A DNA stretch of 64,000 nucleotides from Escherichia coli (GTDB lineage: Bacteria; Pseudomonadota; Gammaproteobacteria; Enterobacterales; Enterobacteriaceae). The notes below the pieces were generated by a model. The model saw only the letters and a list, made by a program, of their open reading frames with translations. It made no database searches and had not been told where the DNA came from. How positions within the stretch are numbered: the stretch's first letter is position 1; each line of letters begins with the position of its first letter. The stretch lies in the NCBI RefSeq assembly GCF_009931435.1, contig NZ_CP043414.1; one strand, written 5' to 3'. Position numbers and translations under genes: made by a program. This document shows, piece after piece, positions 1-64,000 of the stretch.

Positions 1-936
1 ACGGTAGATACCGGTGGTTGGCGTATCGCCTGCGTAGCCCCAGGCGCGATACATTCCTTCGGTGTTAAACGGTAGCGCGACGTTACCTTCATGGTCGATA
101 GCGATTAAGCCACCGTTACCACCAAGCGCAGGGAGTTTTTCCATTACTACCCGCTCGCAGGCTTCCGCGAGACTTAATCCGCCGTAATCCATTAACGCGG
201 CGATGTCATATGCCGCCAGCGCGCGGATGAAGACTTCGCCCGTGCCGGTACAAGAAACCGCCACACTGGCGTTATTGGCGTAGCATCCGGCGCCCACTAA
301 GGGACTATCGCCAACTCGTCCGGGTAATTTATTGGTCATTCCGCCTGTGGACGTGGCTGCCGCCAGATTGCCGTCTAAATCCAACGCCACGGCACCCACG
401 GTGCCCATTTTCTGTTTTTCATCCAGTGGCGCACCGCTATGGTCGAGAACCGTTGCCCCTTCCTCGCGCGCTGCCAGGAGTTGTTCATAACGCAAAGGCG
501 TGGAGAAAATCTCCGGCGAGACGCGCTCCATGCCATGAGCAAACGCAAAATTTTCTGCCCCTTCGCCAATCATCATCACATGCGGGCTTTGCTCCATCAC
601 CAGGCGGGCAGCAAGAACCGGATTACGCAGATGACTCACGCCCGCCACCGCACCGGCTTTCAGGGTGTTACCATCCATCACACAGGCGTCGAGTTCATGC
701 GTTTCATCTCGCGTAAAGACTGCGCCAATTCCGGCGTTAAACAGTGGACACTCTTCCAGCAGACGCACCGTTTCCGTCACCACATCCAGCGCACTTTCGC
801 CCGCTTCCAGCATTTTCTGCCCGGTTTCAACAATGGCAGACAACGCCTCAATGTAGCGTAATTCCTGTTGCAGACTCATCTGCGCGCGGCTAATTGCACC
901 TGCGCCACCATGAATTGCAATGACTGCTTTGCCCAT
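1..936 (-). CDS. iaaA: Isoaspartyl dipeptidase/L-asparaginase IaaA, partial (C-terminal codons lie beyond window start)
   Basis: Minus-strand translation from ATG at 934-936 reads MGKAVIAIHGGAGAISRAQMSLQQELRYIEAL...; frame open to position 1 (...TTGIYR). Absent from ORF track because no stop in window. Recognised from memory as E. coli IaaA. Confidence 0.85.
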   Translation of the reverse strand, partial: MGKAVIAIHGGAGAISRAQMSLQQELRYIEALSAIVETGQKMLEAGESALDVVTETVRLLEECPLFNAGIGAVFTRDETHELDACVMDGNTLKAGAVAGVSHLRNPVLAARLVMEQSPHVMMIGEGAENFAFAHGMERVSPEIFSTPLRYEQLLAAREEGATVLDHSGAPLDEKQKMGTVGAVALDLDGNLAAATSTGGMTNKLPGRVGDSPLVGAGCYANNASVAVSCTGTGEVFIRALAAYDIAALMDYGGLSLAEACERVVMEKLPALGGNGGLIAIDHEGNVALPFNTEGMYRAWGYAGDTPTTGIYR

Positions 937-1139
937 AGTATTCGTCCATTAAGGATGGCTCGCCACTTTTGCTATAAATATCAGAATTTTTATGAATTAC
1001 TCATTCAATTTTTGAATATAGAAAGATGGATATGGCATGTAAAGGCAGGAGCCAGCGCTACGCCCGAGGTGGCATACAGTCTGTGGCGTTTTTCTGACAT
1101 AATAGGCAAATTCGATTTTGCCTCCGCAGGAGTGTTTTC

Positions 1140-2375
1140 ATGGAATTTACCACCGGATTGATGTCGCTCGACACCGCGCTTAATGAGATGCTTTCTCGCG
1201 TTACCCCACTGACCGCCCAGGAAACGCTGCCACTGGTACAGTGTTTTGGTCGTATTCTGGCGAGCGATGTCGTTTCGCCACTGGATGTCCCGGGGTTTGA
1301 TAACTCCGCTATGGACGGCTACGCGGTGCGTTTAGCCGATATCGCCTCCGGGCAACCGCTGCCCGTTGCCGGTAAATCCTTTGCCGGTCAGCCGTACCAT
1401 GGTGAATGGCCTGCGGGTACCTGCATTCGTATTATGACCGGTGCGCCGGTGCCGGAAGGCTGCGAAGCGGTGGTGATGCAGGAACAGACCGAACAGACTG
1501 ACGCTGGCGTGCGTTTTACTGCTGAAGTGCGTAGCGGGCAAAATATTCGCCGTCGCGGTGAAGATATCTCTGCGGGTGCGGTTGTTTTCCCAGCGGGAAC
1601 ACGCCTGACTACCGCAGAGCTGCCAGTAATTGCTTCACTGGGGATTGCCGAAGTTCCGGTGATTCGTAAAGTGCGTGTAGCGCTGTTTTCTACCGGTGAT
1701 GAACTCCAGTTGCCAGGCCAGCCACTGGGCGACGGCCAAATCTACGATACCAACCGTCTCGCCGTACACCTGATGTTAGAACAGCTGGGATGCGAGGTAA
1801 TCAACTTAGGGATTATCCGCGACGATCCCCATGCCCTGCGCGCCGCTTTTATTGAAGCCGATAGCCAGGCAGATGTGGTGATCAGTTCCGGCGGTGTTTC
1901 AGTGGGTGAAGCGGATTACACCAAAACCATTCTTGAAGAGCTGGGGGAGATCGCCTTCTGGAAGCTGGCGATTAAACCAGGTAAACCGTTCGCGTTCGGT
2001 AAACTCAGCAATAGCTGGTTCTGCGGCCTGCCGGGTAATCCGGTTTCAGCAACGCTGACCTTCTATCAACTGGTACAGCCGTTACTGGCAAAATTGAGCG
2101 GCAACACCGCCAGCGGCCTGCCAGCGCGTCAGCGCGTACGCACGGCTTCTCGCCTCAAGAAAACGCCTGGTCGCCTTGATTTCCAACGTGGTGTGCTGCA
2201 ACGTAATGCTGACGGTGAACTGGAAGTCACCACCACCGGGCATCAGGGCTCACATATATTTAGCTCTTTTAGCCTCGGCAACTGCTTTATCGTACTGGAA
2301 CGCGAGCGCGGCAATGTAGAAGCGGGCGAATGGGTGGAAGTAGAACCGTTTAACGCGTTATTCGGAGGCCTGTAA
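1140..2375 (+). CDS. moeA: Molybdopterin molybdenumtransferase MoeA
   Basis: ORF track 411 aa [18 protein letters not shown]...; recognised MoeA; followed directly by moeB. Confidence 0.9.
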
Positions 2376-3124
2376 TGGCGGAACTCAGCGATCAGGAGAT
2401 GCTGCGCTACAACCGGCAAATCATTCTGCGCGGTTTTGATTTTGACGGTCAGGAGGCGCTAAAAGATTCTCGTGTGCTGATCGTCGGCCTCGGTGGACTC
2501 GGCTGTGCAGCTTCGCAGTATCTGGCAAGCTCCGGTGTCGGCAACCTGACGCTGCTCGACTTCGACACGGTTTCGCTCTCGAATCTGCAACGCCAGACTC
2601 TGCACAGTGATGCCACGGTCGGGCAACCGAAGGTGGAATCCGCCCGAGACGCACTGGCGCGGATCAATCCACATATCGCGATTACGCCGGTAAATGCGTT
2701 GCTTGATGACGTGGAGCTTGCTGCATTGATCGCTGAACACAATCTGGTGCTCGACTGCACGGATAACGTTGCGGTACGTAATCAATTGAACGCTGGCTGT
2801 TTTGCCGCAAAGGTGCCGCTGGTTTCCGGGGCGGCAATTCGTATGGAAGGACAAATCACGGTCTTCACTTATCAGGACGGCGAACCGTGCTACCGCTGCC
2901 TTAGCCGTTTGTTTGGCGAGAACGCGCTAACCTGCGTAGAAGCAGGCGTGATGGCACCGTTGATCGGCGTAATTGGTTCGTTGCAGGCAATGGAGGCGAT
3001 CAAACTGCTGGCAGGTTATGGCAAACCGGCCAGCGGGAAAATCGTCATGTACGATGCGATGACCTGCCAGTTTCGCGAAATGAAACTGATGCGTAACCCG
3101 GGGTGTGAGGTGTGCGGGCAGTAA
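2375..3124 (+). CDS. moeB: Molybdopterin-synthase adenylyltransferase MoeB (ThiF/E1-like)
   Basis: 249 aa, GLGGLG nucleotide-binding motif and C-terminal CxxC pairs; start overlaps moeA stop. Confidence 0.9.
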   Translation: MAELSDQEMLRYNRQIILRGFDFDGQEALKDSRVLIVGLGGLGCAASQYLASSGVGNLTLLDFDTVSLSNLQRQTLHSDATVGQPKVESARDALARINPHIAITPVNALLDDVELAALIAEHNLVLDCTDNVAVRNQLNAGCFAAKVPLVSGAAIRMEGQITVFTYQDGEPCYRCLSRLFGENALTCVEAGVMAPLIGVIGSLQAMEAIKLLAGYGKPASGKIVMYDAMTCQFREMKLMRNPGCEVCGQ

Positions 3125-3135
3125 TTGCCAGCCCC

Positions 3136-3215
3136 AGGCCTGATAAGTTGCGACAAGCGTCGCATCAGGCATTTGCTCCAGACGCCAGATGCGGCGTGAA
3201 CGCCTTATCTGGCCT
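3136..3215. repeat. REP/BIME-type palindromic intergenic repeat
   Basis: gcctgataag...gcatcaggc and gatgcggcgtgaacgccttatctggcctac motifs typical of enterobacterial REP units. Confidence 0.6.
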
Positions 3216-3302
3216 ACGGTTCGGGCGCAGATTTCCAGGCGCGGCAAGCGTTGGTGCACTCCACCACGTTATCAGCAATTGATGAGGATGCAGAACGTCC
3301 TG

Positions 3303-3965
3303 TTAAATCGACGTTCTGCCAAAAGCCCCCTGCCAGTCCTGCTCAAACTTCGCCACGGCGGCGTCAACTGCCGGATAGCTAATCATCTGCTGCGCCACAT
3401 CCAGTGGCAGAGTAATTGATTCACATCCTGCCAGTAAGCAGTCCAGCGCCTGACGCGGGGTTTTAAAACTCGCGGCTAACACTTTCGCCTGCGGCGCATG
3501 CATTTTCAATAACTGGTGTAAATCGGTCACAGTTTGCATACCGCTACCGCCCTGAGCATCAATTCGGTTGACGTAAGGTGCAACGTACTCCGCACCTGCC
3601 AGCGCCGACAGCAGCCCTTGTGCCGCGCCATACACTGCCGTACCCAGCGTCGGAATACCTTCTGCTTTTAACATTTTAATAGCAGCCAGCCCCTCGGCAG
3701 TCACCGGAACTTTCACCACGATATCTGCAATAATAGAACGCAGTTTACGTGCATCATTCACCATCCCTTCGGCAGTGGTAGCCATTACCTGGGCAAACAG
3801 ACGCCCCTGACCGCCCATCGCTTCGTGAAGCTCCGGAAGTACCACCTCCAGCGGTTTTTTACCCGCGGCGATAATACTTGGGTTAGTGGTCACACCCGCC
3901 AGCGGAAAAATACGTGACAGTGTCTTCACCGCAACAACGTCTGAAGTATCCAGATACAGTTCCAT
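3303..3965 (-). CDS. fsaA: Fructose-6-phosphate aldolase 1
   Basis: Track ORF 3303-4037; start placed at internal ATG 3963-3965 giving [14 protein letters not shown]... (220 aa), matching FsaA/transaldolase-like fold from memory. Confidence 0.85.
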
Positions 3966-4068
3966 AACCATCCTCAAAATGTACTTTTTGTCTGAATGTA
4001 GACTATCACGGGAAAACTCTCTGAACAGTTGACGCACATCAATCTAACTTTCATTCGAAAGTATTTTA

Positions 4069-4995
4069 ATGTTTGAACGAAACAGAGAGGCAACTATGAT
4101 TTTCAATATTCAGCGCTACTCGACCCATGACGGCCCCGGTATCCGCACGGTCGTTTTTCTTAAAGGCTGTTCACTGGGCTGCCGCTGGTGTCAGAACCCG
4201 GAAAGCCGCGCCCGCACGCAGGATCTTCTGTATGACGCACGTCTGTGTCTGGAAGGCTGCGAGCTGTGCGCTAAGACCGCGCCGGAAGTGATTGAGCGCG
4301 CGCTGAATGGTTTGCTTATTCATCGGGAAAAGTTAACCCCGGAGCATCTGACGGCGTTAACCGACTGCTGCCCGACACAGGCGTTAACCGTGTGTGGTGA
4401 AGTGAAAAGCGTTGAGGAGATCATGGCGACCGTTCTGCGCGACAAACCGTTTTACGATCGCAGCGGCGGCGGCTTAACGCTTTCCGGTGGTGAGCCGTTT
4501 ATGCAGCCGGAAATGGCGATGGGGCTACTGCAAACCAGCCACGAAGCCGGTATTCATACTGCGGTAGAAACCTGTCTGCATGTGCCGTGGAAATACATCG
4601 CCCCTTCTCTGCCGTATATCGATCTGTTTCTTGCCGATTTAAAACACGTTGCCGACGTGCCGTTTAAACAGTGGACCGACGGTAACGCCGCCAGAGTGCT
4701 GGATAACCTGAAAAAACTCGCAGCGGCGGGGAAAAAAATCATCATCCGCGTGCCGTTGATTCAGGGCTTTAATGCCGATGAAACCTCTGTGAAAGCCATT
4801 ACCGATTTTGCCGCCGACGAGCTGCACGTCGGCGAAATTCATTTCCTGCCCTACCACACGCTGGGCATCAACAAATATCACTTACTTAATCTGCCCTATG
4901 ACGCCCCGGAAAAACCGCTTGATGCGCCAGAACTGCTCGACTTTGCCCTGCAGTATGCCTGCCAGAAAGGGTTAACCGCGACCTTACGAGGATAA
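4069..4995 (+). CDS. ybiY: Glycyl-radical enzyme activating protein (radical SAM, PflE/YbiY-like)
   Basis: 308-aa ORF with CxxxCxxC radical-SAM cluster (CSLGCRWC); alternative start ATG 4096 has better RBS (gagagg). Confidence 0.85.
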
Positions 4996-5000
4996 CAACC

Positions 5001-7433
5001 ATGACCACACTGAAACTGGACACGCTCAGCGACCGCATTAAAGCGCACAAAAATGCGCTGGTGAATATTGTGAAACCGCCGGTCTGTACCGAGCGCGCGC
5101 AGCACTATACCGAGATGTATCAACAACATCTCGATAAGCCGATCCCGGTACGTCGCGCTCTGGCGCTGGCCCATCACCTGGCGAATCGCACTATTTGGAT
5201 CAAGCACGATGAGTTGATCATCGGCAACCAGGCAAGCAAAGTTCGCGCCGCGCCGATCTTCCCGGAATATACCGTCTCCTGGATCGAAAAAGAGATTGAT
5301 GATCTGGCGGATCGTCCGGGTGCAGGTTTTGCGGTGAGCGAAGAGAACAAACGCGTTCTGCATGAAGTGTGCCCGTGGTGGCGCGGTCAGACGGTACAGG
5401 ATCGCTGCTATGGCATGTTTACCGATGAGCAAAAAGGCCTGCTGGCGACCGGTATCATTAAAGCGGAAGGTAATATGACCTCCGGCGATGCGCACCTGGC
5501 GGTCAATTTCCCACTGTTGCTGGAAAAAGGGCTTGATGGTTTGCGCGAGAAAGTGGCGGAGCGCCGCTCGCGTATTAACCTGACCGTGCTGGAAGATCTG
5601 CACGGCGAGCAGTTCCTGAAAGCGATTGATATCGTGCTGGTGGCGGTCAGTGAACATATTGAACGTTTCGCTGCCCTGGCGCGTGAAATGGCCGTTACCG
5701 AACCCCGCGAAAGCCGTCGCGATGAACTGCTGGCGATGGCCGAAAACTGCGACCTTATCGCCCACCAGCCGCCGCAGACTTTCTGGCAGGCGCTGCAACT
5801 GTGCTACTTCATCCAGTTGATTTTGCAGATCGAATCCAACGGACACTCGGTATCGTTTGGTCGTATGGACCAGTATCTCTACCCGTACTATCGCCGCGAC
5901 GTTGAACTGAACCAGACGCTGGATCGCGAACACGCCATCGAGATGCTGCATAGCTGCTGGCTGAAACTGCTGGAAGTGAACAAGATCCGCTCCGGCTCGC
6001 ACTCAAAAGCCTCTGCGGGAAGTCCGCTGTATCAGAACGTCACCATTGGCGGGCAAAATCTGGTTGATGGTCAGCCGATGGACGCGGTGAATCCACTCTC
6101 TTACGCGATCCTTGAATCCTGCGGTCGCCTGCGTTCGACGCAGCCTAACCTCAGCGTGCGCTACCACGCGGGAATGAGTAACGATTTCCTCGATGCCTGC
6201 GTACAGGTGATTCGCTGCGGCTTCGGGATGCCCGCGTTCAACAACGACGAAATCGTCATCCCGGAATTTATTAAACTCGGTATTGAACCGCAGGACGCTT
6301 ACGACTACGCGGCGATTGGCTGTATCGAAACCGCCGTCGGTGGCAAATGGGGCTATCGCTGCACCGGGATGAGCTTTATCAACTTCGCCCGCGTGATGCT
6401 GGCGGCGCTGGAAGGCGGTCGTGATGCCACCAGCGGCAAAGTGTTCCTGCCACAAGAAAAAGCGTTGTCAGCGGGTAACTTCAACAACTTCGATGAAGTG
6501 ATGGACGCGTGGGACACGCAAATCCGTTATTACACCCGTAAATCAATCGAAATCGAATATGTCGTCGACACCATGCTGGAAGAGAACGTGCACGATATTC
6601 TCTGCTCGGCGCTGGTGGATGACTGCATTGAGCGAGCGAAAAGTATCAAGCAAGGCGGCGCGAAATATGACTGGGTATCGGGCCTGCAGGTCGGCATTGC
6701 TAACCTCGGCAACAGCCTGGCGGCAGTGAAGAAACTGGTGTTTGAACAGGGCGCGATTGGTCAGCAACAACTGGCTGCCGCACTGGCGGATGACTTCGAC
6801 GGCCTGACGCACGAGCAGCTGCGTCAGCGGCTGATTAACGGCGCGCCGAAGTACGGCAACGACGATGATACTGTCGATACGCTGCTGGCTCGCGCTTATC
6901 AGACCTATATCGACGAACTGAAGCAGTACCATAATCCGCGCTACGGTCGTGGTCCGATTGGCGGCAACTATTACGCGGGTACGTCGTCTATCTCCGCTAA
7001 CGTACCGTTTGGCGCGCAAACTATGGCAACGCCGGACGGGCGTAAAGCCCACACCCCGCTGGCAGAAGGCGCAAGCCCGGCTTCCGGTACTGATCATCTT
7101 GGCCCTACTGCGGTCATTGGCTCGGTGGGTAAACTGCCTACGGCAGCGATTCTCGGCGGCGTGTTGCTCAACCAGAAACTGAATCCGGCAACGCTGGAGA
7201 ACGAATCTGACAAGCAGAAACTGATGATCCTGCTACGTACCTTCTTTGAGGTGCATAAAGGCTGGCATATTCAGTACAACATCGTTTCCCGCGAAACGCT
7301 GCTGGAAGCGAAAAAGCATCCGGATCAGTACCGCGATCTGGTGGTGCGCGTAGCGGGTTATTCCGCCTTCTTCACTGCGCTCTCTCCAGACGCACAGGAC
7401 GATATCATCGCCCGTACTGAACATATGCTGTAA
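5001..7433 (+). CDS. ybiW: Glycyl radical enzyme (PFL-like) YbiW
   Basis: 810 aa; C-terminal glycyl-radical motif region (VRVAGYSAFF); paired with upstream activase. Confidence 0.9.
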   Translation: MTTLKLDTLSDRIKAHKNALVNIVKPPVCTERAQHYTEMYQQHLDKPIPVRRALALAHHLANRTIWIKHDELIIGNQASKVRAAPIFPEYTVSWIEKEIDDLADRPGAGFAVSEENKRVLHEVCPWWRGQTVQDRCYGMFTDEQKGLLATGIIKAEGNMTSGDAHLAVNFPLLLEKGLDGLREKVAERRSRINLTVLEDLHGEQFLKAIDIVLVAVSEHIERFAALAREMAVTEPRESRRDELLAMAENCDLIAHQPPQTFWQALQLCYFIQLILQIESNGHSVSFGRMDQYLYPYYRRDVELNQTLDREHAIEMLHSCWLKLLEVNKIRSGSHSKASAGSPLYQNVTIGGQNLVDGQPMDAVNPLSYAILESCGRLRSTQPNLSVRYHAGMSNDFLDACVQVIRCGFGMPAFNNDEIVIPEFIKLGIEPQDAYDYAAIGCIETAVGGKWGYRCTGMSFINFARVMLAALEGGRDATSGKVFLPQEKALSAGNFNNFDEVMDAWDTQIRYYTRKSIEIEYVVDTMLEENVHDILCSALVDDCIERAKSIKQGGAKYDWVSGLQVGIANLGNSLAAVKKLVFEQGAIGQQQLAAALADDFDGLTHEQLRQRLINGAPKYGNDDDTVDTLLARAYQTYIDELKQYHNPRYGRGPIGGNYYAGTSSISANVPFGAQTMATPDGRKAHTPLAEGASPASGTDHLGPTAVIGSVGKLPTAAILGGVLLNQKLNPATLENESDKQKLMILLRTFFEVHKGWHIQYNIVSRETLLEAKKHPDQYRDLVVRVAGYSAFFTALSPDAQDDIIARTEHML

Positions 7434-7572
7434 TCTCCTTCGCCCGGTAACGGTTGTTGCCGGGCGAAAATACTCATCCCATCGATATTATTTTAATCCG
7501 AAATAAATTTGTGCTCCGCGTCACATTGTCATTACACTGTGGCGGTTTGCATTCATTGTCAGGAGCACATCT

Positions 7573-8388
7573 ATGAGCGTAAAAGTTATCGTCACAGACA
7601 TGGACGGTACTTTTCTGAGCGACGCCAAAACGTACAACAATGAGCGTTTTATGGTGCAATATCAGGAACTTAAAAAGCGCGGCATTGAGTTCGTTGTCGC
7701 CAGCGGTAATCAGTATTACCAGCTTATTTCGTTCTTTCCTGAGCTAAAGGATGAGATCTCTTTTGTCGCGGAAAACGGCGCACTGGTTTACGAACATGGC
7801 AAGCAACTGTTCCACGGCGAACTGACCCGACATGAATCAAGAGTTGTCATTGGTGAACTGCTGAAAGACAAGCAGCTCAATTTTGTTGCCTGCGGTTTGC
7901 AAAGCGCGTATGTCAGTGAGAATGCGCCAGAAGCATTCGTCGCGCTAATGGCAAAACACTACCATCGTCTGAAACCTGTGAAAGATTACCAGGATATTGA
8001 TGATGTACTGTTCAAGTTTTCGCTCAACCTGCCTGACGAACAAATCCCGTTAGTGATCGACAAACTGCATATTACGCTCGATGGCATTATGAAGCCCGTC
8101 ACCAGTGGTTTTGGCTTTATCGACCTGATTATTCCTGGCCTGCATAAAGCGAATGGTATTTCGCGGTTACTGAAACGCTGGGATCTGTCACCGCAAAATG
8201 TGGTAGCGATTGGCGACAGCGGTAACGATGCGGAGATGCTGAAAATGGCGCGTTATTCCTTTGCGATGGGCAATGCTGCGGAAAACATTAAACAAATCTC
8301 CCGTTACGCTACCGATGATAATAATCATGAAGGCGCGCTGAATGTGATTCAGGCGGTGCTGGATAACACCGCTCCTTTCAATAAGTAA
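7573..8388 (+). CDS. ybiV: HAD-family sugar phosphatase YbiV
   Basis: 271 aa, N-terminal DxDGT motif (VTDMDGTFL). Confidence 0.85.
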
Positions 8389-8395
8389 CCTTTTC

Positions 8396-8432
8396 CCGGC
8401 CGGAGCAATCGTTCCGGCATCTCTCTTTTTTG
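8396..8432 (+). terminator. Putative rho-independent terminator after ybiV
   Basis: GC hairpin ccggccggagcaatcgttccggc followed by T-rich run ctctcttttttg. Confidence 0.5.
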
Positions 8433-8539
8433 CTCACTTTGTGCACTTACTCAAGATTTTCATCTTGCGTTAACTTATTTTTAACTTAAAGTATCAATCA
8501 TAACTATTTTCACTTTCGAACGAAAGTTGTGAGGTTGAT

Positions 8540-9799
8540 ATGACTTTTACCTATGAGACACTGCCAACAGATGCGAAAACGGCTATCCGTAAGATGAAAG
8601 CGGAGCTGCGACAACAGATCGGCGATGTACAACAGGTCTTCGATAAACTCTCTGCAAAAATCGAAGCACGTGTAGCAGAAATAGACGCCCTCAAAGGGCA
8701 AGGATTACCGGTTTGGCCGGAAGTCCCATATAGCGACGTTGCAGCAGGTACAGTGAGTGAAGCCACGCGCAATGAAATTAAACGTCGCGGCTGTGCAGTA
8801 ATTAAAGGCCATTTCCCCCGCGAACAGGCACTGGCATGGGATCGCGCAATGCTTGACTATCTTGATGCCAATCATTTTGATGATGTTTATAAAGGTCCCG
8901 GCGACAGCTTCTTTGGATCGCTGGAGGCATCTCGTCCTGAAATCTACCCTATTTACTGGTCGCAGGCACAAATGCAGGCGCGACAAAGTGACAATATGGC
9001 GGCGCTGCAATCTTTCCTTAACCGCCTGTGGAAGTCTGAAAGCAACGGCAGGCAGTGGTTTGATCCCGATATTAGCGTGATCTATCCGGACAGGATCCGC
9101 CGCCGCCCACCAGGCACGACGTCTAAAGGTCTGGGTGCACACACTGATTCTGGGGCGCTGGAACGTTGGTTATTACCCGCTTATCAGCGTGTTTTTGCCC
9201 ATGTTTTCAACGGTAATGTCGACGATTACGATCCGTGGGATGCTGCATACCGTACTGATGTTGAAGAGTACACGGTAGATAACACCACAAAATGTTCGGT
9301 GTTCCGCACTTTTCAAGGCTGGACGGCGCTTTCCGATATGTTACCAGGACAGGGATTATTGCATGTGGTGCCAATCCCGGAAGCGATGGCGTATGTTTTA
9401 TTGCGCCCACTGCTGGATGACGTACCGGACGATGAGTTGTGTGGGGTCGCTCCTGGCAAAGTTCTGCCCATTTCAGAGAGATGGCATCCACTACTGATTA
9501 AAGCACTCACTTCCATTCCAGCTATTACAGCGGGGGATTCCGTCTGGTGGCACTGCGACGTGATCCACTCCGTCGCACCGGTAAATAATCAACAAGGCTG
9601 GGGGAATGTGATGTATATCCCTGCCGCGCCGATGTGTGAGAAAAACCGGGCTTATGCGCATAACGTCAGGAAAGCACTGGAAAAAGGGGCATCACCGGGC
9701 GATTTCCCTCGAGAAGATTATGAAGCAAACTGGGATGGCCGATTTACGCTGGATGATCTGAACATTCACGGTAAGCGCGCGCTGGGCATGGATGTTTGA
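8540..9799 (+). CDS. ybiU: DUF1479-family protein YbiU
   Basis: 419-aa ORF at the syntenic position; identity from recall. Confidence 0.8.
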   Translation: MTFTYETLPTDAKTAIRKMKAELRQQIGDVQQVFDKLSAKIEARVAEIDALKGQGLPVWPEVPYSDVAAGTVSEATRNEIKRRGCAVIKGHFPREQALAWDRAMLDYLDANHFDDVYKGPGDSFFGSLEASRPEIYPIYWSQAQMQARQSDNMAALQSFLNRLWKSESNGRQWFDPDISVIYPDRIRRRPPGTTSKGLGAHTDSGALERWLLPAYQRVFAHVFNGNVDDYDPWDAAYRTDVEEYTVDNTTKCSVFRTFQGWTALSDMLPGQGLLHVVPIPEAMAYVLLRPLLDDVPDDELCGVAPGKVLPISERWHPLLIKALTSIPAITAGDSVWWHCDVIHSVAPVNNQQGWGNVMYIPAAPMCEKNRAYAHNVRKALEKGASPGDFPREDYEANWDGRFTLDDLNIHGKRALGMDV

Positions 9800-9891
9800 G
9801 AGGTGATGGATTAGTAGAAGTGAATTGATGTGAGGTTAAGAAAGCAGGTTCGGTGTTGCTCTGATTGCTGACAAAGTGCGCTTTGTTCATG

Positions 9892-9990
9892 ACGGATGCG
9901 GCGTTAACGCCTTATCCGGTCTACAAAGTCCTGAAAATTCAATATATTGCGATACGCTGTCAGGCCTGATAAGCGTAGCGCATCAGGCAA
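9892..9990. repeat. REP/BIME palindromic repeat cluster
   Basis: gatgcggcgttaacgccttatccggtctac ... caggcctgataagcgtagcgcatcaggc. Confidence 0.6.
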
Positions 9991-10048
9991 TTTTGCATTT
10001 GTCATCAGTTTCAGTAGCCCTGACCCTATCAGGGCTACTGATAATAAC

Positions 10049-11641
10049 TTACTCGATCCCTTTACTACGCAGGTAATCTTCGTAATTACCGCTAAAGTCG
10101 ATCACGCGTTCCGGGGTGATTTCCAGAATGCGGGTCGCCAGGGAGCTTACAAACTCACGGTCGTGAGAAACAAAGATCAGCGTTCCCTGATACAGTTCCA
10201 GCGCCATGTTCAGCGACTCGATAGATTCCATATCCAGGTGGTTGGTCGGTTCGTCCATGATTAGAATATTTGGTTTCTGCATCATTAACTTACCAAACAG
10301 CATCCGCCCTTTTTCCCCACCGGAAAGCACATTAGCTGGTTTTTTGATGTCGTCCTGGCTGAACAGCAAACGACCGAGAATGCTGCGTACCGCCTGCTCG
10401 TCATCGCCTTCCTGCTTCCACTGACTCATCCATTCGAATACGGTCAGATCATTTTCGAACTCATATTCGTGGTCCTGGGCGTAGTAACCAATGCGCGCGT
10501 TTTCAGACCATTTTACGGTGCCGCTGTCCGGTTGCAGATCGCCCACCAGCGTTTTCAGCAGCGTTGATTTACCGACGCCGTTGGTACCCAGTACCGCCAG
10601 TTTTTCACCCACTTCCAGCAGCAGGTTGAGATTTTTAAACAGGGGACCGTTATCAAACCCTTTGGTCAGACCTTCCACTTCCAGCGCGTTACGGAACAGT
10701 TTCTTATCCTGTTCAAAACGGATGAACGGGTTCTGACGGCTGGAGGCTTTCACCTCTTCAAGTTTGATTTTATCAATCTGGCGTGCGCGCGAAGTTGCCT
10801 GGCGAGATTTCGAGGCGTTGGCACTAAAGCGGCTAACGAAAGATTGCAACTCAGCAATCTGCGCTTTCTTCTTGGCGTTATCAGCCAGCAGACGTTCACG
10901 CGCCTGAGTCGCCGCCGTCATGTACTCATCGTAGTTGCCCGGATAAACGCGCAGTTCACCGTAATCCAGATCCGCCATGTGGGTACAAACCATGTTAAGG
11001 AAGTGACGGTCGTGCGAGATGATGATCATGGTGCTGTCACGCTCGTTCAGCACCTGTTCCAGCCAACGAATGGTGTCGATGTCGAGGTTGTTGGTCGGTT
11101 CGTCGAGCAGGAGAATGTCCGGATCAGCAAACAGCGCCTGCGCCAGCAGCACACGCAGCTTCCAGCCAGGAGCAACTTCACTCATCGGGCCGTAGTGCTG
11201 TTCCACTGGAATTCCCACGCCAAGCAACAGTTCACCGGCGCGAGCTTCCGCAGAGTAACCGTCCATTTCGCCGTATTTCACTTCCAGATCGGCCACTTTA
11301 TAGCCGTCTTCTTCACTCATTTCCGGCAAAGCATAGATGCGGTCGCGCTCCTGCTTCACTTCCCACAACTCTTTATGCCCCATGATCACCGTATCCAGCA
11401 CGGTGAACTCTTCAAAGGCAAACTGATCCTGACGCAATTTACCAATGCGCTCGTTGGGATCGAGGGAAACGTTACCCAGCGTCGGCTCTAAGTCGCCGCC
11501 GAGGATCTTCATAAAGGTGGATTTACCACTACCGTTCGCGCCAATCAGGCCGTAACGGTTGCCGCCGCCAAACTTGACGGAAATGTTTTCAAACAACGGC
11601 TTACTGCCGAACTGCATGGTGACGTTACTGGAAACTAACAC
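10049..11641 (-). CDS. ybiT: ABC-F family ATPase YbiT (tandem ABC domains)
   Basis: 530 aa, two Walker A motifs ([18 protein letters not shown]); GTG start. Confidence 0.9.
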
Positions 11642-11859
11642 AGGCGTATCCTGAAAAGAGATATGACAAACCGCGTATTATGCCATAAGTCTGAAAGAAG
11701 ATCCCGTCCCCCGCTTAAGGTCTACACTCTTCCCAAAGGCAAAAAATGTGATTTCGTACACATCTGATTTCACTGTGAGCTGGAATGAACTTATAATGCG
11801 CTTCCAATACTCTAATATTCTCAACCCAATGGCCTGCCAGGCACTAAATCTCGCTTAAC

Positions 11860-12780
11860 ATGAATATGAAATTGAAAACATTATTCGCAGCGGCCTTCGC
11901 TGTTGTCGGCTTTTGCAGTACCGCCTCTGCGGTAACTTATCCTCTGCCAACCGACGGGAGTCGCGTGGTTGGTCAGAATCAGGTGATCACCATTCCTGAA
12001 GGTAACACTCAGCCGCTGGAGTATTTTGCCGCCGAGTACCAGATGGGTCTTTCCAACATGATGGAAGCTAACCCGGGTGTGGATACCTTCCTGCCGAAAG
12101 GCGGTACTGTACTGAACATTCCGCAGCAGCTGATCCTGCCGGATACCGTTCATGAAGGCATTGTCATTAACAGCGCAGAGATGCGTCTCTATTACTATCC
12201 GAAAGGCAGCAACACCGTTATCGTGCTGCCCATCGGCATTGGTCAGTTAGGCAAAGACACGCCTATCAACTGGACCACCAAAGTTGAGCGTAAGAAAGCA
12301 GGCCCGACCTGGACGCCGACCGCAAAAATGCACGCAGAGTACCGCGCTGCGGGCGAACCGCTTCCGGCTGTCGTTCCGGCAGGTCCGGATAACCCGATGG
12401 GGCTGTATGCACTCTACATCGGTCGCCTGTACGCTATCCATGGCACCAACGCCAACTTCGGTATCGGTCTGCGTGTAAGTCATGGCTGTGTGCGTCTGCG
12501 TAACGAAGACATCAAATTCCTGTTCGAGAAAGTACCGGTCGGTACTCGCGTACAGTTTATTGATGAGCCGGTAAAAGCGACCACCGAGCCTGACGGCAGC
12601 CGTTATATTGAAGTCCATAACCCGCTGTCTACCACCGAAGCCCAGTTTGAAGGTCAGGAAATTGTGCCAATTACCCTGACCAAGAGCGTGCAGACAGTAA
12701 CTGGTCAGCCTGATGTTGACCAGGTTGTTCTGGATGAAGCGATCAAAAATCGTTCCGGGATGCCGGTTCGTCTGAATTAA
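11860..12780 (+). CDS. ldtB: L,D-transpeptidase LdtB (YbiS)
   Basis: 306 aa with signal peptide and catalytic SHGC motif ([10 protein letters not shown]). Confidence 0.85.
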
Positions 12781-12799
12781 TCGTCAAAACGTAAAACAG

Positions 12800-12830
12800 A
12801 GGCGGACTCATCATCCGCCTTTTTTATTTG
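12800..12830. terminator. Bidirectional rho-independent terminator between convergent ldtB and ybiR
   Basis: Hairpin aggcggactcatcatccgcct followed by ttttttatttg; A-rich on the other side. Confidence 0.6.
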
Positions 12831-12837
12831 CCAGACC

Positions 12838-13956
12838 CTACCAGGCCGGGAGCATAACGAATAAAACGTATCCCACCAGCGCCGCCCACAACAGCATCGG
12901 TATCGAATAAAGATGAAAACGCCACCAGATACGGCGATCGTTCGCCATCCGTAATGCAATCAAATTTGCCAGCGATCCGGGTAATAAACCAAAGCCACCG
13001 ACGTTTACCGCCCATGCCAGTAATAAAGACGGTGGCACATAATTGAGGAGCAAAATCGTGCTCGGCACATTACTGATCACCTGCGATAAACCAATTGCCG
13101 TTAACCATAATCCGGGTTCGGATAAATGGCTCACATTGCTCAACACGCCCTGCAAAGCTGGCAGTTGGGTCAGCAAATGGACGTCGATAAACATCGCCAT
13201 AAATACCAGCAGCAGCGTCCAGTCCACGCTGATCACCACGCGACGAGCCAGCAGCGCAAAGCCCGCCGCTACAATCACCAGTCCCCACAGCTCTTGTTTT
13301 AACTCCAGCGCCGTCAGAAAGACGATATACAGCCCCAGACAACTCCACACCAGCCGCGGTTTCCACTCAGGTGTTTGCGCCCCCGTATGATATTGCAGCG
13401 CCTTTCCAGGGAAACAACACCAGCACAGTAGCAGGAGTGTCAGCATCATTGCGCCAGCCAGCGGTGCCATTTGGGCAATAAACCCGGCAAACGAAAGACC
13501 AGAACGACCCCAGATAAGAATATTTTGCGGGTTGCCAATCGGCGTCAGTAGCGAACCCGCATTGACTGCCAGCGCCTCAAAAATAATCAGTCGATTAACC
13601 GGGATCTCACACAGTCTTTTTAGCGTGATGGTCAGCGGAACAACTATAAACAGCGCGACATCGTTGGTCAGAAAGGTAGAAAGTAGCGCCGCCGCCAGCA
13701 CCATAAACATCGCCAGCCGTCGCTCCGTAGCAAAGCGGCGCACCATTTTGCGCCCCAGCACATCAAAATAACCGCTTAACTCCACACCTTTGGTCAGCAG
13801 CATCAGACCGCTTAAGGTGATGATGGTGTGCCAGTCGATAGCAGCAGGCCAGGATTTCGGTGCAAAGGGAACAAAAAAACTTAATCCGATGCCAACAAGA
13901 ATTAATAACTGAAAAAAACGATCGCCTTGCAGCGTGCGTAAAAAAGGCAGGCTCAT
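12838..13956 (-). CDS. ybiR: Inner-membrane transporter YbiR (ArsB/NhaD-like permease)
   Basis: 372 aa, highly hydrophobic multi-TM protein; syntenic. Confidence 0.8.
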
Positions 13957-14420
13957 TTGGCACCGTGTTTCTGGGTAAACAAACGAAAGGCATCCAGCGT
14001 CTCTTCACTAACATGGTGCTCCATGCCTTCCGCGTCGCGACGGGCGATTTCCGGACTGACGCCCAACACCAACAAGAAATTTTCGACTATCTGATGTCGC
14101 TCGCGGCTTTCCTGCGCCAGTTTCTCTCCTTCTGCCGTTAAAAACACGCCACGCCAGGGGATCATTTCAATCAGCCCCATGGTTGCCAGTCGTTTGAGCA
14201 TTTTAGCCACCGTCGGTTGCGAAACGCCCAGACGAGCAGCCATGTCCACCTGACGAGCTTCCCCCACTTCCCTGATCAAGTCAGAAATCAGCTCAACGTA
14301 ATCATCAATAAGCTCGCGCCGGTGTGCCTCTCTGACCTGGCGGAACCCTTCAACGTGCTCTTCCACATTCACTAACTGCGTCACTTTTTTTGCTGTTGGC
14401 GTACCTGCGCGACGACTCAT
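13953..14420 (-). CDS. mntR: Manganese-responsive transcriptional regulator MntR (DtxR family)
   Basis: 155 aa [31 protein letters not shown]...; recognised MntR. Confidence 0.9.
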
Positions 14421-14520
14421 TGTGCTTCCTCATTATGGTGACGCATACATAGCGTTCTCATTTCGTGCGCACATTGTAAACCAGAGTTGCGAAGGTACAA
14501 AAAATTAACGTTTTAGCAAT

Positions 14521-14547
14521 AGCTATATAATATAGCCATTGCTAAAT
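14521..14547. repeat. Left junction repeat with MntR-box-like dyad (candidate attL/target duplication)
   Basis: agctatataatatagccattgctaaat; 22/27 identical to 45328-45354; lies inside larger palindrome tttagcaatagctatat/atatagccattgctaaa (14512-14546). Confidence 0.4.
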
Positions 14548-14824
14548 ACATAAAATCAAATAAAATCATAATGTTAACAAAACAAAAAAAATAATCAATG
14601 TCGCAAAAATGTCTCACAAAACAAAAGCCATAACTTATTTGCTTGTTTTTTTATAGTGTCAGTATTAATCTAGTATATCAAAATGTTATCACTTCAATTA
14701 TTCTCTGCTTAACATTTATTTAAGAAATAATATTTTTAAGCTCTTTAAAAAAACCTTAAATAACGCTGATAGTTTCTTAGGAAAACTTAACGATAGTGGT
14801 AAATTAATCCCAAAGGACTAAAAA

Positions 14825-16060
14825 ATGGTATTAAGTAACTGTATTCAATGTCAGTCATGCAAATTTATATATAGAGTTAGGGTTGGTATTGGGTTTGATA
14901 AATACCAAAGACATTATATGGACTGTTTTGAGTGTAATATTCCTATTGTTTTTGCTATACGAACAGACCCACCAAATGCTTATCTTGAAGCGGAAGAAAA
15001 CTGCCTAATTGTTGAACATAGTACAGACCACAAGGTTGTTAACTTCCATCCGGGATGTGCTTTTAATAAAGATGAGATACATCAGTCACTGATATTCCCA
15101 TCTATTGAATTGACACAAATGATTCATAAACATATGAGGATGCCGAAAGGACAACGCCTTATAAGTGCCTCTCATCAATTTGATATTCCCAACGCCCCCT
15201 CCAAATGGAATTATTTAAAATCAATAATAAAACTTATTAATGAAGGAAAGAAAGACAAAGCTCAGAATACAGCAAAGCTTTATATGCAATCAAGAAATAA
15301 AGAGTTACCTTTGTATAATGAAGATGATAGCTATTCCTCTACATCTCTAATCTATGAGTTTTTAGATTGGCTTTTCTATCCTCGAGTACATGATATAGCC
15401 GATTCCATTAAAAAAACAATTGATGACCTTAAAGAACAAAATTTGTTGGATGATTTTTACGCTTTCTATAAAGAAAATTTAAAATCCGAAAATGAACAAA
15501 GATACATCAATATAATATCAGATTTCATGGCTCGTAGAGATCATTTCGGGCAGTTAATCTATTACGCAAGAATTAACAACGATGCAATAGACGATAAGAT
15601 AATTAGCTCTAAGAACTTCGATAATGTAAGAAATTATTATGGAGATGCTTATGAAAGTCTGACATCTAACATGACTATTTTAGCATGTATTAATAACATC
15701 GTCAGTGGAAGGGCATTCGATCAGTTCAAGCAAATGACATTGAATAAATACATAAAGGATGTAAATAAAGACAGTAAAACAAACCCATTTAAGGACAACC
15801 CTTTATTTAGCGCATTTTGTGAAGATGATTTAGAGTCAGCAATAAGAAATGGTTCTCATCATGCCTCTATATGGCATGACGGAGAGAGTATTCGATATAG
15901 AAGTGGCGGAACTGGCGCAGAAAGAGAAATAAGCTATACAAAATATATTCACCTTTGTAATAAGCTAACTCTTAAAATCGTAAGTTTGTGGTTAATTGAA
16001 CTTCATATCCAACATATTTACGAAAAAGATGATAATAGCTATGCATGGTTTCATCTTTAA
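14825..16060 (+). CDS. Hypothetical 411-aa protein with N-terminal CxxCxxC...CxxC zinc-ribbon-like cluster; orphan cargo, candidate defence/abortive-infection protein
   Basis: ORF track; A/T-rich codon usage, preceded by ~270 bp of extremely A/T-rich DNA; Cys at 6,9,12,34,37; R-x4-H (RNGSHH) near C-terminus; no family recognised. Confidence 0.5.
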   Translation: MVLSNCIQCQSCKFIYRVRVGIGFDKYQRHYMDCFECNIPIVFAIRTDPPNAYLEAEENCLIVEHSTDHKVVNFHPGCAFNKDEIHQSLIFPSIELTQMIHKHMRMPKGQRLISASHQFDIPNAPSKWNYLKSIIKLINEGKKDKAQNTAKLYMQSRNKELPLYNEDDSYSSTSLIYEFLDWLFYPRVHDIADSIKKTIDDLKEQNLLDDFYAFYKENLKSENEQRYINIISDFMARRDHFGQLIYYARINNDAIDDKIISSKNFDNVRNYYGDAYESLTSNMTILACINNIVSGRAFDQFKQMTLNKYIKDVNKDSKTNPFKDNPLFSAFCEDDLESAIRNGSHHASIWHDGESIRYRSGGTGAEREISYTKYIHLCNKLTLKIVSLWLIELHIQHIYEKDDNSYAWFHL

Positions 16061-16081
16061 GTTAAATATTTGATTCACTAA

Positions 16082-16368
16082 TTTTCAGTTTCTACTCACT
16101 CTAATGATTGTACATAGCCCGCACCATTCTTGGTATTGCGGGCTTTCAGCCGTTTATATCACTTAACGCAATTAGATCATGCAACTTTACACAATATGGT
16201 TTTTTCTATTATTTTTCAGTTGGTTGAATGGATTAGCCATCACACAACTGATCTATAAAACTGAAAAACACTGAAATTCTTTTCAATCTTTTCAGTGGCA
16301 GCTCTCCGGCAAACCGCCAACAGTGGCGCAGCCTGACGCTCACGTTTGTAGAAAAATAAAACTGAAAA
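16082..16368. repeat. Non-coding region with repeated TTTTCAG / CTGAAAA heptamers
   Basis: TTTTCAG at about 16082, 16213, 16289; CTGAAAA/CTGAAAT at about 16261, 16271, 16362; between convergent cargo gene and phage tail operon. Confidence 0.4.
16116..16144 (+). terminator. Possible terminator downstream of the 411-aa gene
   Basis: Hairpin agcccgca...tgcgggct followed by ttcagccgtttat (weak T-run). Confidence 0.35.
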
Positions 16369-16555
16369 ATTTTATCGATCCAGAAACCGCAGGCGGGTGC
16401 GGTGTAGTGCCATTTTGGTCTGCGAAAGATTTATTTTGTCAGTGCGTAGTGCCGTCAGCGCAACGTGACAGCACAGATCCTTTTGTGGTGTTACGGGATG
16501 GTGGTCAGAGAAAAAAAGTGCTTAGAATGCTTCTGGTTGCGTGAGAATACAGGTA

Positions 16556-16578
16556 TAAAAAACCCGCACTAGGCGGGT
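16556..16578 (-). terminator. Rho-independent terminator of the phage late (tail) operon
   Basis: On minus strand: hairpin cccgcctagtgcggg followed by ttttttatac, 12 nt after stop of 16590-16844 ORF. Confidence 0.6.
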
Positions 16579-16589
16579 ACTAAAGAGAG

Positions 16590-16844
16590 CTATTTCATTT
16601 CGTTAAGTGCGTACGCACCTCTATCAGTGAGTGCAAAAAAGCCATCCCTTACGCTGGGTTGAATCAACCCAAACATACGCAATTCACCCAGTATTTGTTC
16701 TGAGCGACTACCAGCACCAGAATGCTTAATTAGTGCAAATTCAGGCTGTGCTTCTTCACTGAGCAAAGTCAATATTTTGACAATGGCGTCACGTTTGCTT
16801 TCATCTGCAATGTCATGGTATGGATTGATGGAACAGGTTACCAT
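16590..16844 (-). CDS. Hypothetical 84-aa protein, possible winged-helix DNA-binding fold
   Basis: ORF track; last gene of tail-operon direction; C-terminal segment GSRSEQILGELRMFGLIQ...FFALTDRGAYAL resembles wHTH regulators. Confidence 0.4.
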   Translation of the reverse strand: MVTCSINPYHDIADESKRDAIVKILTLLSEEAQPEFALIKHSGAGSRSEQILGELRMFGLIQPSVRDGFFALTDRGAYALNEMK

Positions 16845-17020
16845 AGTGTTTTCCTTTTTTTATGAAAATCATATTTTACCATATCCCAACACGCCATATT
16901 GAAGTGCTCAATATTCACTCACCCTAAAAGGTATCTGTTGTGCAATCAGTTCCCCTACTCCCAGGTATCGCGGTTAAACAGGTATCAAAAAGCCGCATTA
17001 TGCGCGGGCTGATGGGATGA

Positions 17021-18724
17021 TCAGGCGATGATTTTCTGGTACTTACTTCGGGTCTGTCCTGCTTTCTCTGCTGTCTGGGTAAATGCTCCGGCATTGGTTG
17101 GCGTACCAACACTGGGGTGCGAATGACTCGCACATTGCTGCGCCAGCTCTGCCAGTAAATCAATGGTGTCCAACATCATGGTCAGCGTGTTTACACTCTC
17201 ACTGCCGATATGGATGGTTGGCCCCATAATCTGCTGACCGCCCGATGCTACCGATTTGCGTAATGCAGTAATCTTTTCAGTCAGGCTTTCGCCAACCTCC
17301 ACGGCTACAGCACCGCCCACTTTAATGGACTGCTGTCCTGCTATGTCCGTTTCTTCGTTTCCTTCAATGCTGGCCAGCCTGTTACCTTTCACGGCCTGGC
17401 TAAAATCCCCGGCACTGACCTGCTGAATGGCTCCGGCTAGCAGGGTGGCGGTCCCCACCACAATGGTTTTATCCGTGGCTTTAACCGTGGTTTCGCGACT
17501 GACCAGATCACGTTGTTCTGTATCTGCTTTTACCGTTCGCACCATCGATGTTTCACTGATGGTCTGATCGGTCTGCCTTACCCAGTCACCCGCCAGAGTC
17601 ACCCTCTGGGATACTTCTTCCCGCTGCTGCTGCAATTGCTCACCGGGTTTAACGTCCGGCAGACTGGTGCCATCCGGTAGCGTCTGCCTGATAAAAGGTT
17701 TATCCGGTCTGCCTCCTGTGAATGCGACCTCAACCAGCGTCCCTTCTGGCGGGAACTGAAACATACCTGAATCATTCCCGGCCATTGGTACCGGCAGCGG
17801 CACCGCTGAATAAACAGGCGTCTGATTGTCCGGATTTCCGTCTGCGTCAAGCAGCTGCACGTCCACGGCGTAACGTGGCCGGAAGGGATCGGCAAAGTTA
17901 CCGCTTTTTACCGGCTCTGAATGCGCCACGACTCTGGCCATCTTTGGCAAATGAAGCCCGGATGCCAGTTCCGGGTAATGGCTTTCAATCTGCCGTTGCG
18001 CTGGTGTTTTCTGCAAAGGTTTACCCGTTGCGCGGTTTCTCGGCGTCCATGTGATCGCCATCGTGTCATTAGTCAGGTGAACTTTAGTCACGCGTTCACC
18101 GTTCATCTCCACCCCTGGCCGCATAGTCTGGATCACTGGTAATGTCACAGAGTTACCGCCAGCAGCCCCCTGGCTGAACTCTGACGGGATTTCTACTGGA
18201 CGACCGGCAAACAATGACTTTTCTGCGCCGCCGACGTAAAGCGAACCATCAGGTAACTGGTACCAGATGTAATCCTGGATACTGAACGCCCTGCCCAGAT
18301 TGTTCAGCAACTGATAACCAGTACCGTTATGGGTAAAATGTGGGATGGGGGTATCGCTGTACTGTGCATCAGGCACACTGACCGTGATCCCGCTGTTTTC
18401 TTCCAGCCAGCCCGCAATTTCACGCAAAGTCGGGTGTTGAAACGAACATGGCCACATCCTTTCAAACACACCTACCAGCTCACGAATGAATAGGCGCTGA
18501 AAACCGTTTTCAGCGGGCTGCGATCGCTCCACATACCCCGTAAACCAGCGCAAAAGCAGATCGGTATACCCCACATCCAGCCGCACCAGTTTTCCGGTGT
18601 AATCGGTTGTTGTCTCTGCGGTGATGAAGCCCCGGCCGCAGCTGTTCAGCTCCAGTACCAGGCTGACATCCACCAGGTGAACTTCATCCGTTGAAAGGTA
18701 AAGACGTTTTACTGGTTTCATCAT
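17021..18724 (-). CDS. Phage tail/baseplate protein, probable hub-spike (gpD/VgrG-like), 567 aa
   Basis: Size, position at end of tail module, Gly/Thr/Val-rich beta-strand-like C-terminal half; family assignment by recall only. Confidence 0.45.
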   Translation of the reverse strand: MMKPVKRLYLSTDEVHLVDVSLVLELNSCGRGFITAETTTDYTGKLVRLDVGYTDLLLRWFTGYVERSQPAENGFQRLFIRELVGVFERMWPCSFQHPTLREIAGWLEENSGITVSVPDAQYSDTPIPHFTHNGTGYQLLNNLGRAFSIQDYIWYQLPDGSLYVGGAEKSLFAGRPVEIPSEFSQGAAGGNSVTLPVIQTMRPGVEMNGERVTKVHLTNDTMAITWTPRNRATGKPLQKTPAQRQIESHYPELASGLHLPKMARVVAHSEPVKSGNFADPFRPRYAVDVQLLDADGNPDNQTPVYSAVPLPVPMAGNDSGMFQFPPEGTLVEVAFTGGRPDKPFIRQTLPDGTSLPDVKPGEQLQQQREEVSQRVTLAGDWVRQTDQTISETSMVRTVKADTEQRDLVSRETTVKATDKTIVVGTATLLAGAIQQVSAGDFSQAVKGNRLASIEGNEETDIAGQQSIKVGGAVAVEVGESLTEKITALRKSVASGGQQIMGPTIHIGSESVNTLTMMLDTIDLLAELAQQCASHSHPSVGTPTNAGAFTQTAEKAGQTRSKYQKIIA

Positions 18725-19269
18725 TAATCCAAAGCATCATTGACGGGCTTCAGCACCTTGCGTTCAAACCACGTCAGTTTTTCTTCATCCTCTCCGGCAG
18801 ACTGGCCACCGAACTGCCCCGCACTACCGGCAGTCTGTTTTTTTGCGGTCGTCTTACCTGTTGCCCTGGCCTCTCGCTTTTCCTGCACGCTGATATGTTC
18901 AGCCAGTGTGAATGTCACCAGCCAGGACATTTTCCCGTCCTGCTGGGGCGCATCCAGCATTCCGCTGAACGTTGCTTCACGAAAATTAACAGCACGGGCA
19001 ACTTCATGCGCCACGCGGTACTTCTGACGATTACCACTGGCATCGGTAGCACTGGCCAGCTCAAAAATACGCTTCAGTATTTCAGGCTGTTTAAAAGGTA
19101 TTTCACCGCTGATCCGCAGTTCCTTTCCCTTTGCTCCCTGCTCTGATTTTGTTGTGGCACTGGTCTGGCCGGACTGATCTTTATCCTGAAATTGCTGTGA
19201 AACAGTCACCCGCATGTTTTTCAGCTGGATGGCCTCGCCATTAAGCGCCAGTGTCGGGATCGAAGTCAT
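18724..19269 (-). CDS. Phage tail-associated protein (possibly gpU-like), 181 aa
   Basis: Start overlaps stop of upstream gene; located in tail module; no motif recognised. Confidence 0.35.
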   Translation of the reverse strand: MTSIPTLALNGEAIQLKNMRVTVSQQFQDKDQSGQTSATTKSEQGAKGKELRISGEIPFKQPEILKRIFELASATDASGNRQKYRVAHEVARAVNFREATFSGMLDAPQQDGKMSWLVTFTLAEHISVQEKREARATGKTTAKKQTAGSAGQFGGQSAGEDEEKLTWFERKVLKPVNDALD

Positions 19270-19966
19270 GAATCATTCCCTTTATTCCATCAAGATTATC
19301 GCCAACCAGCATCATGGCTGCGGTGTAAACGGCAGACTGCTGCGGAATGTCCTTCACCAGTTCCAGTAACGTTGTGCCGGTGTCTCCGCTGGCAGTAAAA
19401 ACCCACGCTCTGGCACTCTTCCCCTGTAAGTCATTCAGGCCGCTGGCCACATCACTGATAAGCTGGTCACGCAGCTGCGTGAACTCGCCCAGCTGTTTTT
19501 TCAGCCCTTCGATATCAAATCCGGCACCCGCCACCTTTTGTGCCTGGTTGATTGCCGCAGCAGATAAAGCTGCCCTGCTGGTTGGTACAGACAGTGGAAT
19601 GGACGCAGGTAACGCTGCGGCGGTTTTCGCCGGGATCTGCATCTTTTCAATAGCCAGCGCTGCGGCGGATTGCGCCAGCCGTTTTACCTGCGTGAATGCC
19701 GGGGCGGGGAAAATCCCGACCAGGTTATTCAGGCTGGCCATAAAGTTTTCCTGCGTCTGTCCGGTGACCATCATAATCACCACGTCCACATTCCCCCCAG
19801 TTCCGGCCAGGCGTTCAGCAAGATAGCGAACAGCATTAACCGGGCTGAGATATGCCCCGTTCGCTGTCTGCTGTCCCAGCCCATAAATCCACGGATGCGC
19901 AGGGACGATCGAACAGTTCAGCGCAGCAACAGAATCCGTGAAGGCCAGACGTGCTTCACGCCACAT
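19241..19966 (-). CDS. Phage tail-associated protein of unknown function
   Basis: Track ORF 19241-20002; likely start at internal ATG (MWREARLAF...) overlapping Tfa stop; Ala-rich. Confidence 0.35.
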   Translation of the reverse strand: MWREARLAFTDSVAALNCSIVPAHPWIYGLGQQTANGAYLSPVNAVRYLAERLAGTGGNVDVVIMMVTGQTQENFMASLNNLVGIFPAPAFTQVKRLAQSAAALAIEKMQIPAKTAAALPASIPLSVPTSRAALSAAAINQAQKVAGAGFDIEGLKKQLGEFTQLRDQLISDVASGLNDLQGKSARAWVFTASGDTGTTLLELVKDIPQQSAVYTAAMMLVGDNLDGIKGMIHDFDPDTGA

Positions 19967-20543
19967 TTCCAGGCACCTCCGGCCACACAATTTCCGGCGC
20001 ATCTTCCGCTTGAATACGATTCAGTAAAACGCGGTATTTTTTCCATGCGGTAAGTAACAATGTTTCTTCCTGGCTCGCCATGCCTAAAACAACAGCATCC
20101 TGCAATGTGGCAATGGCAGTATGGGCCTGTTTAAGCAGTCTTATCTTTTCCAATTCTGCCTCACGGGTTAATGCAACTCGCATAGACTCAGCATCATCCT
20201 CCCATTTACTGCCATTCCATTTTTGCCATGCGTTTTCAGGCTCCAGAGTAGTTGTTCCAGCTGGATAATCCCCTGGTGCTGTTATCACGAACCTTCTAGC
20301 GTCTTTCGTATCAAATACAATTTCGCCACGGTGATCTTTAATAGCAATCCATTTCTGTTTTTCTGTATTAAAAATTGCCACGAATCCGTCTTTTGTTAAT
20401 GGAGGTTTAATTGTGGTGCAATTGGCTGGTAGTCCTGTGTGAGCGGGAATAAAAGCGTTATCACTACCAATAAACTCATTCGTCTCAGAATGAAGTTTAT
20501 AAACAGTAACTGTTTGATCGATATCACTCATTTTAAATATCAT
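19956..20543 (-). CDS. Tail fiber assembly protein (Tfa, gpG-like)
   Basis: 195 aa directly downstream of tail fiber gene with overlapping start/stop; typical Tfa size and N-terminal motif. Confidence 0.7.
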   Translation of the reverse strand: MIFKMSDIDQTVTVYKLHSETNEFIGSDNAFIPAHTGLPANCTTIKPPLTKDGFVAIFNTEKQKWIAIKDHRGEIVFDTKDARRFVITAPGDYPAGTTTLEPENAWQKWNGSKWEDDAESMRVALTREAELEKIRLLKQAHTAIATLQDAVVLGMASQEETLLLTAWKKYRVLLNRIQAEDAPEIVWPEVPGNVA

Positions 20544-22150
20544 TAAGCGAGTCTCACGATATAGTTTAATGCAATGTTTTTAACAGTGTTTTCTGAAGTA
20601 CCCGCAGCATTAACCGTAATGGTGTGTCCATGCGAACCAATCGCAACAGAGTGCGTATGAGCACCAATACCGACAGTATGTTTATGCTCCCCAGCACTTG
20701 CTGCAGTACCTGATACCGAGTGGGTGTGTGCGCCCGCAGAATTCGTTGCACCTAAGTGAGTTTGAGCAGAGTTCGACGAAGCTACTCTACCGGAGCTAAC
20801 GTTAGCATTATCTCCCTGAGATATCGGATGTGTATGTGCACCTGCTGAAGCAGCTGTTCCGCTAACACTATGGGTATGAGCACCAGTGTTATTCGTAGAT
20901 TTAGTTCCATAATCAAACGATGATGTGGTTTTTGTCCCTAAATCGGTATTTGAGGCACTGGCGCTATGGGTATGTGACTTAATATTATCCTGTTCATAAG
21001 ATAATACGGCACGTCCGCTGTTAGGCTTACCTTTAATCGTCTGCCCGCGCATATCAGGAATAACACCCAATGGATACGCAGCAGCCAATAATGGATATAC
21101 TGCCTTATCAAAAGACTGCCCCTGCATAATTGCCCAGCCAGGAGGTGGAATATCTGCTGGCCATGGAAGTGGAACACCAACCGGCAGAACATCACTACGA
21201 CTTAAAACGGCCAGTTCACCCAGCTCCAGGCTTTTTCTTGCTTTCACCTTGTCGCTAACATCAGCAAGGTTTGCATCCTTACGCAAAAAATCGCTGCTGG
21301 CCTGCTGTTCTCCCAGGCTACCCTTTGGCCGTAAATCCGTGATGTTGCCATCCGCATCAATGCTGGCCACAGCAAACACATAATGCTGAACCCCGTTCTG
21401 AACATAATCAGCAAGATTTGCTGCCACCGTGATTTTGCTCTGCACATTCCAGACACTGGTCAGTGTCCCTGTCCAGCACACATCCAGCCAGACTTTTACC
21501 GGCTTTGTCGTTACCGTAATATTCTGATTCGCAGCCAGTGACGCACGAAGTCCAGCCACATACCCCGTGCCTTTCGTGACAAAAAACTGATTGCCGGTTT
21601 TGGCTACCAGATACCCGTTACCAAAAAACGCCGCCGCGCCATAAATATCCATATTTTCCAGGCGCTGGCGTTCATCCATTCCGGCCAGACGTGCAGTAAA
21701 ATCAATCTGCCATGTTTCAGCGGGTGTATTAATCCCGGTTTCCGTTTGTGCGCCATTGTACTCCATCAGAAACGAGCGGGTCAGCACGTTCCCCTGTTGA
21801 CCTTCTTTTGTTTTCAGTTTCTGCTGTGATGGTGCATGGACAATCATTGCCAGCGTACCGCTGGCCTTATTGAGCAGACCGATCCAGTTAAAACTGAAAT
21901 CACCCACATCTGCGCCCAGCACTACGGAATAGACCACACCGTTTTCATCCACCACACCGGTGCGGGTAACAGACTGCCGGTGAACAATCTGTGCAGCCGG
22001 TGGTAATGTTTCATTGCGGTCAACAGGTGTATCCGGGTTTAAATCCGGCACACTGGCAAAAACAAATTCATCCAGTAGTACCGGTTCACCCGTTGCGCCC
22101 TGCTGCGCTTTCCAGTTTTCAAACGCCAATGTGATGGCTGTCTGTGACAT
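20543..22150 (-). CDS. Tail fiber protein (gpH-like) with C-terminal His-rich GAHTHS-type repeats
   Basis: 535 aa; repeated [15 protein letters not shown] / GAHTHPIS / [15 protein letters not shown] units near C-terminus. Confidence 0.75.
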
Positions 22151-22160
22151 AAAAACCTCC

Positions 22161-31928: not shown

Positions 31929-31931
31929 TTA

Positions 31932-32969
31932 TCAGCCCTCCACCGGTTCGGAGACTTTGCCGATTGTCACAGCGGATTCATCAATGGCTGCATACAGCTC
32001 CGGCACTTCCACCGCGTAACCTTCATTGCGCAGGTATTTGTTTTCGAACTGCTTACGATCTTCAACAAACTCCGCCTTACGCATACGGGTATTACGCTGG
32101 GTGTAGATGTGCAGGTTAGAAAGTGGCGTAACCACCATGCGTTTACCCGGCATAAACGGCGGAATAATGGCCTGACGGCCAGCAATGGTGCTCCCCAGCA
32201 TCTGCGCAGCAATTTTTTCAGTCGGACGGTCTGCTGCCTGATACAGTCGGTATTGTTCAGCAGCGACCAGATCGGCACCGACCAGGACAACCAGACGCGG
32301 GTCATTGCGGAACTGTGCCGGAATTTTGGCGTTAATCAGATCGGATGCCATTGCATCCAGTGACGTGTAATCCCCAGCCGCATCCAGTACCACCGGATCG
32401 GTCATAATCTGATTACCACCCAGTAGCGTTTTCATGCGCTCATGCCAGCCAACGTTGACGTCTTCGCCGTTCGGGTTGTCGGTCGGGTTCGTGGTTTTTG
32501 CGCGGCTCTTACCGTTAAAACCAATACGCAGCATATCCAGCGCAAAAGCCTGCGTGGTGAAGGCCTGGACAAGGTTATAGAACTCGTTTTCGTCCTTTCC
32601 AGCATTTGCCCATACCGAAAGCAGATCCCAGCGCAACGCCGCGCAGCTGTCTGTCTCAGCCAGGGAATAATCGTTACCGTCAACGCCGACCTGACGAATA
32701 AAACGGCCATTTTCGCTGCGACCGGTATGCAGTACGGAGGAACCGACAGAAATCACCTGGCCACTTAACTGGTCAACATCCAGACAGGTGATCATGTTCA
32801 GGAACTCCACAGACTCCAGCAACGCCAGACGCAGCGCGTTTTCCTGCGGGTCATTCAGGGAAAAATAACGACTGGTATCACGTGCGCCGAACTGCTGCGC
32901 CATCCCACTCGAATATTTATCCAGTAAATCCCGCGCACGGTTATTAAGGTGCATAAAACTCCCTCGCAA
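31932..32969 (-). CDS. Major capsid protein, gpN-like
   Basis: 345 aa between scaffold and terminase small subunit; central GFNGK...VGW motif region resembles P2 gpN as recalled. Confidence 0.7.
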   Translation of the reverse strand: MRGSFMHLNNRARDLLDKYSSGMAQQFGARDTSRYFSLNDPQENALRLALLESVEFLNMITCLDVDQLSGQVISVGSSVLHTGRSENGRFIRQVGVDGNDYSLAETDSCAALRWDLLSVWANAGKDENEFYNLVQAFTTQAFALDMLRIGFNGKSRAKTTNPTDNPNGEDVNVGWHERMKTLLGGNQIMTDPVVLDAAGDYTSLDAMASDLINAKIPAQFRNDPRLVVLVGADLVAAEQYRLYQAADRPTEKIAAQMLGSTIAGRQAIIPPFMPGKRMVVTPLSNLHIYTQRNTRMRKAEFVEDRKQFENKYLRNEGYAVEVPELYAAIDESAVTIGKVSEPVEG

Positions 32970-33015
32970 TTAAGCGATAATAAAAATGTTCTGTATTAAT
33001 CAGCGGCAGTGCGAA

Positions 33016-33819
33016 TTACAGGAAATTAAATTTCCCGGCTTTATCTTTGATACTGCGCCCCGGTGTGCGGGTGGATTTATTACCCAAATCGTTAAAGCGT
33101 TTAACGATATCTTTCGCATTATCACGAATAGCCGCAAATTCTTCCGTGTCCACTACCTCAGCAATAGTGTCAACATCGCCCTGGACATCGTTCATCTGGC
33201 TTTCAATTTTTGCCACACGACCTTCCAGTTCATTCACTGCATTGGCCAGCGCCTGCAACTTATCATCACCCTGCCCGGAATCATCCGACTGCGATTCGTC
33301 TTCAAATTTCGGCTTAATGCCAAATAATTTCTGCCAATTCTTCATTCTGTTTTCCTGTTGAATTTTGCCATCACGGGAAATTACACAGCTGTAATACCCC
33401 TGCTTTGATAATTTTTTGCGCCGACTACTAAAGCGCAGCCGTGTGGTGCCAATACTGGCTGGCGTATCCGTTACCGCCAGCCCCTTCAGATAAGTACGCC
33501 CGCTACCGCGCCAGTTCTCCTCCGGCTCAATGGAGAAGAACAGAAGCTGGTCTTCATGGTTTGCGAAAATCAAACGCATATTTGGGCAGAGGCTGACGTA
33601 AAGTCGCGCCAGTCCGTCTTCACCATCTTTCCAGGTGGCCTCCAGTACCTCCCCGAAATTACCGCAATCGTCCTCATGTTCCGGCCAGATTAAGGCAACG
33701 AAGTGGCTATAGTCATAGGTTTCCCCCATATCAATAATCCACTGCCGTTTAATCTCTCTGCCGTCAACGGTATCCCCTTCGGTAGCCACACACAGCCAGT
33801 CAGTTTTTAAATGTGACAT
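33016..33819 (-). CDS. Capsid scaffolding protein, gpO-like
   Basis: 267 aa, YLKGLAVTDTPASIGT segment similar to P2 gpO; divergent from terminase large subunit gene. Confidence 0.7.
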   Translation of the reverse strand: MSHLKTDWLCVATEGDTVDGREIKRQWIIDMGETYDYSHFVALIWPEHEDDCGNFGEVLEATWKDGEDGLARLYVSLCPNMRLIFANHEDQLLFFSIEPEENWRGSGRTYLKGLAVTDTPASIGTTRLRFSSRRKKLSKQGYYSCVISRDGKIQQENRMKNWQKLFGIKPKFEDESQSDDSGQGDDKLQALANAVNELEGRVAKIESQMNDVQGDVDTIAEVVDTEEFAAIRDNAKDIVKRFNDLGNKSTRTPGRSIKDKAGKFNFL

Positions 33820-33901
33820 ATCCCCCCTGCTTCACTCCCTGACGCTGCAAATCAATTATTGCCAAATATAACCGCCACCGCATTACGCTTTATTCTTTTC
33901 A

Positions 33902-33926
33902 GTTCGGTTATAACGCTTTGCCGAAC
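33902..33926. promoter_or_regulatory. Dyad-symmetry element GTTCGG-N13-CCGAAC in divergent late promoter region
   Basis: Perfect 6-bp inverted repeat about 55-80 bp upstream of terminase ATG; candidate activator-binding site. Confidence 0.3.
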
Positions 33927-33980
33927 AGACGCGAATTAACACCACCGTTTTTTCATTACAGCCACGGCATAATTATCCGC

Positions 33981-35756
33981 ATGGCTAAATACTCCGAAGA
34001 ACTAAAAGGCGTTGTTCGCGCACTTTATTTGCGCCGCTATACGCCAAAAGAAATTGCATCAGAATTAAATCTGCCGAATGCGCGGATCGTTTACTACTGG
34101 GCGGAAAAATACAGCTGGGCAGATTTACTCAGTTTTGAAAGCACAGAAGAAGCGATCGAACGCCGTTACCAGCTGCTGGCCAGTCGCGATAACAAAACCG
34201 ATCTCGACCTGAAAGAAATGGACATGCTTATTGCACACGCCACGAAGCTGCGTGCTCAAAGCAATAAGCATAAAGAGAAGATGGCCAGCGGACAGGGAAG
34301 CGGGCAAGCAGCTGCGCGGGACAACAATGACGATGAATCCCGCAGCAAACGCAAATACAAGAAAAACGATATCTCATCGCTGACCCAGGAAGATTTTGAC
34401 GCTTGGGCAGAAGAGCATCTTTTTGAATACCAGAAACACCTGCGCCTGAACATTGGCCAACTGGTGCGAAACATCCTCAAAAGCCGCCAGATTGGTGCCA
34501 CTTGGTATTTTGCGTATGAAGCGTTTGAAAACGCCGTAATAACCGGCGATCCGCAAATCTTCCTGTCCGCCTCCAAAGCTCAGGCAGAAGTATTCCGTTC
34601 GTATATCGTCAACATTGCCGAGCAGTATTTCGGCATCACGCTGACCGGCAACCCGATCCGTTTAAGCAACGGCGCAGAGCTGCGTTTTCTCTCCACCAAT
34701 AAAAATACAGCGCAGTCCTACAGCGGCCACCTGTACTGCGACGAATATTTCTGGGTGCCGAACTTCACCCGGCTTAACGAAGTAGCCAGTGCGATGGCCA
34801 CGCACGACAAGTGGCGCACCACCTACTTTTCAACGCCGTCAGCCAAAACACACCAGGCGTACCCGTTCTGGACAGGTGAGGAATGGACACAGGGCAGTAA
34901 AAAACGAGCGGCAGTTAAATTCCCGTCCTTTGACGAAATGCGCGATGGCGGACGTCTTTGCCCGGATGGTCAGTGGCGCTACGTCATTACGATGGAAGAT
35001 GCCATTGCGGGCGGCTTTAACCTGGCCAACATCGAGAAACTGCGCAACCGCTACAACACGGCCACTTTTAACATGCTCTATATGTGCGTGTTCGTGGACA
35101 GCAAAGACTCCGTTTTCAGTTTCGCGGATCTGGAAGCCTGCGGCGTGGAGGTGGACACCTGGCAGGATCATAACCCGGATGCCCTGCGCCCCTTCGGAGA
35201 CAGACCCGTCTGGGGCGGTTTTGACCCGGCACGCAGCGGCGATTTGTCGTGTTTCGTCATTGTCGCCCCGCCGATGTTTGCCGTGGAGAAATTCCGCGTT
35301 CTGAAAGTGATTTACTGGAAGGGAATGAACTTCAGATACCAGGCAAAACAGATCGAACAGCTGTTTAAAAAATACAACTTCACGTATCTGGGCGTTGACG
35401 TTACCGGCATTGGCCAGGGTGTTTTTGACAATATCCAGCATTTCGCCATGCGTGTGGCCGTCGCCATTCGTTACGACATGAACACCCAAAACCAGCTGGT
35501 ACTGAAGGCGGCAGACGTGGTGGAAAGCCAGCGCATTGAATGGGACAAAAACCTGAAAGAGATCCCGGCCAGTTTTATGTCCGTGCGCCGAACCACCACA
35601 CAGAGCGGCAACGCCATGACGTTTGTCGCAGACCGCAGCCAGGACACTGGTCACGCAGAGGCATTCTGGGCAATCACCCACGCCCTGCATAACGAGCCTC
35701 TGAACTACGAAAACAAACCGAAATCCCGCTGGGGTGTGAGGAACAAAGCAGCATGA
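33981..35756 (+). CDS. Terminase large (ATPase) subunit, gpP-like
   Basis: Track ORF starts at TTG 33918; ATG at 33981 gives ~591 aa, the size of P2 gpP; divergent from O-N-M-L. Confidence 0.75.
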   Translation: MAKYSEELKGVVRALYLRRYTPKEIASELNLPNARIVYYWAEKYSWADLLSFESTEEAIERRYQLLASRDNKTDLDLKEMDMLIAHATKLRAQSNKHKEKMASGQGSGQAAARDNNDDESRSKRKYKKNDISSLTQEDFDAWAEEHLFEYQKHLRLNIGQLVRNILKSRQIGATWYFAYEAFENAVITGDPQIFLSASKAQAEVFRSYIVNIAEQYFGITLTGNPIRLSNGAELRFLSTNKNTAQSYSGHLYCDEYFWVPNFTRLNEVASAMATHDKWRTTYFSTPSAKTHQAYPFWTGEEWTQGSKKRAAVKFPSFDEMRDGGRLCPDGQWRYVITMEDAIAGGFNLANIEKLRNRYNTATFNMLYMCVFVDSKDSVFSFADLEACGVEVDTWQDHNPDALRPFGDRPVWGGFDPARSGDLSCFVIVAPPMFAVEKFRVLKVIYWKGMNFRYQAKQIEQLFKKYNFTYLGVDVTGIGQGVFDNIQHFAMRVAVAIRYDMNTQNQLVLKAADVVESQRIEWDKNLKEIPASFMSVRRTTTQSGNAMTFVADRSQDTGHAEAFWAITHALHNEPLNYENKPKSRWGVRNKAA

Positions 35757-36814
35757 GCAAAAAGAAACGCTTCGTTAAGCGCGACCCGCGCGGCGATAAA
35801 TCAAAAAAGATGAGCATTATCACGTTCGACAAACCGGAACCAGTGCTGACCACCGGCACGGATTACCGTGATATCTGGTATGACAACGCCGCAGATCACT
35901 ACACCCAGCCGATTGACCGGCTGGCGCTGGCGCAACTTATCAACCTTAACGGCCAGCATGGTGGCATCATCCACGCCCGAAAAAATATGATTGTGTCCGA
36001 TTACCTAGGGGGCGGTCTGACGTATGACCAGCTTGAAGCCGCAGCGTTTGACTATACGACCTTCGGAGATATCGCGATTGGCAAAATCCGCAATGGCTGG
36101 GGAGACGTGATCGGGCTGGAGCCTTTACCCGGTCTGTATATCCGCCGCCGTAAACTCAGGGATAACGCAGAAAATGTACCCGGTGATTATGTGGTTCTAC
36201 AGGAAGGAGAGCCGCAAATCTGGCCGCAGGAAGACATTATTTTTATCAAAATGTATGACCCCCAGCAGCACATCTACGGGCTGCCGGATTATATCGGAGG
36301 GGTGCATTCGGCCTTACTGAACAGTGAGGCGGTCATTTTCCGCCGTCGCTACTACCATAACGGCGCCCATACGGGTGGCATCCTGTACACGCGTGACCCC
36401 AGCATGACGGATGAAATGGAAGAAGAGATTGAACAGCAGCTGCGTGACAGCAAAGGGATCGGCAACTTCTCCACCATTCTGGTGAACATTCCAGGCGGGG
36501 ACGGTGACGCCATCAAATTCATTGAAATGGGGGATATCTCTGCAAAAGATGAATTTGCCAACATCAAAAATATCAGTGCGCAGGACATTCTCAACGCTCA
36601 CCGCTTTCCCGCAGGGCTGGCCGGAATTGTCCCGCAGAATACTGCCGGGCTGGGTGATGTTGAAAAGGCTGAAAGGATTTACAAGAAAAGCGAGATAGCG
36701 CCCATTCAGCGCCGGTTTATGACCGCTGTTAACAACGATCCCGAAATACCTGAACGGCTGCATCTTAACTTCGATTTAAGTTACACAGAATCAACGGATA
36801 AGGATGCGGCATGA
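35753..36814 (+). CDS. Portal protein, gpQ-like
   Basis: 353 aa, start overlaps terminase stop; P2-type P-Q arrangement. Confidence 0.75.
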   Translation: MSKKKRFVKRDPRGDKSKKMSIITFDKPEPVLTTGTDYRDIWYDNAADHYTQPIDRLALAQLINLNGQHGGIIHARKNMIVSDYLGGGLTYDQLEAAAFDYTTFGDIAIGKIRNGWGDVIGLEPLPGLYIRRRKLRDNAENVPGDYVVLQEGEPQIWPQEDIIFIKMYDPQQHIYGLPDYIGGVHSALLNSEAVIFRRRYYHNGAHTGGILYTRDPSMTDEMEEEIEQQLRDSKGIGNFSTILVNIPGGDGDAIKFIEMGDISAKDEFANIKNISAQDILNAHRFPAGLAGIVPQNTAGLGDVEKAERIYKKSEIAPIQRRFMTAVNNDPEIPERLHLNFDLSYTESTDKDAA

Positions 36815-36864
36815 GGCGAAAAAGGCTAAAATCCAGGCATCATTTAACAGCTGGAGCATGGAAT

Positions 36865-37134
36865 ATGCGAGTTCTGAAAATCGAATGCCCGGAATGCGGC
36901 TCAAAGGCTGTTATTCGTAAAACAAACCGGAAGCACCGGCAGATTGCGGATATTTACTGCGCATGTTCAGATGTGGAGTGTGGCCATACTTTTGTTATGA
37001 ACCTGACGTTCTCCCACACTCTCAGCCCCAGCGCTAAAACGGGTGATGCGATGGTGCAAAAAATACTGAATGCACTTTCACCCGATCAGCGCCAGATGGC
37101 ATTAGACCTACTGAAAGCGCCCCCCGCCGCCTGA
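36865..37134 (+). CDS. Ogr/Delta-family zinc-finger late-gene transcription activator (C-terminally extended)
   Basis: From ATG 36865: MRVLKIECPECG...YCACSDVECGHTF matches C-x2-C...C-x4-C-x2-TF spacing of Ogr/Delta/186 B. Confidence 0.6.
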   Translation: MRVLKIECPECGSKAVIRKTNRKHRQIADIYCACSDVECGHTFVMNLTFSHTLSPSAKTGDAMVQKILNALSPDQRQMALDLLKAPPAA

Positions 37135-37137
37135 AAT

Positions 37138-37170
37138 GCCCCCATTCTGGGGGCGTTGCCCTTCCTTTTT
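37138..37170 (+). terminator. Rho-independent terminator after ogr-like gene
   Basis: Hairpin gcccccattctgggggc followed by gttgcccttccttttt. Confidence 0.6.
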
Positions 37171-37433
37171 AACCATTTCGCGAACCTCTCCCGCAAGCTC
37201 TCCAATCCAGGCCAAAGCGATTGTTTTCTCTCTCTGGTTACTTTCGTAAACATGGGCAATTTTGGCCAATAACTCAATGCGTTCCAGCTGTGCCGACGCC
37301 TCCAAAAGATCCATTTAGCCCCCACAAGCAATAAATAACTGGATATACATACAGTATACCTTAAAGCACGAATTGTGAAATTTAATTTCCTGTCATCTAC
37401 TGACAAATGAATGCCTTTCACATACTTACACCG

Positions 37434-39458
37434 CTATAACCACCCCGGCCACAGCTCCTGTAATGGCTCGTTTTGAGTCTCTTTAAGCCGTCCGTTGCGG
37501 TAAATCAGAGCGCCCTGACCAAATCTCAAACCACTACCCCGCAGGAGAATAGCTATTTCTTCATCAGAACCATCAAAACCCCGACTGCGTAATTCCAGTT
37601 TTAACCGTCTGCGGGTTCCCCCTTCCGTACAGTTATTGACAGAACTCCAAGGGGCGGCGTTGCCGCCAGAAAAACCCGCCTCCGCTGGCGCTGCGGCCAA
37701 CTTCGCAACCTTCTGCCACTTCACCAGGCGCGTACATACCGCTGAATCTGGAATCAATGGAGAATAGACACCCTGAACGCGCTGCACGTCCTCTGCGTAT
37801 TCATTGCCCTGCTCTGTGATTTCATAAGCCAGACGAACAACCAGATCACGACGGGCAACCAGTGCGCCACCCTGCTCCTGGGTGTATGCCGCCCAGTCCC
37901 CAACATCCGCAGCAGCCAGAACCGCATCCATTCTGCGGTCAGTCAGCACCTGATCACGTAACCGGCGCAACTCGCGCCAGACTGTCACTGGCGCACCGCC
38001 AATCTGCTGAAACTGGCGAATGCGCCAGCGTGAAGCCCATGCAGAAACGGACTTGGCCATATCCCGCAGGTTCTCCCCTGTTTCGTCGTCCTGCTCACCA
38101 TCCAGCGCAAACCCATCAATGTTTTTGGATATGTATTTGGCGATGTAACCCGTAGCCGAACCTTTAGCGGGATCGATGGCTTCAACATGGAAACGTGCCT
38201 TTAGCGCGTTTGGCGTTTGCAGTTCTTCGGAGTCGGTAATTCTGGCGTGATAGCAAAGAATATCGCGCACGGTATCCACATCACCAGGACGCATAAAAAG
38301 CAGCATGTGCCAGTGCGGTGTCCCATCGTGGTGAGGCTCTACCACACGAAAACCAAAAACATGGATACCAGCACGGGAAATAGCGGCGCGGGCTTTCGCC
38401 CATACACCGCATAAGTAACGCTGGGTGTCCTGCGGGGTGCAGCCATCCCACTGTGAAACAAAGCCCCCTTTGCTGTGTACCGCATGGAATCGCGATGGCG
38501 CAGTGATGGTGTAAAACTCACCGGCCAGCCCTTCTTCATTGGCCATATCTTCAAATCCTCTCATTCTTACCATTAGCTCACAGCGACGGATCGCCGGATT
38601 AGCAACGCTGCGGTGCACCATGCTGTCCAGCGCAATACGCAGCCCTTCATCATTCAGCAGGTCAAACTTTTTGAAGAACTCAAGGTTCCGCTTTTTCTGG
38701 TCTATCCATTCGCCCAGGGTTTTACGGGACACATAAGCGCTGGCCGCTTTCTGTACTTGCCCCACTGCAATGGCCATATGCTCACGCTGCATATCCCGCG
38801 CCCGCTTAAGACGCAGATACCACCATTCTGGTGCCATCATGCGGAGGATCCCGGATTCAGCCTTACGCGTTTCCAGTTGCCCGCCATTAGCTTCATGTTC
38901 AGCCCAGTACGGCGGCGGATTGTTCAGCATCAGGGAACACGTGCATAAATGGCGGTAAGACTCCAGCGTACGGCGGCGCAGCTCTGCGGCATCGTCAGTG
39001 CTGCCCACAAACTGATTGGTAAAGTCATACAGTGACTGGGAGATCCAGCCAGATATCTGGCCAGCCAGTTTTTTGAGTTCCGGGCGGTCAAGTGACGGCA
39101 GTCGCTCCAGCGACTTACCGAAAGGAAGATCAAGTGCATCAGCGGCCAGTTTGTAACGTGCAGCCACTTTTCGCAGACGTGGCAATACATTCCCGCCGAT
39201 AGTTTTGCGCAGGAATGTATTGGCACGGCGACGCCCGTCACGACCAGCCAGCAGCTTTTCGTAACGGTTGCCAAAATACCCGGCTAACCAGTCGGGTATT
39301 TCATGCAGGTACTGGGATCGCCATTCATAATCCTGTGGGTTTACAGCCCGCAAACGGCGTTCTGTGATCGTTGCATCTGAAGGAGTGCCAGGCGCAAAGG
39401 TTTCACGCCGCCAGGCATTGACGGCGTGGTGTTGGCCAGGCTCCAGCATATCAACCAC
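37434..39458 (-). CDS. Replication initiation endonuclease (P2 gpA / 186 A family)
   Basis: 674 aa; size and position in early operon downstream of dam. Confidence 0.65.
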   Translation of the reverse strand: MVDMLEPGQHHAVNAWRRETFAPGTPSDATITERRLRAVNPQDYEWRSQYLHEIPDWLAGYFGNRYEKLLAGRDGRRRANTFLRKTIGGNVLPRLRKVAARYKLAADALDLPFGKSLERLPSLDRPELKKLAGQISGWISQSLYDFTNQFVGSTDDAAELRRRTLESYRHLCTCSLMLNNPPPYWAEHEANGGQLETRKAESGILRMMAPEWWYLRLKRARDMQREHMAIAVGQVQKAASAYVSRKTLGEWIDQKKRNLEFFKKFDLLNDEGLRIALDSMVHRSVANPAIRRCELMVRMRGFEDMANEEGLAGEFYTITAPSRFHAVHSKGGFVSQWDGCTPQDTQRYLCGVWAKARAAISRAGIHVFGFRVVEPHHDGTPHWHMLLFMRPGDVDTVRDILCYHARITDSEELQTPNALKARFHVEAIDPAKGSATGYIAKYISKNIDGFALDGEQDDETGENLRDMAKSVSAWASRWRIRQFQQIGGAPVTVWRELRRLRDQVLTDRRMDAVLAAADVGDWAAYTQEQGGALVARRDLVVRLAYEITEQGNEYAEDVQRVQGVYSPLIPDSAVCTRLVKWQKVAKLAAAPAEAGFSGGNAAPWSSVNNCTEGGTRRRLKLELRSRGFDGSDEEIAILLRGSGLRFGQGALIYRNGRLKETQNEPLQELWPGWL

Positions 39459-39651
39459 GGTTAACCCACTTGCGCCAGAAATCTATCAGGAAGGCCACTA
39501 CCAGCGGTAGCCAGAAAACCGCACTCAGAGTGATTAACCCTAAGTCCTCAGCGTCGTGATCAAATTCATCCGGGCATTCGTCCCATAAGAGAAAAGCGAA
39601 AGTGATACAGGCAAACAAGGCATAAAAGCCGGTGATAATTTCCGTCATCAT
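39451..39651 (-). CDS. Small hydrophobic protein (2 predicted TM helices)
   Basis: 66-aa ORF overlapping dam stop and gpA-like start. Confidence 0.3.
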   Translation of the reverse strand: MMTEIITGFYALFACITFAFLLWDECPDEFDHDAEDLGLITLSAVFWLPLVVAFLIDFWRKWVNRG

Positions 39652-40517
39652 GCCACCACCGCCCGAACATCGATCGCAGGGTTAGCAGGTGACTTAAGAA
39701 TCAGCTCAGCGGCCATTTTCTGGCTTGCAGCTGCTGCACCCACACTACGTGGCGCATTTACCCGAACAGCGTCGAATCCTGCATACAGGTAATGCACCAT
39801 TTCCAGATCGCTATTTGACGCGACAACCTTAATCCCACGCTCAGTCAGGCGGCGCAGCTTACGCGCCAGCCGTCCCTGATCCATGTGCGAAAAACCGCGC
39901 TCATGGTAAGCGGTGAAATTATCGCTATCAGTCAGGTAAGGCGGATCACAATAAACAACGTCATGCCCGTCCCTTACCAAATCAAGCGTTTCTGAATAGT
40001 GGGCAGTAATGAACGTTGCACGTTTCGCTTTTTCAGCAAAAGCGCGGATTTCATCAGCAGGAAAGTAGGTTTTTTTGTACTTACCAAAAGGAACATTGAA
40101 CTGGCCACGGCGATTGTATCGGCACAGGCCATTGAAGCAGTGACGGTTCAGATAAAGAAAACGCGCCGCAGCTTCCACAGATTCAGAACCAAAGGATTTG
40201 CCTGATTGGTTGAAGGCATCACGCACCGCGTAATAGAAAACAGCGCGGCTTTCTTCATTGCCTAATGAACCGGCAGAAAATAAAGCCTCCAGCTCAATGA
40301 GCAATGCATCAGTCTGATAGGCCATTGTCTTATACAGATTAACCAGGTCGGGATTCACATCAGCGATCAGGTACTCGCCATAATCCGTATTCATCATGAC
40401 AGCACATGAACCGGCAAAAGGTTCTATCAGGCGCTTGCCCTCCGGCAGATGGGGAAGCAACTGCGGCATAAGGCGGGCTTTACTGCCCACCCACTTAAGC
40501 GGAGTTTTTACTGCCAT
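39648..40517 (-). CDS. DNA adenine methyltransferase (Dam-like N6-adenine MTase), prophage-encoded
   Basis: 289 aa with N-terminal FAGS (EPFAGSCAV) SAM motif and DPPY catalytic motif (VVYCDPPYL). Confidence 0.8.
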   Translation of the reverse strand: MAVKTPLKWVGSKARLMPQLLPHLPEGKRLIEPFAGSCAVMMNTDYGEYLIADVNPDLVNLYKTMAYQTDALLIELEALFSAGSLGNEESRAVFYYAVRDAFNQSGKSFGSESVEAAARFLYLNRHCFNGLCRYNRRGQFNVPFGKYKKTYFPADEIRAFAEKAKRATFITAHYSETLDLVRDGHDVVYCDPPYLTDSDNFTAYHERGFSHMDQGRLARKLRRLTERGIKVVASNSDLEMVHYLYAGFDAVRVNAPRSVGAAAASQKMAAELILKSPANPAIDVRAVVA

Positions 40518-40741
40518 GCTGCACCGCCTTTACTGCAAATCGCTGCGGCTTCTTCGCGGATTAACTCAACGATTTCCGTTGCGCTTAAACCTTCATTGAC
40601 GGCATGGGTGGCCAGCTTATCCAGGCGGGTGGAACACAGATCAGCAGCAGCTGCTTTACCTTCCTGCGTGGCTTTGGTGAGCATAGCCAGCAGGTCAGTG
40701 CCTGATTTTGTTGCGGGTAAATCCTGACATGTCATGTGCAT
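40508..40741 (-). CDS. Hypothetical phage early protein (77 aa)
   Basis: ORF track; operon with overlapping stop/start; no motif recognised. Confidence 0.3.
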   Translation of the reverse strand: MHMTCQDLPATKSGTDLLAMLTKATQEGKAAAADLCSTRLDKLATHAVNEGLSATEIVELIREEAAAICSKGGAAWQ

Positions 40742-40808
40742 TTTGGTTTCCTTAAGGCAAAAGAATCCCCGGCCACCTAAGCTGTGGCCAAAAAATTCAG
40801 GTTGTTAA

Positions 40809-41210
40809 TTAGTGAAAAGCGGGTTGTACAGTGACTGCGGAATGATTCGGTGCTGGAATAAGGTGCAGCTCGTACGTTGTCCGCCACCACTCCTGGATCA
40901 GTGCTTTAATCTCGCCAACACCCAACGCCCCGGCCGTATAGAAAATTGCGCGGATTCCGGCAATTGCTTCAATTTGCGCTTCTTTGCTCTCTGCCTCGCG
41001 GTACACGCAGCACCAAAAAGCGGCATTTATCGCCAGCCAATGACGCGGGTTAGTCATGTGTTCGGTGTCATTGAAGAAGAAAGGATGCAAAGCGATACGG
41101 CCATTTTTACTGGTACTTTTCTCAGCAAAAGCCACAGCGTAATTGTGAGGAACTCCCCACGCGGCCAATTCAGCCCCTAACGATTTACCTTCAACGGAAA
41201 TAATGGCCAT
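40809..41210 (-). CDS. Hypothetical phage early protein (133 aa)
   Basis: ORF track; co-directional early operon. Confidence 0.35.
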   Translation of the reverse strand: MAIISVEGKSLGAELAAWGVPHNYAVAFAEKSTSKNGRIALHPFFFNDTEHMTNPRHWLAINAAFWCCVYREAESKEAQIEAIAGIRAIFYTAGALGVGEIKALIQEWWRTTYELHLIPAPNHSAVTVQPAFH

Positions 41211-41638
41211 CAGAGATTCCCTTGTTGTTGCAACTTATGGACGATGTGAGGCGCGATAATCATCTGCGGCCCCCGATTGTTAATGATTGGATAAACCCGC
41301 TTTATCGGACGGTTCACGGTACTTTTAGAAAAATCACTGTCACGCAATGACCCGAATCCGTTCATCGTCAGACGCGCTCGGGAAATGCCGCAACGCAGTT
41401 GAATCATTGCCCGGTAATCCAGACGCTCAAACAGCTCCCGCCAGCAGCATTTGCTTAAGTGGGCTTTGAATACACTCAAGCCAGAATTAACAGCGGCGGC
41501 ATGGAGAACTACCCCGCGCCATTCAGGTGTTAATTTGTCCCACCAGTCAGCAGCCTCACTACTGGTATTGAAGTATTTGCGGCGAATCTTTTTAAGCTGT
41601 TCCAGTCCGCGCTGTTGCTGTTCCTGGCTAATTGCCAT
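41210..41638 (-). CDS. Hypothetical phage early protein (142 aa)
   Basis: ORF track; start adjacent to stop of upstream small ORF. Confidence 0.35.
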   Translation of the reverse strand: MAISQEQQQRGLEQLKKIRRKYFNTSSEAADWWDKLTPEWRGVVLHAAAVNSGLSVFKAHLSKCCWRELFERLDYRAMIQLRCGISRARLTMNGFGSLRDSDFSKSTVNRPIKRVYPIINNRGPQMIIAPHIVHKLQQQGNL

Positions 41639-41647
41639 AACCCCCCC

Positions 41648-41821
41648 CTATAGCCCCATCAGGCGACGCCACCACGGACGGCGCGGTTGCTGACCATTGA
41701 ATTTGTACATATGACTTGGATTCCAGCGCTGACCAGTTGGCAGTTCGATCCAGCCAGTGGAACCGCTTGGCAGCTGCATAGCCGGTGATTCATTTTTCAG
41801 ATAAGTGACGAACACTTTCAT
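41648..41821 (-). CDS. Hypothetical small phage protein (57 aa, MKVFVTYLKNESPAMQLPSG...)
   Basis: Below ORF-track cutoff; ATG 41819-41821 with gagggag RBS 10 nt after CII-like stop. Confidence 0.35.
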   Translation of the reverse strand: MKVFVTYLKNESPAMQLPSGSTGWIELPTGQRWNPSHMYKFNGQQPRRPWWRRLMGL

Positions 41822-41830
41822 GGTGCTCCC

Positions 41831-42334
41831 TCACATCAAGCCGGTCGCATTAGCCGTAACCAGATCCACCGCTGCGGCCAGAACGGGCGCAGACTGGATA
41901 CGGCTTTCAACGGTATAAGCCAGCACGGATAAGCTGCGGATGGCATCGCGAGCGCGATCCAGAATTTGTGTACGGCGGGCGGCGGTCATATGACCAGTTG
42001 ATACGGCTTCCCCAGCAATTGCACCCACACAGGCTGTGGCACTTAGTGCACACAACTGCATGTTGCCTTCTGTGGCATTGTTCACCGGTACGGATGGGAG
42101 ACAGTTAATCTGCCCCAGCATTCCATCCAGTAAACGTGCATCTTCGGTGTAATCCGTAATAGCTAAAAGCTCGTCACAGGTTAAACGGTGCGGCTGTGCT
42201 GGATTCAATTTGTTACGCAGAATCTGCGGCCTCATACCAACGGCAGCGGCTACATCTTCCAGATTGTGTTCAATTGCAAATGCTCGGCAAGCCGCATCAA
42301 AGTGAGCATGTTTAGAGGTCTGGTAATCAAACAT
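41831..42334 (-). CDS. CII-like phage regulatory protein (186 CII / CP76-type)
   Basis: 167 aa, position immediately downstream of apl/cox-like gene as in 186. Confidence 0.45.
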   Translation of the reverse strand: MFDYQTSKHAHFDAACRAFAIEHNLEDVAAAVGMRPQILRNKLNPAQPHRLTCDELLAITDYTEDARLLDGMLGQINCLPSVPVNNATEGNMQLCALSATACVGAIAGEAVSTGHMTAARRTQILDRARDAIRSLSVLAYTVESRIQSAPVLAAAVDLVTANATGLM

Positions 42335-42364
42335 TGTTTGCCTCTCCCTAATCCGTAGGATGGA

Positions 42365-42619
42365 TTACGCGTTAAGCGAAATATCACATTCGCTTAACGC
42401 CTGAATGGTAAGCGCGGCCATGTTGACTTCGACCAGGCCTTTCTTTTGCTTACCCTTCGGCTTGATAGGTAATTTTCCGTATTCGATCAGGTTCCTAGCG
42501 GTTTCTTTGTTAGTACCAGTACGGCGGCAATACTCGTCTAGAGGCAGGTATGGTTCTGGGATGATGATTGTAATGTTTGGACGCATAAGGCAAACTCCAC
42601 AAGTTAACCTGTACGGCAA
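42365..42619 (-). CDS. Apl/Cox-like or Cro-like small DNA-binding switch protein
   Basis: 84-aa ORF (alt start MRPNITIII at 42586) divergent from CI-like repressor gene. Confidence 0.4.
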   Translation of the reverse strand: MPYRLTCGVCLMRPNITIIIPEPYLPLDEYCRRTGTNKETARNLIEYGKLPIKPKGKQKKGLVEVNMAALTIQALSECDISLNA

Positions 42620-42721
42620 TACAGGGTTATATAAGGCTGCATTCGAAATGTGGAGCCAGATTAATTCGCGTTTCGAGAAGTGTCAATCACAATTTCTCGA
42701 ATCGAGATTTATGGATTCGTT
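42620..42721. promoter_or_regulatory. Lysis-lysogeny switch region with operator-like inverted repeats
   Basis: TTCGAGAA-N14-TTCTCGAA perfect 8-bp inverted repeat (about 42671-42700) and CGAAAtg...cgTTTCG, between divergent regulators. Confidence 0.4.
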
Positions 42722-43303
42722 ATGAGCACATTCAAAATTGACCTGAACGTTGACAGCACCCCGATTCTGGATCGGGTGATCGAGGCTTACGGATTTACGC
42801 AGAAGTTACAGCTAGCAGAACATCTGGACATGGCTGCCAGTTCTCTATCATCACGCTATAAACGTGGAGTTTTCCCAGCTGATATCGTCGTTAAATGTGT
42901 TGCTGAAACAGGCGCTAACCTGGAATGGCTAGCTACTGGTCACGGCCCCAAATTTAATGATGAAGAATTAGACATTCTCAGAATTCCACGCAGCAAGATC
43001 GTTGATGGCCAGCTTTACGACTCAGGCACTCTTATGCTTGATAAAGTCACTTTCCTACCAGGTAAATCACTACCACAACAGCCGTTATGCGTTTTGGATG
43101 GTCTTGTACAGTACATCGTTGACCAGTCTTACTCTGAAGTTTATGACGACGATTGGCTGGTTGAAGTAGAAGGAAAAATTAGCATTCGTACACTGACAAG
43201 AATTCCAGTACGCAAAGTAAGAGTTAGTGGCGTGGGCATGGCTTTTGATTGTGGCATCGACGACATAAAAATCATTGGCCGCGTAGTTCTGACGATTAAA
43301 TAA
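42722..43303 (+). CDS. CI-like prophage repressor (186 CI-type)
   Basis: Track ORF starts at GTG 42680; ATG 42722 gives 193 aa (MSTFKIDLNV...); int immediately downstream. Confidence 0.55.
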   Translation: MSTFKIDLNVDSTPILDRVIEAYGFTQKLQLAEHLDMAASSLSSRYKRGVFPADIVVKCVAETGANLEWLATGHGPKFNDEELDILRIPRSKIVDGQLYDSGTLMLDKVTFLPGKSLPQQPLCVLDGLVQYIVDQSYSEVYDDDWLVEVEGKISIRTLTRIPVRKVRVSGVGMAFDCGIDDIKIIGRVVLTIK

Positions 43304-43304
43304 A

Positions 43305-44360
43305 ATGAGTGTTCGTAAACTTCCTACTGGCGAATGGATCGCCGACTTCTACACCGTCAACCGCAGCAATGGTAAAAACGGGAAGCGTATACGTAAAAAA
43401 TTTGCCACTAAGGGAGAAGCCCTGGCATTTGAGAATCACACGCTTCAAAAGGTAGATAGTGCGCCGTGGTTAGGTGAAGGGAAAGATAAACGAACATTAA
43501 TCGACCTGATTACAATGTGGTACGAGCGCCACGGCGTTGCCCTACGCAATGGTAAAAAGCGTAAAGACGCAATGACCTGGGCGGCGGAGTGTATGGGTTT
43601 TCCGCTGGCCACTGAGTTTAATGCCCAGCTGTTTACAGCATACCGTGCAAAAAGGCTTGAAGGGCATTATGCCCGTACTAACCGTGTTTCTAAGGTTTCA
43701 CCTAAAACAATGAACCTTGAACACGCATATTTTCTGGCTATGTTCAATGAACTGAAACGGATCGGTGAGTGGTCAGCCCCTAACCCACTGGAGAACGTCA
43801 GACAGTACCGTACAGATGAAACTGAAATGGCATTTCTCACTGCTGAGGAAATTGATCGGCTTTTGCTGGAATGCAAACGCAGTAAAGTAAGTTATTTAGA
43901 GTTAGTCGTAAAAATCTGTCTGGCGACTGGCGCAAGATGGAATGAAGCGGCAACACTCAAAAGTTCCCAGATAGCCGGCGGAAAAGTCACCTTCATAAAA
44001 ACAAAAGGGAAAAGGAACCGTTCCATTCCGTTAGATGATGAACTGCTGGCTGAACTACCCGAAACAAAAGGCGCTCTGTTTCCAAAGCCCTGCTATAACG
44101 CTTTCCGTTCCGCTCTGGAACGTGCTGGCATTGAACTACCAGCAGGTCAGCTTACCCACGTACTACGCCATACATTTGCCAGCCACTTTATGATGAACAG
44201 CGGCAACATTCTGGTTCTCCAAAAAATCCTCGGCCATGCCGATATCACTATGACAATGCGGTATGCGCATTTCGCCCCAAGCCACCTTGAAGACGCTGTG
44301 CGACTTAATCCCTTAAAATGCCGCAGCAGCTTAGAAATACTGTCGAGTACCAAAACATAA
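43305..44360 (+). CDS. int: Tyrosine-type phage integrase
   Basis: 351 aa; C-terminal catalytic region HVLRHTFASH...LGHADITMTMRYAHF (R, HxxR, Y). Confidence 0.85.
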   Translation: MSVRKLPTGEWIADFYTVNRSNGKNGKRIRKKFATKGEALAFENHTLQKVDSAPWLGEGKDKRTLIDLITMWYERHGVALRNGKKRKDAMTWAAECMGFPLATEFNAQLFTAYRAKRLEGHYARTNRVSKVSPKTMNLEHAYFLAMFNELKRIGEWSAPNPLENVRQYRTDETEMAFLTAEEIDRLLLECKRSKVSYLELVVKICLATGARWNEAATLKSSQIAGGKVTFIKTKGKRNRSIPLDDELLAELPETKGALFPKPCYNAFRSALERAGIELPAGQLTHVLRHTFASHFMMNSGNILVLQKILGHADITMTMRYAHFAPSHLEDAVRLNPLKCRSSLEILSSTKT

Positions 44361-44380
44361 ACAACAAAGATAAAAGGTCT

Positions 44381-44962
44381 CTAACCTGTTTTCAGCAACA
44401 ACCACTGGAGGAAAACAACAACAATGTAGATTAAAGTTACAGACCCCAGAAACAGCAATAGTTGACAAAAATGAATAAAGGCCGGATGGTGAAGTTTTTG
44501 AGGAACCAAGGTTATATTTCGTGCAATTCCTTCTTTACATCTCACTGTGAGCAACGCGGGTAAGTCAGTATTTATCGACATAACCTCACATCGTATAGAT
44601 TCATGTGGTGCAAGATAATCAAACAACATAACCTGCCTTTCTTCGGCATCACTCTTAATTGTGTAATGCCTTGAGGGCCAAATGTTTACGTACATAGGTG
44701 GGTAATTGAAAATTATCTCCACATTAGTAGCAGGTTCTTTTCCTTCGTTTTTAAAGGCATAGGATTTTGTATGCACCACCTGTTTTGCCTTAACAATTTC
44801 ACCTTCAGCATTACGTAACGGCTCGTTAATTAAATAGCTATATTGGTGAAGCTCTCCATAGCAAATTTTCGCTCCATTTTTAAAAATCTTATTGATAAAT
44901 AAGGTAAAAACAGGAACGAAAAGTGCAAATATTTCTTTCCCATACTGAGTAAGTATATTCAT
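44381..44962 (-). CDS. Hypothetical 193-aa protein with C-terminal TM helix; orphan cargo adjacent to int
   Basis: ORF track; A/T-rich; hydrophobic C-terminus AFIHFCQLLLFLGSVTLIYIVVVFLQWLLL; convergent with int; weak RBS. Confidence 0.4.
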   Translation of the reverse strand: MNILTQYGKEIFALFVPVFTLFINKIFKNGAKICYGELHQYSYLINEPLRNAEGEIVKAKQVVHTKSYAFKNEGKEPATNVEIIFNYPPMYVNIWPSRHYTIKSDAEERQVMLFDYLAPHESIRCEVMSINTDLPALLTVRCKEGIARNITLVPQKLHHPAFIHFCQLLLFLGSVTLIYIVVVFLQWLLLKTG

Positions 44963-45104
44963 TACTTGTCCACAAAAAGTTGAAATGGTTACCCACCGTG
45001 TTCCTAAAGCAGTCGTTCACCCTACTCTAGTTCTTAGAATAGAAATTCTACATAACTTCAAGCAGCTAACTCAACATAACAATTGAAAAGGTAATCACTC
45101 TGTA

Positions 45105-45260
45105 AGCGTACCCATTTTAATTTCAGCCGCTTTCTGGCTTGCAGCCGCTACCCCCGCATTGCGCGGTGCATTTCGCCCCAAGCTACCTTGAAGAAGCTGT
45201 ACGCTTAACCCCTTAAAATGTCGCAAAATTGTCGCGACAGCTTAGAAACACTGCCGAATA
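45105..45260. pseudogene. Fossil fragments of a related element: dam-like 3' end (minus sense) fused to int-like 3' end (plus sense)
   Basis: 45121-45180 about 75 percent identical to dam 3' region 39703-39760; 45168-45260 about 90 percent identical to int 3' end 44268-44350 but with 1-nt deletion and ~11-nt insertion. Confidence 0.5.
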
Positions 45261-45327
45261 CTCACGAATATTAACTAACGTAACTTATTGATAACACTGT
45301 AAGTTACTGTTTTTCGTAGATAGTTAA

Positions 45328-45354
45328 TGCTTTATAATATAGCCTGTGCTATAT
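45328..45354. promoter_or_regulatory. Right junction repeat containing MntR box (ATAGC-N4-GCTAT) upstream of mntS
   Basis: tgctttataatatagcctgtgctatat; palindrome ATAGCctgtGCTAT matches MntR operator architecture; 22/27 identical to 14521-14547. Confidence 0.5.
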
Positions 45355-45412
45355 CTGTATGTAATGCAATCATCCCTCAAGGATCGACGGGATTAGCAAG
45401 TCAGGAGGTCTT

Positions 45413-45541
45413 ATGAATGAGTTCAAGAGGTGTATGCGCGTGTTTAGTCATTCTCCCTTTAAAGTACGGTTAATGCTGCTCTCTATGTTGTGCGATATGG
45501 TCAACAACAAACCGCAGCAAGATAAACCTTCCGATAAATAG
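45413..45541 (+). CDS. mntS: Small protein MntS (manganese homeostasis)
   Basis: 42-aa ORF MNEFKRCMRVFSHSPFKVRLMLLSMLCDMVNNKPQQDKPSDK with strong aggagg RBS; below ORF-track cutoff. Confidence 0.8.
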   Translation: MNEFKRCMRVFSHSPFKVRLMLLSMLCDMVNNKPQQDKPSDK

Positions 45542-45812
45542 CGGCGTCGCGGTACGCCGCTTCACTCCTGCTTTTATGCAGGCACAACGCGTTTTGCTCT
45601 GAAAAACCCCACTTTTTGTCGGATTTGCAATCCCCTTCGCAAAAGATTTGTTCGTCAGTAGTTGACCTGAACGGCAGCTCGCTCTATCTTCTTGCAGCCC
45701 TGCGTATATTGCGGCTCGCGGATGCGGACCCTTTTCCCCTCTTCACGCACTCTTGCAGGTATTGACCCTTGACGCCAGGGTAAGCACATGGCGTTTGTTA
45801 CGATAGTGGCAT

Positions 45813-47396
45813 ATGAATTTAACCCTCAAAGAATCGCTTGTTACCCGTAGCCGGGTATTTAGCCCGTGGACTGCGTTCTACTTTTTACAGTCGCTATTAA
45901 TTAACCTCGGCTTAGGTTACCCCTTCAGTTTGCTATACACCGCCGCATTTACGGCTATTTTGCTTTTGCTATGGCGAACATTGCCTCGCGTGCAAAAAGT
46001 TCTGCTCGGCGTCAGTTCACTGGTCGCCGCTTGTTATTTCCCTTTTGCACAGGCCTACGGCGCGCCTAACTTCAATACCTTGCTGGCATTGCATTCCACC
46101 AATATGGAAGAGTCGACCGAAATCCTGACGATTTTTCCGTGGTACAGCTACCTGGTCGGCTTATTTATTTTTGCGCTCGGCGTAATAGCAATCAGGCGGA
46201 AAAAAGAGAGCGAAAAAGCGCGCTGGAATACCTTCGACAGTCTGTGTCTGGTATTCAGTGTGGCGACATTTTTTGTTGCTCCCGTGCAAAATCTGGCCTG
46301 GGGCGGCGTATTTAAACTGAAAGATACTGGCTATCCGGTATTTCGTTTTGCTAAGGATGTCATCGTCAATAATAACGAGGTGATTGAAGAGCAAGAACGG
46401 ATGGCAAAACTTTCCGGAATGAAAGATACCTGGACGGTCACTGCCGTTAAGCCGAAATATCAGACCTATGTGGTGGTGATCGGTGAAAGTGCGCGTCGCG
46501 ATGCCCTCGGTGCCTTTGGCGGTCACTGGGATAATACCCCGTTTGCCAGCAGCGTTAACGGTTTGCTTTTTGCTGACTATATTGCCGCCAGTGGCTCCAC
46601 GCAGAAATCGCTTGGCTTAACACTCAATCGCGTAGTCGATGGCAAACCACAGTTTCAAGATAACTTTGTCACCCTGGCAAATCGCGCGGGCTTCCAGACC
46701 TGGTGGTTTTCCAACCAGGGTCAAATCGGCGAATACGATACCGCTATCGCCAGCATCGCCAAACGGGCAGATGAAGTGTACTTCCTGAAAGAAGGTAATT
46801 TTGAAGCAGATAAAAACACGAAAGACGAAGCGTTACTGGATATGACCGCTCAAGTGCTGGCACAAGAGCACTCGCAACCGCAGCTGATTGTTCTACATCT
46901 GATGGGCTCACATCCACAGGCCTGCGACCGGACACAAGGCAAATACGAAACCTTTGTGCAATCGAAAGAAACGTCGTGCTATCTCTATACCATGACGCAA
47001 ACGGACGATTTACTGCGTAAGCTGTACGATCAGTTACGCAACAGCGGCAGCAGCTTCTCGCTGGTTTACTTTTCTGACCACGGTCTGGCCTTTAAAGAGC
47101 GCGGCAAAGACGTGCAATACCTTGCCCATGATGATAAATATCAGCAGAATTTCCAGGTGCCTTTTATGGTCATTTCGAGCGACGATAAAGCGCATCGGGT
47201 GATTAAAGCCCGCCGCTCTGCCAATGACTTCTTAGGCTTTTTCTCCCAGTGGACGGGAATTAAAGCGAAGGAAATTAACATCAAATACCCGTTTATCTCT
47301 GAGAAGAAAGCCGGGCCGATATATATCACCAACTTCCAGTTACAGAAGGTAGATTACAACCATCTCGGAACCGATATTTTCGACCCGAAACCTTAA
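45813..47396 (+). CDS. opgE: Phosphoethanolamine transferase OpgE (YbiP)
   Basis: 527 aa, N-terminal TM helices plus sulfatase-like domain; syntenic. Confidence 0.85.
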   Translation: MNLTLKESLVTRSRVFSPWTAFYFLQSLLINLGLGYPFSLLYTAAFTAILLLLWRTLPRVQKVLLGVSSLVAACYFPFAQAYGAPNFNTLLALHSTNMEESTEILTIFPWYSYLVGLFIFALGVIAIRRKKESEKARWNTFDSLCLVFSVATFFVAPVQNLAWGGVFKLKDTGYPVFRFAKDVIVNNNEVIEEQERMAKLSGMKDTWTVTAVKPKYQTYVVVIGESARRDALGAFGGHWDNTPFASSVNGLLFADYIAASGSTQKSLGLTLNRVVDGKPQFQDNFVTLANRAGFQTWWFSNQGQIGEYDTAIASIAKRADEVYFLKEGNFEADKNTKDEALLDMTAQVLAQEHSQPQLIVLHLMGSHPQACDRTQGKYETFVQSKETSCYLYTMTQTDDLLRKLYDQLRNSGSSFSLVYFSDHGLAFKERGKDVQYLAHDDKYQQNFQVPFMVISSDDKAHRVIKARRSANDFLGFFSQWTGIKAKEINIKYPFISEKKAGPIYITNFQLQKVDYNHLGTDIFDPKP

Positions 47397-47432
47397 AAAC
47401 AAAAATCCGCCCCGAGAGGCGGATTTTTTATA
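47397..47432. terminator. Bidirectional terminator between convergent opgE and ompX
   Basis: aaaaatccgccccgagaggcggatttttta: GC hairpin flanked by A-run and T-run. Confidence 0.65.
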
Positions 47433-47444
47433 TCACCGAAGTGA

Positions 47445-47960
47445 TTAGAAGCGGTAACCAACACCGGCAATCCAGGTGCCTACGTCAACGCTACGAATAC
47501 GGCTCTGCTCGTAAGAGAAGTCCAGAGCAACGTTTTCCATCGGGTTAAACTGCAGACCTGCACCGTAGGAGAAACCGTAGTCGCTGGTGTCGTGTTTGTA
47601 GGTCGGGTATTCAGTGGTCTGGAATTTACCGTAACCCACACCCACTACACCGTAGATGCTTGCCCAGTCGTTAATGCGGTAAGCCGGACCAGCAGTGATG
47701 CCGTAGTACTGGTTTTTGTTGTAGTCACCAGAGCTTGCAGTACGGCTTTTCTCGGTGTAAGTGAAAGAACCGATCACACCCAGCGGGCTGTTGTCTTCTT
47801 CATAGCGGTATTTCAGGTTGAAACCGCCCATTTTGTTCATTTGGCCCTGAGCGTCGCTCTGTGCGTAACCGCCAGTTACGGTAGAAGTCGCAGCTACGGA
47901 AGTACCTGCGGTGAAAGCCAGAACTGCGGCCAGTGCTGAAAGACATGCAATTTTTTTCAT
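47445..47960 (-). CDS. ompX: Outer membrane protein X
   Basis: Start at ATG 47958-47960 (MKKIACLSALAAVLAFTAGTSVA...), 171 aa; C-terminal aromatic residue. Confidence 0.9.
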   Translation of the reverse strand: MKKIACLSALAAVLAFTAGTSVAATSTVTGGYAQSDAQGQMNKMGGFNLKYRYEEDNSPLGVIGSFTYTEKSRTASSGDYNKNQYYGITAGPAYRINDWASIYGVVGVGYGKFQTTEYPTYKHDTSDYGFSYGAGLQFNPMENVALDFSYEQSRIRSVDVGTWIAGVGYRF

Positions 47961-48312
47961 AACCACCTCAAATGTGATTCAAATAAGTCCTAAGTTTTAA
48001 ATATATCAAAAATTAATGGGAAACTCTTCGCGATTTATGATGTCTAACGGGCCATTTCATGTAACAGAACGTTTCCATACACCGCTATCCATCTAAATTT
48101 AAATCACTTTTTCAGAGAACTGCGTAAGTATTACGCATGTATTCCCTGTCATTCATCCAGATTATTCCTAATCACCAGACTAATGATTCCATCAATCCTG
48201 GCGCATTTTAGTCAAAACGGGGGAAAATTTTTTCAACAAATGCTCAACCAGCATTGGGTATATCCAGTACACTCCACGCTTTACTTAGGTTTAGATATTT
48301 GTGGGAGAAAGG

Positions 48313-49200
48313 ATGCCTGGTTCATTACGTAAAATGCCGGTCTGGTTACCAATAGTCATATTGCTCGTTGCCATGGCGTCTATTCAGGGTGGAGCCTCGT
48401 TAGCTAAGTCACTTTTTCCTCTGGTGGGTGCACCGGGTGTCACTGCGCTGCGTCTGGCATTAGGAACGCTGATCCTCATCGCGTTCTTTAAGCCATGGCG
48501 ACTGCGCTTTGCCAAAGAGCAACGATTACCGCTGTTGTTTTACGGCGTTTCGCTGGGTGGGATGAATTATCTTTTTTATCTTTCTATTCAAACGGTCCCA
48601 CTGGGTATTGCGGTGGCGCTTGAGTTCACCGGACCACTGGCGGTGGCGCTGTTCTCTTCTCGTCGCCCGGTAGATTTCGTCTGGGTTGTGCTGGCGGTTC
48701 TTGGTCTGTGGTTCCTGCTACCGCTGGGGCAAGACGTTTCCCATGTCGATTTAACCGGCTGTGCGCTGGCACTGGGAGCAGGGGCTTGTTGGGCTATTTA
48801 CATTTTAAGTGGGCAACGCGCAGGAGCGGAACATGGCCCTGCGACGGTGGCAATTGGTTCGTTGATTGCAGCGTTAATTTTCGTGCCAATTGGAGCGCTT
48901 CAGGCTGGTGAAGCACTCTGGCACTGGTCGGTTATTCCATTGGGTCTGGCGGTCGCTATTCTCTCGACCGCTCTGCCTTATTCGCTGGAAATGATTGCCC
49001 TCACCCATTTGCCAACACGGACATTTGGTACGCTGATGAGCATGGAACCGGCGCTGGCTGCCGTTTCCGGGATGATTTTCCTCGGAGAAACATTGACACC
49101 CATACAGCTGCTGGCGCTCGGCGCTATCATCGCCGCTTCAATGGGTTCTACGCTGACAGTACGCAAAGAGAGCAAAATAAAAGAATTAGACATTAATTAA
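48313..49200 (+). CDS. rhtA: Threonine/homoserine exporter RhtA (DMT family)
   Basis: Start at ATG 48313 (MPGSLRKMPVWLPIV...), 295 aa, 10-TM permease. Confidence 0.85.
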   Translation: MPGSLRKMPVWLPIVILLVAMASIQGGASLAKSLFPLVGAPGVTALRLALGTLILIAFFKPWRLRFAKEQRLPLLFYGVSLGGMNYLFYLSIQTVPLGIAVALEFTGPLAVALFSSRRPVDFVWVVLAVLGLWFLLPLGQDVSHVDLTGCALALGAGACWAIYILSGQRAGAEHGPATVAIGSLIAALIFVPIGALQAGEALWHWSVIPLGLAVAILSTALPYSLEMIALTHLPTRTFGTLMSMEPALAAVSGMIFLGETLTPIQLLALGAIIAASMGSTLTVRKESKIKELDIN

Positions 49201-49354
49201 ATTTACATTTCTGCATGGTTATGCATAACCATGCAGAATTTCTCGCTACTTTTCCTCCACACCGTCTTTATATATCGAATTATGCAAAAGCATATTTATT
49301 CCGAAAATTCCTGGCGAGCCAATAAATAAGAATTGTTCTTATCAATATATCTAA

Positions 49355-50002
<648 letters not shown>

Positions 50003-50209
50003 ATCCATCGCTGATGGTGCAGAAATTTAGTAAACGATAACAGCGGCTTCCTGACAGGAGGCCGTTTTGTTTTGCAATCCGCCTCAACGCACTTATTTAG
50101 TGCATCCATCCGCTGTCCGCGACCATCAAAGTAAATTTTTTGTATCCACATCATCACACAATCGTTACATAAAGATTGTTTTTTCATCAGGTTTTACGCT
50201 AAATAATCA

Positions 50210-50352
50210 CTGTGTTGAGTGCACAATTTTAGCGCACCAGTTTGGTGCCCCAGAATGGTGCATCTTCAGGGTATTGCCCTATAAATCGTGCATTACGTTT
50301 TTACCGCATCTCGATAAATCAATGAGTTGCAAAACTGGCACGATTTTTTCAT
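50210..50352 (+). promoter_or_regulatory. glnHPQ regulatory region: NtrC enhancer sites and sigma54 promoter
   Basis: GCACCA-gtt-TGGTGC dyads around 50215-50262 (NtrC-like) and TGGCAC-N5-TTTCA at 50337-50352 (-24/-12 sigma54 element). Confidence 0.5.
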
Positions 50353-50390
50353 ATATGTGAATGTCACGCAGGGGATCGTCCCGTGGATAG

Positions 50391-51152
<762 letters not shown>

Positions 51153-51290
51153 TAATGCTACGCCTGTAAAGCGCACTGGCAGTTCCCTCTCCCCTCTGGG
51201 GAGAGGATTAGGGTGAGGGGCGCAAACCCGCTCCGGGGCCGTTAATTACCCTGAATTTGATTATTTACACCACGGTAACAGGAACAACAT

Positions 51291-51950
51291 ATGCAGTTTG
51301 ACTGGAGTGCCATCTGGCCTGCCATTCCGCTTCTGATTGAAGGTGCCAAAATGACCCTGTGGATTTCTGTCCTCGGTCTGGCTGGCGGCCTGGTGATCGG
51401 ATTGCTGGCAGGTTTTGCACGCACCTTCGGTGGTTGGATATCCAACCACGTCGCGCTGGTCTTTATTGAAGTGATCCGCGGCACACCTATCGTCGTCCAG
51501 GTGATGTTTATCTACTTCGCCCTGCCGATGGCGTTTAACGACTTACGCATCGACCCATTTACTGCGGCGGTGGTCACCATCATGATCAACTCCGGCGCAT
51601 ACATTGCGGAAATCACGCGTGGTGCGGTGCTGTCTATCCACAAAGGTTTCCGTGAAGCAGGACTGGCGCTCGGTCTTTCACGTTGGGAAACCATTCGCTA
51701 CGTCATTTTACCGCTGGCACTGCGTCGTATGCTGCCGCCGCTGGGTAACCAGTGGATCATCAGCATTAAAGACACCTCGCTGTTTATTGTTATCGGCGTG
51801 GCGGAACTGACCCGTCAGGGGCAAGAAATTATTGCCGGTAATTTCCGCGCCCTTGAGATCTGGAGCGCCGTGGCGGTGTTCTATCTGATTATTACCCTGG
51901 TGCTGAGCTTTATTCTGCGTCGTCTGGAAAGAAGGATGAAAATCCTGTGA
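51291..51950 (+). CDS. glnP: Glutamine ABC transporter permease
   Basis: 219 aa polar amino-acid ABC permease. Confidence 0.9.
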
Positions 51951-52669
51951 TTGAATTTAAAAACGTCTCCAAGCATTTTGGTCCAACCCAGGTGCTGCAC
52001 AATATCGATTTGAACATTGCTCAGGGCGAAGTCGTGGTGATTATCGGGCCGTCCGGTTCCGGTAAATCGACCCTGCTGCGTTGCATCAACAAACTGGAAG
52101 AAATCACCTCCGGCGATCTGATTGTCGATGGCCTGAAGGTTAACGATCCGAAAGTTGACGAGCGCCTGATTCGCCAGGAAGCGGGTATGGTGTTCCAGCA
52201 GTTTTACCTTTTCCCGCATCTGACGGCGCTGGAAAACGTCATGTTTGGCCCGCTACGTGTACGTGGCGCGAACAAAGAAGAGGCGGAAAAACTGGCGCGT
52301 GAACTGCTGGCGAAAGTCGGTCTGGCAGAACGTGCACATCACTACCCTTCCGAACTTTCTGGTGGTCAGCAGCAGCGTGTGGCGATTGCCCGCGCGCTGG
52401 CGGTGAAGCCGAAAATGATGCTATTTGATGAACCGACTTCCGCTCTTGACCCGGAACTGCGCCATGAAGTGCTGAAGGTTATGCAGGATCTGGCTGAAGA
52501 AGGGATGACGATGGTGATCGTGACACACGAAATCGGTTTTGCCGAGAAAGTCGCTTCGCGCCTGATCTTTATCGACAAAGGCCGGATTGCGGAAGATGGC
52601 GATCCGCAGGTGTTGATCAAGAACCCACCGAGCCAGCGCTTGCAGGAATTTTTGCAGCACGTCTCTTAA
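51947..52669 (+). CDS. glnQ: Glutamine ABC transporter ATP-binding protein
   Basis: 240 aa, Walker [10 protein letters not shown], signature LSGGQQQR. Confidence 0.9.
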
Positions 52670-52785
52670 CTTCTCAGCCTCCCTTTCCCCCGAAAGGGAG
52701 GCACACCAGATTCCTCTCATTTAAAATCGCCCCTCCTCCAGCATCTATACTTATCTTTTTGCTCTGTTTTCTCACTGGAGGAGTC

Positions 52786-55011
52786 ATGCGGTGGATCCTG
52801 TTCATCCTCTTCTGCCTGCTGGGCGCACCTGCCCACGCGGTATCCATACCCGGCGTTACAACCACAACGACAACGGACTCAACGACTGAACCGGCCCCGG
52901 AACCGGATATCGAACAAAAAAAAGCGGCCTATGGCGCACTGGCGGATGTGCTGGATAATGACACCTCGCGTAAAGAGTTGATCGACCAGTTGCGCACCGT
53001 CGCCGCGACGCCCCCTGCGGAACCCGTACCGAAGATCGTGCCGCCGACGCTGGTTGAAGAGCAAACCGTGCTGCAAAAAGTCACCGAAGTCAGCCGCCAT
53101 TATGGTGAAGCCCTTTCTGCCCGCTTCGGACAACTTTATCGCAATATCACCGGCTCCCCGCATAAGCCGTTTAATCCACAAACCTTCAGCAATGCGTTGA
53201 CCCATTTTTCAATGTTAGCGGTATTAGTGTTTGGTTTTTACTGGCTGATTCGCCTGTGCGCACTGCCGCTGTATCGCAAAATGGGCCAGTGGGCGCGGCA
53301 AAAAAATCGTGAGCGCAGTAACTGGTTGCAGCTTCCGGCGATGATTATCGGGGCGTTTATTATCGACCTGCTGTTACTGGCACTGACATTATTTGTCGGC
53401 CAGGTCTTAAGCGACAACCTGAATGCGGGCAGTCGCACCATCGCTTTCCAACAAAGTTTGTTTCTCAATGCCTTTGCCCTGATTGAATTTTTCAAAGCCG
53501 TACTACGCCTGATTTTTTGCCCCAATGTGGCGGAGCTGCGCCCGTTCACGATTCAGGACGAAAGCGCCCGTTACTGGAGTCGTCGCCTGAGCTGGTTAAG
53601 CAGCCTGATTGGGTATGGTCTGATTGTGGCTGTGCCGATTATCTCTAATCAGGTGAATGTGCAAATCGGTGCGCTAGCGAACGTCATCATTATGCTGTGC
53701 ATGACCGTCTGGGCGCTGTACCTGATCTTTCGTAATAAAAAAGAGATTACGCAGCATTTGCTCAACTTCGCGGAACACTCGCTGGCCTTTTTCAGCCTGT
53801 TTATTCGCGCTTTTGCGCTGGTGTGGCACTGGTTGGCAAGCGCCTATTTTATCGTGCTGTTTTTCTTTTCGTTGTTCGATCCGGGCAACAGCCTGAAATT
53901 TATGATGGGTGCAACGGTACGCAGCCTGGCGATTATTGGTATCGCCGCGTTTGTTTCCGGTATGTTTTCCCGCTGGTTGGCGAAGACCATCACTCTCTCG
54001 CCACATACTCAGCGTAATTATCCGGAACTGCAAAAACGGCTGAATGGATGGCTTTCGGCGGCACTGAAAACAGCGCGTATTCTGACAGTCTGCGTGGCGG
54101 TAATGCTGCTGTTGAGCGCATGGGGATTGTTCGATTTCTGGAACTGGCTGCAAAACGGCGCGGGGCAGAAAACCGTAGATATCCTGATCCGTATCGCACT
54201 CATCCTTTTCTTCTCGGCGGTTGGCTGGACGGTGCTCGCCAGTTTGATCGAAAACCGGCTGGCTTCGGATATTCATGGCCGCCCGCTACCGAGCGCCCGT
54301 ACGCGTACTCTGCTGACGCTGTTTCGCAACGCGCTGGCGGTGATTATCAGTACCATCACCATCATGATTGTGTTGTCAGAAATCGGCGTCAATATCGCGC
54401 CATTGCTGGCAGGTGCCGGGGCATTAGGTCTGGCTATCTCATTTGGTTCGCAAACGCTGGTGAAAGATATCATCACCGGCGTGTTTATACAGTTTGAAAA
54501 CGGCATGAATACCGGTGATTTAGTGACTATCGGGCCGTTGACCGGCACTGTGGAACGGATGTCGATTCGCTCCGTGGGAGTGCGTCAGGATACCGGGGCG
54601 TATCACATCATTCCGTGGTCTTCGATTACCACCTTTGCTAACTTCGTCCGCGGCATTGGTTCGGTAGTGGCAAATTACGATGTTGATCGCCATGAAGATG
54701 CTGATAAAGCCAATCAGGCGCTGAAAGATGCGGTAGCGGAATTGATGGCAAACGAAGAAATTCGCGGGTTGATTATCGGTGAACCGAACTTTGCCGGGAT
54801 TGTCGGCTTAAGCAATACCGCATTTACACTGCGAGTTTCGTTCACTACGCTGCCACTCAAACAGTGGACGGTACGCTTTGCCCTCGACAGCCAGGTGAAA
54901 AAACATTTCGACCTGGCTGGCGTTCGCGCGCCGGTACAGACTTATCAGGTGCTGCCCGCTCCGGGCGCGGCCCCGGCTGAACCGCTGCCACCGGGAGAAC
55001 CGACACTTTAA
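52786..55011 (+). CDS. ybiO: Mechanosensitive channel YbiO (MscS family)
   Basis: Track ORF from 52759; start at ATG 52786 ([18 protein letters not shown]...), signal peptide, poly-Thr tract, multi-TM MscS-like body. Confidence 0.85.
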
Positions 55012-55934
55012 CGCTGGCGATTGACAAAACGACGGCGCTGCTCGTCGTTCATAAAGGTCCAGGCAATAAAGCGACTCTGCTTTTGCCCCTGGGCCATCTC
55101 TTTTTTGACCACTTTCACCGCGCCCACGTCCGTCAGAGCACGATACAACGGCGGTAAGTTTTCGCCACGAGATACCAACGAGGTAAACCAAATCACCTGC
55201 TTCGCGAAGCCTTTGCTCTCTTCAATCATCTTTTTGATAAAAGCGACTTCACCGCCGTCACACCACAGCTCCTGTTGCTGACCACCAAAGTTCAGTGCAT
55301 CGTCTTTGTTCAGCCCCAGGTTACGCCGTTTACGCTCACTACCCGCCCGTGCCGCAGCGGCGGAATCGTGGAATGGCGGGTTACACAAGGTCGCGTCGTA
55401 TTGCTCGTTTTTGTGGATAATACCGTTAAAAATCGCCCCACTCTCTTTTTGCCGACGCAGACGAATGGCGCGGTTAAGCCCCGGATTAGCACTGATGATC
55501 GCCTGCGCACTGCTTAACGCCTGGCTGCTGGTTTCACTACCGGTAAAACGCCAGCCATATTCATGTACGCCAATCAGCGGATAAATACAGTTCGCACCAA
55601 CGCCGATATCCAGAATGCTGGCATTAGCTGGAATTGATCCTGTTGCTTCTGCCAGTAAATCGGCAAGGTGATGAATATAATCCGCCCGGCCCGGTACTGG
55701 CGGGCAGAGAAAACCGTCCGGGATATCCCAGTTCGCTACGGCGTAAAAATGGGCCAGCAACGCCTTATTGAGCGCCTTCACCGCCAGCGGATTGGCAAAG
55801 TCTACGCTTTGCTCCCCGGCGGGTGTAAGCGTGAGGAATTGCCCGAGTTCAGGATTCACCTGACAAAGCGTGGCAAGATCGTAGCGGCTGTGATGACGGT
55901 TGCGCGGATGCAACCCCGGTTTCTGGGCGGACAT
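55008..55934 (-). CDS. rlmF: 23S rRNA m6A1618 methyltransferase RlmF
   Basis: Start at ATG 55932-55934 ([20 protein letters not shown]...), 308 aa; stop overlaps ybiO stop (convergent). Confidence 0.85.
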
Positions 55935-56209
55935 AGCATTCTCCTTTAAGCAGCGGCGTAAGATACCCGCATAACGCGACAGGGTAAATATCTGGCTGCG
56001 TTTATCATTCCCCAAAGCCTTAACATGGCTATGGTTTATGGCAATTCATCATAAAAATCAGCATCATGCATGTCATTGATTTGTCTTATTTTGTAAAAAT
56101 ATATCGTTCAAAAAACAAGCACATCTCTGTCAATTTTTTGCGTCATTTTCATCGTCCAGGCGACCTACACTTATCAGGCACTACCCGTTGTATTTATGAG
56201 GATGTCATT

Positions 56210-56470
56210 ATGAAAAAGTGCCTCACACTACTGATTGCCACCGTCCTGAGCGGAATCTCTCTCACGGCTTATGCCGCGCAACCGATGAGTAACCTGGACA
56301 GCGGTCAGCTACGGCCCGCCGGTACCGTTTCGGCAACTGGCGCATCAAACCTAAGCGATCTGGAGGATAAACTGGCAGAAAAAGCGCGCGAACAAGGCGC
56401 GAAAGGTTATGTCATTAATTCCGCAGGCGGAAATGACCAGATGTTCGGTACTGCAACCATCTACAAATAA
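56210..56470 (+). CDS. mcbA: DUF1471/YhcN-family periplasmic protein McbA (YbiM)
   Basis: 86 aa from ATG 56210 (MKKCLTLLIATVLSGISLTAYA...), signal peptide. Confidence 0.75.
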   Translation: MKKCLTLLIATVLSGISLTAYAAQPMSNLDSGQLRPAGTVSATGASNLSDLEDKLAEKAREQGAKGYVINSAGGNDQMFGTATIYK

Positions 56471-56484
56471 CCCCACCAACGTAA

Positions 56485-56512
56485 CTGCATTCGCCTCTGG
56501 ATGCAGTTTTCG
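56485..56512 (+). terminator. Rho-independent terminator after mcbA
   Basis: Hairpin ctgcattcgcctctggatgcag followed by ttttcg. Confidence 0.55.
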
Positions 56513-56604
56513 CCTGTTTTGTAATCAAAAAACATCAAATATGAACGCAATGTAAATAAATGTATTTCTTTTTCGCGCAATGGGTGATAGAAAATCGCGC
56601 CAAG

Positions 56605-56630
56605 TGATAATGCTTATCAAAATTATTATC
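56605..56630. promoter_or_regulatory. Fur box upstream of fiu
   Basis: tgataatgcttatcaaaattattatc resembles Fur consensus GATAATGATAATCATTATC. Confidence 0.55.
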
Positions 56631-56734
56631 ACTTGCACGAACACTATCACGGGATTAACAGTGGCATCGCATCCGCAGAGAGGCTTTCTCGTGACAGTGA
56701 AAATTTCAACATATAAGAAAAAGTCACCTGCAAA

Positions 56735-59017
56735 ATGGAAAACAATCGCAATTTCCCTGCCAGACAATTTCATTCGCTCACGTTCTTTGCCGGTCTTTGT
56801 ATTGGTATTACGCCTGTGGCACAGGCACTCGCCGCCGAAGGGCAAACTAACGCGGATGACACGCTGGTTGTCGAAGCATCAACGCCTTCGCTTTATGCAC
56901 CACAACAATCTGCCGATCCGAAATTCTCGCGTCCGGTAGCGAATACTACCCGCACGATGACGGTGATTTCTGAACAAGTGATTAAAGATCAGGGCGCAAC
57001 CAACCTTACCGACGCGCTCAAAAACGTCCCCGGCGTGGGTGCGTTTTTTGCGGGTGAGAACGGTAACTCCACCACTGGCGACGCCATTTATATGCGTGGT
57101 GCCGATACCTCTAACAGTATTTATATTGATGGCATTCGCGATATCGGCAGCGTCTCGCGCGACACCTTCAATACCGAGCAGGTCGAAGTGATTAAAGGGC
57201 CGTCCGGCACCGACTACGGGCGCAGCGCACCGACGGGCTCGATCAATATGATCAGCAAGCAGCCGCGCAATGATTCGGGCATTGACGCCTCCGCGAGTAT
57301 TGGCAGCGCCTGGTTCCGCCGCGGCACGCTGGACGTCAATCAGGTCATTGGTGATACCACCGCGGTGCGCCTGAATGTAATGGGCGAAAAAACGCACGAT
57401 GCCGGACGCGACAAAGTCAAAAATGAGCGTTACGGCGTCGCCCCTTCTGTCGCTTTTGGCCTTGGTACAGCGAATCGTTTGTATCTTAATTATCTGCATG
57501 TCACCCAGCACAACACGCCAGACGGCGGCATTCCAACCATCGGTTTGCCGGGCTATTCTGCCCCATCTGCGGGAACGGCGGCCCTGAATCATTCCGGAAA
57601 AGTTGATACGCATAACTTTTACGGCACGGATTCCGATTACGACGATTCGACCACCGACACCGCTACCATGCGTTTTGAGCACGACATCAACGATAACACC
57701 ACCATTCGCAACACTACCCGTTGGTCGCGCGTAAAGCAGGATTACCTGATGACGGCGATTATGGGCGGGGCATCGAATATTACCCAGCCCACCAGCGATG
57801 TGAATAGCTGGACGTGGTCACGTACGGCGAATACCAAAGATGTGAGTAATAAAATTCTCACCAACCAGACCAACCTGACCTCGACGTTCTATACCGGCTC
57901 TATCGGTCATGATGTCAGTACCGGCGTGGAATTTACCCGTGAGACGCAGACCAACTACGGCGTTAATCCGGTGACGTTACCGGCGGTGAATATTTATCAT
58001 CCTGACAGCAGCATTCATCCCGGCGGCCTGACGCGCAACGGCGCAAACGCCAATGGTCAGACGGATACCTTCGCAATTTACGCCTTCGATACGCTGCAAA
58101 TCACCCGTGATTTTGAGCTGAACGGCGGGATCCGTCTGGATAATTATCATACTGAATATGACAGTGCCACCGCCTGCGGCGGCAGCGGACGCGGTGCCGT
58201 TACCTGCCCAGCTGGCGTGGCGAAAGGTTCTCCGGTCACCACTGTTGACACCGCCAAGTCTGGCAATCTGGTGAACTGGAAAGCCGGGGCGCTGTATCAC
58301 CTGACGGAAAACGGCAATGTCTATATTAACTATGCCGTTTCCCAACAGCCGCCGGGCGGAAACAACTTCGCCCTTGCGCAGTCTGGCAGCGGTAACAGTG
58401 CCAACCGTACCGATTTTAAACCGCAAAAAGCCAACACCAGCGAGATTGGCACCAAATGGCAGGTTCTGGATAAACGCCTGTTGCTCACCGCCGCGCTGTT
58501 CCGTACTGATATCGAAAATGAAGTTGAGCAAAATGATGACGGAACTTACTCGCAATACGGTAAGAAACGCGTCGAAGGCTATGAGATATCCGTGGCCGGG
58601 AATATCACTCCCGCGTGGCAGGTGATTGGCGGCTATACCCAGCAAAAAGCAACCATCAAAAACGGCAAAGATGTTGCCCAGGATGGTTCCTCATCGCTGC
58701 CGTATACCCCGGAGCACGCCTTTACCTTATGGAGCCAGTACCAGGCAACCGATGATATTTCCGTTGGTGCGGGCGCACGCTATATCGGCAGTATGCATAA
58801 AGGTTCTGACGGCGCGGTGGGAACGCCAGCGTTTACCGAAGGTTATTGGGTCGCCGACGCTAAACTGGGGTATCGGGTTAATCGCAATCTCGACTTCCAG
58901 CTAAACGTCTACAACCTGTTTGATACCGATTACGTCGCCTCAATCAACAAGAGCGGCTACCGTTATCACCCGGGCGAGCCAAGAACGTTCCTGCTTACCG
59001 CCAATATGCATTTCTGA
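56735..59017 (+). CDS. fiu: TonB-dependent catecholate siderophore receptor Fiu
   Basis: 760 aa, signal peptide, TonB-box region, C-terminal aromatic residue. Confidence 0.9.
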   Translation: MENNRNFPARQFHSLTFFAGLCIGITPVAQALAAEGQTNADDTLVVEASTPSLYAPQQSADPKFSRPVANTTRTMTVISEQVIKDQGATNLTDALKNVPGVGAFFAGENGNSTTGDAIYMRGADTSNSIYIDGIRDIGSVSRDTFNTEQVEVIKGPSGTDYGRSAPTGSINMISKQPRNDSGIDASASIGSAWFRRGTLDVNQVIGDTTAVRLNVMGEKTHDAGRDKVKNERYGVAPSVAFGLGTANRLYLNYLHVTQHNTPDGGIPTIGLPGYSAPSAGTAALNHSGKVDTHNFYGTDSDYDDSTTDTATMRFEHDINDNTTIRNTTRWSRVKQDYLMTAIMGGASNITQPTSDVNSWTWSRTANTKDVSNKILTNQTNLTSTFYTGSIGHDVSTGVEFTRETQTNYGVNPVTLPAVNIYHPDSSIHPGGLTRNGANANGQTDTFAIYAFDTLQITRDFELNGGIRLDNYHTEYDSATACGGSGRGAVTCPAGVAKGSPVTTVDTAKSGNLVNWKAGALYHLTENGNVYINYAVSQQPPGGNNFALAQSGSGNSANRTDFKPQKANTSEIGTKWQVLDKRLLLTAALFRTDIENEVEQNDDGTYSQYGKKRVEGYEISVAGNITPAWQVIGGYTQQKATIKNGKDVAQDGSSSLPYTPEHAFTLWSQYQATDDISVGAGARYIGSMHKGSDGAVGTPAFTEGYWVADAKLGYRVNRNLDFQLNVYNLFDTDYVASINKSGYRYHPGEPRTFLLTANMHF

Positions 59018-59067
59018 TTCAGATGTGGGGCGCAGGGCTCACTAATGTTGATGGCGAGAACAGGACT

Positions 59068-59166
59068 GCCTGATGCGCTGCGCTTATCAGGCCTACAAGG
59101 TTGTGCAATGCATTGAATTCACATCATTTGGTAGGCCGGATAAGGCGTTCACGCCGCATCCGGCAT
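59068..59166. repeat. REP/BIME palindromic repeats
   Basis: gcctgatgcgctgcgcttatcaggcctac ... gtaggccggataaggcgttcacgccgcatccggca. Confidence 0.6.
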
Positions 59167-59229
59167 GAACAAAGCACCTGCTGTTAAAAATCGGTGTAGG
59201 GTAAAAGCCCCACTTTTTGGAGAACTTGT

Positions 59230-59907
59230 ATGATGTACCACATTCCCGGCGTGCTATCGCCAAAGGACGTCGCCCGGTTTCGCGAACAACTGGAACAAGC
59301 CGAATGGGTTGATGGACGCGTCACCACCGGCGCACAAGGCGCGCAAGTTAAGAACAATCAACAGGTCGACACCCACAGCGCGTTATACGCCGCCCTGCAA
59401 AATGAGGTGCTGAACGCGGTTAACCAACATGCATTGTTCTTTGCCGCTGCCTTGCCGCGTACCCTTTCCACGCCGCTGTTTAATCGTTATCAGAACAATG
59501 AAACTTACGGTTTTCATGTGGATGGCGCGGTACGCAGTCACCCACAAAACGGCTGGATGCGCACTGACCTTTCTGCCACGCTGTTTTTAAGCGATCCACA
59601 AAGCTACGACGGCGGCGAACTGGTCGTTAATGACACCTTCGGACAACATCGGGTAAAACTCCCGGCAGGCGATCTGGTGTTGTACCCTTCCAGCAGCCTG
59701 CACTGCGTGACCCCCGTAACCCGTGGCGTACGGGTGGCATCATTTATGTGGATCCAGTCGATGATCCGCGATGATAAAAAGCGCGCCATGCTGTTCGAAC
59801 TGGACACCAATATTCAGTCGCTGAAAAGCCGCCATGGCGAAAGTGAAGAGATCCTGTCGCTGCTCAATCTTTATCATAATCTGCTGCGGGAATGGTCGGA
59901 GATCTGA
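59230..59907 (+). CDS. ybiX: PKHD-type Fe(II)/2-oxoglutarate-dependent hydroxylase YbiX
   Basis: 225 aa; HxD...H pattern (FHVDG ... H) typical of 2OG oxygenases. Confidence 0.85.
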
Positions 59908-59980
59908 CGCTTGAACTGCCCGAGTTCGTCCCTATATTAGCTACACTTAACTGTACAAGCATTGATATGGGGAGGACGAT

Positions 59981-60247
59981 ATGGCATCCGGTTGGGCTAA
60001 CGATGACGCCGTCAACGAACAGATCAACAGTACAATTGAAGATGCGATTGCTCGTGCCCGGGGTGAAATTCCGCGTGGCGAGAGCCTGTATGAATGTGAA
60101 GAGTGCGGCGCCCCCATCCCGCAGGCCCGTCGGGAAGCCATTCCTGGCGTGCGCTTATGCATTCACTGCCAACAGGAGAAAGATTTACAAAAACCAGCTT
60201 ATACAGGATATAATCGCAGAGGTTCGAAAGACAGCCAGTTACGTTAA
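59981..60247 (+). CDS. ybiI: DksA/TraR-type C4 zinc-finger protein YbiI
   Basis: 88 aa with CxxC-N17-CxxC (CEECGAPIP...CIHC). Confidence 0.8.
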   Translation: MASGWANDDAVNEQINSTIEDAIARARGEIPRGESLYECEECGAPIPQARREAIPGVRLCIHCQQEKDLQKPAYTGYNRRGSKDSQLR

Positions 60248-60511
60248 CTACAACTGGCGGGATGTATAGCGAGTATAATTTGTATTTTGCGTGGCATTCC
60301 GTGCCTTTAACGCTGTCGTGACTGCCACGCTGCATAAAACACGTCCATAAGTTCAACAAATAAATGGATTATCAGTATGTTAGATATCAATCAATTTATT
60401 TGAACAAGGCGGTCAATTCTCTTCGATTTTATCTCTCGAAAAAAAACGTGATACTCATCACATCGACGAAACAACGTCACTTATACAAAAATCACCTGCG
60501 AGAGATTAATT

Positions 60512-60772
60512 ATGAAAACTATCAATACTGTTGTTGCTGCTATGGCTCTTTCAACTCTGTCATTTGGCGTGTTTGCCGCGGAACCGGTAACGGCATCCCA
60601 GGCACAGAACATGAATAAAATCGGCGTGGTTTCTGCCGATGGCGCATCCACCCTCGATGCCCTGGAAGCGAAACTGGCTGAGAAAGCTGCGGCTGCTGGT
60701 GCTAGTGGATACAGCATCACTTCCGCCACCAACAACAATAAATTAAGCGGTACCGCGGTTATCTATAAGTAA
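60512..60772 (+). CDS. ybiJ: DUF1471/YhcN-family periplasmic protein YbiJ
   Basis: 86 aa with signal peptide; paralog-like to mcbA (shared ...LEAKLAEKA...GA.GY.I.SA...IYK). Confidence 0.8.
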   Translation: MKTINTVVAAMALSTLSFGVFAAEPVTASQAQNMNKIGVVSADGASTLDALEAKLAEKAAAAGASGYSITSATNNNKLSGTAVIYK

Positions 60773-60774
60773 TT

Positions 60775-60900
60775 CGTAGGCTGGATAAGGCGTTCACGTC
60801 GCATCCGGCAACAGGTGCCTGATGCGACGCTACCGCATCTTATCAGGCCTACAAAATCCGAACCGTTTGACGGATAAGGCGTTTACGCTACGTCCAGCAT
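60775..60900. repeat. REP/BIME palindromic repeat cluster
   Basis: gtaggctggataaggcgttcacgtcgcatccggca ... gcctgatgcgacgctaccgcatcttatcaggcctac. Confidence 0.6.
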
Positions 60901-60999
60901 AAGTATTTCCCTGTCTGTTTGCCGACAGACGCATATGCTCTAACCCTCATTGATCCTATGTTACCCTTGTTTGCCCGTCCGTCACTGGACGGGCTTTTT

Positions 61000-63188
<2,189 letters not shown>

Positions 63189-63215
63189 TTACGACTCCTT
63201 ACCTGACTCACATCA

Positions 63216-64000
63216 TTAACGCCGCCGACGGCGTGGGGATTTCGTTTTTTCTTTCTTTTTAACTATACCTTCAGGGACTTCCGGTTGCTCTATCGGAAAT
63301 ACCGGTAATGCATCCAGTAGCCGCTTGCCGTAGTTTTTGGTGAGCAAGCGTTTATCGTAAATCACCACTTCGCCCCAGCAACCGTGGCTTCGAATCAGTC
63401 GCCCAACCTGCTGAATCAGGTTAAACGAGGCGCTCGGCAGGCTTTGTACTTCAAACGGATAGCGGTTGAGGCTTTTCAGCCATTCACCTTCGGTGATCAC
63501 TACTGGGCTGTCGATGGGCGGAAAAGCGATTTTGTGGATATGCACCTGGCTTAACAGATCACCTTTCAAATCAAGCCCTTCGGCAAATGACTGTAAACCC
63601 ACCAGCACGCTGCGCTCACCGTTGGCAACGCGTTTGCGGTGCAGTTCAACTAAACGGTAACGCGGCTGATCGCCCTGCACCAGCAGCATCAGACGTAAAT
63701 CCGTCACATAGTCGAGAAACCGCTGCATCGCCCGTCCGCTGGCAAACAGTACCAACATACCGAGATGTTTTTTGCTCTCCACCTGTTCACGGAAAAAGGC
63801 CGCCATTTCGGCAATGTGCTGTTCTTCGTTGTCGATGGAAGGCTCAAAGCGCATCCGGGGAATAACAATTTTGCCCTGTTCGCAGTGGTTAAAGGGCGAA
63901 TCCAGCGCCACAAAACGGTCGCCCGCTTTCTCTTTCAGCCCGCTCATCTCCTGCAAACGCGAAAAACTGTTCAGCGAACGCAAGGTTGCGGAGGTAACAA
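63216..64000 (-). CDS. dinG: ATP-dependent DNA helicase DinG, partial (N-terminal part beyond window end)
   Basis: Minus-strand frame open to window end; C-terminus ...VPEGIVKKKEKTKSPRRRRR; syntenic with ybiB. Confidence 0.8.
   Translation of the reverse strand, partial: VTSATLRSLNSFSRLQEMSGLKEKAGDRFVALDSPFNHCEQGKIVIPRMRFEPSIDNEEQHIAEMAAFFREQVESKKHLGMLVLFASGRAMQRFLDYVTDLRLMLLVQGDQPRYRLVELHRKRVANGERSVLVGLQSFAEGLDLKGDLLSQVHIHKIAFPPIDSPVVITEGEWLKSLNRYPFEVQSLPSASFNLIQQVGRLIRSHGCWGEVVIYDKRLLTKNYGKRLLDALPVFPIEQPEVPEGIVKKKEKTKSPRRRRR

Follow-up and report, generated by a model that had tools for sequence, protein, structure and literature searches.

The window analyzed here is a 64-kb (64,000-nt) stretch of Escherichia coli DNA. 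It contains a 186-like (Peduoviridae) prophage, which is the source of the switch region described below (Table 1). The genes of the switch are arranged in the order int and cI on the plus strand, and the cox/apl-like gene and cII on the minus strand. A tyrosine integrase is encoded 3′ of cI, and a 186-type CII (identified with Pfam) is encoded after the cox/apl-like gene. As judged from the ORFs, the Pfam matches, and the RefSeq and phage annotations of relatives, this arrangement, with int-cI on one strand and apl/cox-cII-fil on the other, is the gene order of 186. The cI ORF carries both Phage_CI_repr (PF07022, 8.7e-23) and Phage_CI_C (PF16452, 1.5e-31), Pfam domains which were both built on the 186 repressor. 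Its product is 47% identical to 186 CI and matches the crystal structure of that protein (PDB 2FJR, 9.6e-40) over residues 12–189; the homology covers the N-terminal helix-turn-helix and the C-terminal oligomerization domain. The Pfam search found no S24 peptidase domain in the window CI. The product of the cox/apl-like gene belongs to phrog_575, "Cox-like excisionase and repressor" (1.5e-27), and BLASTP gives no alignment between this protein and 186 Apl. Matches to the switch are present in 29 of 5,426 complete E. coli genomes, 12 of them at an identity of at least 95%; the copies in complete genomes are annotated, and are identical or near-identical to the window switch.

Table 1. Features of the cI–apl switch region, with positions given in window coordinates
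Feature	Position	Strand	Sequence and remarks
cI	42722–43303	+	193-aa 186-type immunity repressor; RefSeq starts at ATG 42722
O1 (likely operator)	42694–42708		TTCTCG-AAT-CGAGAT; 5′ of the pR −35 box, center at about −50 from the predicted start
pR −35 box	42681–42686	−	TTGACA; holds GTG 42680–42682
O2 (likely operator)	42665–42679		TTCGCG-TTT-CGAGAA; fills the 17-bp pR spacer (42664–42680), center at about −21
pR −10 box	42658–42663	−	TAATCT, 17 bp from the −35 box; predicted start ~42651, toward apl
O3 candidate (weak)	42633–42647		AAGGCT-GCA-TTCGAA; 32 bp from O2, over the pR transcript start
Hairpin	42608–42625	+	CCTGTA-CGGCAA-TACAGG; between the predicted pL and pR starts; stem covariation
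pL (predicted)	42568–42596	+	TTGTAA 42568–42573, N17 with the apl start codon, CAAACT 42591–42596; start ~42603
cox/apl-like gene	42365–42586	−	73 aa, first gene of the lytic operon; RefSeq CDS WP_001247709.1
FR-like candidate (low confidence)	42366–42380		TACGCG-TTA-AGCGAA, at the apl stop codon; 299 bp from the O2 center

The initial annotation of this region had left two start codons open for each of the divergent genes. All four codons are indeed present (GTG 42680 and ATG 42722 for cI, TTG 42619 and ATG 42586 for apl), and RefSeq and the relatives resolve the ambiguity to ATG 42722 and ATG 42586. GTG 42680 lies in the −35 box of the promoter described below, and in 43 of 65 distinct relatives an in-frame stop codon occurs no more than 14 codons upstream of the aligned ATG. 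TTG 42619 falls in a hairpin loop. The hairpin stands 14, 15 or 16 nt from the apl ATG depending on the relative, so that the TTG is usually out of frame. A GGAG sequence lies 8 nt upstream of ATG 42586. Given these two starts, the suggested overlap between operators and coding sequence disappears.

Our comparison set comprises ~85 related loci, including 80 IMG/VR loci whose CI proteins are 64–100% identical to that of the window. Among 56 distinct relatives, the minus-strand −35 box reads TTGACA in 38; its T1 and T2 are invariant, and G3 and A4 are kept in 53. The −10 box retains T1 in 55, and A2 and T6 in 54 of these relatives, at a fixed spacing of 17 bp. A generic sigma-70 scan of 42300–42900 returned no promoter, because the −10 box matches TATAAT at only three of six positions, and pR was recovered only from conservation. 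On this comparative evidence, we identify TTGACA-N17-TAATCT as the predicted conserved lytic promoter pR, adjoining the cI start. At the predicted pR start, CTCC (GGAG on the plus strand, 42652–42655) is kept in nearly all relatives, and no plus-strand start codon follows it.

The position of pL is suggested by an alignment with 186. The sequence TGATGATTGTAA...CAT...CAAACT aligns position for position with TGATGATTGCGA...CAT...CATGAT of 186, with the apl start codon in the spacer, and the annotated pL of 186 is TTGCGA-N17-CATGAT. The stretch is invariant in 56 relatives; the same stretch encodes the apl start and ribosome-binding site, so its invariance is not independent evidence for a promoter. 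By this analogy, we infer that pL lies at the apl start and faces pR, such that the predicted starts (~42651 on the minus strand and ~42603 on the plus strand) point toward each other across ~49 bp.

In the spacer between cI and apl, a perfect inverted repeat had been reported, and it is present as described: TTCGAGAA (42672–42679) and TTCTCGAA (42694–42701), with exactly 14 bases between them. The symmetry reaches further, to 18-nt arms with 83% complementarity (42662–42679 and 42694–42711). The exact pattern TTCGAGAA-N14-TTCTCGAA occurs once in the 64-kb window, and with up to three mismatches it occurs twice (the other match is at 12523), against 0.2 expected. Taken alone, the 8-bp inverted repeat is only marginally unusual, since 239 of 5000 (4.8%) dinucleotide-preserving shuffles of the 135-bp cI–apl spacer contain a perfect one whose loop is at most 30. 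Two similar dyads of 6-3-6 form arise in 1 of 5000 shuffles of the same spacer.

Our parse of the region, made from the sequences, is that the 8-N14-8 repeat represents the facing inner halves of two neighboring 15-bp dyads, the putative operators O1 and O2, with the consensus TTCkCG-N3-CGAGAw. The right arm of the repeat is the left half of O1, and the left arm is the right half of O2. O1 differs from TTCKCGNNNCGMGAA at one position, and O2 has no mismatch to the degenerate consensus. The two sites, 29 bp apart, flank the conserved minus-strand TTGACA (TGTCAA on the plus strand), and O1 spans about −44 to −58 relative to the pR start. Within 41000–44400, three sites come within three mismatches of TTCKCGNNNCGMGAA, namely O2, O1 and a site at the apl stop codon. 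Elsewhere in the window, matches to the operator consensus with one or two mismatches are found at 35121, in a large terminase-like ORF, and at 2147, seemingly outside the prophage; both appear to be due to chance. O1 and O2 are likely to be real CI operators of a 186-type CI/Apl-like switch, situated on a promoter. The initial annotation had expected the operators to overlap pR- and pL-type promoters. This holds for pR, which the two sites bracket, but not for pL, whose predicted position is ~90 bp off, at the start of apl, from where it would face pR.

The relatives show how these sites are constrained. Each of the two 15-bp sites is palindromic by itself, and both are found at the same two positions in ~60 distinct relatives. 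When 66 distinct sequences are compared with respect to the −35 box, sharp peaks of 6-3-6 symmetry appear at exactly two offsets. At the O2 offset, a mean of 4.55 out of 6 pairs are symmetric, and at O1 ~3.0 out of 6 are symmetric in each of two adjacent registers, versus a background of ~1.5 in both cases. The start-to-start spacing of O1 and O2 is 28 bp in 24 and 29 bp in 13 of 60 distinct operator pairs. At least eight dyad arm types are represented, and the heteroimmune dyads seen at these positions include TTAGAT-AAT-ATCTAA, GTAGAT-TAT-ATCTAC, TTCGAC-TTA-ATCGAA, TTCGTA-TTT-TACGAA and TTCGCA-TTT-TGCAAA. Of the 396 bases in the three-base centers, 383 are A or T, as expected for a spacer without protein contact. 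The arms change from type to type, but neither of the promoter boxes does, be it the −35 box that separates the dyads or the −10 box next to O2. Within an immunity group the arms are invariant, and the spacers between and inside them vary; an O2 variant, TTCGCG-TTT-AGCGAA, is seen in the same-immunity relatives L019 and L025.

These comparisons bear on the proposal that TTCGAGAA-N14-TTCTCGAA is a single long-range operator, with half-sites 22 bp apart read by one repressor unit, and that CGAAATG...CGTTTCG is a second operator. In line with this proposal, the 8-bp arms are perfect and centered on the −35 box, and 42662–42711 is roughly symmetric as a whole. However, each of the 15-bp sites forms a dyad of its own, conservation is as good in the outer halves (TTCGCG and CGAGAT) as in the inner ones, and the relatives show two self-symmetric sites rather than one split site. 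The second dyad does exist, with CGAAATG at 42644–42650 and CGTTTCG at 42669–42675 complementary at six of seven bases, but in the same-immunity relatives L011, L017, L018, L019, L024 and L025 it suffers one-sided, uncompensated breaks. Its left arm is CAAAATA or CAAAACA in L011 and L024, and its right arm is CGATTCG in L017, L018 and L024, and CGTTTAG in L019 and L025. The right arm coincides with the center of O2; the left arm shares bases with the weak half-site of O3. A single split operator of this kind is very improbable. What stands of the initial annotation is that the spacer very probably holds CI operators placed on a promoter; the 8-N14-8 repeat as one operator gives way to two 15-bp dyads.

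Could the repeat instead act as RNA, either as a hairpin in the cI (pL) leader that controls translation or as a minus-strand terminator? The putative pL leader (42604–42724) folds O2 to O1 with a predicted energy of −33.3 kcal/mol (z = −3.2), and a terminator scan gives one match, TCTCGATTCGAGA, on the minus strand. Yet the O2:O1 fold follows automatically from the presence of two copies of one palindrome. An RNA stem needs O2 and O1 to be complementary; it needs neither self-palindromic sites nor direct copies. In addition, the centers are nearly all A/T, and a mean of only 1.7 out of 3 center positions are complementary. The stem of the terminator match is 5 bp long, its tail, AATTGTGATT, makes a poor T run, and a single match is no more than shuffles give (0.6 ± 1.0). 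No transcript of the minus strand is expected at this place either, as the match is situated upstream of the pR −35 box. Function of the repeat as RNA appears very improbable.

The dyads co-vary with the CI protein. Taking one representative per distinct helix-turn-helix segment (25 types), we find that O1 and O2 share 8.48 of 12 arm positions within a phage versus 6.52 between phages, and none of 10,000 permutations gives a value as high. Each arm type is associated with a particular CI sequence in the segment after the recognition helix: RG[V/I]FPAD occurs with TTCkCG, and RGGLPAD with TTAGAT. Similarly, SARFKRG[I/V]F occurs with TTCGAC, and LAGRYKRGGF with TCGCA or TCGTA. In the motif RG-x-[F/L]-P after the recognition helix (CI residues ~49–55, encoded by 42866–42886), Phe accompanies TTCG half-sites and Leu accompanies TTAG half-sites across immunity groups, with L069 as an exception; this position is a candidate specificity residue. 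In the window and L004 (MFDS1019527), the Apl-like protein is the same, WP_001247709.1, the CI proteins differ, and the dyads are TTCkCG and TTAGAT, respectively. Because the same Apl-like protein occurs with two dyad types, the sites, on this sequence comparison, follow CI rather than its Apl-like partner. As cI adjoins its upstream region, mere linkage could explain part of the association of CI types with dyad types. Linkage cannot account for the likeness of O1 to O2 or for the self-symmetry of each site.

These findings also speak to the idea that the dyads are sites of another protein of the switch, either the Cox/Apl-like protein or CII. P2-like Cox and Apl proteins do act in the same intergenic region, but one and the same WP_001247709.1 is found with two dyad types, and recombination directionality factors have as their sites direct repeats spaced by one turn rather than dyads. 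For its part, CII of 186 acts at pE near the cII start, ~400 bp away. Recognition of the dyads by either protein is a remote prospect. That the repeat is a functionless product of chance in an A/T-rich spacer, as the 4.8% of shuffles with a perfect 8-bp repeat might suggest, is effectively refuted by the comparative data, given the rarity of two similar dyads in shuffles, the invariance of the arms within an immunity group, and the recurrence of the architecture with other arm sequences in dozens of relatives.

We consider it very probable that the region contains the operators by which the 186-type CI of the prophage shuts off lytic pR. This reading is based on what is observed, namely the layout of the region, a conserved promoter, dyads that are symmetric at fixed positions, and dyad sequences that co-vary with CI type. 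One CI dimer would read each 15-bp dyad (TTCkCG-N3-CGAGAw, with an A/T-rich center). With both O2 (in the pR spacer) and O1 (immediately 5′ of the −35 box) occupied, perhaps cooperatively and perhaps by a wheel-like oligomer, RNA polymerase would be kept off TTGACA-N17-TAATCT. Repression of pR may be strengthened by the weak half-site of O3, which covers the start of the transcript. By analogy with 186, silencing of pR would relieve transcriptional interference on the facing pL, and would in this way sustain cI expression. Several observations count against this reading. The −10 box matches its consensus poorly, the generic scan gave no promoter, and clear distal sites of the FL and FR kind are missing. 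The 29-bp spacing does not correspond to whole helical turns, unlike the two-turn spacing of 186, and the wheel model developed for 186 may not transfer.

For 186, we rely on the annotation of U32222 and on PMC3675496. In 186 (Eganvirus ev186), the annotated CI-binding stretch, 23011–23067, covers pR, and a near-palindrome, ATCTCCCAATTGAGAGAT, fills the stretch that separates the annotated −35 box of pR from its −10 box, as O2 does in the window. Both loci have a homologous repressor, the same gene order, a pR located by the cI start and directed toward apl, and further sites that flank the spacer dyad. The pL predicted for the window by homology would, like that of 186, be situated at the apl start and face pR. 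The half-sites, on the other hand, differ in sequence, and the dyads differ in geometry: those of the window are 15-bp 6-3-6 sites, while in 186 the near-palindrome of pR measures 18 bp and the FL and FR sites measure 17 bp. The partner protein is Cox-like (phrog_575) in the window and Apl in 186. Seven Apl direct repeats, spaced at 10–11 bp, lie between pR and pL in 186; in the window, only three GGCAA-like boxes with irregular spacing are seen (42589, 42615 and 42635). The comparison with 186 operator architecture that the initial annotation recommended shows agreement in the dyad of the pR spacer, but not in the dyad geometry or the spacing, and FL and FR have no clear match.

The spacing of the sites deserves particular attention. 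At pR of 186, three operators lie "two turns" apart and span 56 bp (PMC3675496). No such trio at two turns is seen in the clade of the window, where O1 and O2 are separated by 28–29 bp, and O2 and O3 by 31–33 bp. In the window itself, the center-to-center distances are 29 and 32 bp, or about three turns, versus two turns in 186. At 186 pB, two CI sites are found 32 bp apart, center to center, which is about three helical turns (PMC3675496), and this pair resembles the 29–32 bp spacing of the window. The authors of that work describe the 32-bp spacing at pB as distorting the DNA, and discuss it together with a possible three-turn binding mode (PMC3675496). Spacing of about three turns, then, is standard at pR across the clade of the window, while in 186 it occurs at pB and not at pR. 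The function of pB in 186 is control of the late activator, unlike that of the operators in the window.

Other known switches share some of these features. P2, W-phi and P2 Hy dis, in which C acts at Pe, resemble the window in that early and lysogenic promoters are face to face, the first lytic gene is of the Cox type, and the operator sequence differs between immunity classes. The operators of P2-type C proteins are two direct repeats (PMC1904268). C of the P2 type is a small and unrelated repressor, whereas the window combines inverted repeats with a 193-aa two-domain repressor of the 186 type. In lambda, OR contains several similar dyads (OR1–OR3) on the lytic promoter, their centers 23–29 bp apart, which determine immunity specificity. 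The lambda promoters are back to back, however, and those of the window are face to face. The window also differs from lambda OR in that none of its operators overlaps the maintenance promoter, and in that its CI lacks an S24 peptidase domain.

A third site near pR is less well defined. Only the right half of the O3 candidate resembles a half-site, and in the window's own immunity group it matches at 6 of 12 positions. Many heteroimmune relatives have a half-site of their own type 31–33 bp to the left of O2, for example ATCTAA in the TTAGAT and GTAGAT types. No peak of dyad symmetry is present at the O3 position among 66 distinct relatives.

In 186, distal sites lie ~300 bp to either side, FL inside cI and FR at the apl–cII junction; the window is without convincing counterparts. 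A search with group-specific dyads and with the degenerate window consensus found no own-type dyad inside cI, the place of FL, and the search for distal sites in the window gave no clear equivalent of FL or FR, the only ambiguous case being 42366–42380. This site has two mismatches to the operator consensus, is the only one besides O1 and O2 within three mismatches in 41000–44400, and is one arm base away from the O2 variant of L019 and L025. It overlaps the apl stop codon; FR of 186 is found just past the stop codon of its own apl, in the apl–cII spacer. Against its being FR-like, it encodes the conserved Apl C-terminus SLNA-stop, and it is also present in heteroimmune phages. Own-type distal dyads do occur in some heteroimmune relatives. 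The FR-like TTCGCACCTTACGAA is located at about −385 from the cI ATG, between apl and cII, in L050, L068 and L082, and the FL-like TTAGATATTATCAAA is located inside cI, at +246 from the cI ATG, in L026 and L027.

Two further repeats are found in this neighborhood. A 12-bp perfect inverted repeat, GCGTTAAGCGAA-N8-TTCGCTTAACGC (42369–42400), falls within the final 12 codons of the apl-like gene (ALSE...SLNA) and contains the FR-like near-operator TACGCGTTAAGCGAA at 42366–42380. Considered as an RNA stem, it shows changes among relatives that are both compensating and breaking, and it encodes the conserved ALSE...SLNA. The palindrome TAATCC-N7-GGATTA (inner part ATCC-GTA-GGAT; 42349–42367) lies in the spacer between the apl stop codon and the cII ribosome-binding site. 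This is the place where 186 has FR, and the palindrome is kept in several heteroimmune relatives.

Between the two predicted starts lies a hairpin whose stem covaries. Among 31 variants, ~10 different stems are seen and 89% of cells are paired, a score reached in 0 of 500 shuffles. All seven pairs have changed on both sides, and sliding the pairing by 1–3 columns lowers the paired fraction to 29–41%. The hexaloop CGGCAA is nearly invariant. Five G-U pairs occur on the plus strand and none on the minus strand, which points to the cI-sense transcript, where the hairpin begins ~5 nt from the predicted pL start. The single-sequence fold is unremarkable (−7.3 kcal/mol, z = −0.97), such that covariation is the sole support for the hairpin, and an Rfam search of 42300–42800 (E ≤ 1) gave no match. 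The stem sequence does not track CI type, given that the window and L026 have the same stem and different CI proteins, and it does not track Apl type, given that the window and L004 have the same Apl-like protein and different stems. Hence the constraint looks structural, and on the same grounds we rejected the hairpin dyad as a protein site.

It is possible, though doubtful, that the hairpin is a functional RNA element of the switch and that pR operators about three turns apart are normal for the 186-type CI of this clade, a two-part proposal drawn from the comparison of sequences. The hairpin lies within a stretch that would be transcribed from both pR and pL, and could stabilize the cI message near its 5′ end. 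Alternatively, it could be one partner in a loop-loop contact between the complementary pR and pL leaders.

The GGCAA-like boxes mentioned above share one orientation: GGCAA at 42589–42593, over the pL −10 box; GGCAA at 42615–42619, in the hairpin loop; and GGCTG (GGCAA in most relatives) at 42635–42639, beside O3. In relatives with a CGCCAA loop, the third box is GCCAA or ACCAA. These boxes are possible sites for the Cox-like protein.

Switches of this kind are already known, and the operators are an ordinary and expected part of such a phage switch; nothing here overturns current understanding. The sequence of the sites, the dyad geometry and the spacing are the window's own. One gain is in annotation: the prophage type found in those 29 genomes now has its start codons, its lytic promoter and the operators that determine immunity assigned. 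The relatives supply at least eight naturally occurring CI/operator specificities, all set on the same conserved promoter scaffold. Finally, the operator spacing of about three turns could serve to test the CI wheel model. For 186, there is a mismatch between the two-turn wheel model and the ~180 bp of wrapped DNA seen in AFM (PMC3675496), and the three-turn arrangement at pR, if true, bears on this mismatch.

Two observations concern other parts of the prophage. An ORF for an Ogr/B-like zinc-finger protein (MRVLKIECPECG...), at 36811–37134 on the plus strand, presumably encodes the late activator. CI of 186 also binds the promoter of the counterpart of this gene, and no own-type dyad was seen upstream of the ORF in the window. 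In addition, the 3′ end of int is imperfectly repeated ~900 bp downstream, with cttaatcccttaaaatgccgc...cagcttagaaatactg at 44300–44360 and cttaaccccttaaaatgtcgc...cagcttagaaacactg at 45195–45262. A 193-aa minus-strand ORF (44381–44962) lies between the two copies, and the repeat with its enclosed ORF is probably an att-related duplication with a cargo gene.

Follow-up and report, generated by a model that had tools for sequence, protein, structure and literature searches.

Attachment sites and the position of ORF193

A 64,000-nucleotide stretch of Escherichia coli contig NZ_CP043414.1 (hereafter the window) carries a P2-like prophage with a small, A/T-rich gene on the far side of its integrase gene. 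This arrangement raises three questions: whether the open reading frame, here called ORF193, is a real gene of this phage, what its product might do, and how it came to reside between int and the attachment site.

The prophage, of about 30.8 kb, occupies the spacer between mntR (13953-14420) and mntS (45413-45541). CI, CII, Fil, Dam and a replication endonuclease make up an early region of the 186 type, and the tail module is of the HP1 type. The 12-bp core sequence TATAATATAGCC is present as a single copy in K-12 and as one copy on each side of the insert in the window. Consistent with this assignment, 5,421 of 5,426 complete E. coli genomes match the window again only from about 45326 onward. 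The features that define the ends of the element are as follows.

14526..14537 (+), attL core TATAATATAGCC, left end of the 30.8-kb element, ORF193 included, from comparison with the empty K-12 site
43305..44360 (+), int1, the resident tyrosine integrase (351 aa), from annotation and a match to the phrog_1 integrase family (4e-73)
44381..44962 (-), ORF193 coding sequence, 193 aa plus TAG stop with an ATG start, from a six-frame ORF list
45216..45332 (+), functional P arm, between the stop codon of a second int 3ˊ end (int2) and the core
45217..45233, candidate Int arm-type site AATGTCGCAAAATTGTC within the functional P arm, with the motif also at 14597-14613
45333..45344 (+), attR core TATAATATAGCC, with the start codon of mntS 69-80 bp downstream, from comparison with the empty K-12 site

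ORF193 is located inside the att-bounded element, between int and attR. The original prediction had placed the gene between int and the right junction, and the att cores do bracket it. However, that prediction set the junction at 45104, whereas the true attR core is at 45333-45344 and a duplicate of the int 3ˊ end (45168-45261) intervenes.

A 17-nt motif, AATGTCGCAAAAnTGTC, is found only twice in the window (at 14597 and 45217; 0.06 occurrences expected). Because one copy is in the P arm and the other in the Pˊ arm (14597-14613), the two are plausible Int arm-type sites. The motif was rejected as the att core because the empty K-12 site yields TATAATATAGCC. Likewise, the copy of the int 3ˊ end at 45168-45261 was rejected as a conserved host attB because 5,400 E. 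coli genomes match only from about 45326. The last 15 or so codons of int1 itself run through P-arm-like sequence.

ORF193 is a genuine gene

The stop codons of ORF193 and int are 20 bp apart and the two genes are convergent. At 0.366, the GC content of ORF193 is lower than that of int (0.472), the host flank (0.509), or the prophage body (0.513). Both the orientation and the A/T-richness are therefore as originally described. Homologs of the gene have a GC content of 31-41% in all loci compared.

The Shine-Dalgarno sequence of ORF193 is weak, and the upstream region contains one promoter candidate.

45045..45074 (-), candidate sigma-70 promoter (TTGAGT-18-TAGAAT) located about 80 nt before the ATG of ORF193

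This candidate is a consensus match without enrichment over shuffled sequences. No terminator was found downstream of ORF193 in the window, and Rfam yielded no RNA features at the locus. Among the loci that carry homologs, most have similarly placed −10-like boxes upstream, and several have a hairpin with a run of T nucleotides downstream, which is clear at loci in the slot that the family usually occupies.

These observations bear on the possibility that ORF193 is a non-functional relic whose frame has stayed intact by chance. Its location in a deletion scar (see below), the loss of the native terminator, the poor Shine-Dalgarno sequence, and a promoter candidate that does not exceed chance expectation would all fit such a fate. 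However, the frame is intact and 99-100% conserved across six E. coli genomes of differing backgrounds. In addition, dN/dS values of 0.06-0.22 for unsaturated pairs indicate purifying selection across the whole family, and the value for ORF193 of the window against its homolog in L027 is 0.13. We consequently give the relic explanation hardly any weight. Conservation of the family, the near-constant length of its members and their alignment from Met1, and the low dN/dS together show that ORF193 is a real gene as opposed to a chance ORF.

Extent of the ORF193 family

A search of 5.8 billion proteins recovered 41 close clusters, nearly all of exactly 193 aa, with 43-99% identity to ORF193. These derive from Escherichia, Yersinia, Edwardsiella, Lelliottia, Scandinavium, Rahnella, Ewingella, Citrobacter, Pantoea, and Pectobacterium. 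When 1.84 billion cluster representatives were scanned exhaustively with HMMER, the family grew to 410 clusters (counted at 50% identity) with E<=1e-3, of which 196 also reach E<=1e-10; nearly all have lengths of 185-205 aa. The alignment of homologs begins at Met1, which confirms the start codon. Some members are N-terminally extended, but these revealed no informative domain fusions, and the extensions look like mis-called starts or low-complexity inserts. Within E. coli the gene is rare and patchy, with about 14 carriers among the 5,426 complete genomes.

ORF193 has no match in Pfam at E<=10, none in NCBIfam, and none among the families of PADLOC-DB 2.0 at E<=1. PHROGs returns only a marginal match (E=0.007) that covers 26 residues and leads to a family of unknown function. 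A profile search of the 5.8-billion-protein set with a deep alignment added no annotated relatives; this alignment was too divergent to seed the scan for loci, for which a closer ORF193 alignment was used. A literature search on accessions of family proteins and on Yersinia phage vB_YenM_324 found nothing. As judged by these comparisons, ORF193 belongs to no described family. The original prediction had recognised no family and had proposed a remote-homology search, which uncovered no characterised relative, only the uncharacterised family of about 410 clusters.

One true homolog is vBYenM324_038 (UKL54225.1) of Yersinia phage vB_YenM_324 (Peduoviridae, Tresduoquattuorvirus), which has 193 aa, 66% amino acid identity to ORF193, and the same architecture. 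It too is annotated as a hypothetical protein, as are the unnamed orthologs in Enterobacterales. The two differ in location, since vBYenM324_038 occupies the native slot at the tail end, which is the end of the linear record, whereas ORF193 of the window is beside int.

Native slot and mobility of the family

Comparison of loci places the usual slot of the family across attP from int, directly after the last tail gene. In vB_YenM_324 the homolog is on the same strand as, and just downstream of, the last tail-module gene, which is itself homologous to the 567-aa gene at 17021-18724 of the window. The same slot is used in E. coli prophages, an Ewingella prophage, several IMG/VR proviruses, and a 30.8-kb circular Pantoea plasmid that corresponds to an excised form of the same phage type. 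In some cases the homolog is only about 100 bp past the last tail gene. In E. coli mip270_05, a related prophage occupies the mntR-mntS site as well, and its attL end carries, in order, mntR, a PIN-domain gene, an ORF193 homolog, and the gene for the 567-aa tail protein.

The contents of the tail-end slot are hypervariable among near-identical phages. The window and one other genome have orf411 there, TK3887 has a gene for a 345-aa protein that matches the PADLOC candidate PDC-S64, 1919D3 has a serine acetyltransferase gene, and mip270 has the PIN gene together with the ORF193 homolog. ORF193 is absent from about 21 prophages at the same chromosomal site, and other genes replace its homolog in the native slot of near-identical phages.

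Homologs are also found in settings other than complete phages. In an integrative island of Pectobacterium the homolog adjoins a Gabija system (GajA/GajB confirmed), and in PICI-like satellites of E. coli and of IMG/VR contigs it is the terminal cargo gene. In Edwardsiella it stands alone by ybjL, at the host junction where Ewingella holds a full prophage. In Citrobacter and Pantoea an intact homolog follows fragments of truncated tail genes, and in Lelliottia one closes a gutted int-cI-cIIˊ remnant. Homology among the loci of different hosts is confined to the ORF and 15 bp on either side, and the divergence of ORF193 does not follow that of the adjoining tail gene. No conserved partner gene was seen in the more than 20 loci examined.

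Taken as a set, these loci mark ORF193 as an accessory cargo gene that is mobile as a single-gene unit rather than a core phage gene. Linkage to the tail operon is frequent, but phages can do without the gene and it moves independently, which argues that it has no part in the phage life cycle. The suspicion that the gene is of the moron type is therefore supported: slot contents differ among near-identical phages, its base composition departs from that of the prophage, homologs survive alone in decayed prophages, and comparison of related prophages finds the gene absent or replaced where a conserved life-cycle gene would be retained.

The tail-end position does invite another explanation, namely that ORF193 is a dispensable late helper expressed with the tail operon, which keeps progeny or sister phages from losing genomes to cells already infected or lysing, tunes lysis, or aids passage of the genome through the inner membrane. 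Homologs are on the same strand as, and directly after, the last tail-module gene in many phages of different genera. There is precedent for such neighbourhoods, as exclusion genes such as cor and llp also adjoin tail or receptor-binding genes. However, near-identical phages lack ORF193 or carry other cargo in its place, and the copy in the window is conserved despite being detached from the tail operon and pointing towards int. Furthermore, homologs are found in satellites and islands that have no tail genes, they are retained where all late genes have been lost, they diverge out of step with the neighbouring tail gene, and most of their loci have −10-like elements of their own. A late helper role is therefore improbable.

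In the Pectobacterium island, genes for Hcp and for a large unknown protein are found within a few kb of the homolog. This neighbourhood would suit an immunity protein against a membrane-targeting toxin, such as a T6SS/T7SS effector, a CDI toxin, or a bacteriocin. DUF3592 proteins, which resemble ORF193 in structure but are unrelated, occur in LXG toxin loci (PMC12482557), which is also in keeping with this role. However, a gene on the opposite strand separates Hcp from the homolog in this island, and no toxin gene is adjacent in any of the more than 20 loci. Moreover, ORF193 is always a stand-alone unit whose homology ends within 15 bp of the ORF. Toxin immunity thus seems very unlikely.

Predicted structure and membrane topology

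An AlphaFold2 model built from an alignment of 99 sequences has a mean pLDDT of 95.3 and a pTM of 0.80. It comprises a helix (residues 3-26), a nine-strand beta-sandwich (33-141), and a second helix (160-192). Kyte-Doolittle hydropathy peaks at residues 9-29 and 159-193. The original prediction had noted a hydrophobic C-terminal helix and a partly hydrophobic N-terminus, and had proposed topology and structure prediction as a check; both segments coincide with helices of the model. Combining model and hydropathy gives the following predicted parts.

residues ~11-27, first transmembrane segment (TM1)
residues 33-141, Ig-like beta-sandwich
residues ~165-190, second transmembrane segment (TM2)

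ORF193 is therefore predicted to be an inner-membrane protein anchored twice, by one helix at each end. Throughout the family, a cluster of Lys and Arg residues directly follows TM1 (positions 25, 28, 30, and 32; summed frequency about 3.0) and a second immediately precedes TM2 (about 2.0). The N-terminal tail is net acidic and the C-terminal tail is three residues long. Given the two basic clusters and the acidic N-terminal tail, we infer from the positive-inside rule alone that the sandwich is cytoplasmic and that both termini are outside.

The sandwich carries a conserved N72-x-G74-R...A78 turn, typical of Ig-like/CARDB-type sandwiches, and conserved charged residues at E82, R98, R109, E121, and R141. 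Within TM2, G173 is invariant and both Y179 (89%) and Q186 are conserved, which suggests that the membrane part is more than a mere anchor. The small and polar character of these conserved residues likewise suggests oligomerization.

Searches with the model retrieved only generic Ig-like sandwiches from the PDB and nothing meaningful from the viral folds of BFVD. Full-length neighbours in AFDB50 are uncharacterised proteins, some or many of them labelled DUF3592, with TM-scores of 0.6-0.76 and 17-26% identity for the labelled matches. DUF3592 proteins (PF12158) such as YmfA of E. coli K-12 do have the layout of a beta-domain between two transmembrane segments in common with ORF193. However, the membership hinted at by these labels was rejected. 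None of 99 members of the ORF193 family match PF12158 at E<=0.1, or even at E<=10, whereas YmfA as a positive control matches at 1.6e-6, and hhalign of the family against YmfA gives a probability of 0.7%. YmfA also has a strongly basic C-terminal tail that implies a periplasmic domain, which is the opposite of the topology indicated by charge bias in ORF193. The likeness to DUF3592 is a resemblance of fold only.

Two other classes of membrane or exported protein were considered and rejected. A holin is inconsistent with the roughly 135 residues between the helices, which form a large folded domain; the location of the gene at the att end and its occurrence without any phage also speak against a holin or other lysis-cassette protein. 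A lipoprotein or secreted protein was dismissed for want of a lipobox or signal-peptidase motif and, again, because of the large folded domain between the helices.

Proposed function of ORF193

The role that we consider most likely for ORF193 is superinfection exclusion or abortive infection at the inner membrane, although we place it somewhat short of an even chance. This role is favoured by the att-proximal slots and PICI ends that the family occupies, the Gabija neighbour, the PDC-S64 protein or PIN-domain protein encoded in the tail-end slot of near-identical phages, low GC content, −10-like elements and terminators at homolog loci, patchy distribution, and retention after prophage decay, where the defence context comprises a handful of loci and not a statistical survey. 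According to preprint 10.64898/2026.02.27.708500, the slot between int and att is a minor defence hotspot that accounts for 3% of P2 defence systems, and PICI ends are described as hotspots of immunity (PMC11364771). No homology to a known Sie, Abi, or defence protein emerged from PADLOC, NCBIfam, Pfam, PHROGs, or the fold searches.

Under this proposal, a lysogen would express ORF193 from its own promoter, and the protein, acting at the inner membrane, would shield host cell and prophage alike from other phages. Anchored at both ends, it would hold its Ig-like sandwich of about 110 residues against the cytoplasmic face, while its termini would barely reach the periplasm. If it acts by exclusion, it might block genome entry. 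If it acts by abortive infection, the cytoplasmic sandwich might sense a phage product, whereupon the conserved transmembrane pair (G173, Y179, and Q186) would oligomerize and depolarize the membrane.

Comparison with characterised proteins offers partial parallels to each variant. The concept of superinfection exclusion at the inner membrane has been described (PMC10461980, PMC3594210). Like P22 SieA, T4 Imm, and HK97 gp15, ORF193 is a small prophage protein encoded outside the lytic operons; it is predicted to reside in the inner membrane, and its gene is in an att-bounded prophage and convergent with int. In contrast to ORF193, however, these proteins are mostly embedded in the membrane and have no large soluble domain, and no likeness to them in sequence or fold was detected with PHROGs, PADLOC, the PDB, or BFVD. 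Furthermore, hardly any part of ORF193 is predicted to be periplasmic, which would be unusual for a protein that blocks injection and counts against that variant.

Membrane effectors of abortive infection, such as those of the CBASS Cap15 type and RexB, combine transmembrane helices with a cytoplasmic, beta-rich possible sensor, as ORF193 is predicted to do. However, the Cap15-type domain is a beta-barrel whereas that of ORF193 is an Ig-like sandwich. ORF193 also stands alone in every locus, with no partner sensor or cyclase.

With respect to genomic context, the family occupies slots of the kind described as hotspots in P2-like phages and PICIs (Rousset et al. 2022, PMC9122126; 10.64898/2026.02.27.708500; PMC11364771). 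In the window, int ends at 44360, ORF193 spans 44381-44962, and attR follows at 45333-45344, as in the P2 int-att hotspot. A prophage-borne membrane accessory gene in a cargo hotspot is a familiar kind of thing. Cargo that takes its place in the paired slot at the tail end includes a PADLOC candidate. ORF193 differs in that it is not among the systems in PADLOC 2.0. Neither the tail-end/attP slot of the HP1-tailed subgroup nor a scar route across attP was found in this hotspot literature (PMC9122126, 10.64898/2026.02.27.708500, PMC11364771).

ORF193 could instead serve the host, as a membrane protein of lysogenic conversion or host fitness, such as a modulator of an inner-membrane transporter, of envelope stress, or of signalling, that is kept for the benefit it confers. 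Solitary intact homologs are retained in chromosomes after prophage decay, PADLOC assigns ORF193 to no defence family, and the cargo slot also holds genes that do not look like defence genes, such as the serine acetyltransferase. The Ig-like/MSP-like cytoplasmic domain could also bind a host peptide motif. Set against these points, the family recurs in slots and islands that hold defence genes, and its rarity (about 14 of 5,426 E. coli genomes) reflects a turnover that is typical of conflict genes and not of general fitness genes. We regard a host-fitness role as unlikely, though it deserves more weight than the late helper or toxin immunity.

If ORF193 is indeed a defence or exclusion factor, it would add a compact single-gene membrane system of unfamiliar architecture to the anti-phage repertoire. 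It would also provide a function for a large unannotated family that is passed around Enterobacterales and beyond by prophages, satellites, and islands. In addition, its survival in decayed prophages would be a clean example of the domestication of a phage gene by the host. The family is a cheap candidate for defence-gene screens and annotation profiles.

A prophage scar to the right of int

The sequence between int and attR holds remnants that bear on how ORF193 reached this position.

44267..44350 (+), direct repeat copy 1, int 3ˊ end and start of the P arm (repeat families D5 and D12)
44351..44380 (strand not applicable), new junction, where P-arm homology ends at 44350 and homology to ORF193 loci starts from about 44370
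45131..45173, dam fragment of 43 bp, homologous to prophage dam at 39717-39759 with 81% identity in the same orientation (repeat family D2)
45168..45261 (+), direct repeat copy 2, int2 3ˊ end without the catalytic Tyr region, and start of the P arm

Copy 1 takes in the final ~85 nt of int and a few nucleotides past it. The two repeat copies are about 80-90% identical, with about 90% identity over 59 nt. Copy 2 shares 95.7% identity with the end of int in the 1919D3-type prophage, which occupies the same site without ORF193. In the approximately 21 E. coli genomes that carry this type, int runs directly into the P arm and mntS. Rightward from int, the landmarks begin with ORF193 (minus strand), followed by the dam fragment and then by an int 3ˊ end with P arm. 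This order is collinear with a phage that carries ORF193 in its native slot, and the dam fragment is likewise collinear with the phage map (tail end, dam, int). At the junction 44351-44380 we found neither an att core between int and ORF193 nor a terminator, whereas homologs in the native slot have a hairpin and a run of T nucleotides there. Sequence comparison matched no source for the 165 bp upstream of ORF193.

A scar that is flanked by two int 3ˊ ends and includes a dam fragment indicates that ORF193 reached the int side by recombination with a second related prophage. Presumably, the mntR-mntS site once carried both prophages in tandem, with the resident one on the left. The second prophage would then have been deleted almost whole to leave a 0.97-kb scar composed of ORF193, the 43-bp dam fragment, and the int 3ˊ end with its P arm. 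One deletion would have removed both the internal attP-like junction and the terminator of ORF193. Such a tandem-prophage history is the most economical reading that we infer from the sequence, although it requires at least three deletions. Because the outer att cores bracket everything, the scar would be part of the excisable element, and the resident phage would now carry it between int and attP and spread with it.

The claim that ORF193 is inserted between int and attP thus stands as regards the slot, but the usual slot of the family is across attP, and here the gene resides in a scar. The original prediction held this position to be atypical; the scar route by which cargo may cross attP would account for how genes can occur between int and att. 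Whatever the function of ORF193, the locus appears to exemplify this crossing, in which a tandem prophage becomes a scar that is then excised with the resident phage.

A broader proposal combines this history with the function discussed above. ORF193 may found a new, widespread family of single-gene, double-anchored inner-membrane anti-phage proteins, in which the sandwich is the sensor and the transmembrane pair the effector. Its members would reside in att-proximal hotspots of P2-like phages and PICIs and be kept by hosts after prophage decay, with tandem lysogeny and deletion moving the cargo across attP. We advance this combined proposal tentatively, as one that is possible but on balance doubtful.

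Comparison of carriers indicates that the element and its scar travel together between different E. coli lineages. In three strains, from Brazil, Korea, and Japan, the element with its scar has diverged from that of the window by no more than 0.05-0.12%. In contrast, the host DNA beside the element in these three strains is 2% different from the window and 0.2-0.4% different from one another. Clonal descent of the six identical arrangements was therefore rejected, since host flanks are up to 2% apart while the element differs by about 0.1%. A fourth carrier of the element is 1.3% different from the window in element and host DNA alike.

Integrase genes and attachment sites

The integrase gene of the prophage and ORF193, the gene for a 193-aa predicted inner-membrane protein, are convergent and are separated by a 20-bp gap without a terminator, and therefore their transcripts may overlap in antisense. 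The resident integrase has 351 aa. A 1-nt indel distinguishes its gene from the remnant copy, which is the 3ˊ end of a second integrase gene together with a P arm, and causes its frame to continue into P-arm-like sequence (44300-44360 compared with 45200-45215). The frame of the remnant copy stops at 45213-45215 (…RLTP*), and the intact integrase of E. coli strain 1919D3, which carries a related prophage at the same site, is annotated as 346 aa.

The sites associated with integration are as follows.

14526-14537 and 45333-45344: att core TATAATATAGCC, mntR-mntS intergenic region
14597-14613 (P' arm) and 45217-45233 (P arm): motif AATGTCGCAAAA(A/T)TGTC, candidate integrase arm-type binding sites

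The arm-type motif occurs exactly twice in 64 kb, once per arm, compared to an expectation of 0.06, and a degenerate counterpart is present at 44316-44332, just past the resident integrase gene. The att core is located within the short mntR-mntS spacer, where the MntR operator presumably resides, and the start codon of mntS follows 69-80 bp downstream. At attR, integration has replaced host AATAGCTATA with phage GTTAATGCTT directly to the left of the core, and this substitution may alter MntR-dependent control of mntS.

The host flanks on either side of the prophage carry two matches to Rfam naRNA4, which are ordinary and have no relation to the ORF193 finding.

3137-3214 (-) and 60779-60849 (+): naRNA4 matches (REP-element derived)

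Cargo at the tail end of the prophage

The attL side of the prophage, opposite ORF193, is occupied by a further orphan cargo gene, orf411, which borders a non-coding stretch (16061-16584) that contains a cluster of repeats.

14825-16060 (+): orf411, 411 aa, GC content 0.33
16212-16369: CTGAAAAA cluster, three copies plus degenerate copies
16585-16845 (-): small conserved ORF between the cargo boundary and the last tail gene

Searches of PHROG, PADLOC and NCBIfam yielded no match for orf411, and among complete E. coli genomes it has a single other carrier. The slot is filled differently in near-identical phages: with a PDC-S64 defence candidate, with a serine acetyltransferase, or with a PIN protein and an ORF193 homolog. 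The counterpart of the small ORF in related prophages is annotated as an 84-aa hypothetical protein.

The CTGAAAAA cluster lies at the border between the variable cargo and the conserved phage backbone, and homology with other copies of the phage begins within it, at ~16255. The window contains 14 occurrences of this sequence versus 3.4 expected, and many ORF193 homologs have a similar motif ~95-100 nt upstream. The cluster may serve in regulation or mark a recombination boundary.

Genomic contexts of ORF193 homologs

In Ewingella americana, an ORF193 homolog is located at the end of a full prophage adjoining the host genes ybjL-ybjM-grxA. A solitary homolog in Edwardsiella tarda adjoins the same host genes, and this locus looks like a prophage that has shrunk to the ORF193 homolog alone. 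In PICI-like satellites (L052 of E. coli 357900, gene 7001-7582, and loci L039-L048), a family member with 44% identity forms the last gene of the accessory cargo. These satellites carry a DUF927 primase, a PerC regulator and a TerS-like gene, and their ORF193-family gene adjoins the host smrA junction.

Follow-up and report, generated by a model that had tools for sequence, protein, structure and literature searches.

A dam/int chimera at the right end of a P2/186-like Escherichia coli prophage as a probable attachment-site arm and a possible remnant of a tandem phage genome

The window, i.e. the whole 64,000-nucleotide stretch of Escherichia coli DNA which was analyzed here (contig NZ_CP043414.1), carries a complete P2/186-like (Peduoviridae) prophage of ~30.8 kb between mntR and mntS. 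At its right end a cargo gene, ORF193, is followed by a short chimera of dam-like and int-like sequence. On balance, we regard 14538–45344 as one complete mobile prophage, whose segment 44381–45328 would be what is left of a second, tandem phage genome after its collapse, together with its cargo. The int-like half of the chimera most likely continues to function as the P arm of the attachment site. The features on which this description rests are the following:

14522–14537: attL core GCTATATAATATAGCC, left end of the prophage
14538–45344: complete P2/186-like (Peduoviridae) prophage, ~30.8 kb, between mntR and mntS
14599–14615, plus strand: P'-arm tandem repeat TGTCGC-N5-TGTCTC, oriented like the repeat of the P arm
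39648–40517, minus strand: resident intact dam, 289 aa (Pfam MethyltransfD12)
43305–44360, plus strand: intact tyrosine integrase gene int (int_Y), 351 aa (Pfam Int_N and Phage_integrase)
44381–44962, minus strand: cargo gene ORF193, convergent on int; the two stop codons are 20 bp apart
44963–45120, minus strand: upstream region of ORF193 (U)
45074–45069 and 45050–45045, minus strand: −35 and −10 elements of a promoter-like site in U, predicted by a consensus scan
45121–45173, minus strand: ~53-nt dam-like stub, homologous to the 3' part of a gene for a D12-class adenine methylase
45168–45175: dam/int junction GTGCATTT, a short-homology join
45168–45245, plus strand: int-like stub, the last ~25 codons of an X-type int, non-coding and running into attR
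45219–45235, plus strand: direct tandem repeat TGTCGC-N5-TGTCGC within the int-like stub; candidate arm-type Int sites of the P arm
45246–45328: rest of the phage-side arm of attR (P arm), from the stop position of the int stub to the core
45329–45344: attR core GCTTTATAATATAGCC, right end of the prophage

The two cores have the sequence GCT(A/T)TATAATATAGCC in common (14522–14537 and 45329–45344), and the prophage-free E. coli genome L002 provides a host alignment to 11514–14547 and 45325–48900 of the window. Because this empty-site alignment reaches 45325 and both ends share the core, the right boundary is unambiguously the core at 45329–45344 and not the end of int. The first-pass annotation had considered this boundary ambiguous, either directly after int or at 45328; the core and the empty-site alignment settle the question close to the second option and thereby fix the prophage at 14538–45344. 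With respect to its gene content it is a 186-type member of the Peduoviridae with cI, cII, fil and an apl-like switch. From left to right the order is attL, a 411-aa cargo ORF, the tail, lysis and head genes, ogr and the gene of replication endonuclease A, then a 66-aa ORF, dam, DUF2732, fil, cII and the apl-like gene, and finally cI (42680–43303), int (43305–44360), ORF193, the chimera and attR. In the window cI is located directly beside int, in contrast to an X-type sibling prophage, where a 222-nt fragment ('P-loop NTPase fold') and a hypothetical gene of 1494 nt lie as cargo between the two (L001 3208–4991, L032 31483–33266). A scan of 44200–45800 against Rfam gave no credible RNA family.

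The dam-like 3' end, which the first-pass annotation had located within 45121–45180, was recovered at 45121–45173. Gapped local alignment of 45100–45168 against the whole window on both strands placed the top match on the 3' end of dam (39705–39752), with a score of 39 compared to 26.5 ± 2.2 (maximum 32) for 60 dinucleotide shuffles (z ~5.6). Furthermore, a repeat finder aligned 45126–45173 without gaps to the resident dam at 39712–39759 (79%). Read on the minus strand the stub yields NAPRNAGVAAASQKAAEI, the corresponding stretch of the resident Dam being NAPRSVGAAAASQK(M)AAEL, and the motif NAPR..G.AAASQK.AAE is conserved in frame. Third codon positions account for 8 of the 12 nucleotide differences to the resident dam (p ~0.02), and the codon changes are synonymous in seven cases and non-synonymous in four. 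Since the differences are biased to third positions and the conservation is in frame, the stub descends from a functional, diverged dam allele and not from the resident gene. Its identity to the dam genes of family members varies between 77 and 84%; the resident dam, with only 79%, and the dam of the L001/L032-type sibling prophages, with only ~77%, were both rejected as its source. The reading frame of the stub continues to a stop at 45095–45097 and ends in ...AAEIKMGTLTE*. Only ~18–26 C-terminal codons are left and the catalytic domain is missing (the Pfam methylase domain covers residues 9–257 of the resident Dam), i.e. a functional methylase cannot be encoded. A 43-aa ORF with a TTG start is predicted across the chimera (45095–45226, minus strand), in which antisense int sequence is fused in frame to the dam C-terminal codons; it is the same in all carriers, so that its conservation is uninformative.

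The counterpart of the junction, GCGCATTT, is present both in the resident dam (39752–39759) and in the resident int (44264–44271). In agreement with the first-pass annotation, an int-like 3' end follows this shared stretch: 45168–45261 matches the 3' end of the resident int (44267–44350) at about 78–80%, and the repeat finder gave 80–81% for 45168–45218 plus 45226–45261 against 44267–44317 plus 44315–44350. The stub starts just past the position of the catalytic Tyr codon (MRYAHF) and the catalytic residues are missing. The 1-nt deletion that had been described for it, and with it the non-coding state, could be confirmed by comparison with the resident int and the intact sibling int, both of which lack the deletion (located between 45203 and 45204). 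The ~11-nt insertion described along with it turned out to be the ancestral state: a three-way alignment with the sibling prophage L001 unveiled that the 11 nt are present in the stub and in the intact sibling int and are deleted in the resident int. As a result of this deletion the resident int is shifted in frame and ends in ...RLNPLKCRSSLEILSSTKT, the intact sibling int of L001 ending in ...RLNPLKCRKNVATA; over aa 1–343 the resident Int and the intact Int of L001 are 95% identical. Over the coding part, both int 3' copies of the window and the one of L001 are mutually ~10% apart and roughly equidistant, and 23 E. coli genomes have intact int genes whose 3' ends are 91–94% identical to the stub. 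The last ~95 nt of the resident int (44267–44360) represent the inner, diverged copy of an int-3'/P-arm segment. A possible extension of the P-arm homology of this inner copy into the stop region of ORF193 was discarded as unreliable, being an A/T-rich gapped match which includes the conserved KTG* codons. Judged by these comparisons, both fragments of the chimera originate from a related but different phage and not from the resident genes.

Exactly two sites in the 64-kb window fit the pattern TGTCKC-N5-TGTCKC (0.07 expected), one per att arm and both in the same orientation, the P-arm repeat ~95 bp and the P'-arm repeat ~60 bp away from the core. For P2 and 186 at least two direct arm-type repeats have been described on each side of the core, with the 186-type consensus tgccGCCActt (Nilsson & Haggard-Ljungquist 2011, PMC3448106). 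Because of their placement and in analogy to P2/186, we infer that the TGTCGC repeats are candidate arm-type Int sites. The sibling prophage L032 shows the same two repeats, the first in the arm on the attL side and the second within the 3' end of its intact int, and in the viable Yersinia phage vB_YenM_324, which integrates at a tRNA 3' end (tRNA core), AGTGTCGCAAATGTGTCGCA is found in the last int codons and GTGTCGCAAAAGTGTCGCA in the opposite arm. As arm-type sites inside the last ~25 int codons imply that coding sequence and attachment site overlap, the P arm would overlap the coding 3' end of int in this phage group.

In the window, the 11 nt deleted from the resident int correspond to one unit of the tandem repeat AATGTCGCAAAATTGTCGCGAC. 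By this deletion the inner int copy has lost one arm repeat; its other repeat is mutated (TGCCGC) and no core is nearby. The outer copy is frameshifted and truncated and carries the intact repeat pair beside the core. The two copies thus appear, from their sequences, to split the ancestral functions, with the coding frame kept by the inner and the arm repeat next to the core by the outer one. Furthermore, the stub arm adjoins the core which is common to attL, attR and the empty attB, and the segment 45246–45328 is conserved with X-type prophages and missing from the empty site. An interpretation of the int-like half as a mere fossil is not supported, as the tandem TGTCGC repeat common to both att arms is present in the stub; what looks like a fossil is most likely a working attachment-site arm. 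The arrangement resembles the attP of P2 and 186 (PMC3448106) in that a tyrosine integrase gene beside attP is transcribed towards it, that two direct repeats stand on each side of the core, and that TG(T/C)CGC is similar to tgccGCCActt. It differs from them in that the candidate P-arm repeats of the window belong to a second int 3' end, truncated and frameshifted, and are separated from the working int by ~0.8 kb of cargo; the core of the window, unlike that of the compared P2/186 attP, is located in the mntR–mntS intergenic region.

The segment 45169–45324 was present in 29 of 5426 complete E. coli genomes, six of which show the arrangement of the window. In the remaining 23 an intact annotated integrase runs directly into the equivalent of this segment, followed by attR and mntS (91–94% identity). 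Two copies of the stub sequence were found among the 5426 genomes only in the 6 chimera carriers, and the region from ORF193 to the stub was never found there without an adjacent int. The 20 bp between the stops of int and ORF193 leave no att core between the intact int and the scar. In order to describe the mobility of the element, the window was compared with the carrier genomes L034, L035 and L036. The right-end module of 4.8 kb, which spans the early genes, cI, int, ORF193, the chimera and the P arm, is 99.5–100% identical across the carriers, with differences of 0.1–0.5% from the window, whereas the right host flank (13.6 kb) differs by 2–2.8% among three backgrounds (window, L034/L036 and L035). 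Because the module is near-identical across hosts with diverged flanks, is never found without int and is not separated from int by a core, the scar is part of the phage genome and is transmitted together with it. The events which formed the scar predate the spread of the phage module; as all carriers share one identical module, the order of these events is not recoverable. The scar is also larger than stated in the first-pass annotation, since it includes ORF193 and its upstream region. Outside the right end the phage is modularly mosaic. The capsid/terminase/portal region (31224–37249 in the window, 6068–12954 in L034/L036) is only ~88% identical to L034 despite a right end of 99.9% identity, and the tail region is ~87% identical to L035. 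L034 and L036 carry a gene for a 'putative phage abortive infection protein' (Abi) between ogr and A, which the window lacks.

These data bear on two explanations that dispense with a phage-borne scar. The chimera could owe its existence to chance similarity or to an assembly artefact, and the dam match is in fact short (~50 nt at 79%). Its score stands far above the shuffled sequences, the top match in the window falls on dam, amino acids are conserved in frame and the differences are biased to third positions. The structure is moreover identical in 6 complete E. coli genomes, 1 IMG/VR contig and 3 further public contigs from independent projects, which excludes the artefact that had been considered at first and reduces this explanation as a whole to a practically negligible one. 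According to the first-pass annotation, the chimera is the leftover of a dam–int deletion in an earlier or tandem prophage that occupied the same chromosomal site; in this version it would lie outside the present prophage, which would end directly after int. The short-homology join of dam and int at GCGCATTT, the origin from a related phage and the tandem-like arrangement are in line with this proposal and are retained here. The location outside the present prophage and the earlier occupant of the chromosome have to be given up: the att core expected between int and scar is absent, the host/phage boundary maps to 45325–45344, the only P-arm repeat of the prophage sits in the scar, and the scar, which never occurs without adjacent int in 5426 genomes, is 99.5–100% identical in three host backgrounds whose flanks differ by 2–2.8%. 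We therefore consider an earlier chromosomal occupant very improbable.

For ORF193, a beta-sandwich with one TM helix at each terminus is predicted (AlphaFold pLDDT 86). Searches in Pfam, PHROG and PADLOC revealed no family, and a fold search gave generic beta-sandwich matches only. A total of 41 homologs were obtained, those outside the present element all with at most 70% identity; among GenBank phages, vB_YenM_324 carries a homolog at 71%. An alignment unveiled a TTGAA-type motif in U which is common to the upstream regions of ORF193 homologs. In L004, L006 and L010 the homologs come after the tail genes, with transcription directed to the P' arm; the stop of the homolog and the start of the arm repeat are ~85 bp apart in L008 and L014. 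All informative contexts of ORF193 homologs lie on the opposite side of attP from the ORF193 of the window.

Tandem polylysogens and their collapse by deletion are classical for lambda and P2. In the reading that we prefer on balance, a second related phage genome would once have been arranged head-to-tail with the present one, either as a tandem lysogen or as an equivalent unequal recombinant. Its ~0.95-kb remainder (44381–45328) would comprise ORF193 (minus strand), the promoter region of this gene, the ~53-nt dam fragment (minus strand), the int 3' end (plus strand) and the P arm. Short-homology deletions would have removed everything between these pieces, one of them leaving the GCGCATTT join of dam and int and another one eliminating the internal hybrid attP (~250 bp) between the first int and ORF193. 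The product would be a single excisable unit with the cargo ORF193 between int and attP, in which the int-3'/P-arm segment is duplicated and each copy keeps one job. In the orientation of the window, the order of a whole prophage is P' arm, ORF193 (minus), upstream region, tail genes to A (minus), dam (minus), early genes, cI, int (plus), P arm and core. The pieces found in the window, i.e. ORF193 (minus), U, dam stub (minus), int stub (plus), P arm and core, follow the same order on the same strands (comparison with L004, L014 and L032): since ORF193 homologs stand after the tail genes beside the P' arm, ORF193 followed by dam and then by int, P arm and core is the whole-prophage order. The diverged duplicates to be expected from a tandem arrangement are likewise found, as the int 3' copies are ~10% apart and the dam stub is 77–84% identical to the dam genes of the family. 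Two public contigs indicate, as assembled, that large short-homology deletions do occur in the present element, and both of them retain the chimera: in a food metagenome contig (L040, UOZF01000842, 1917–1921) int at window position 43467 is joined to the 567-aa tail gene at window position 17827 with a 5-nt microhomology, and in L038 (SKEK01000955.1, 6349–6350) the window segment 20789–38153 is missing with a 2-nt overlap.

The tandem origin shares with known tandem polylysogens that two related genomes would stand head-to-tail at one att site and that internal deletions would leave a composite between the outer attL and attR. It differs from them in that such lysogens were not observed at mntR–mntS, that only ~0.95 kb of the second genome is left, and that the composite itself is a transmissible phage. 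No tandem lysogens or intermediates at mntR–mntS were found in 5426 E. coli genomes, and no trace of a hybrid or internal att core was found between int and ORF193, so that the tandem model must assume its deletion. The model is weakened by its need for two or three separate deletions. That two unconnected junctions should leave no more than ~53 nt of dam between them is improbable, except if one complex event produced the piece or if ORF193 was once located just downstream of dam.

It is this last point from which a different origin can be derived, namely that a cassette of dam 3' end, U and ORF193 was moved into the 3' end of int by illegitimate recombination, with no tandem prophage involved. 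ORF193 and its promoter would then once have been located just downstream of dam, at the variable dam–A junction of the donor. The joins would be GCGCATTT and a position just past the int stop, the dam stub would be passenger flank, and the tail ...AAEIKMGTLTE* would be the native Dam C-terminus. This requires only two junctions and explains why the short dam piece directly abuts U. The dam–A junction is indeed variable, with a direct overlap in L032, a 66-aa ORF in the window and a 70-aa ORF in L035, and a cargo hotspot of P2-like phages between int and primase is described in a recent preprint (bioRxiv 10.64898/2026.02.27.708500). Furthermore, the contig L018 (see below) has cargo between int and attP and no dam piece, so that a tandem genome is unnecessary for the architecture. 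However, dam was located upstream in none of ~30 contexts of ORF193 homologs, the informative ones being all adjacent to tail genes or to the P' arm, no Dam with the peptide AAASQKAAEI was detected in 100,044 species genomes (0 matches to a degenerate pattern of this peptide), and the ~10% difference between the int 3' copies is left unexplained by this model alone. A dam gene convergent on int in relatives, which had been named beforehand as speaking against a deletion product, was looked for and not found. U, the dam stub and a closer ORF193 were absent from the complete E. coli genomes except for the 6 carriers, and at the DNA level U was not found outside carriers of the element in E. coli genomes and GenBank phages. 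With respect to a donor, GenBank phages gave only the 71% ORF193 homolog of vB_YenM_324 and IMG/VR (exact 20-mers) only the same element; a hybrid Dam C-terminal query of a 5.8-billion-protein set returned resident-type Dam fragments only, and a 20-mer scan of metagenomes returned 3 contigs, all with the same chimera. The absence of a donor in these searches is not decisive, and we rate the cassette transfer as possible but rather unlikely.

An architecture similar to that of the window was found in L018 (IMGVR_UViG_3300030500_000142), where int is followed by a KAP-NTPase cargo gene, a short int-3' relic with arm repeat and a tRNA core. The cargo gene is as follows:

1236–3020 of L018, minus strand: KAP-family P-loop NTPase gene, 594 aa, between int and the tRNA-type attP core

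The C-terminus of the L018 int is replaced by a private one which lacks the arm repeat. Second copies of the int 3' end were not found in L013, L016, L019 and L020. Since L018 shows it without any dam piece, the separation of int from its candidate arm sites by a cargo gene is recurrent, whatever the route. A much more tentative and, in our estimation, rather doubtful generalization would be that, where arm sites are located in the int 3' end, cargo enters the int–attP interval only via duplication of this segment, with copies that divide the labor between coding and Int binding, and that tandem collapse is the general route. If this were true, the collapse of tandem lysogens would bring accessory genes from the hotspot on the tail side past attP to the int side, and int-3' relics beside att cores, with L018 as second case, could serve as a genome-wide marker of cargo capture.

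A comparable duplication of an overlapping functional segment is known from elements with a replacement 3' end, i.e. phages and islands which target tRNA genes or gene 3' ends: as the overlapping segment is present twice, both functions survive the insertion. In contrast to these elements, the duplicate in the window is the phage's own int 3' end with its attP arm and not part of a host gene, and the duplication was not made by site-specific recombination. According to the preprint on defence hotspots in P2/P4 elements (bioRxiv 10.64898/2026.02.27.708500), the int–att interval holds a minority of the P2 accessory systems, and cargo at this position is atypical for integrated elements. Most of the pseudogenes are tiny fragments in intergenic regions, many derived from core genes, and the authors regard them as remnants of intense recombination. 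The window resembles such a P2-like int–att cargo hotspot in that its accessory gene is flanked by tiny fragments of core genes (dam and int), and the chimera is a clear instance of the class of small core-gene remnants described there. It differs in that ORF193 is no recognised defence gene (no PADLOC match). The overlap of int 3' end and arm and the dam/int chimera are not described in the parts of the preprint that were consulted; beyond its remnant class, the window adds the overlap of arm sites and int, a duplication with an apparent division of labor, and a collinearity which points to a tandem origin.

The prophage provides a sequence-level example of how a P2-like phage may gain an accessory gene between int and attP despite the overlap of int and att arm, and it renders a route for cargo capture across attP testable. 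For annotation, it follows that int-like stubs are unsuitable for inferring extra or degraded prophages or for trimming prophage ends. The remaining biology of the element is ordinary phage mosaicism.

Some minor observations concern the host site and the cargo. The attB core GCTATATAATATAGCC is embedded in the AT-rich, partly palindromic sequence AATAGCTATATAATATAGCCTGTGCTATAT (14510–14550 and 45320–45360 in the window, 2990–3050 in L002) and is located between mntR and mntS, ~70 bp upstream of the mntS start codon. Upon integration phage DNA is substituted for all sequence upstream of the core, and integration might alter the control of mntS by MntR. The cargo hotspot proximal to attL is filled in the window by the 411-aa ORF (14825–16060, plus strand), which gave no match in Pfam and PADLOC; at this place the sibling L004 carries a gene for a PIN-domain protein together with an ORF193 homolog, and the sibling L032 an AAA ATPase and a serine O-acetyltransferase. 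The ORF193 family (homologs P0003–P0040) comprises conserved, unannotated two-TM beta-sandwich membrane proteins, which are encoded by P2-like prophages in many Enterobacterales. Near mug and rpoD of Scandinavium (L008), a member of this family has persisted on its own together with the adjacent P'-arm repeat; this isolated remnant suggests that the gene was kept after decay of the prophage.
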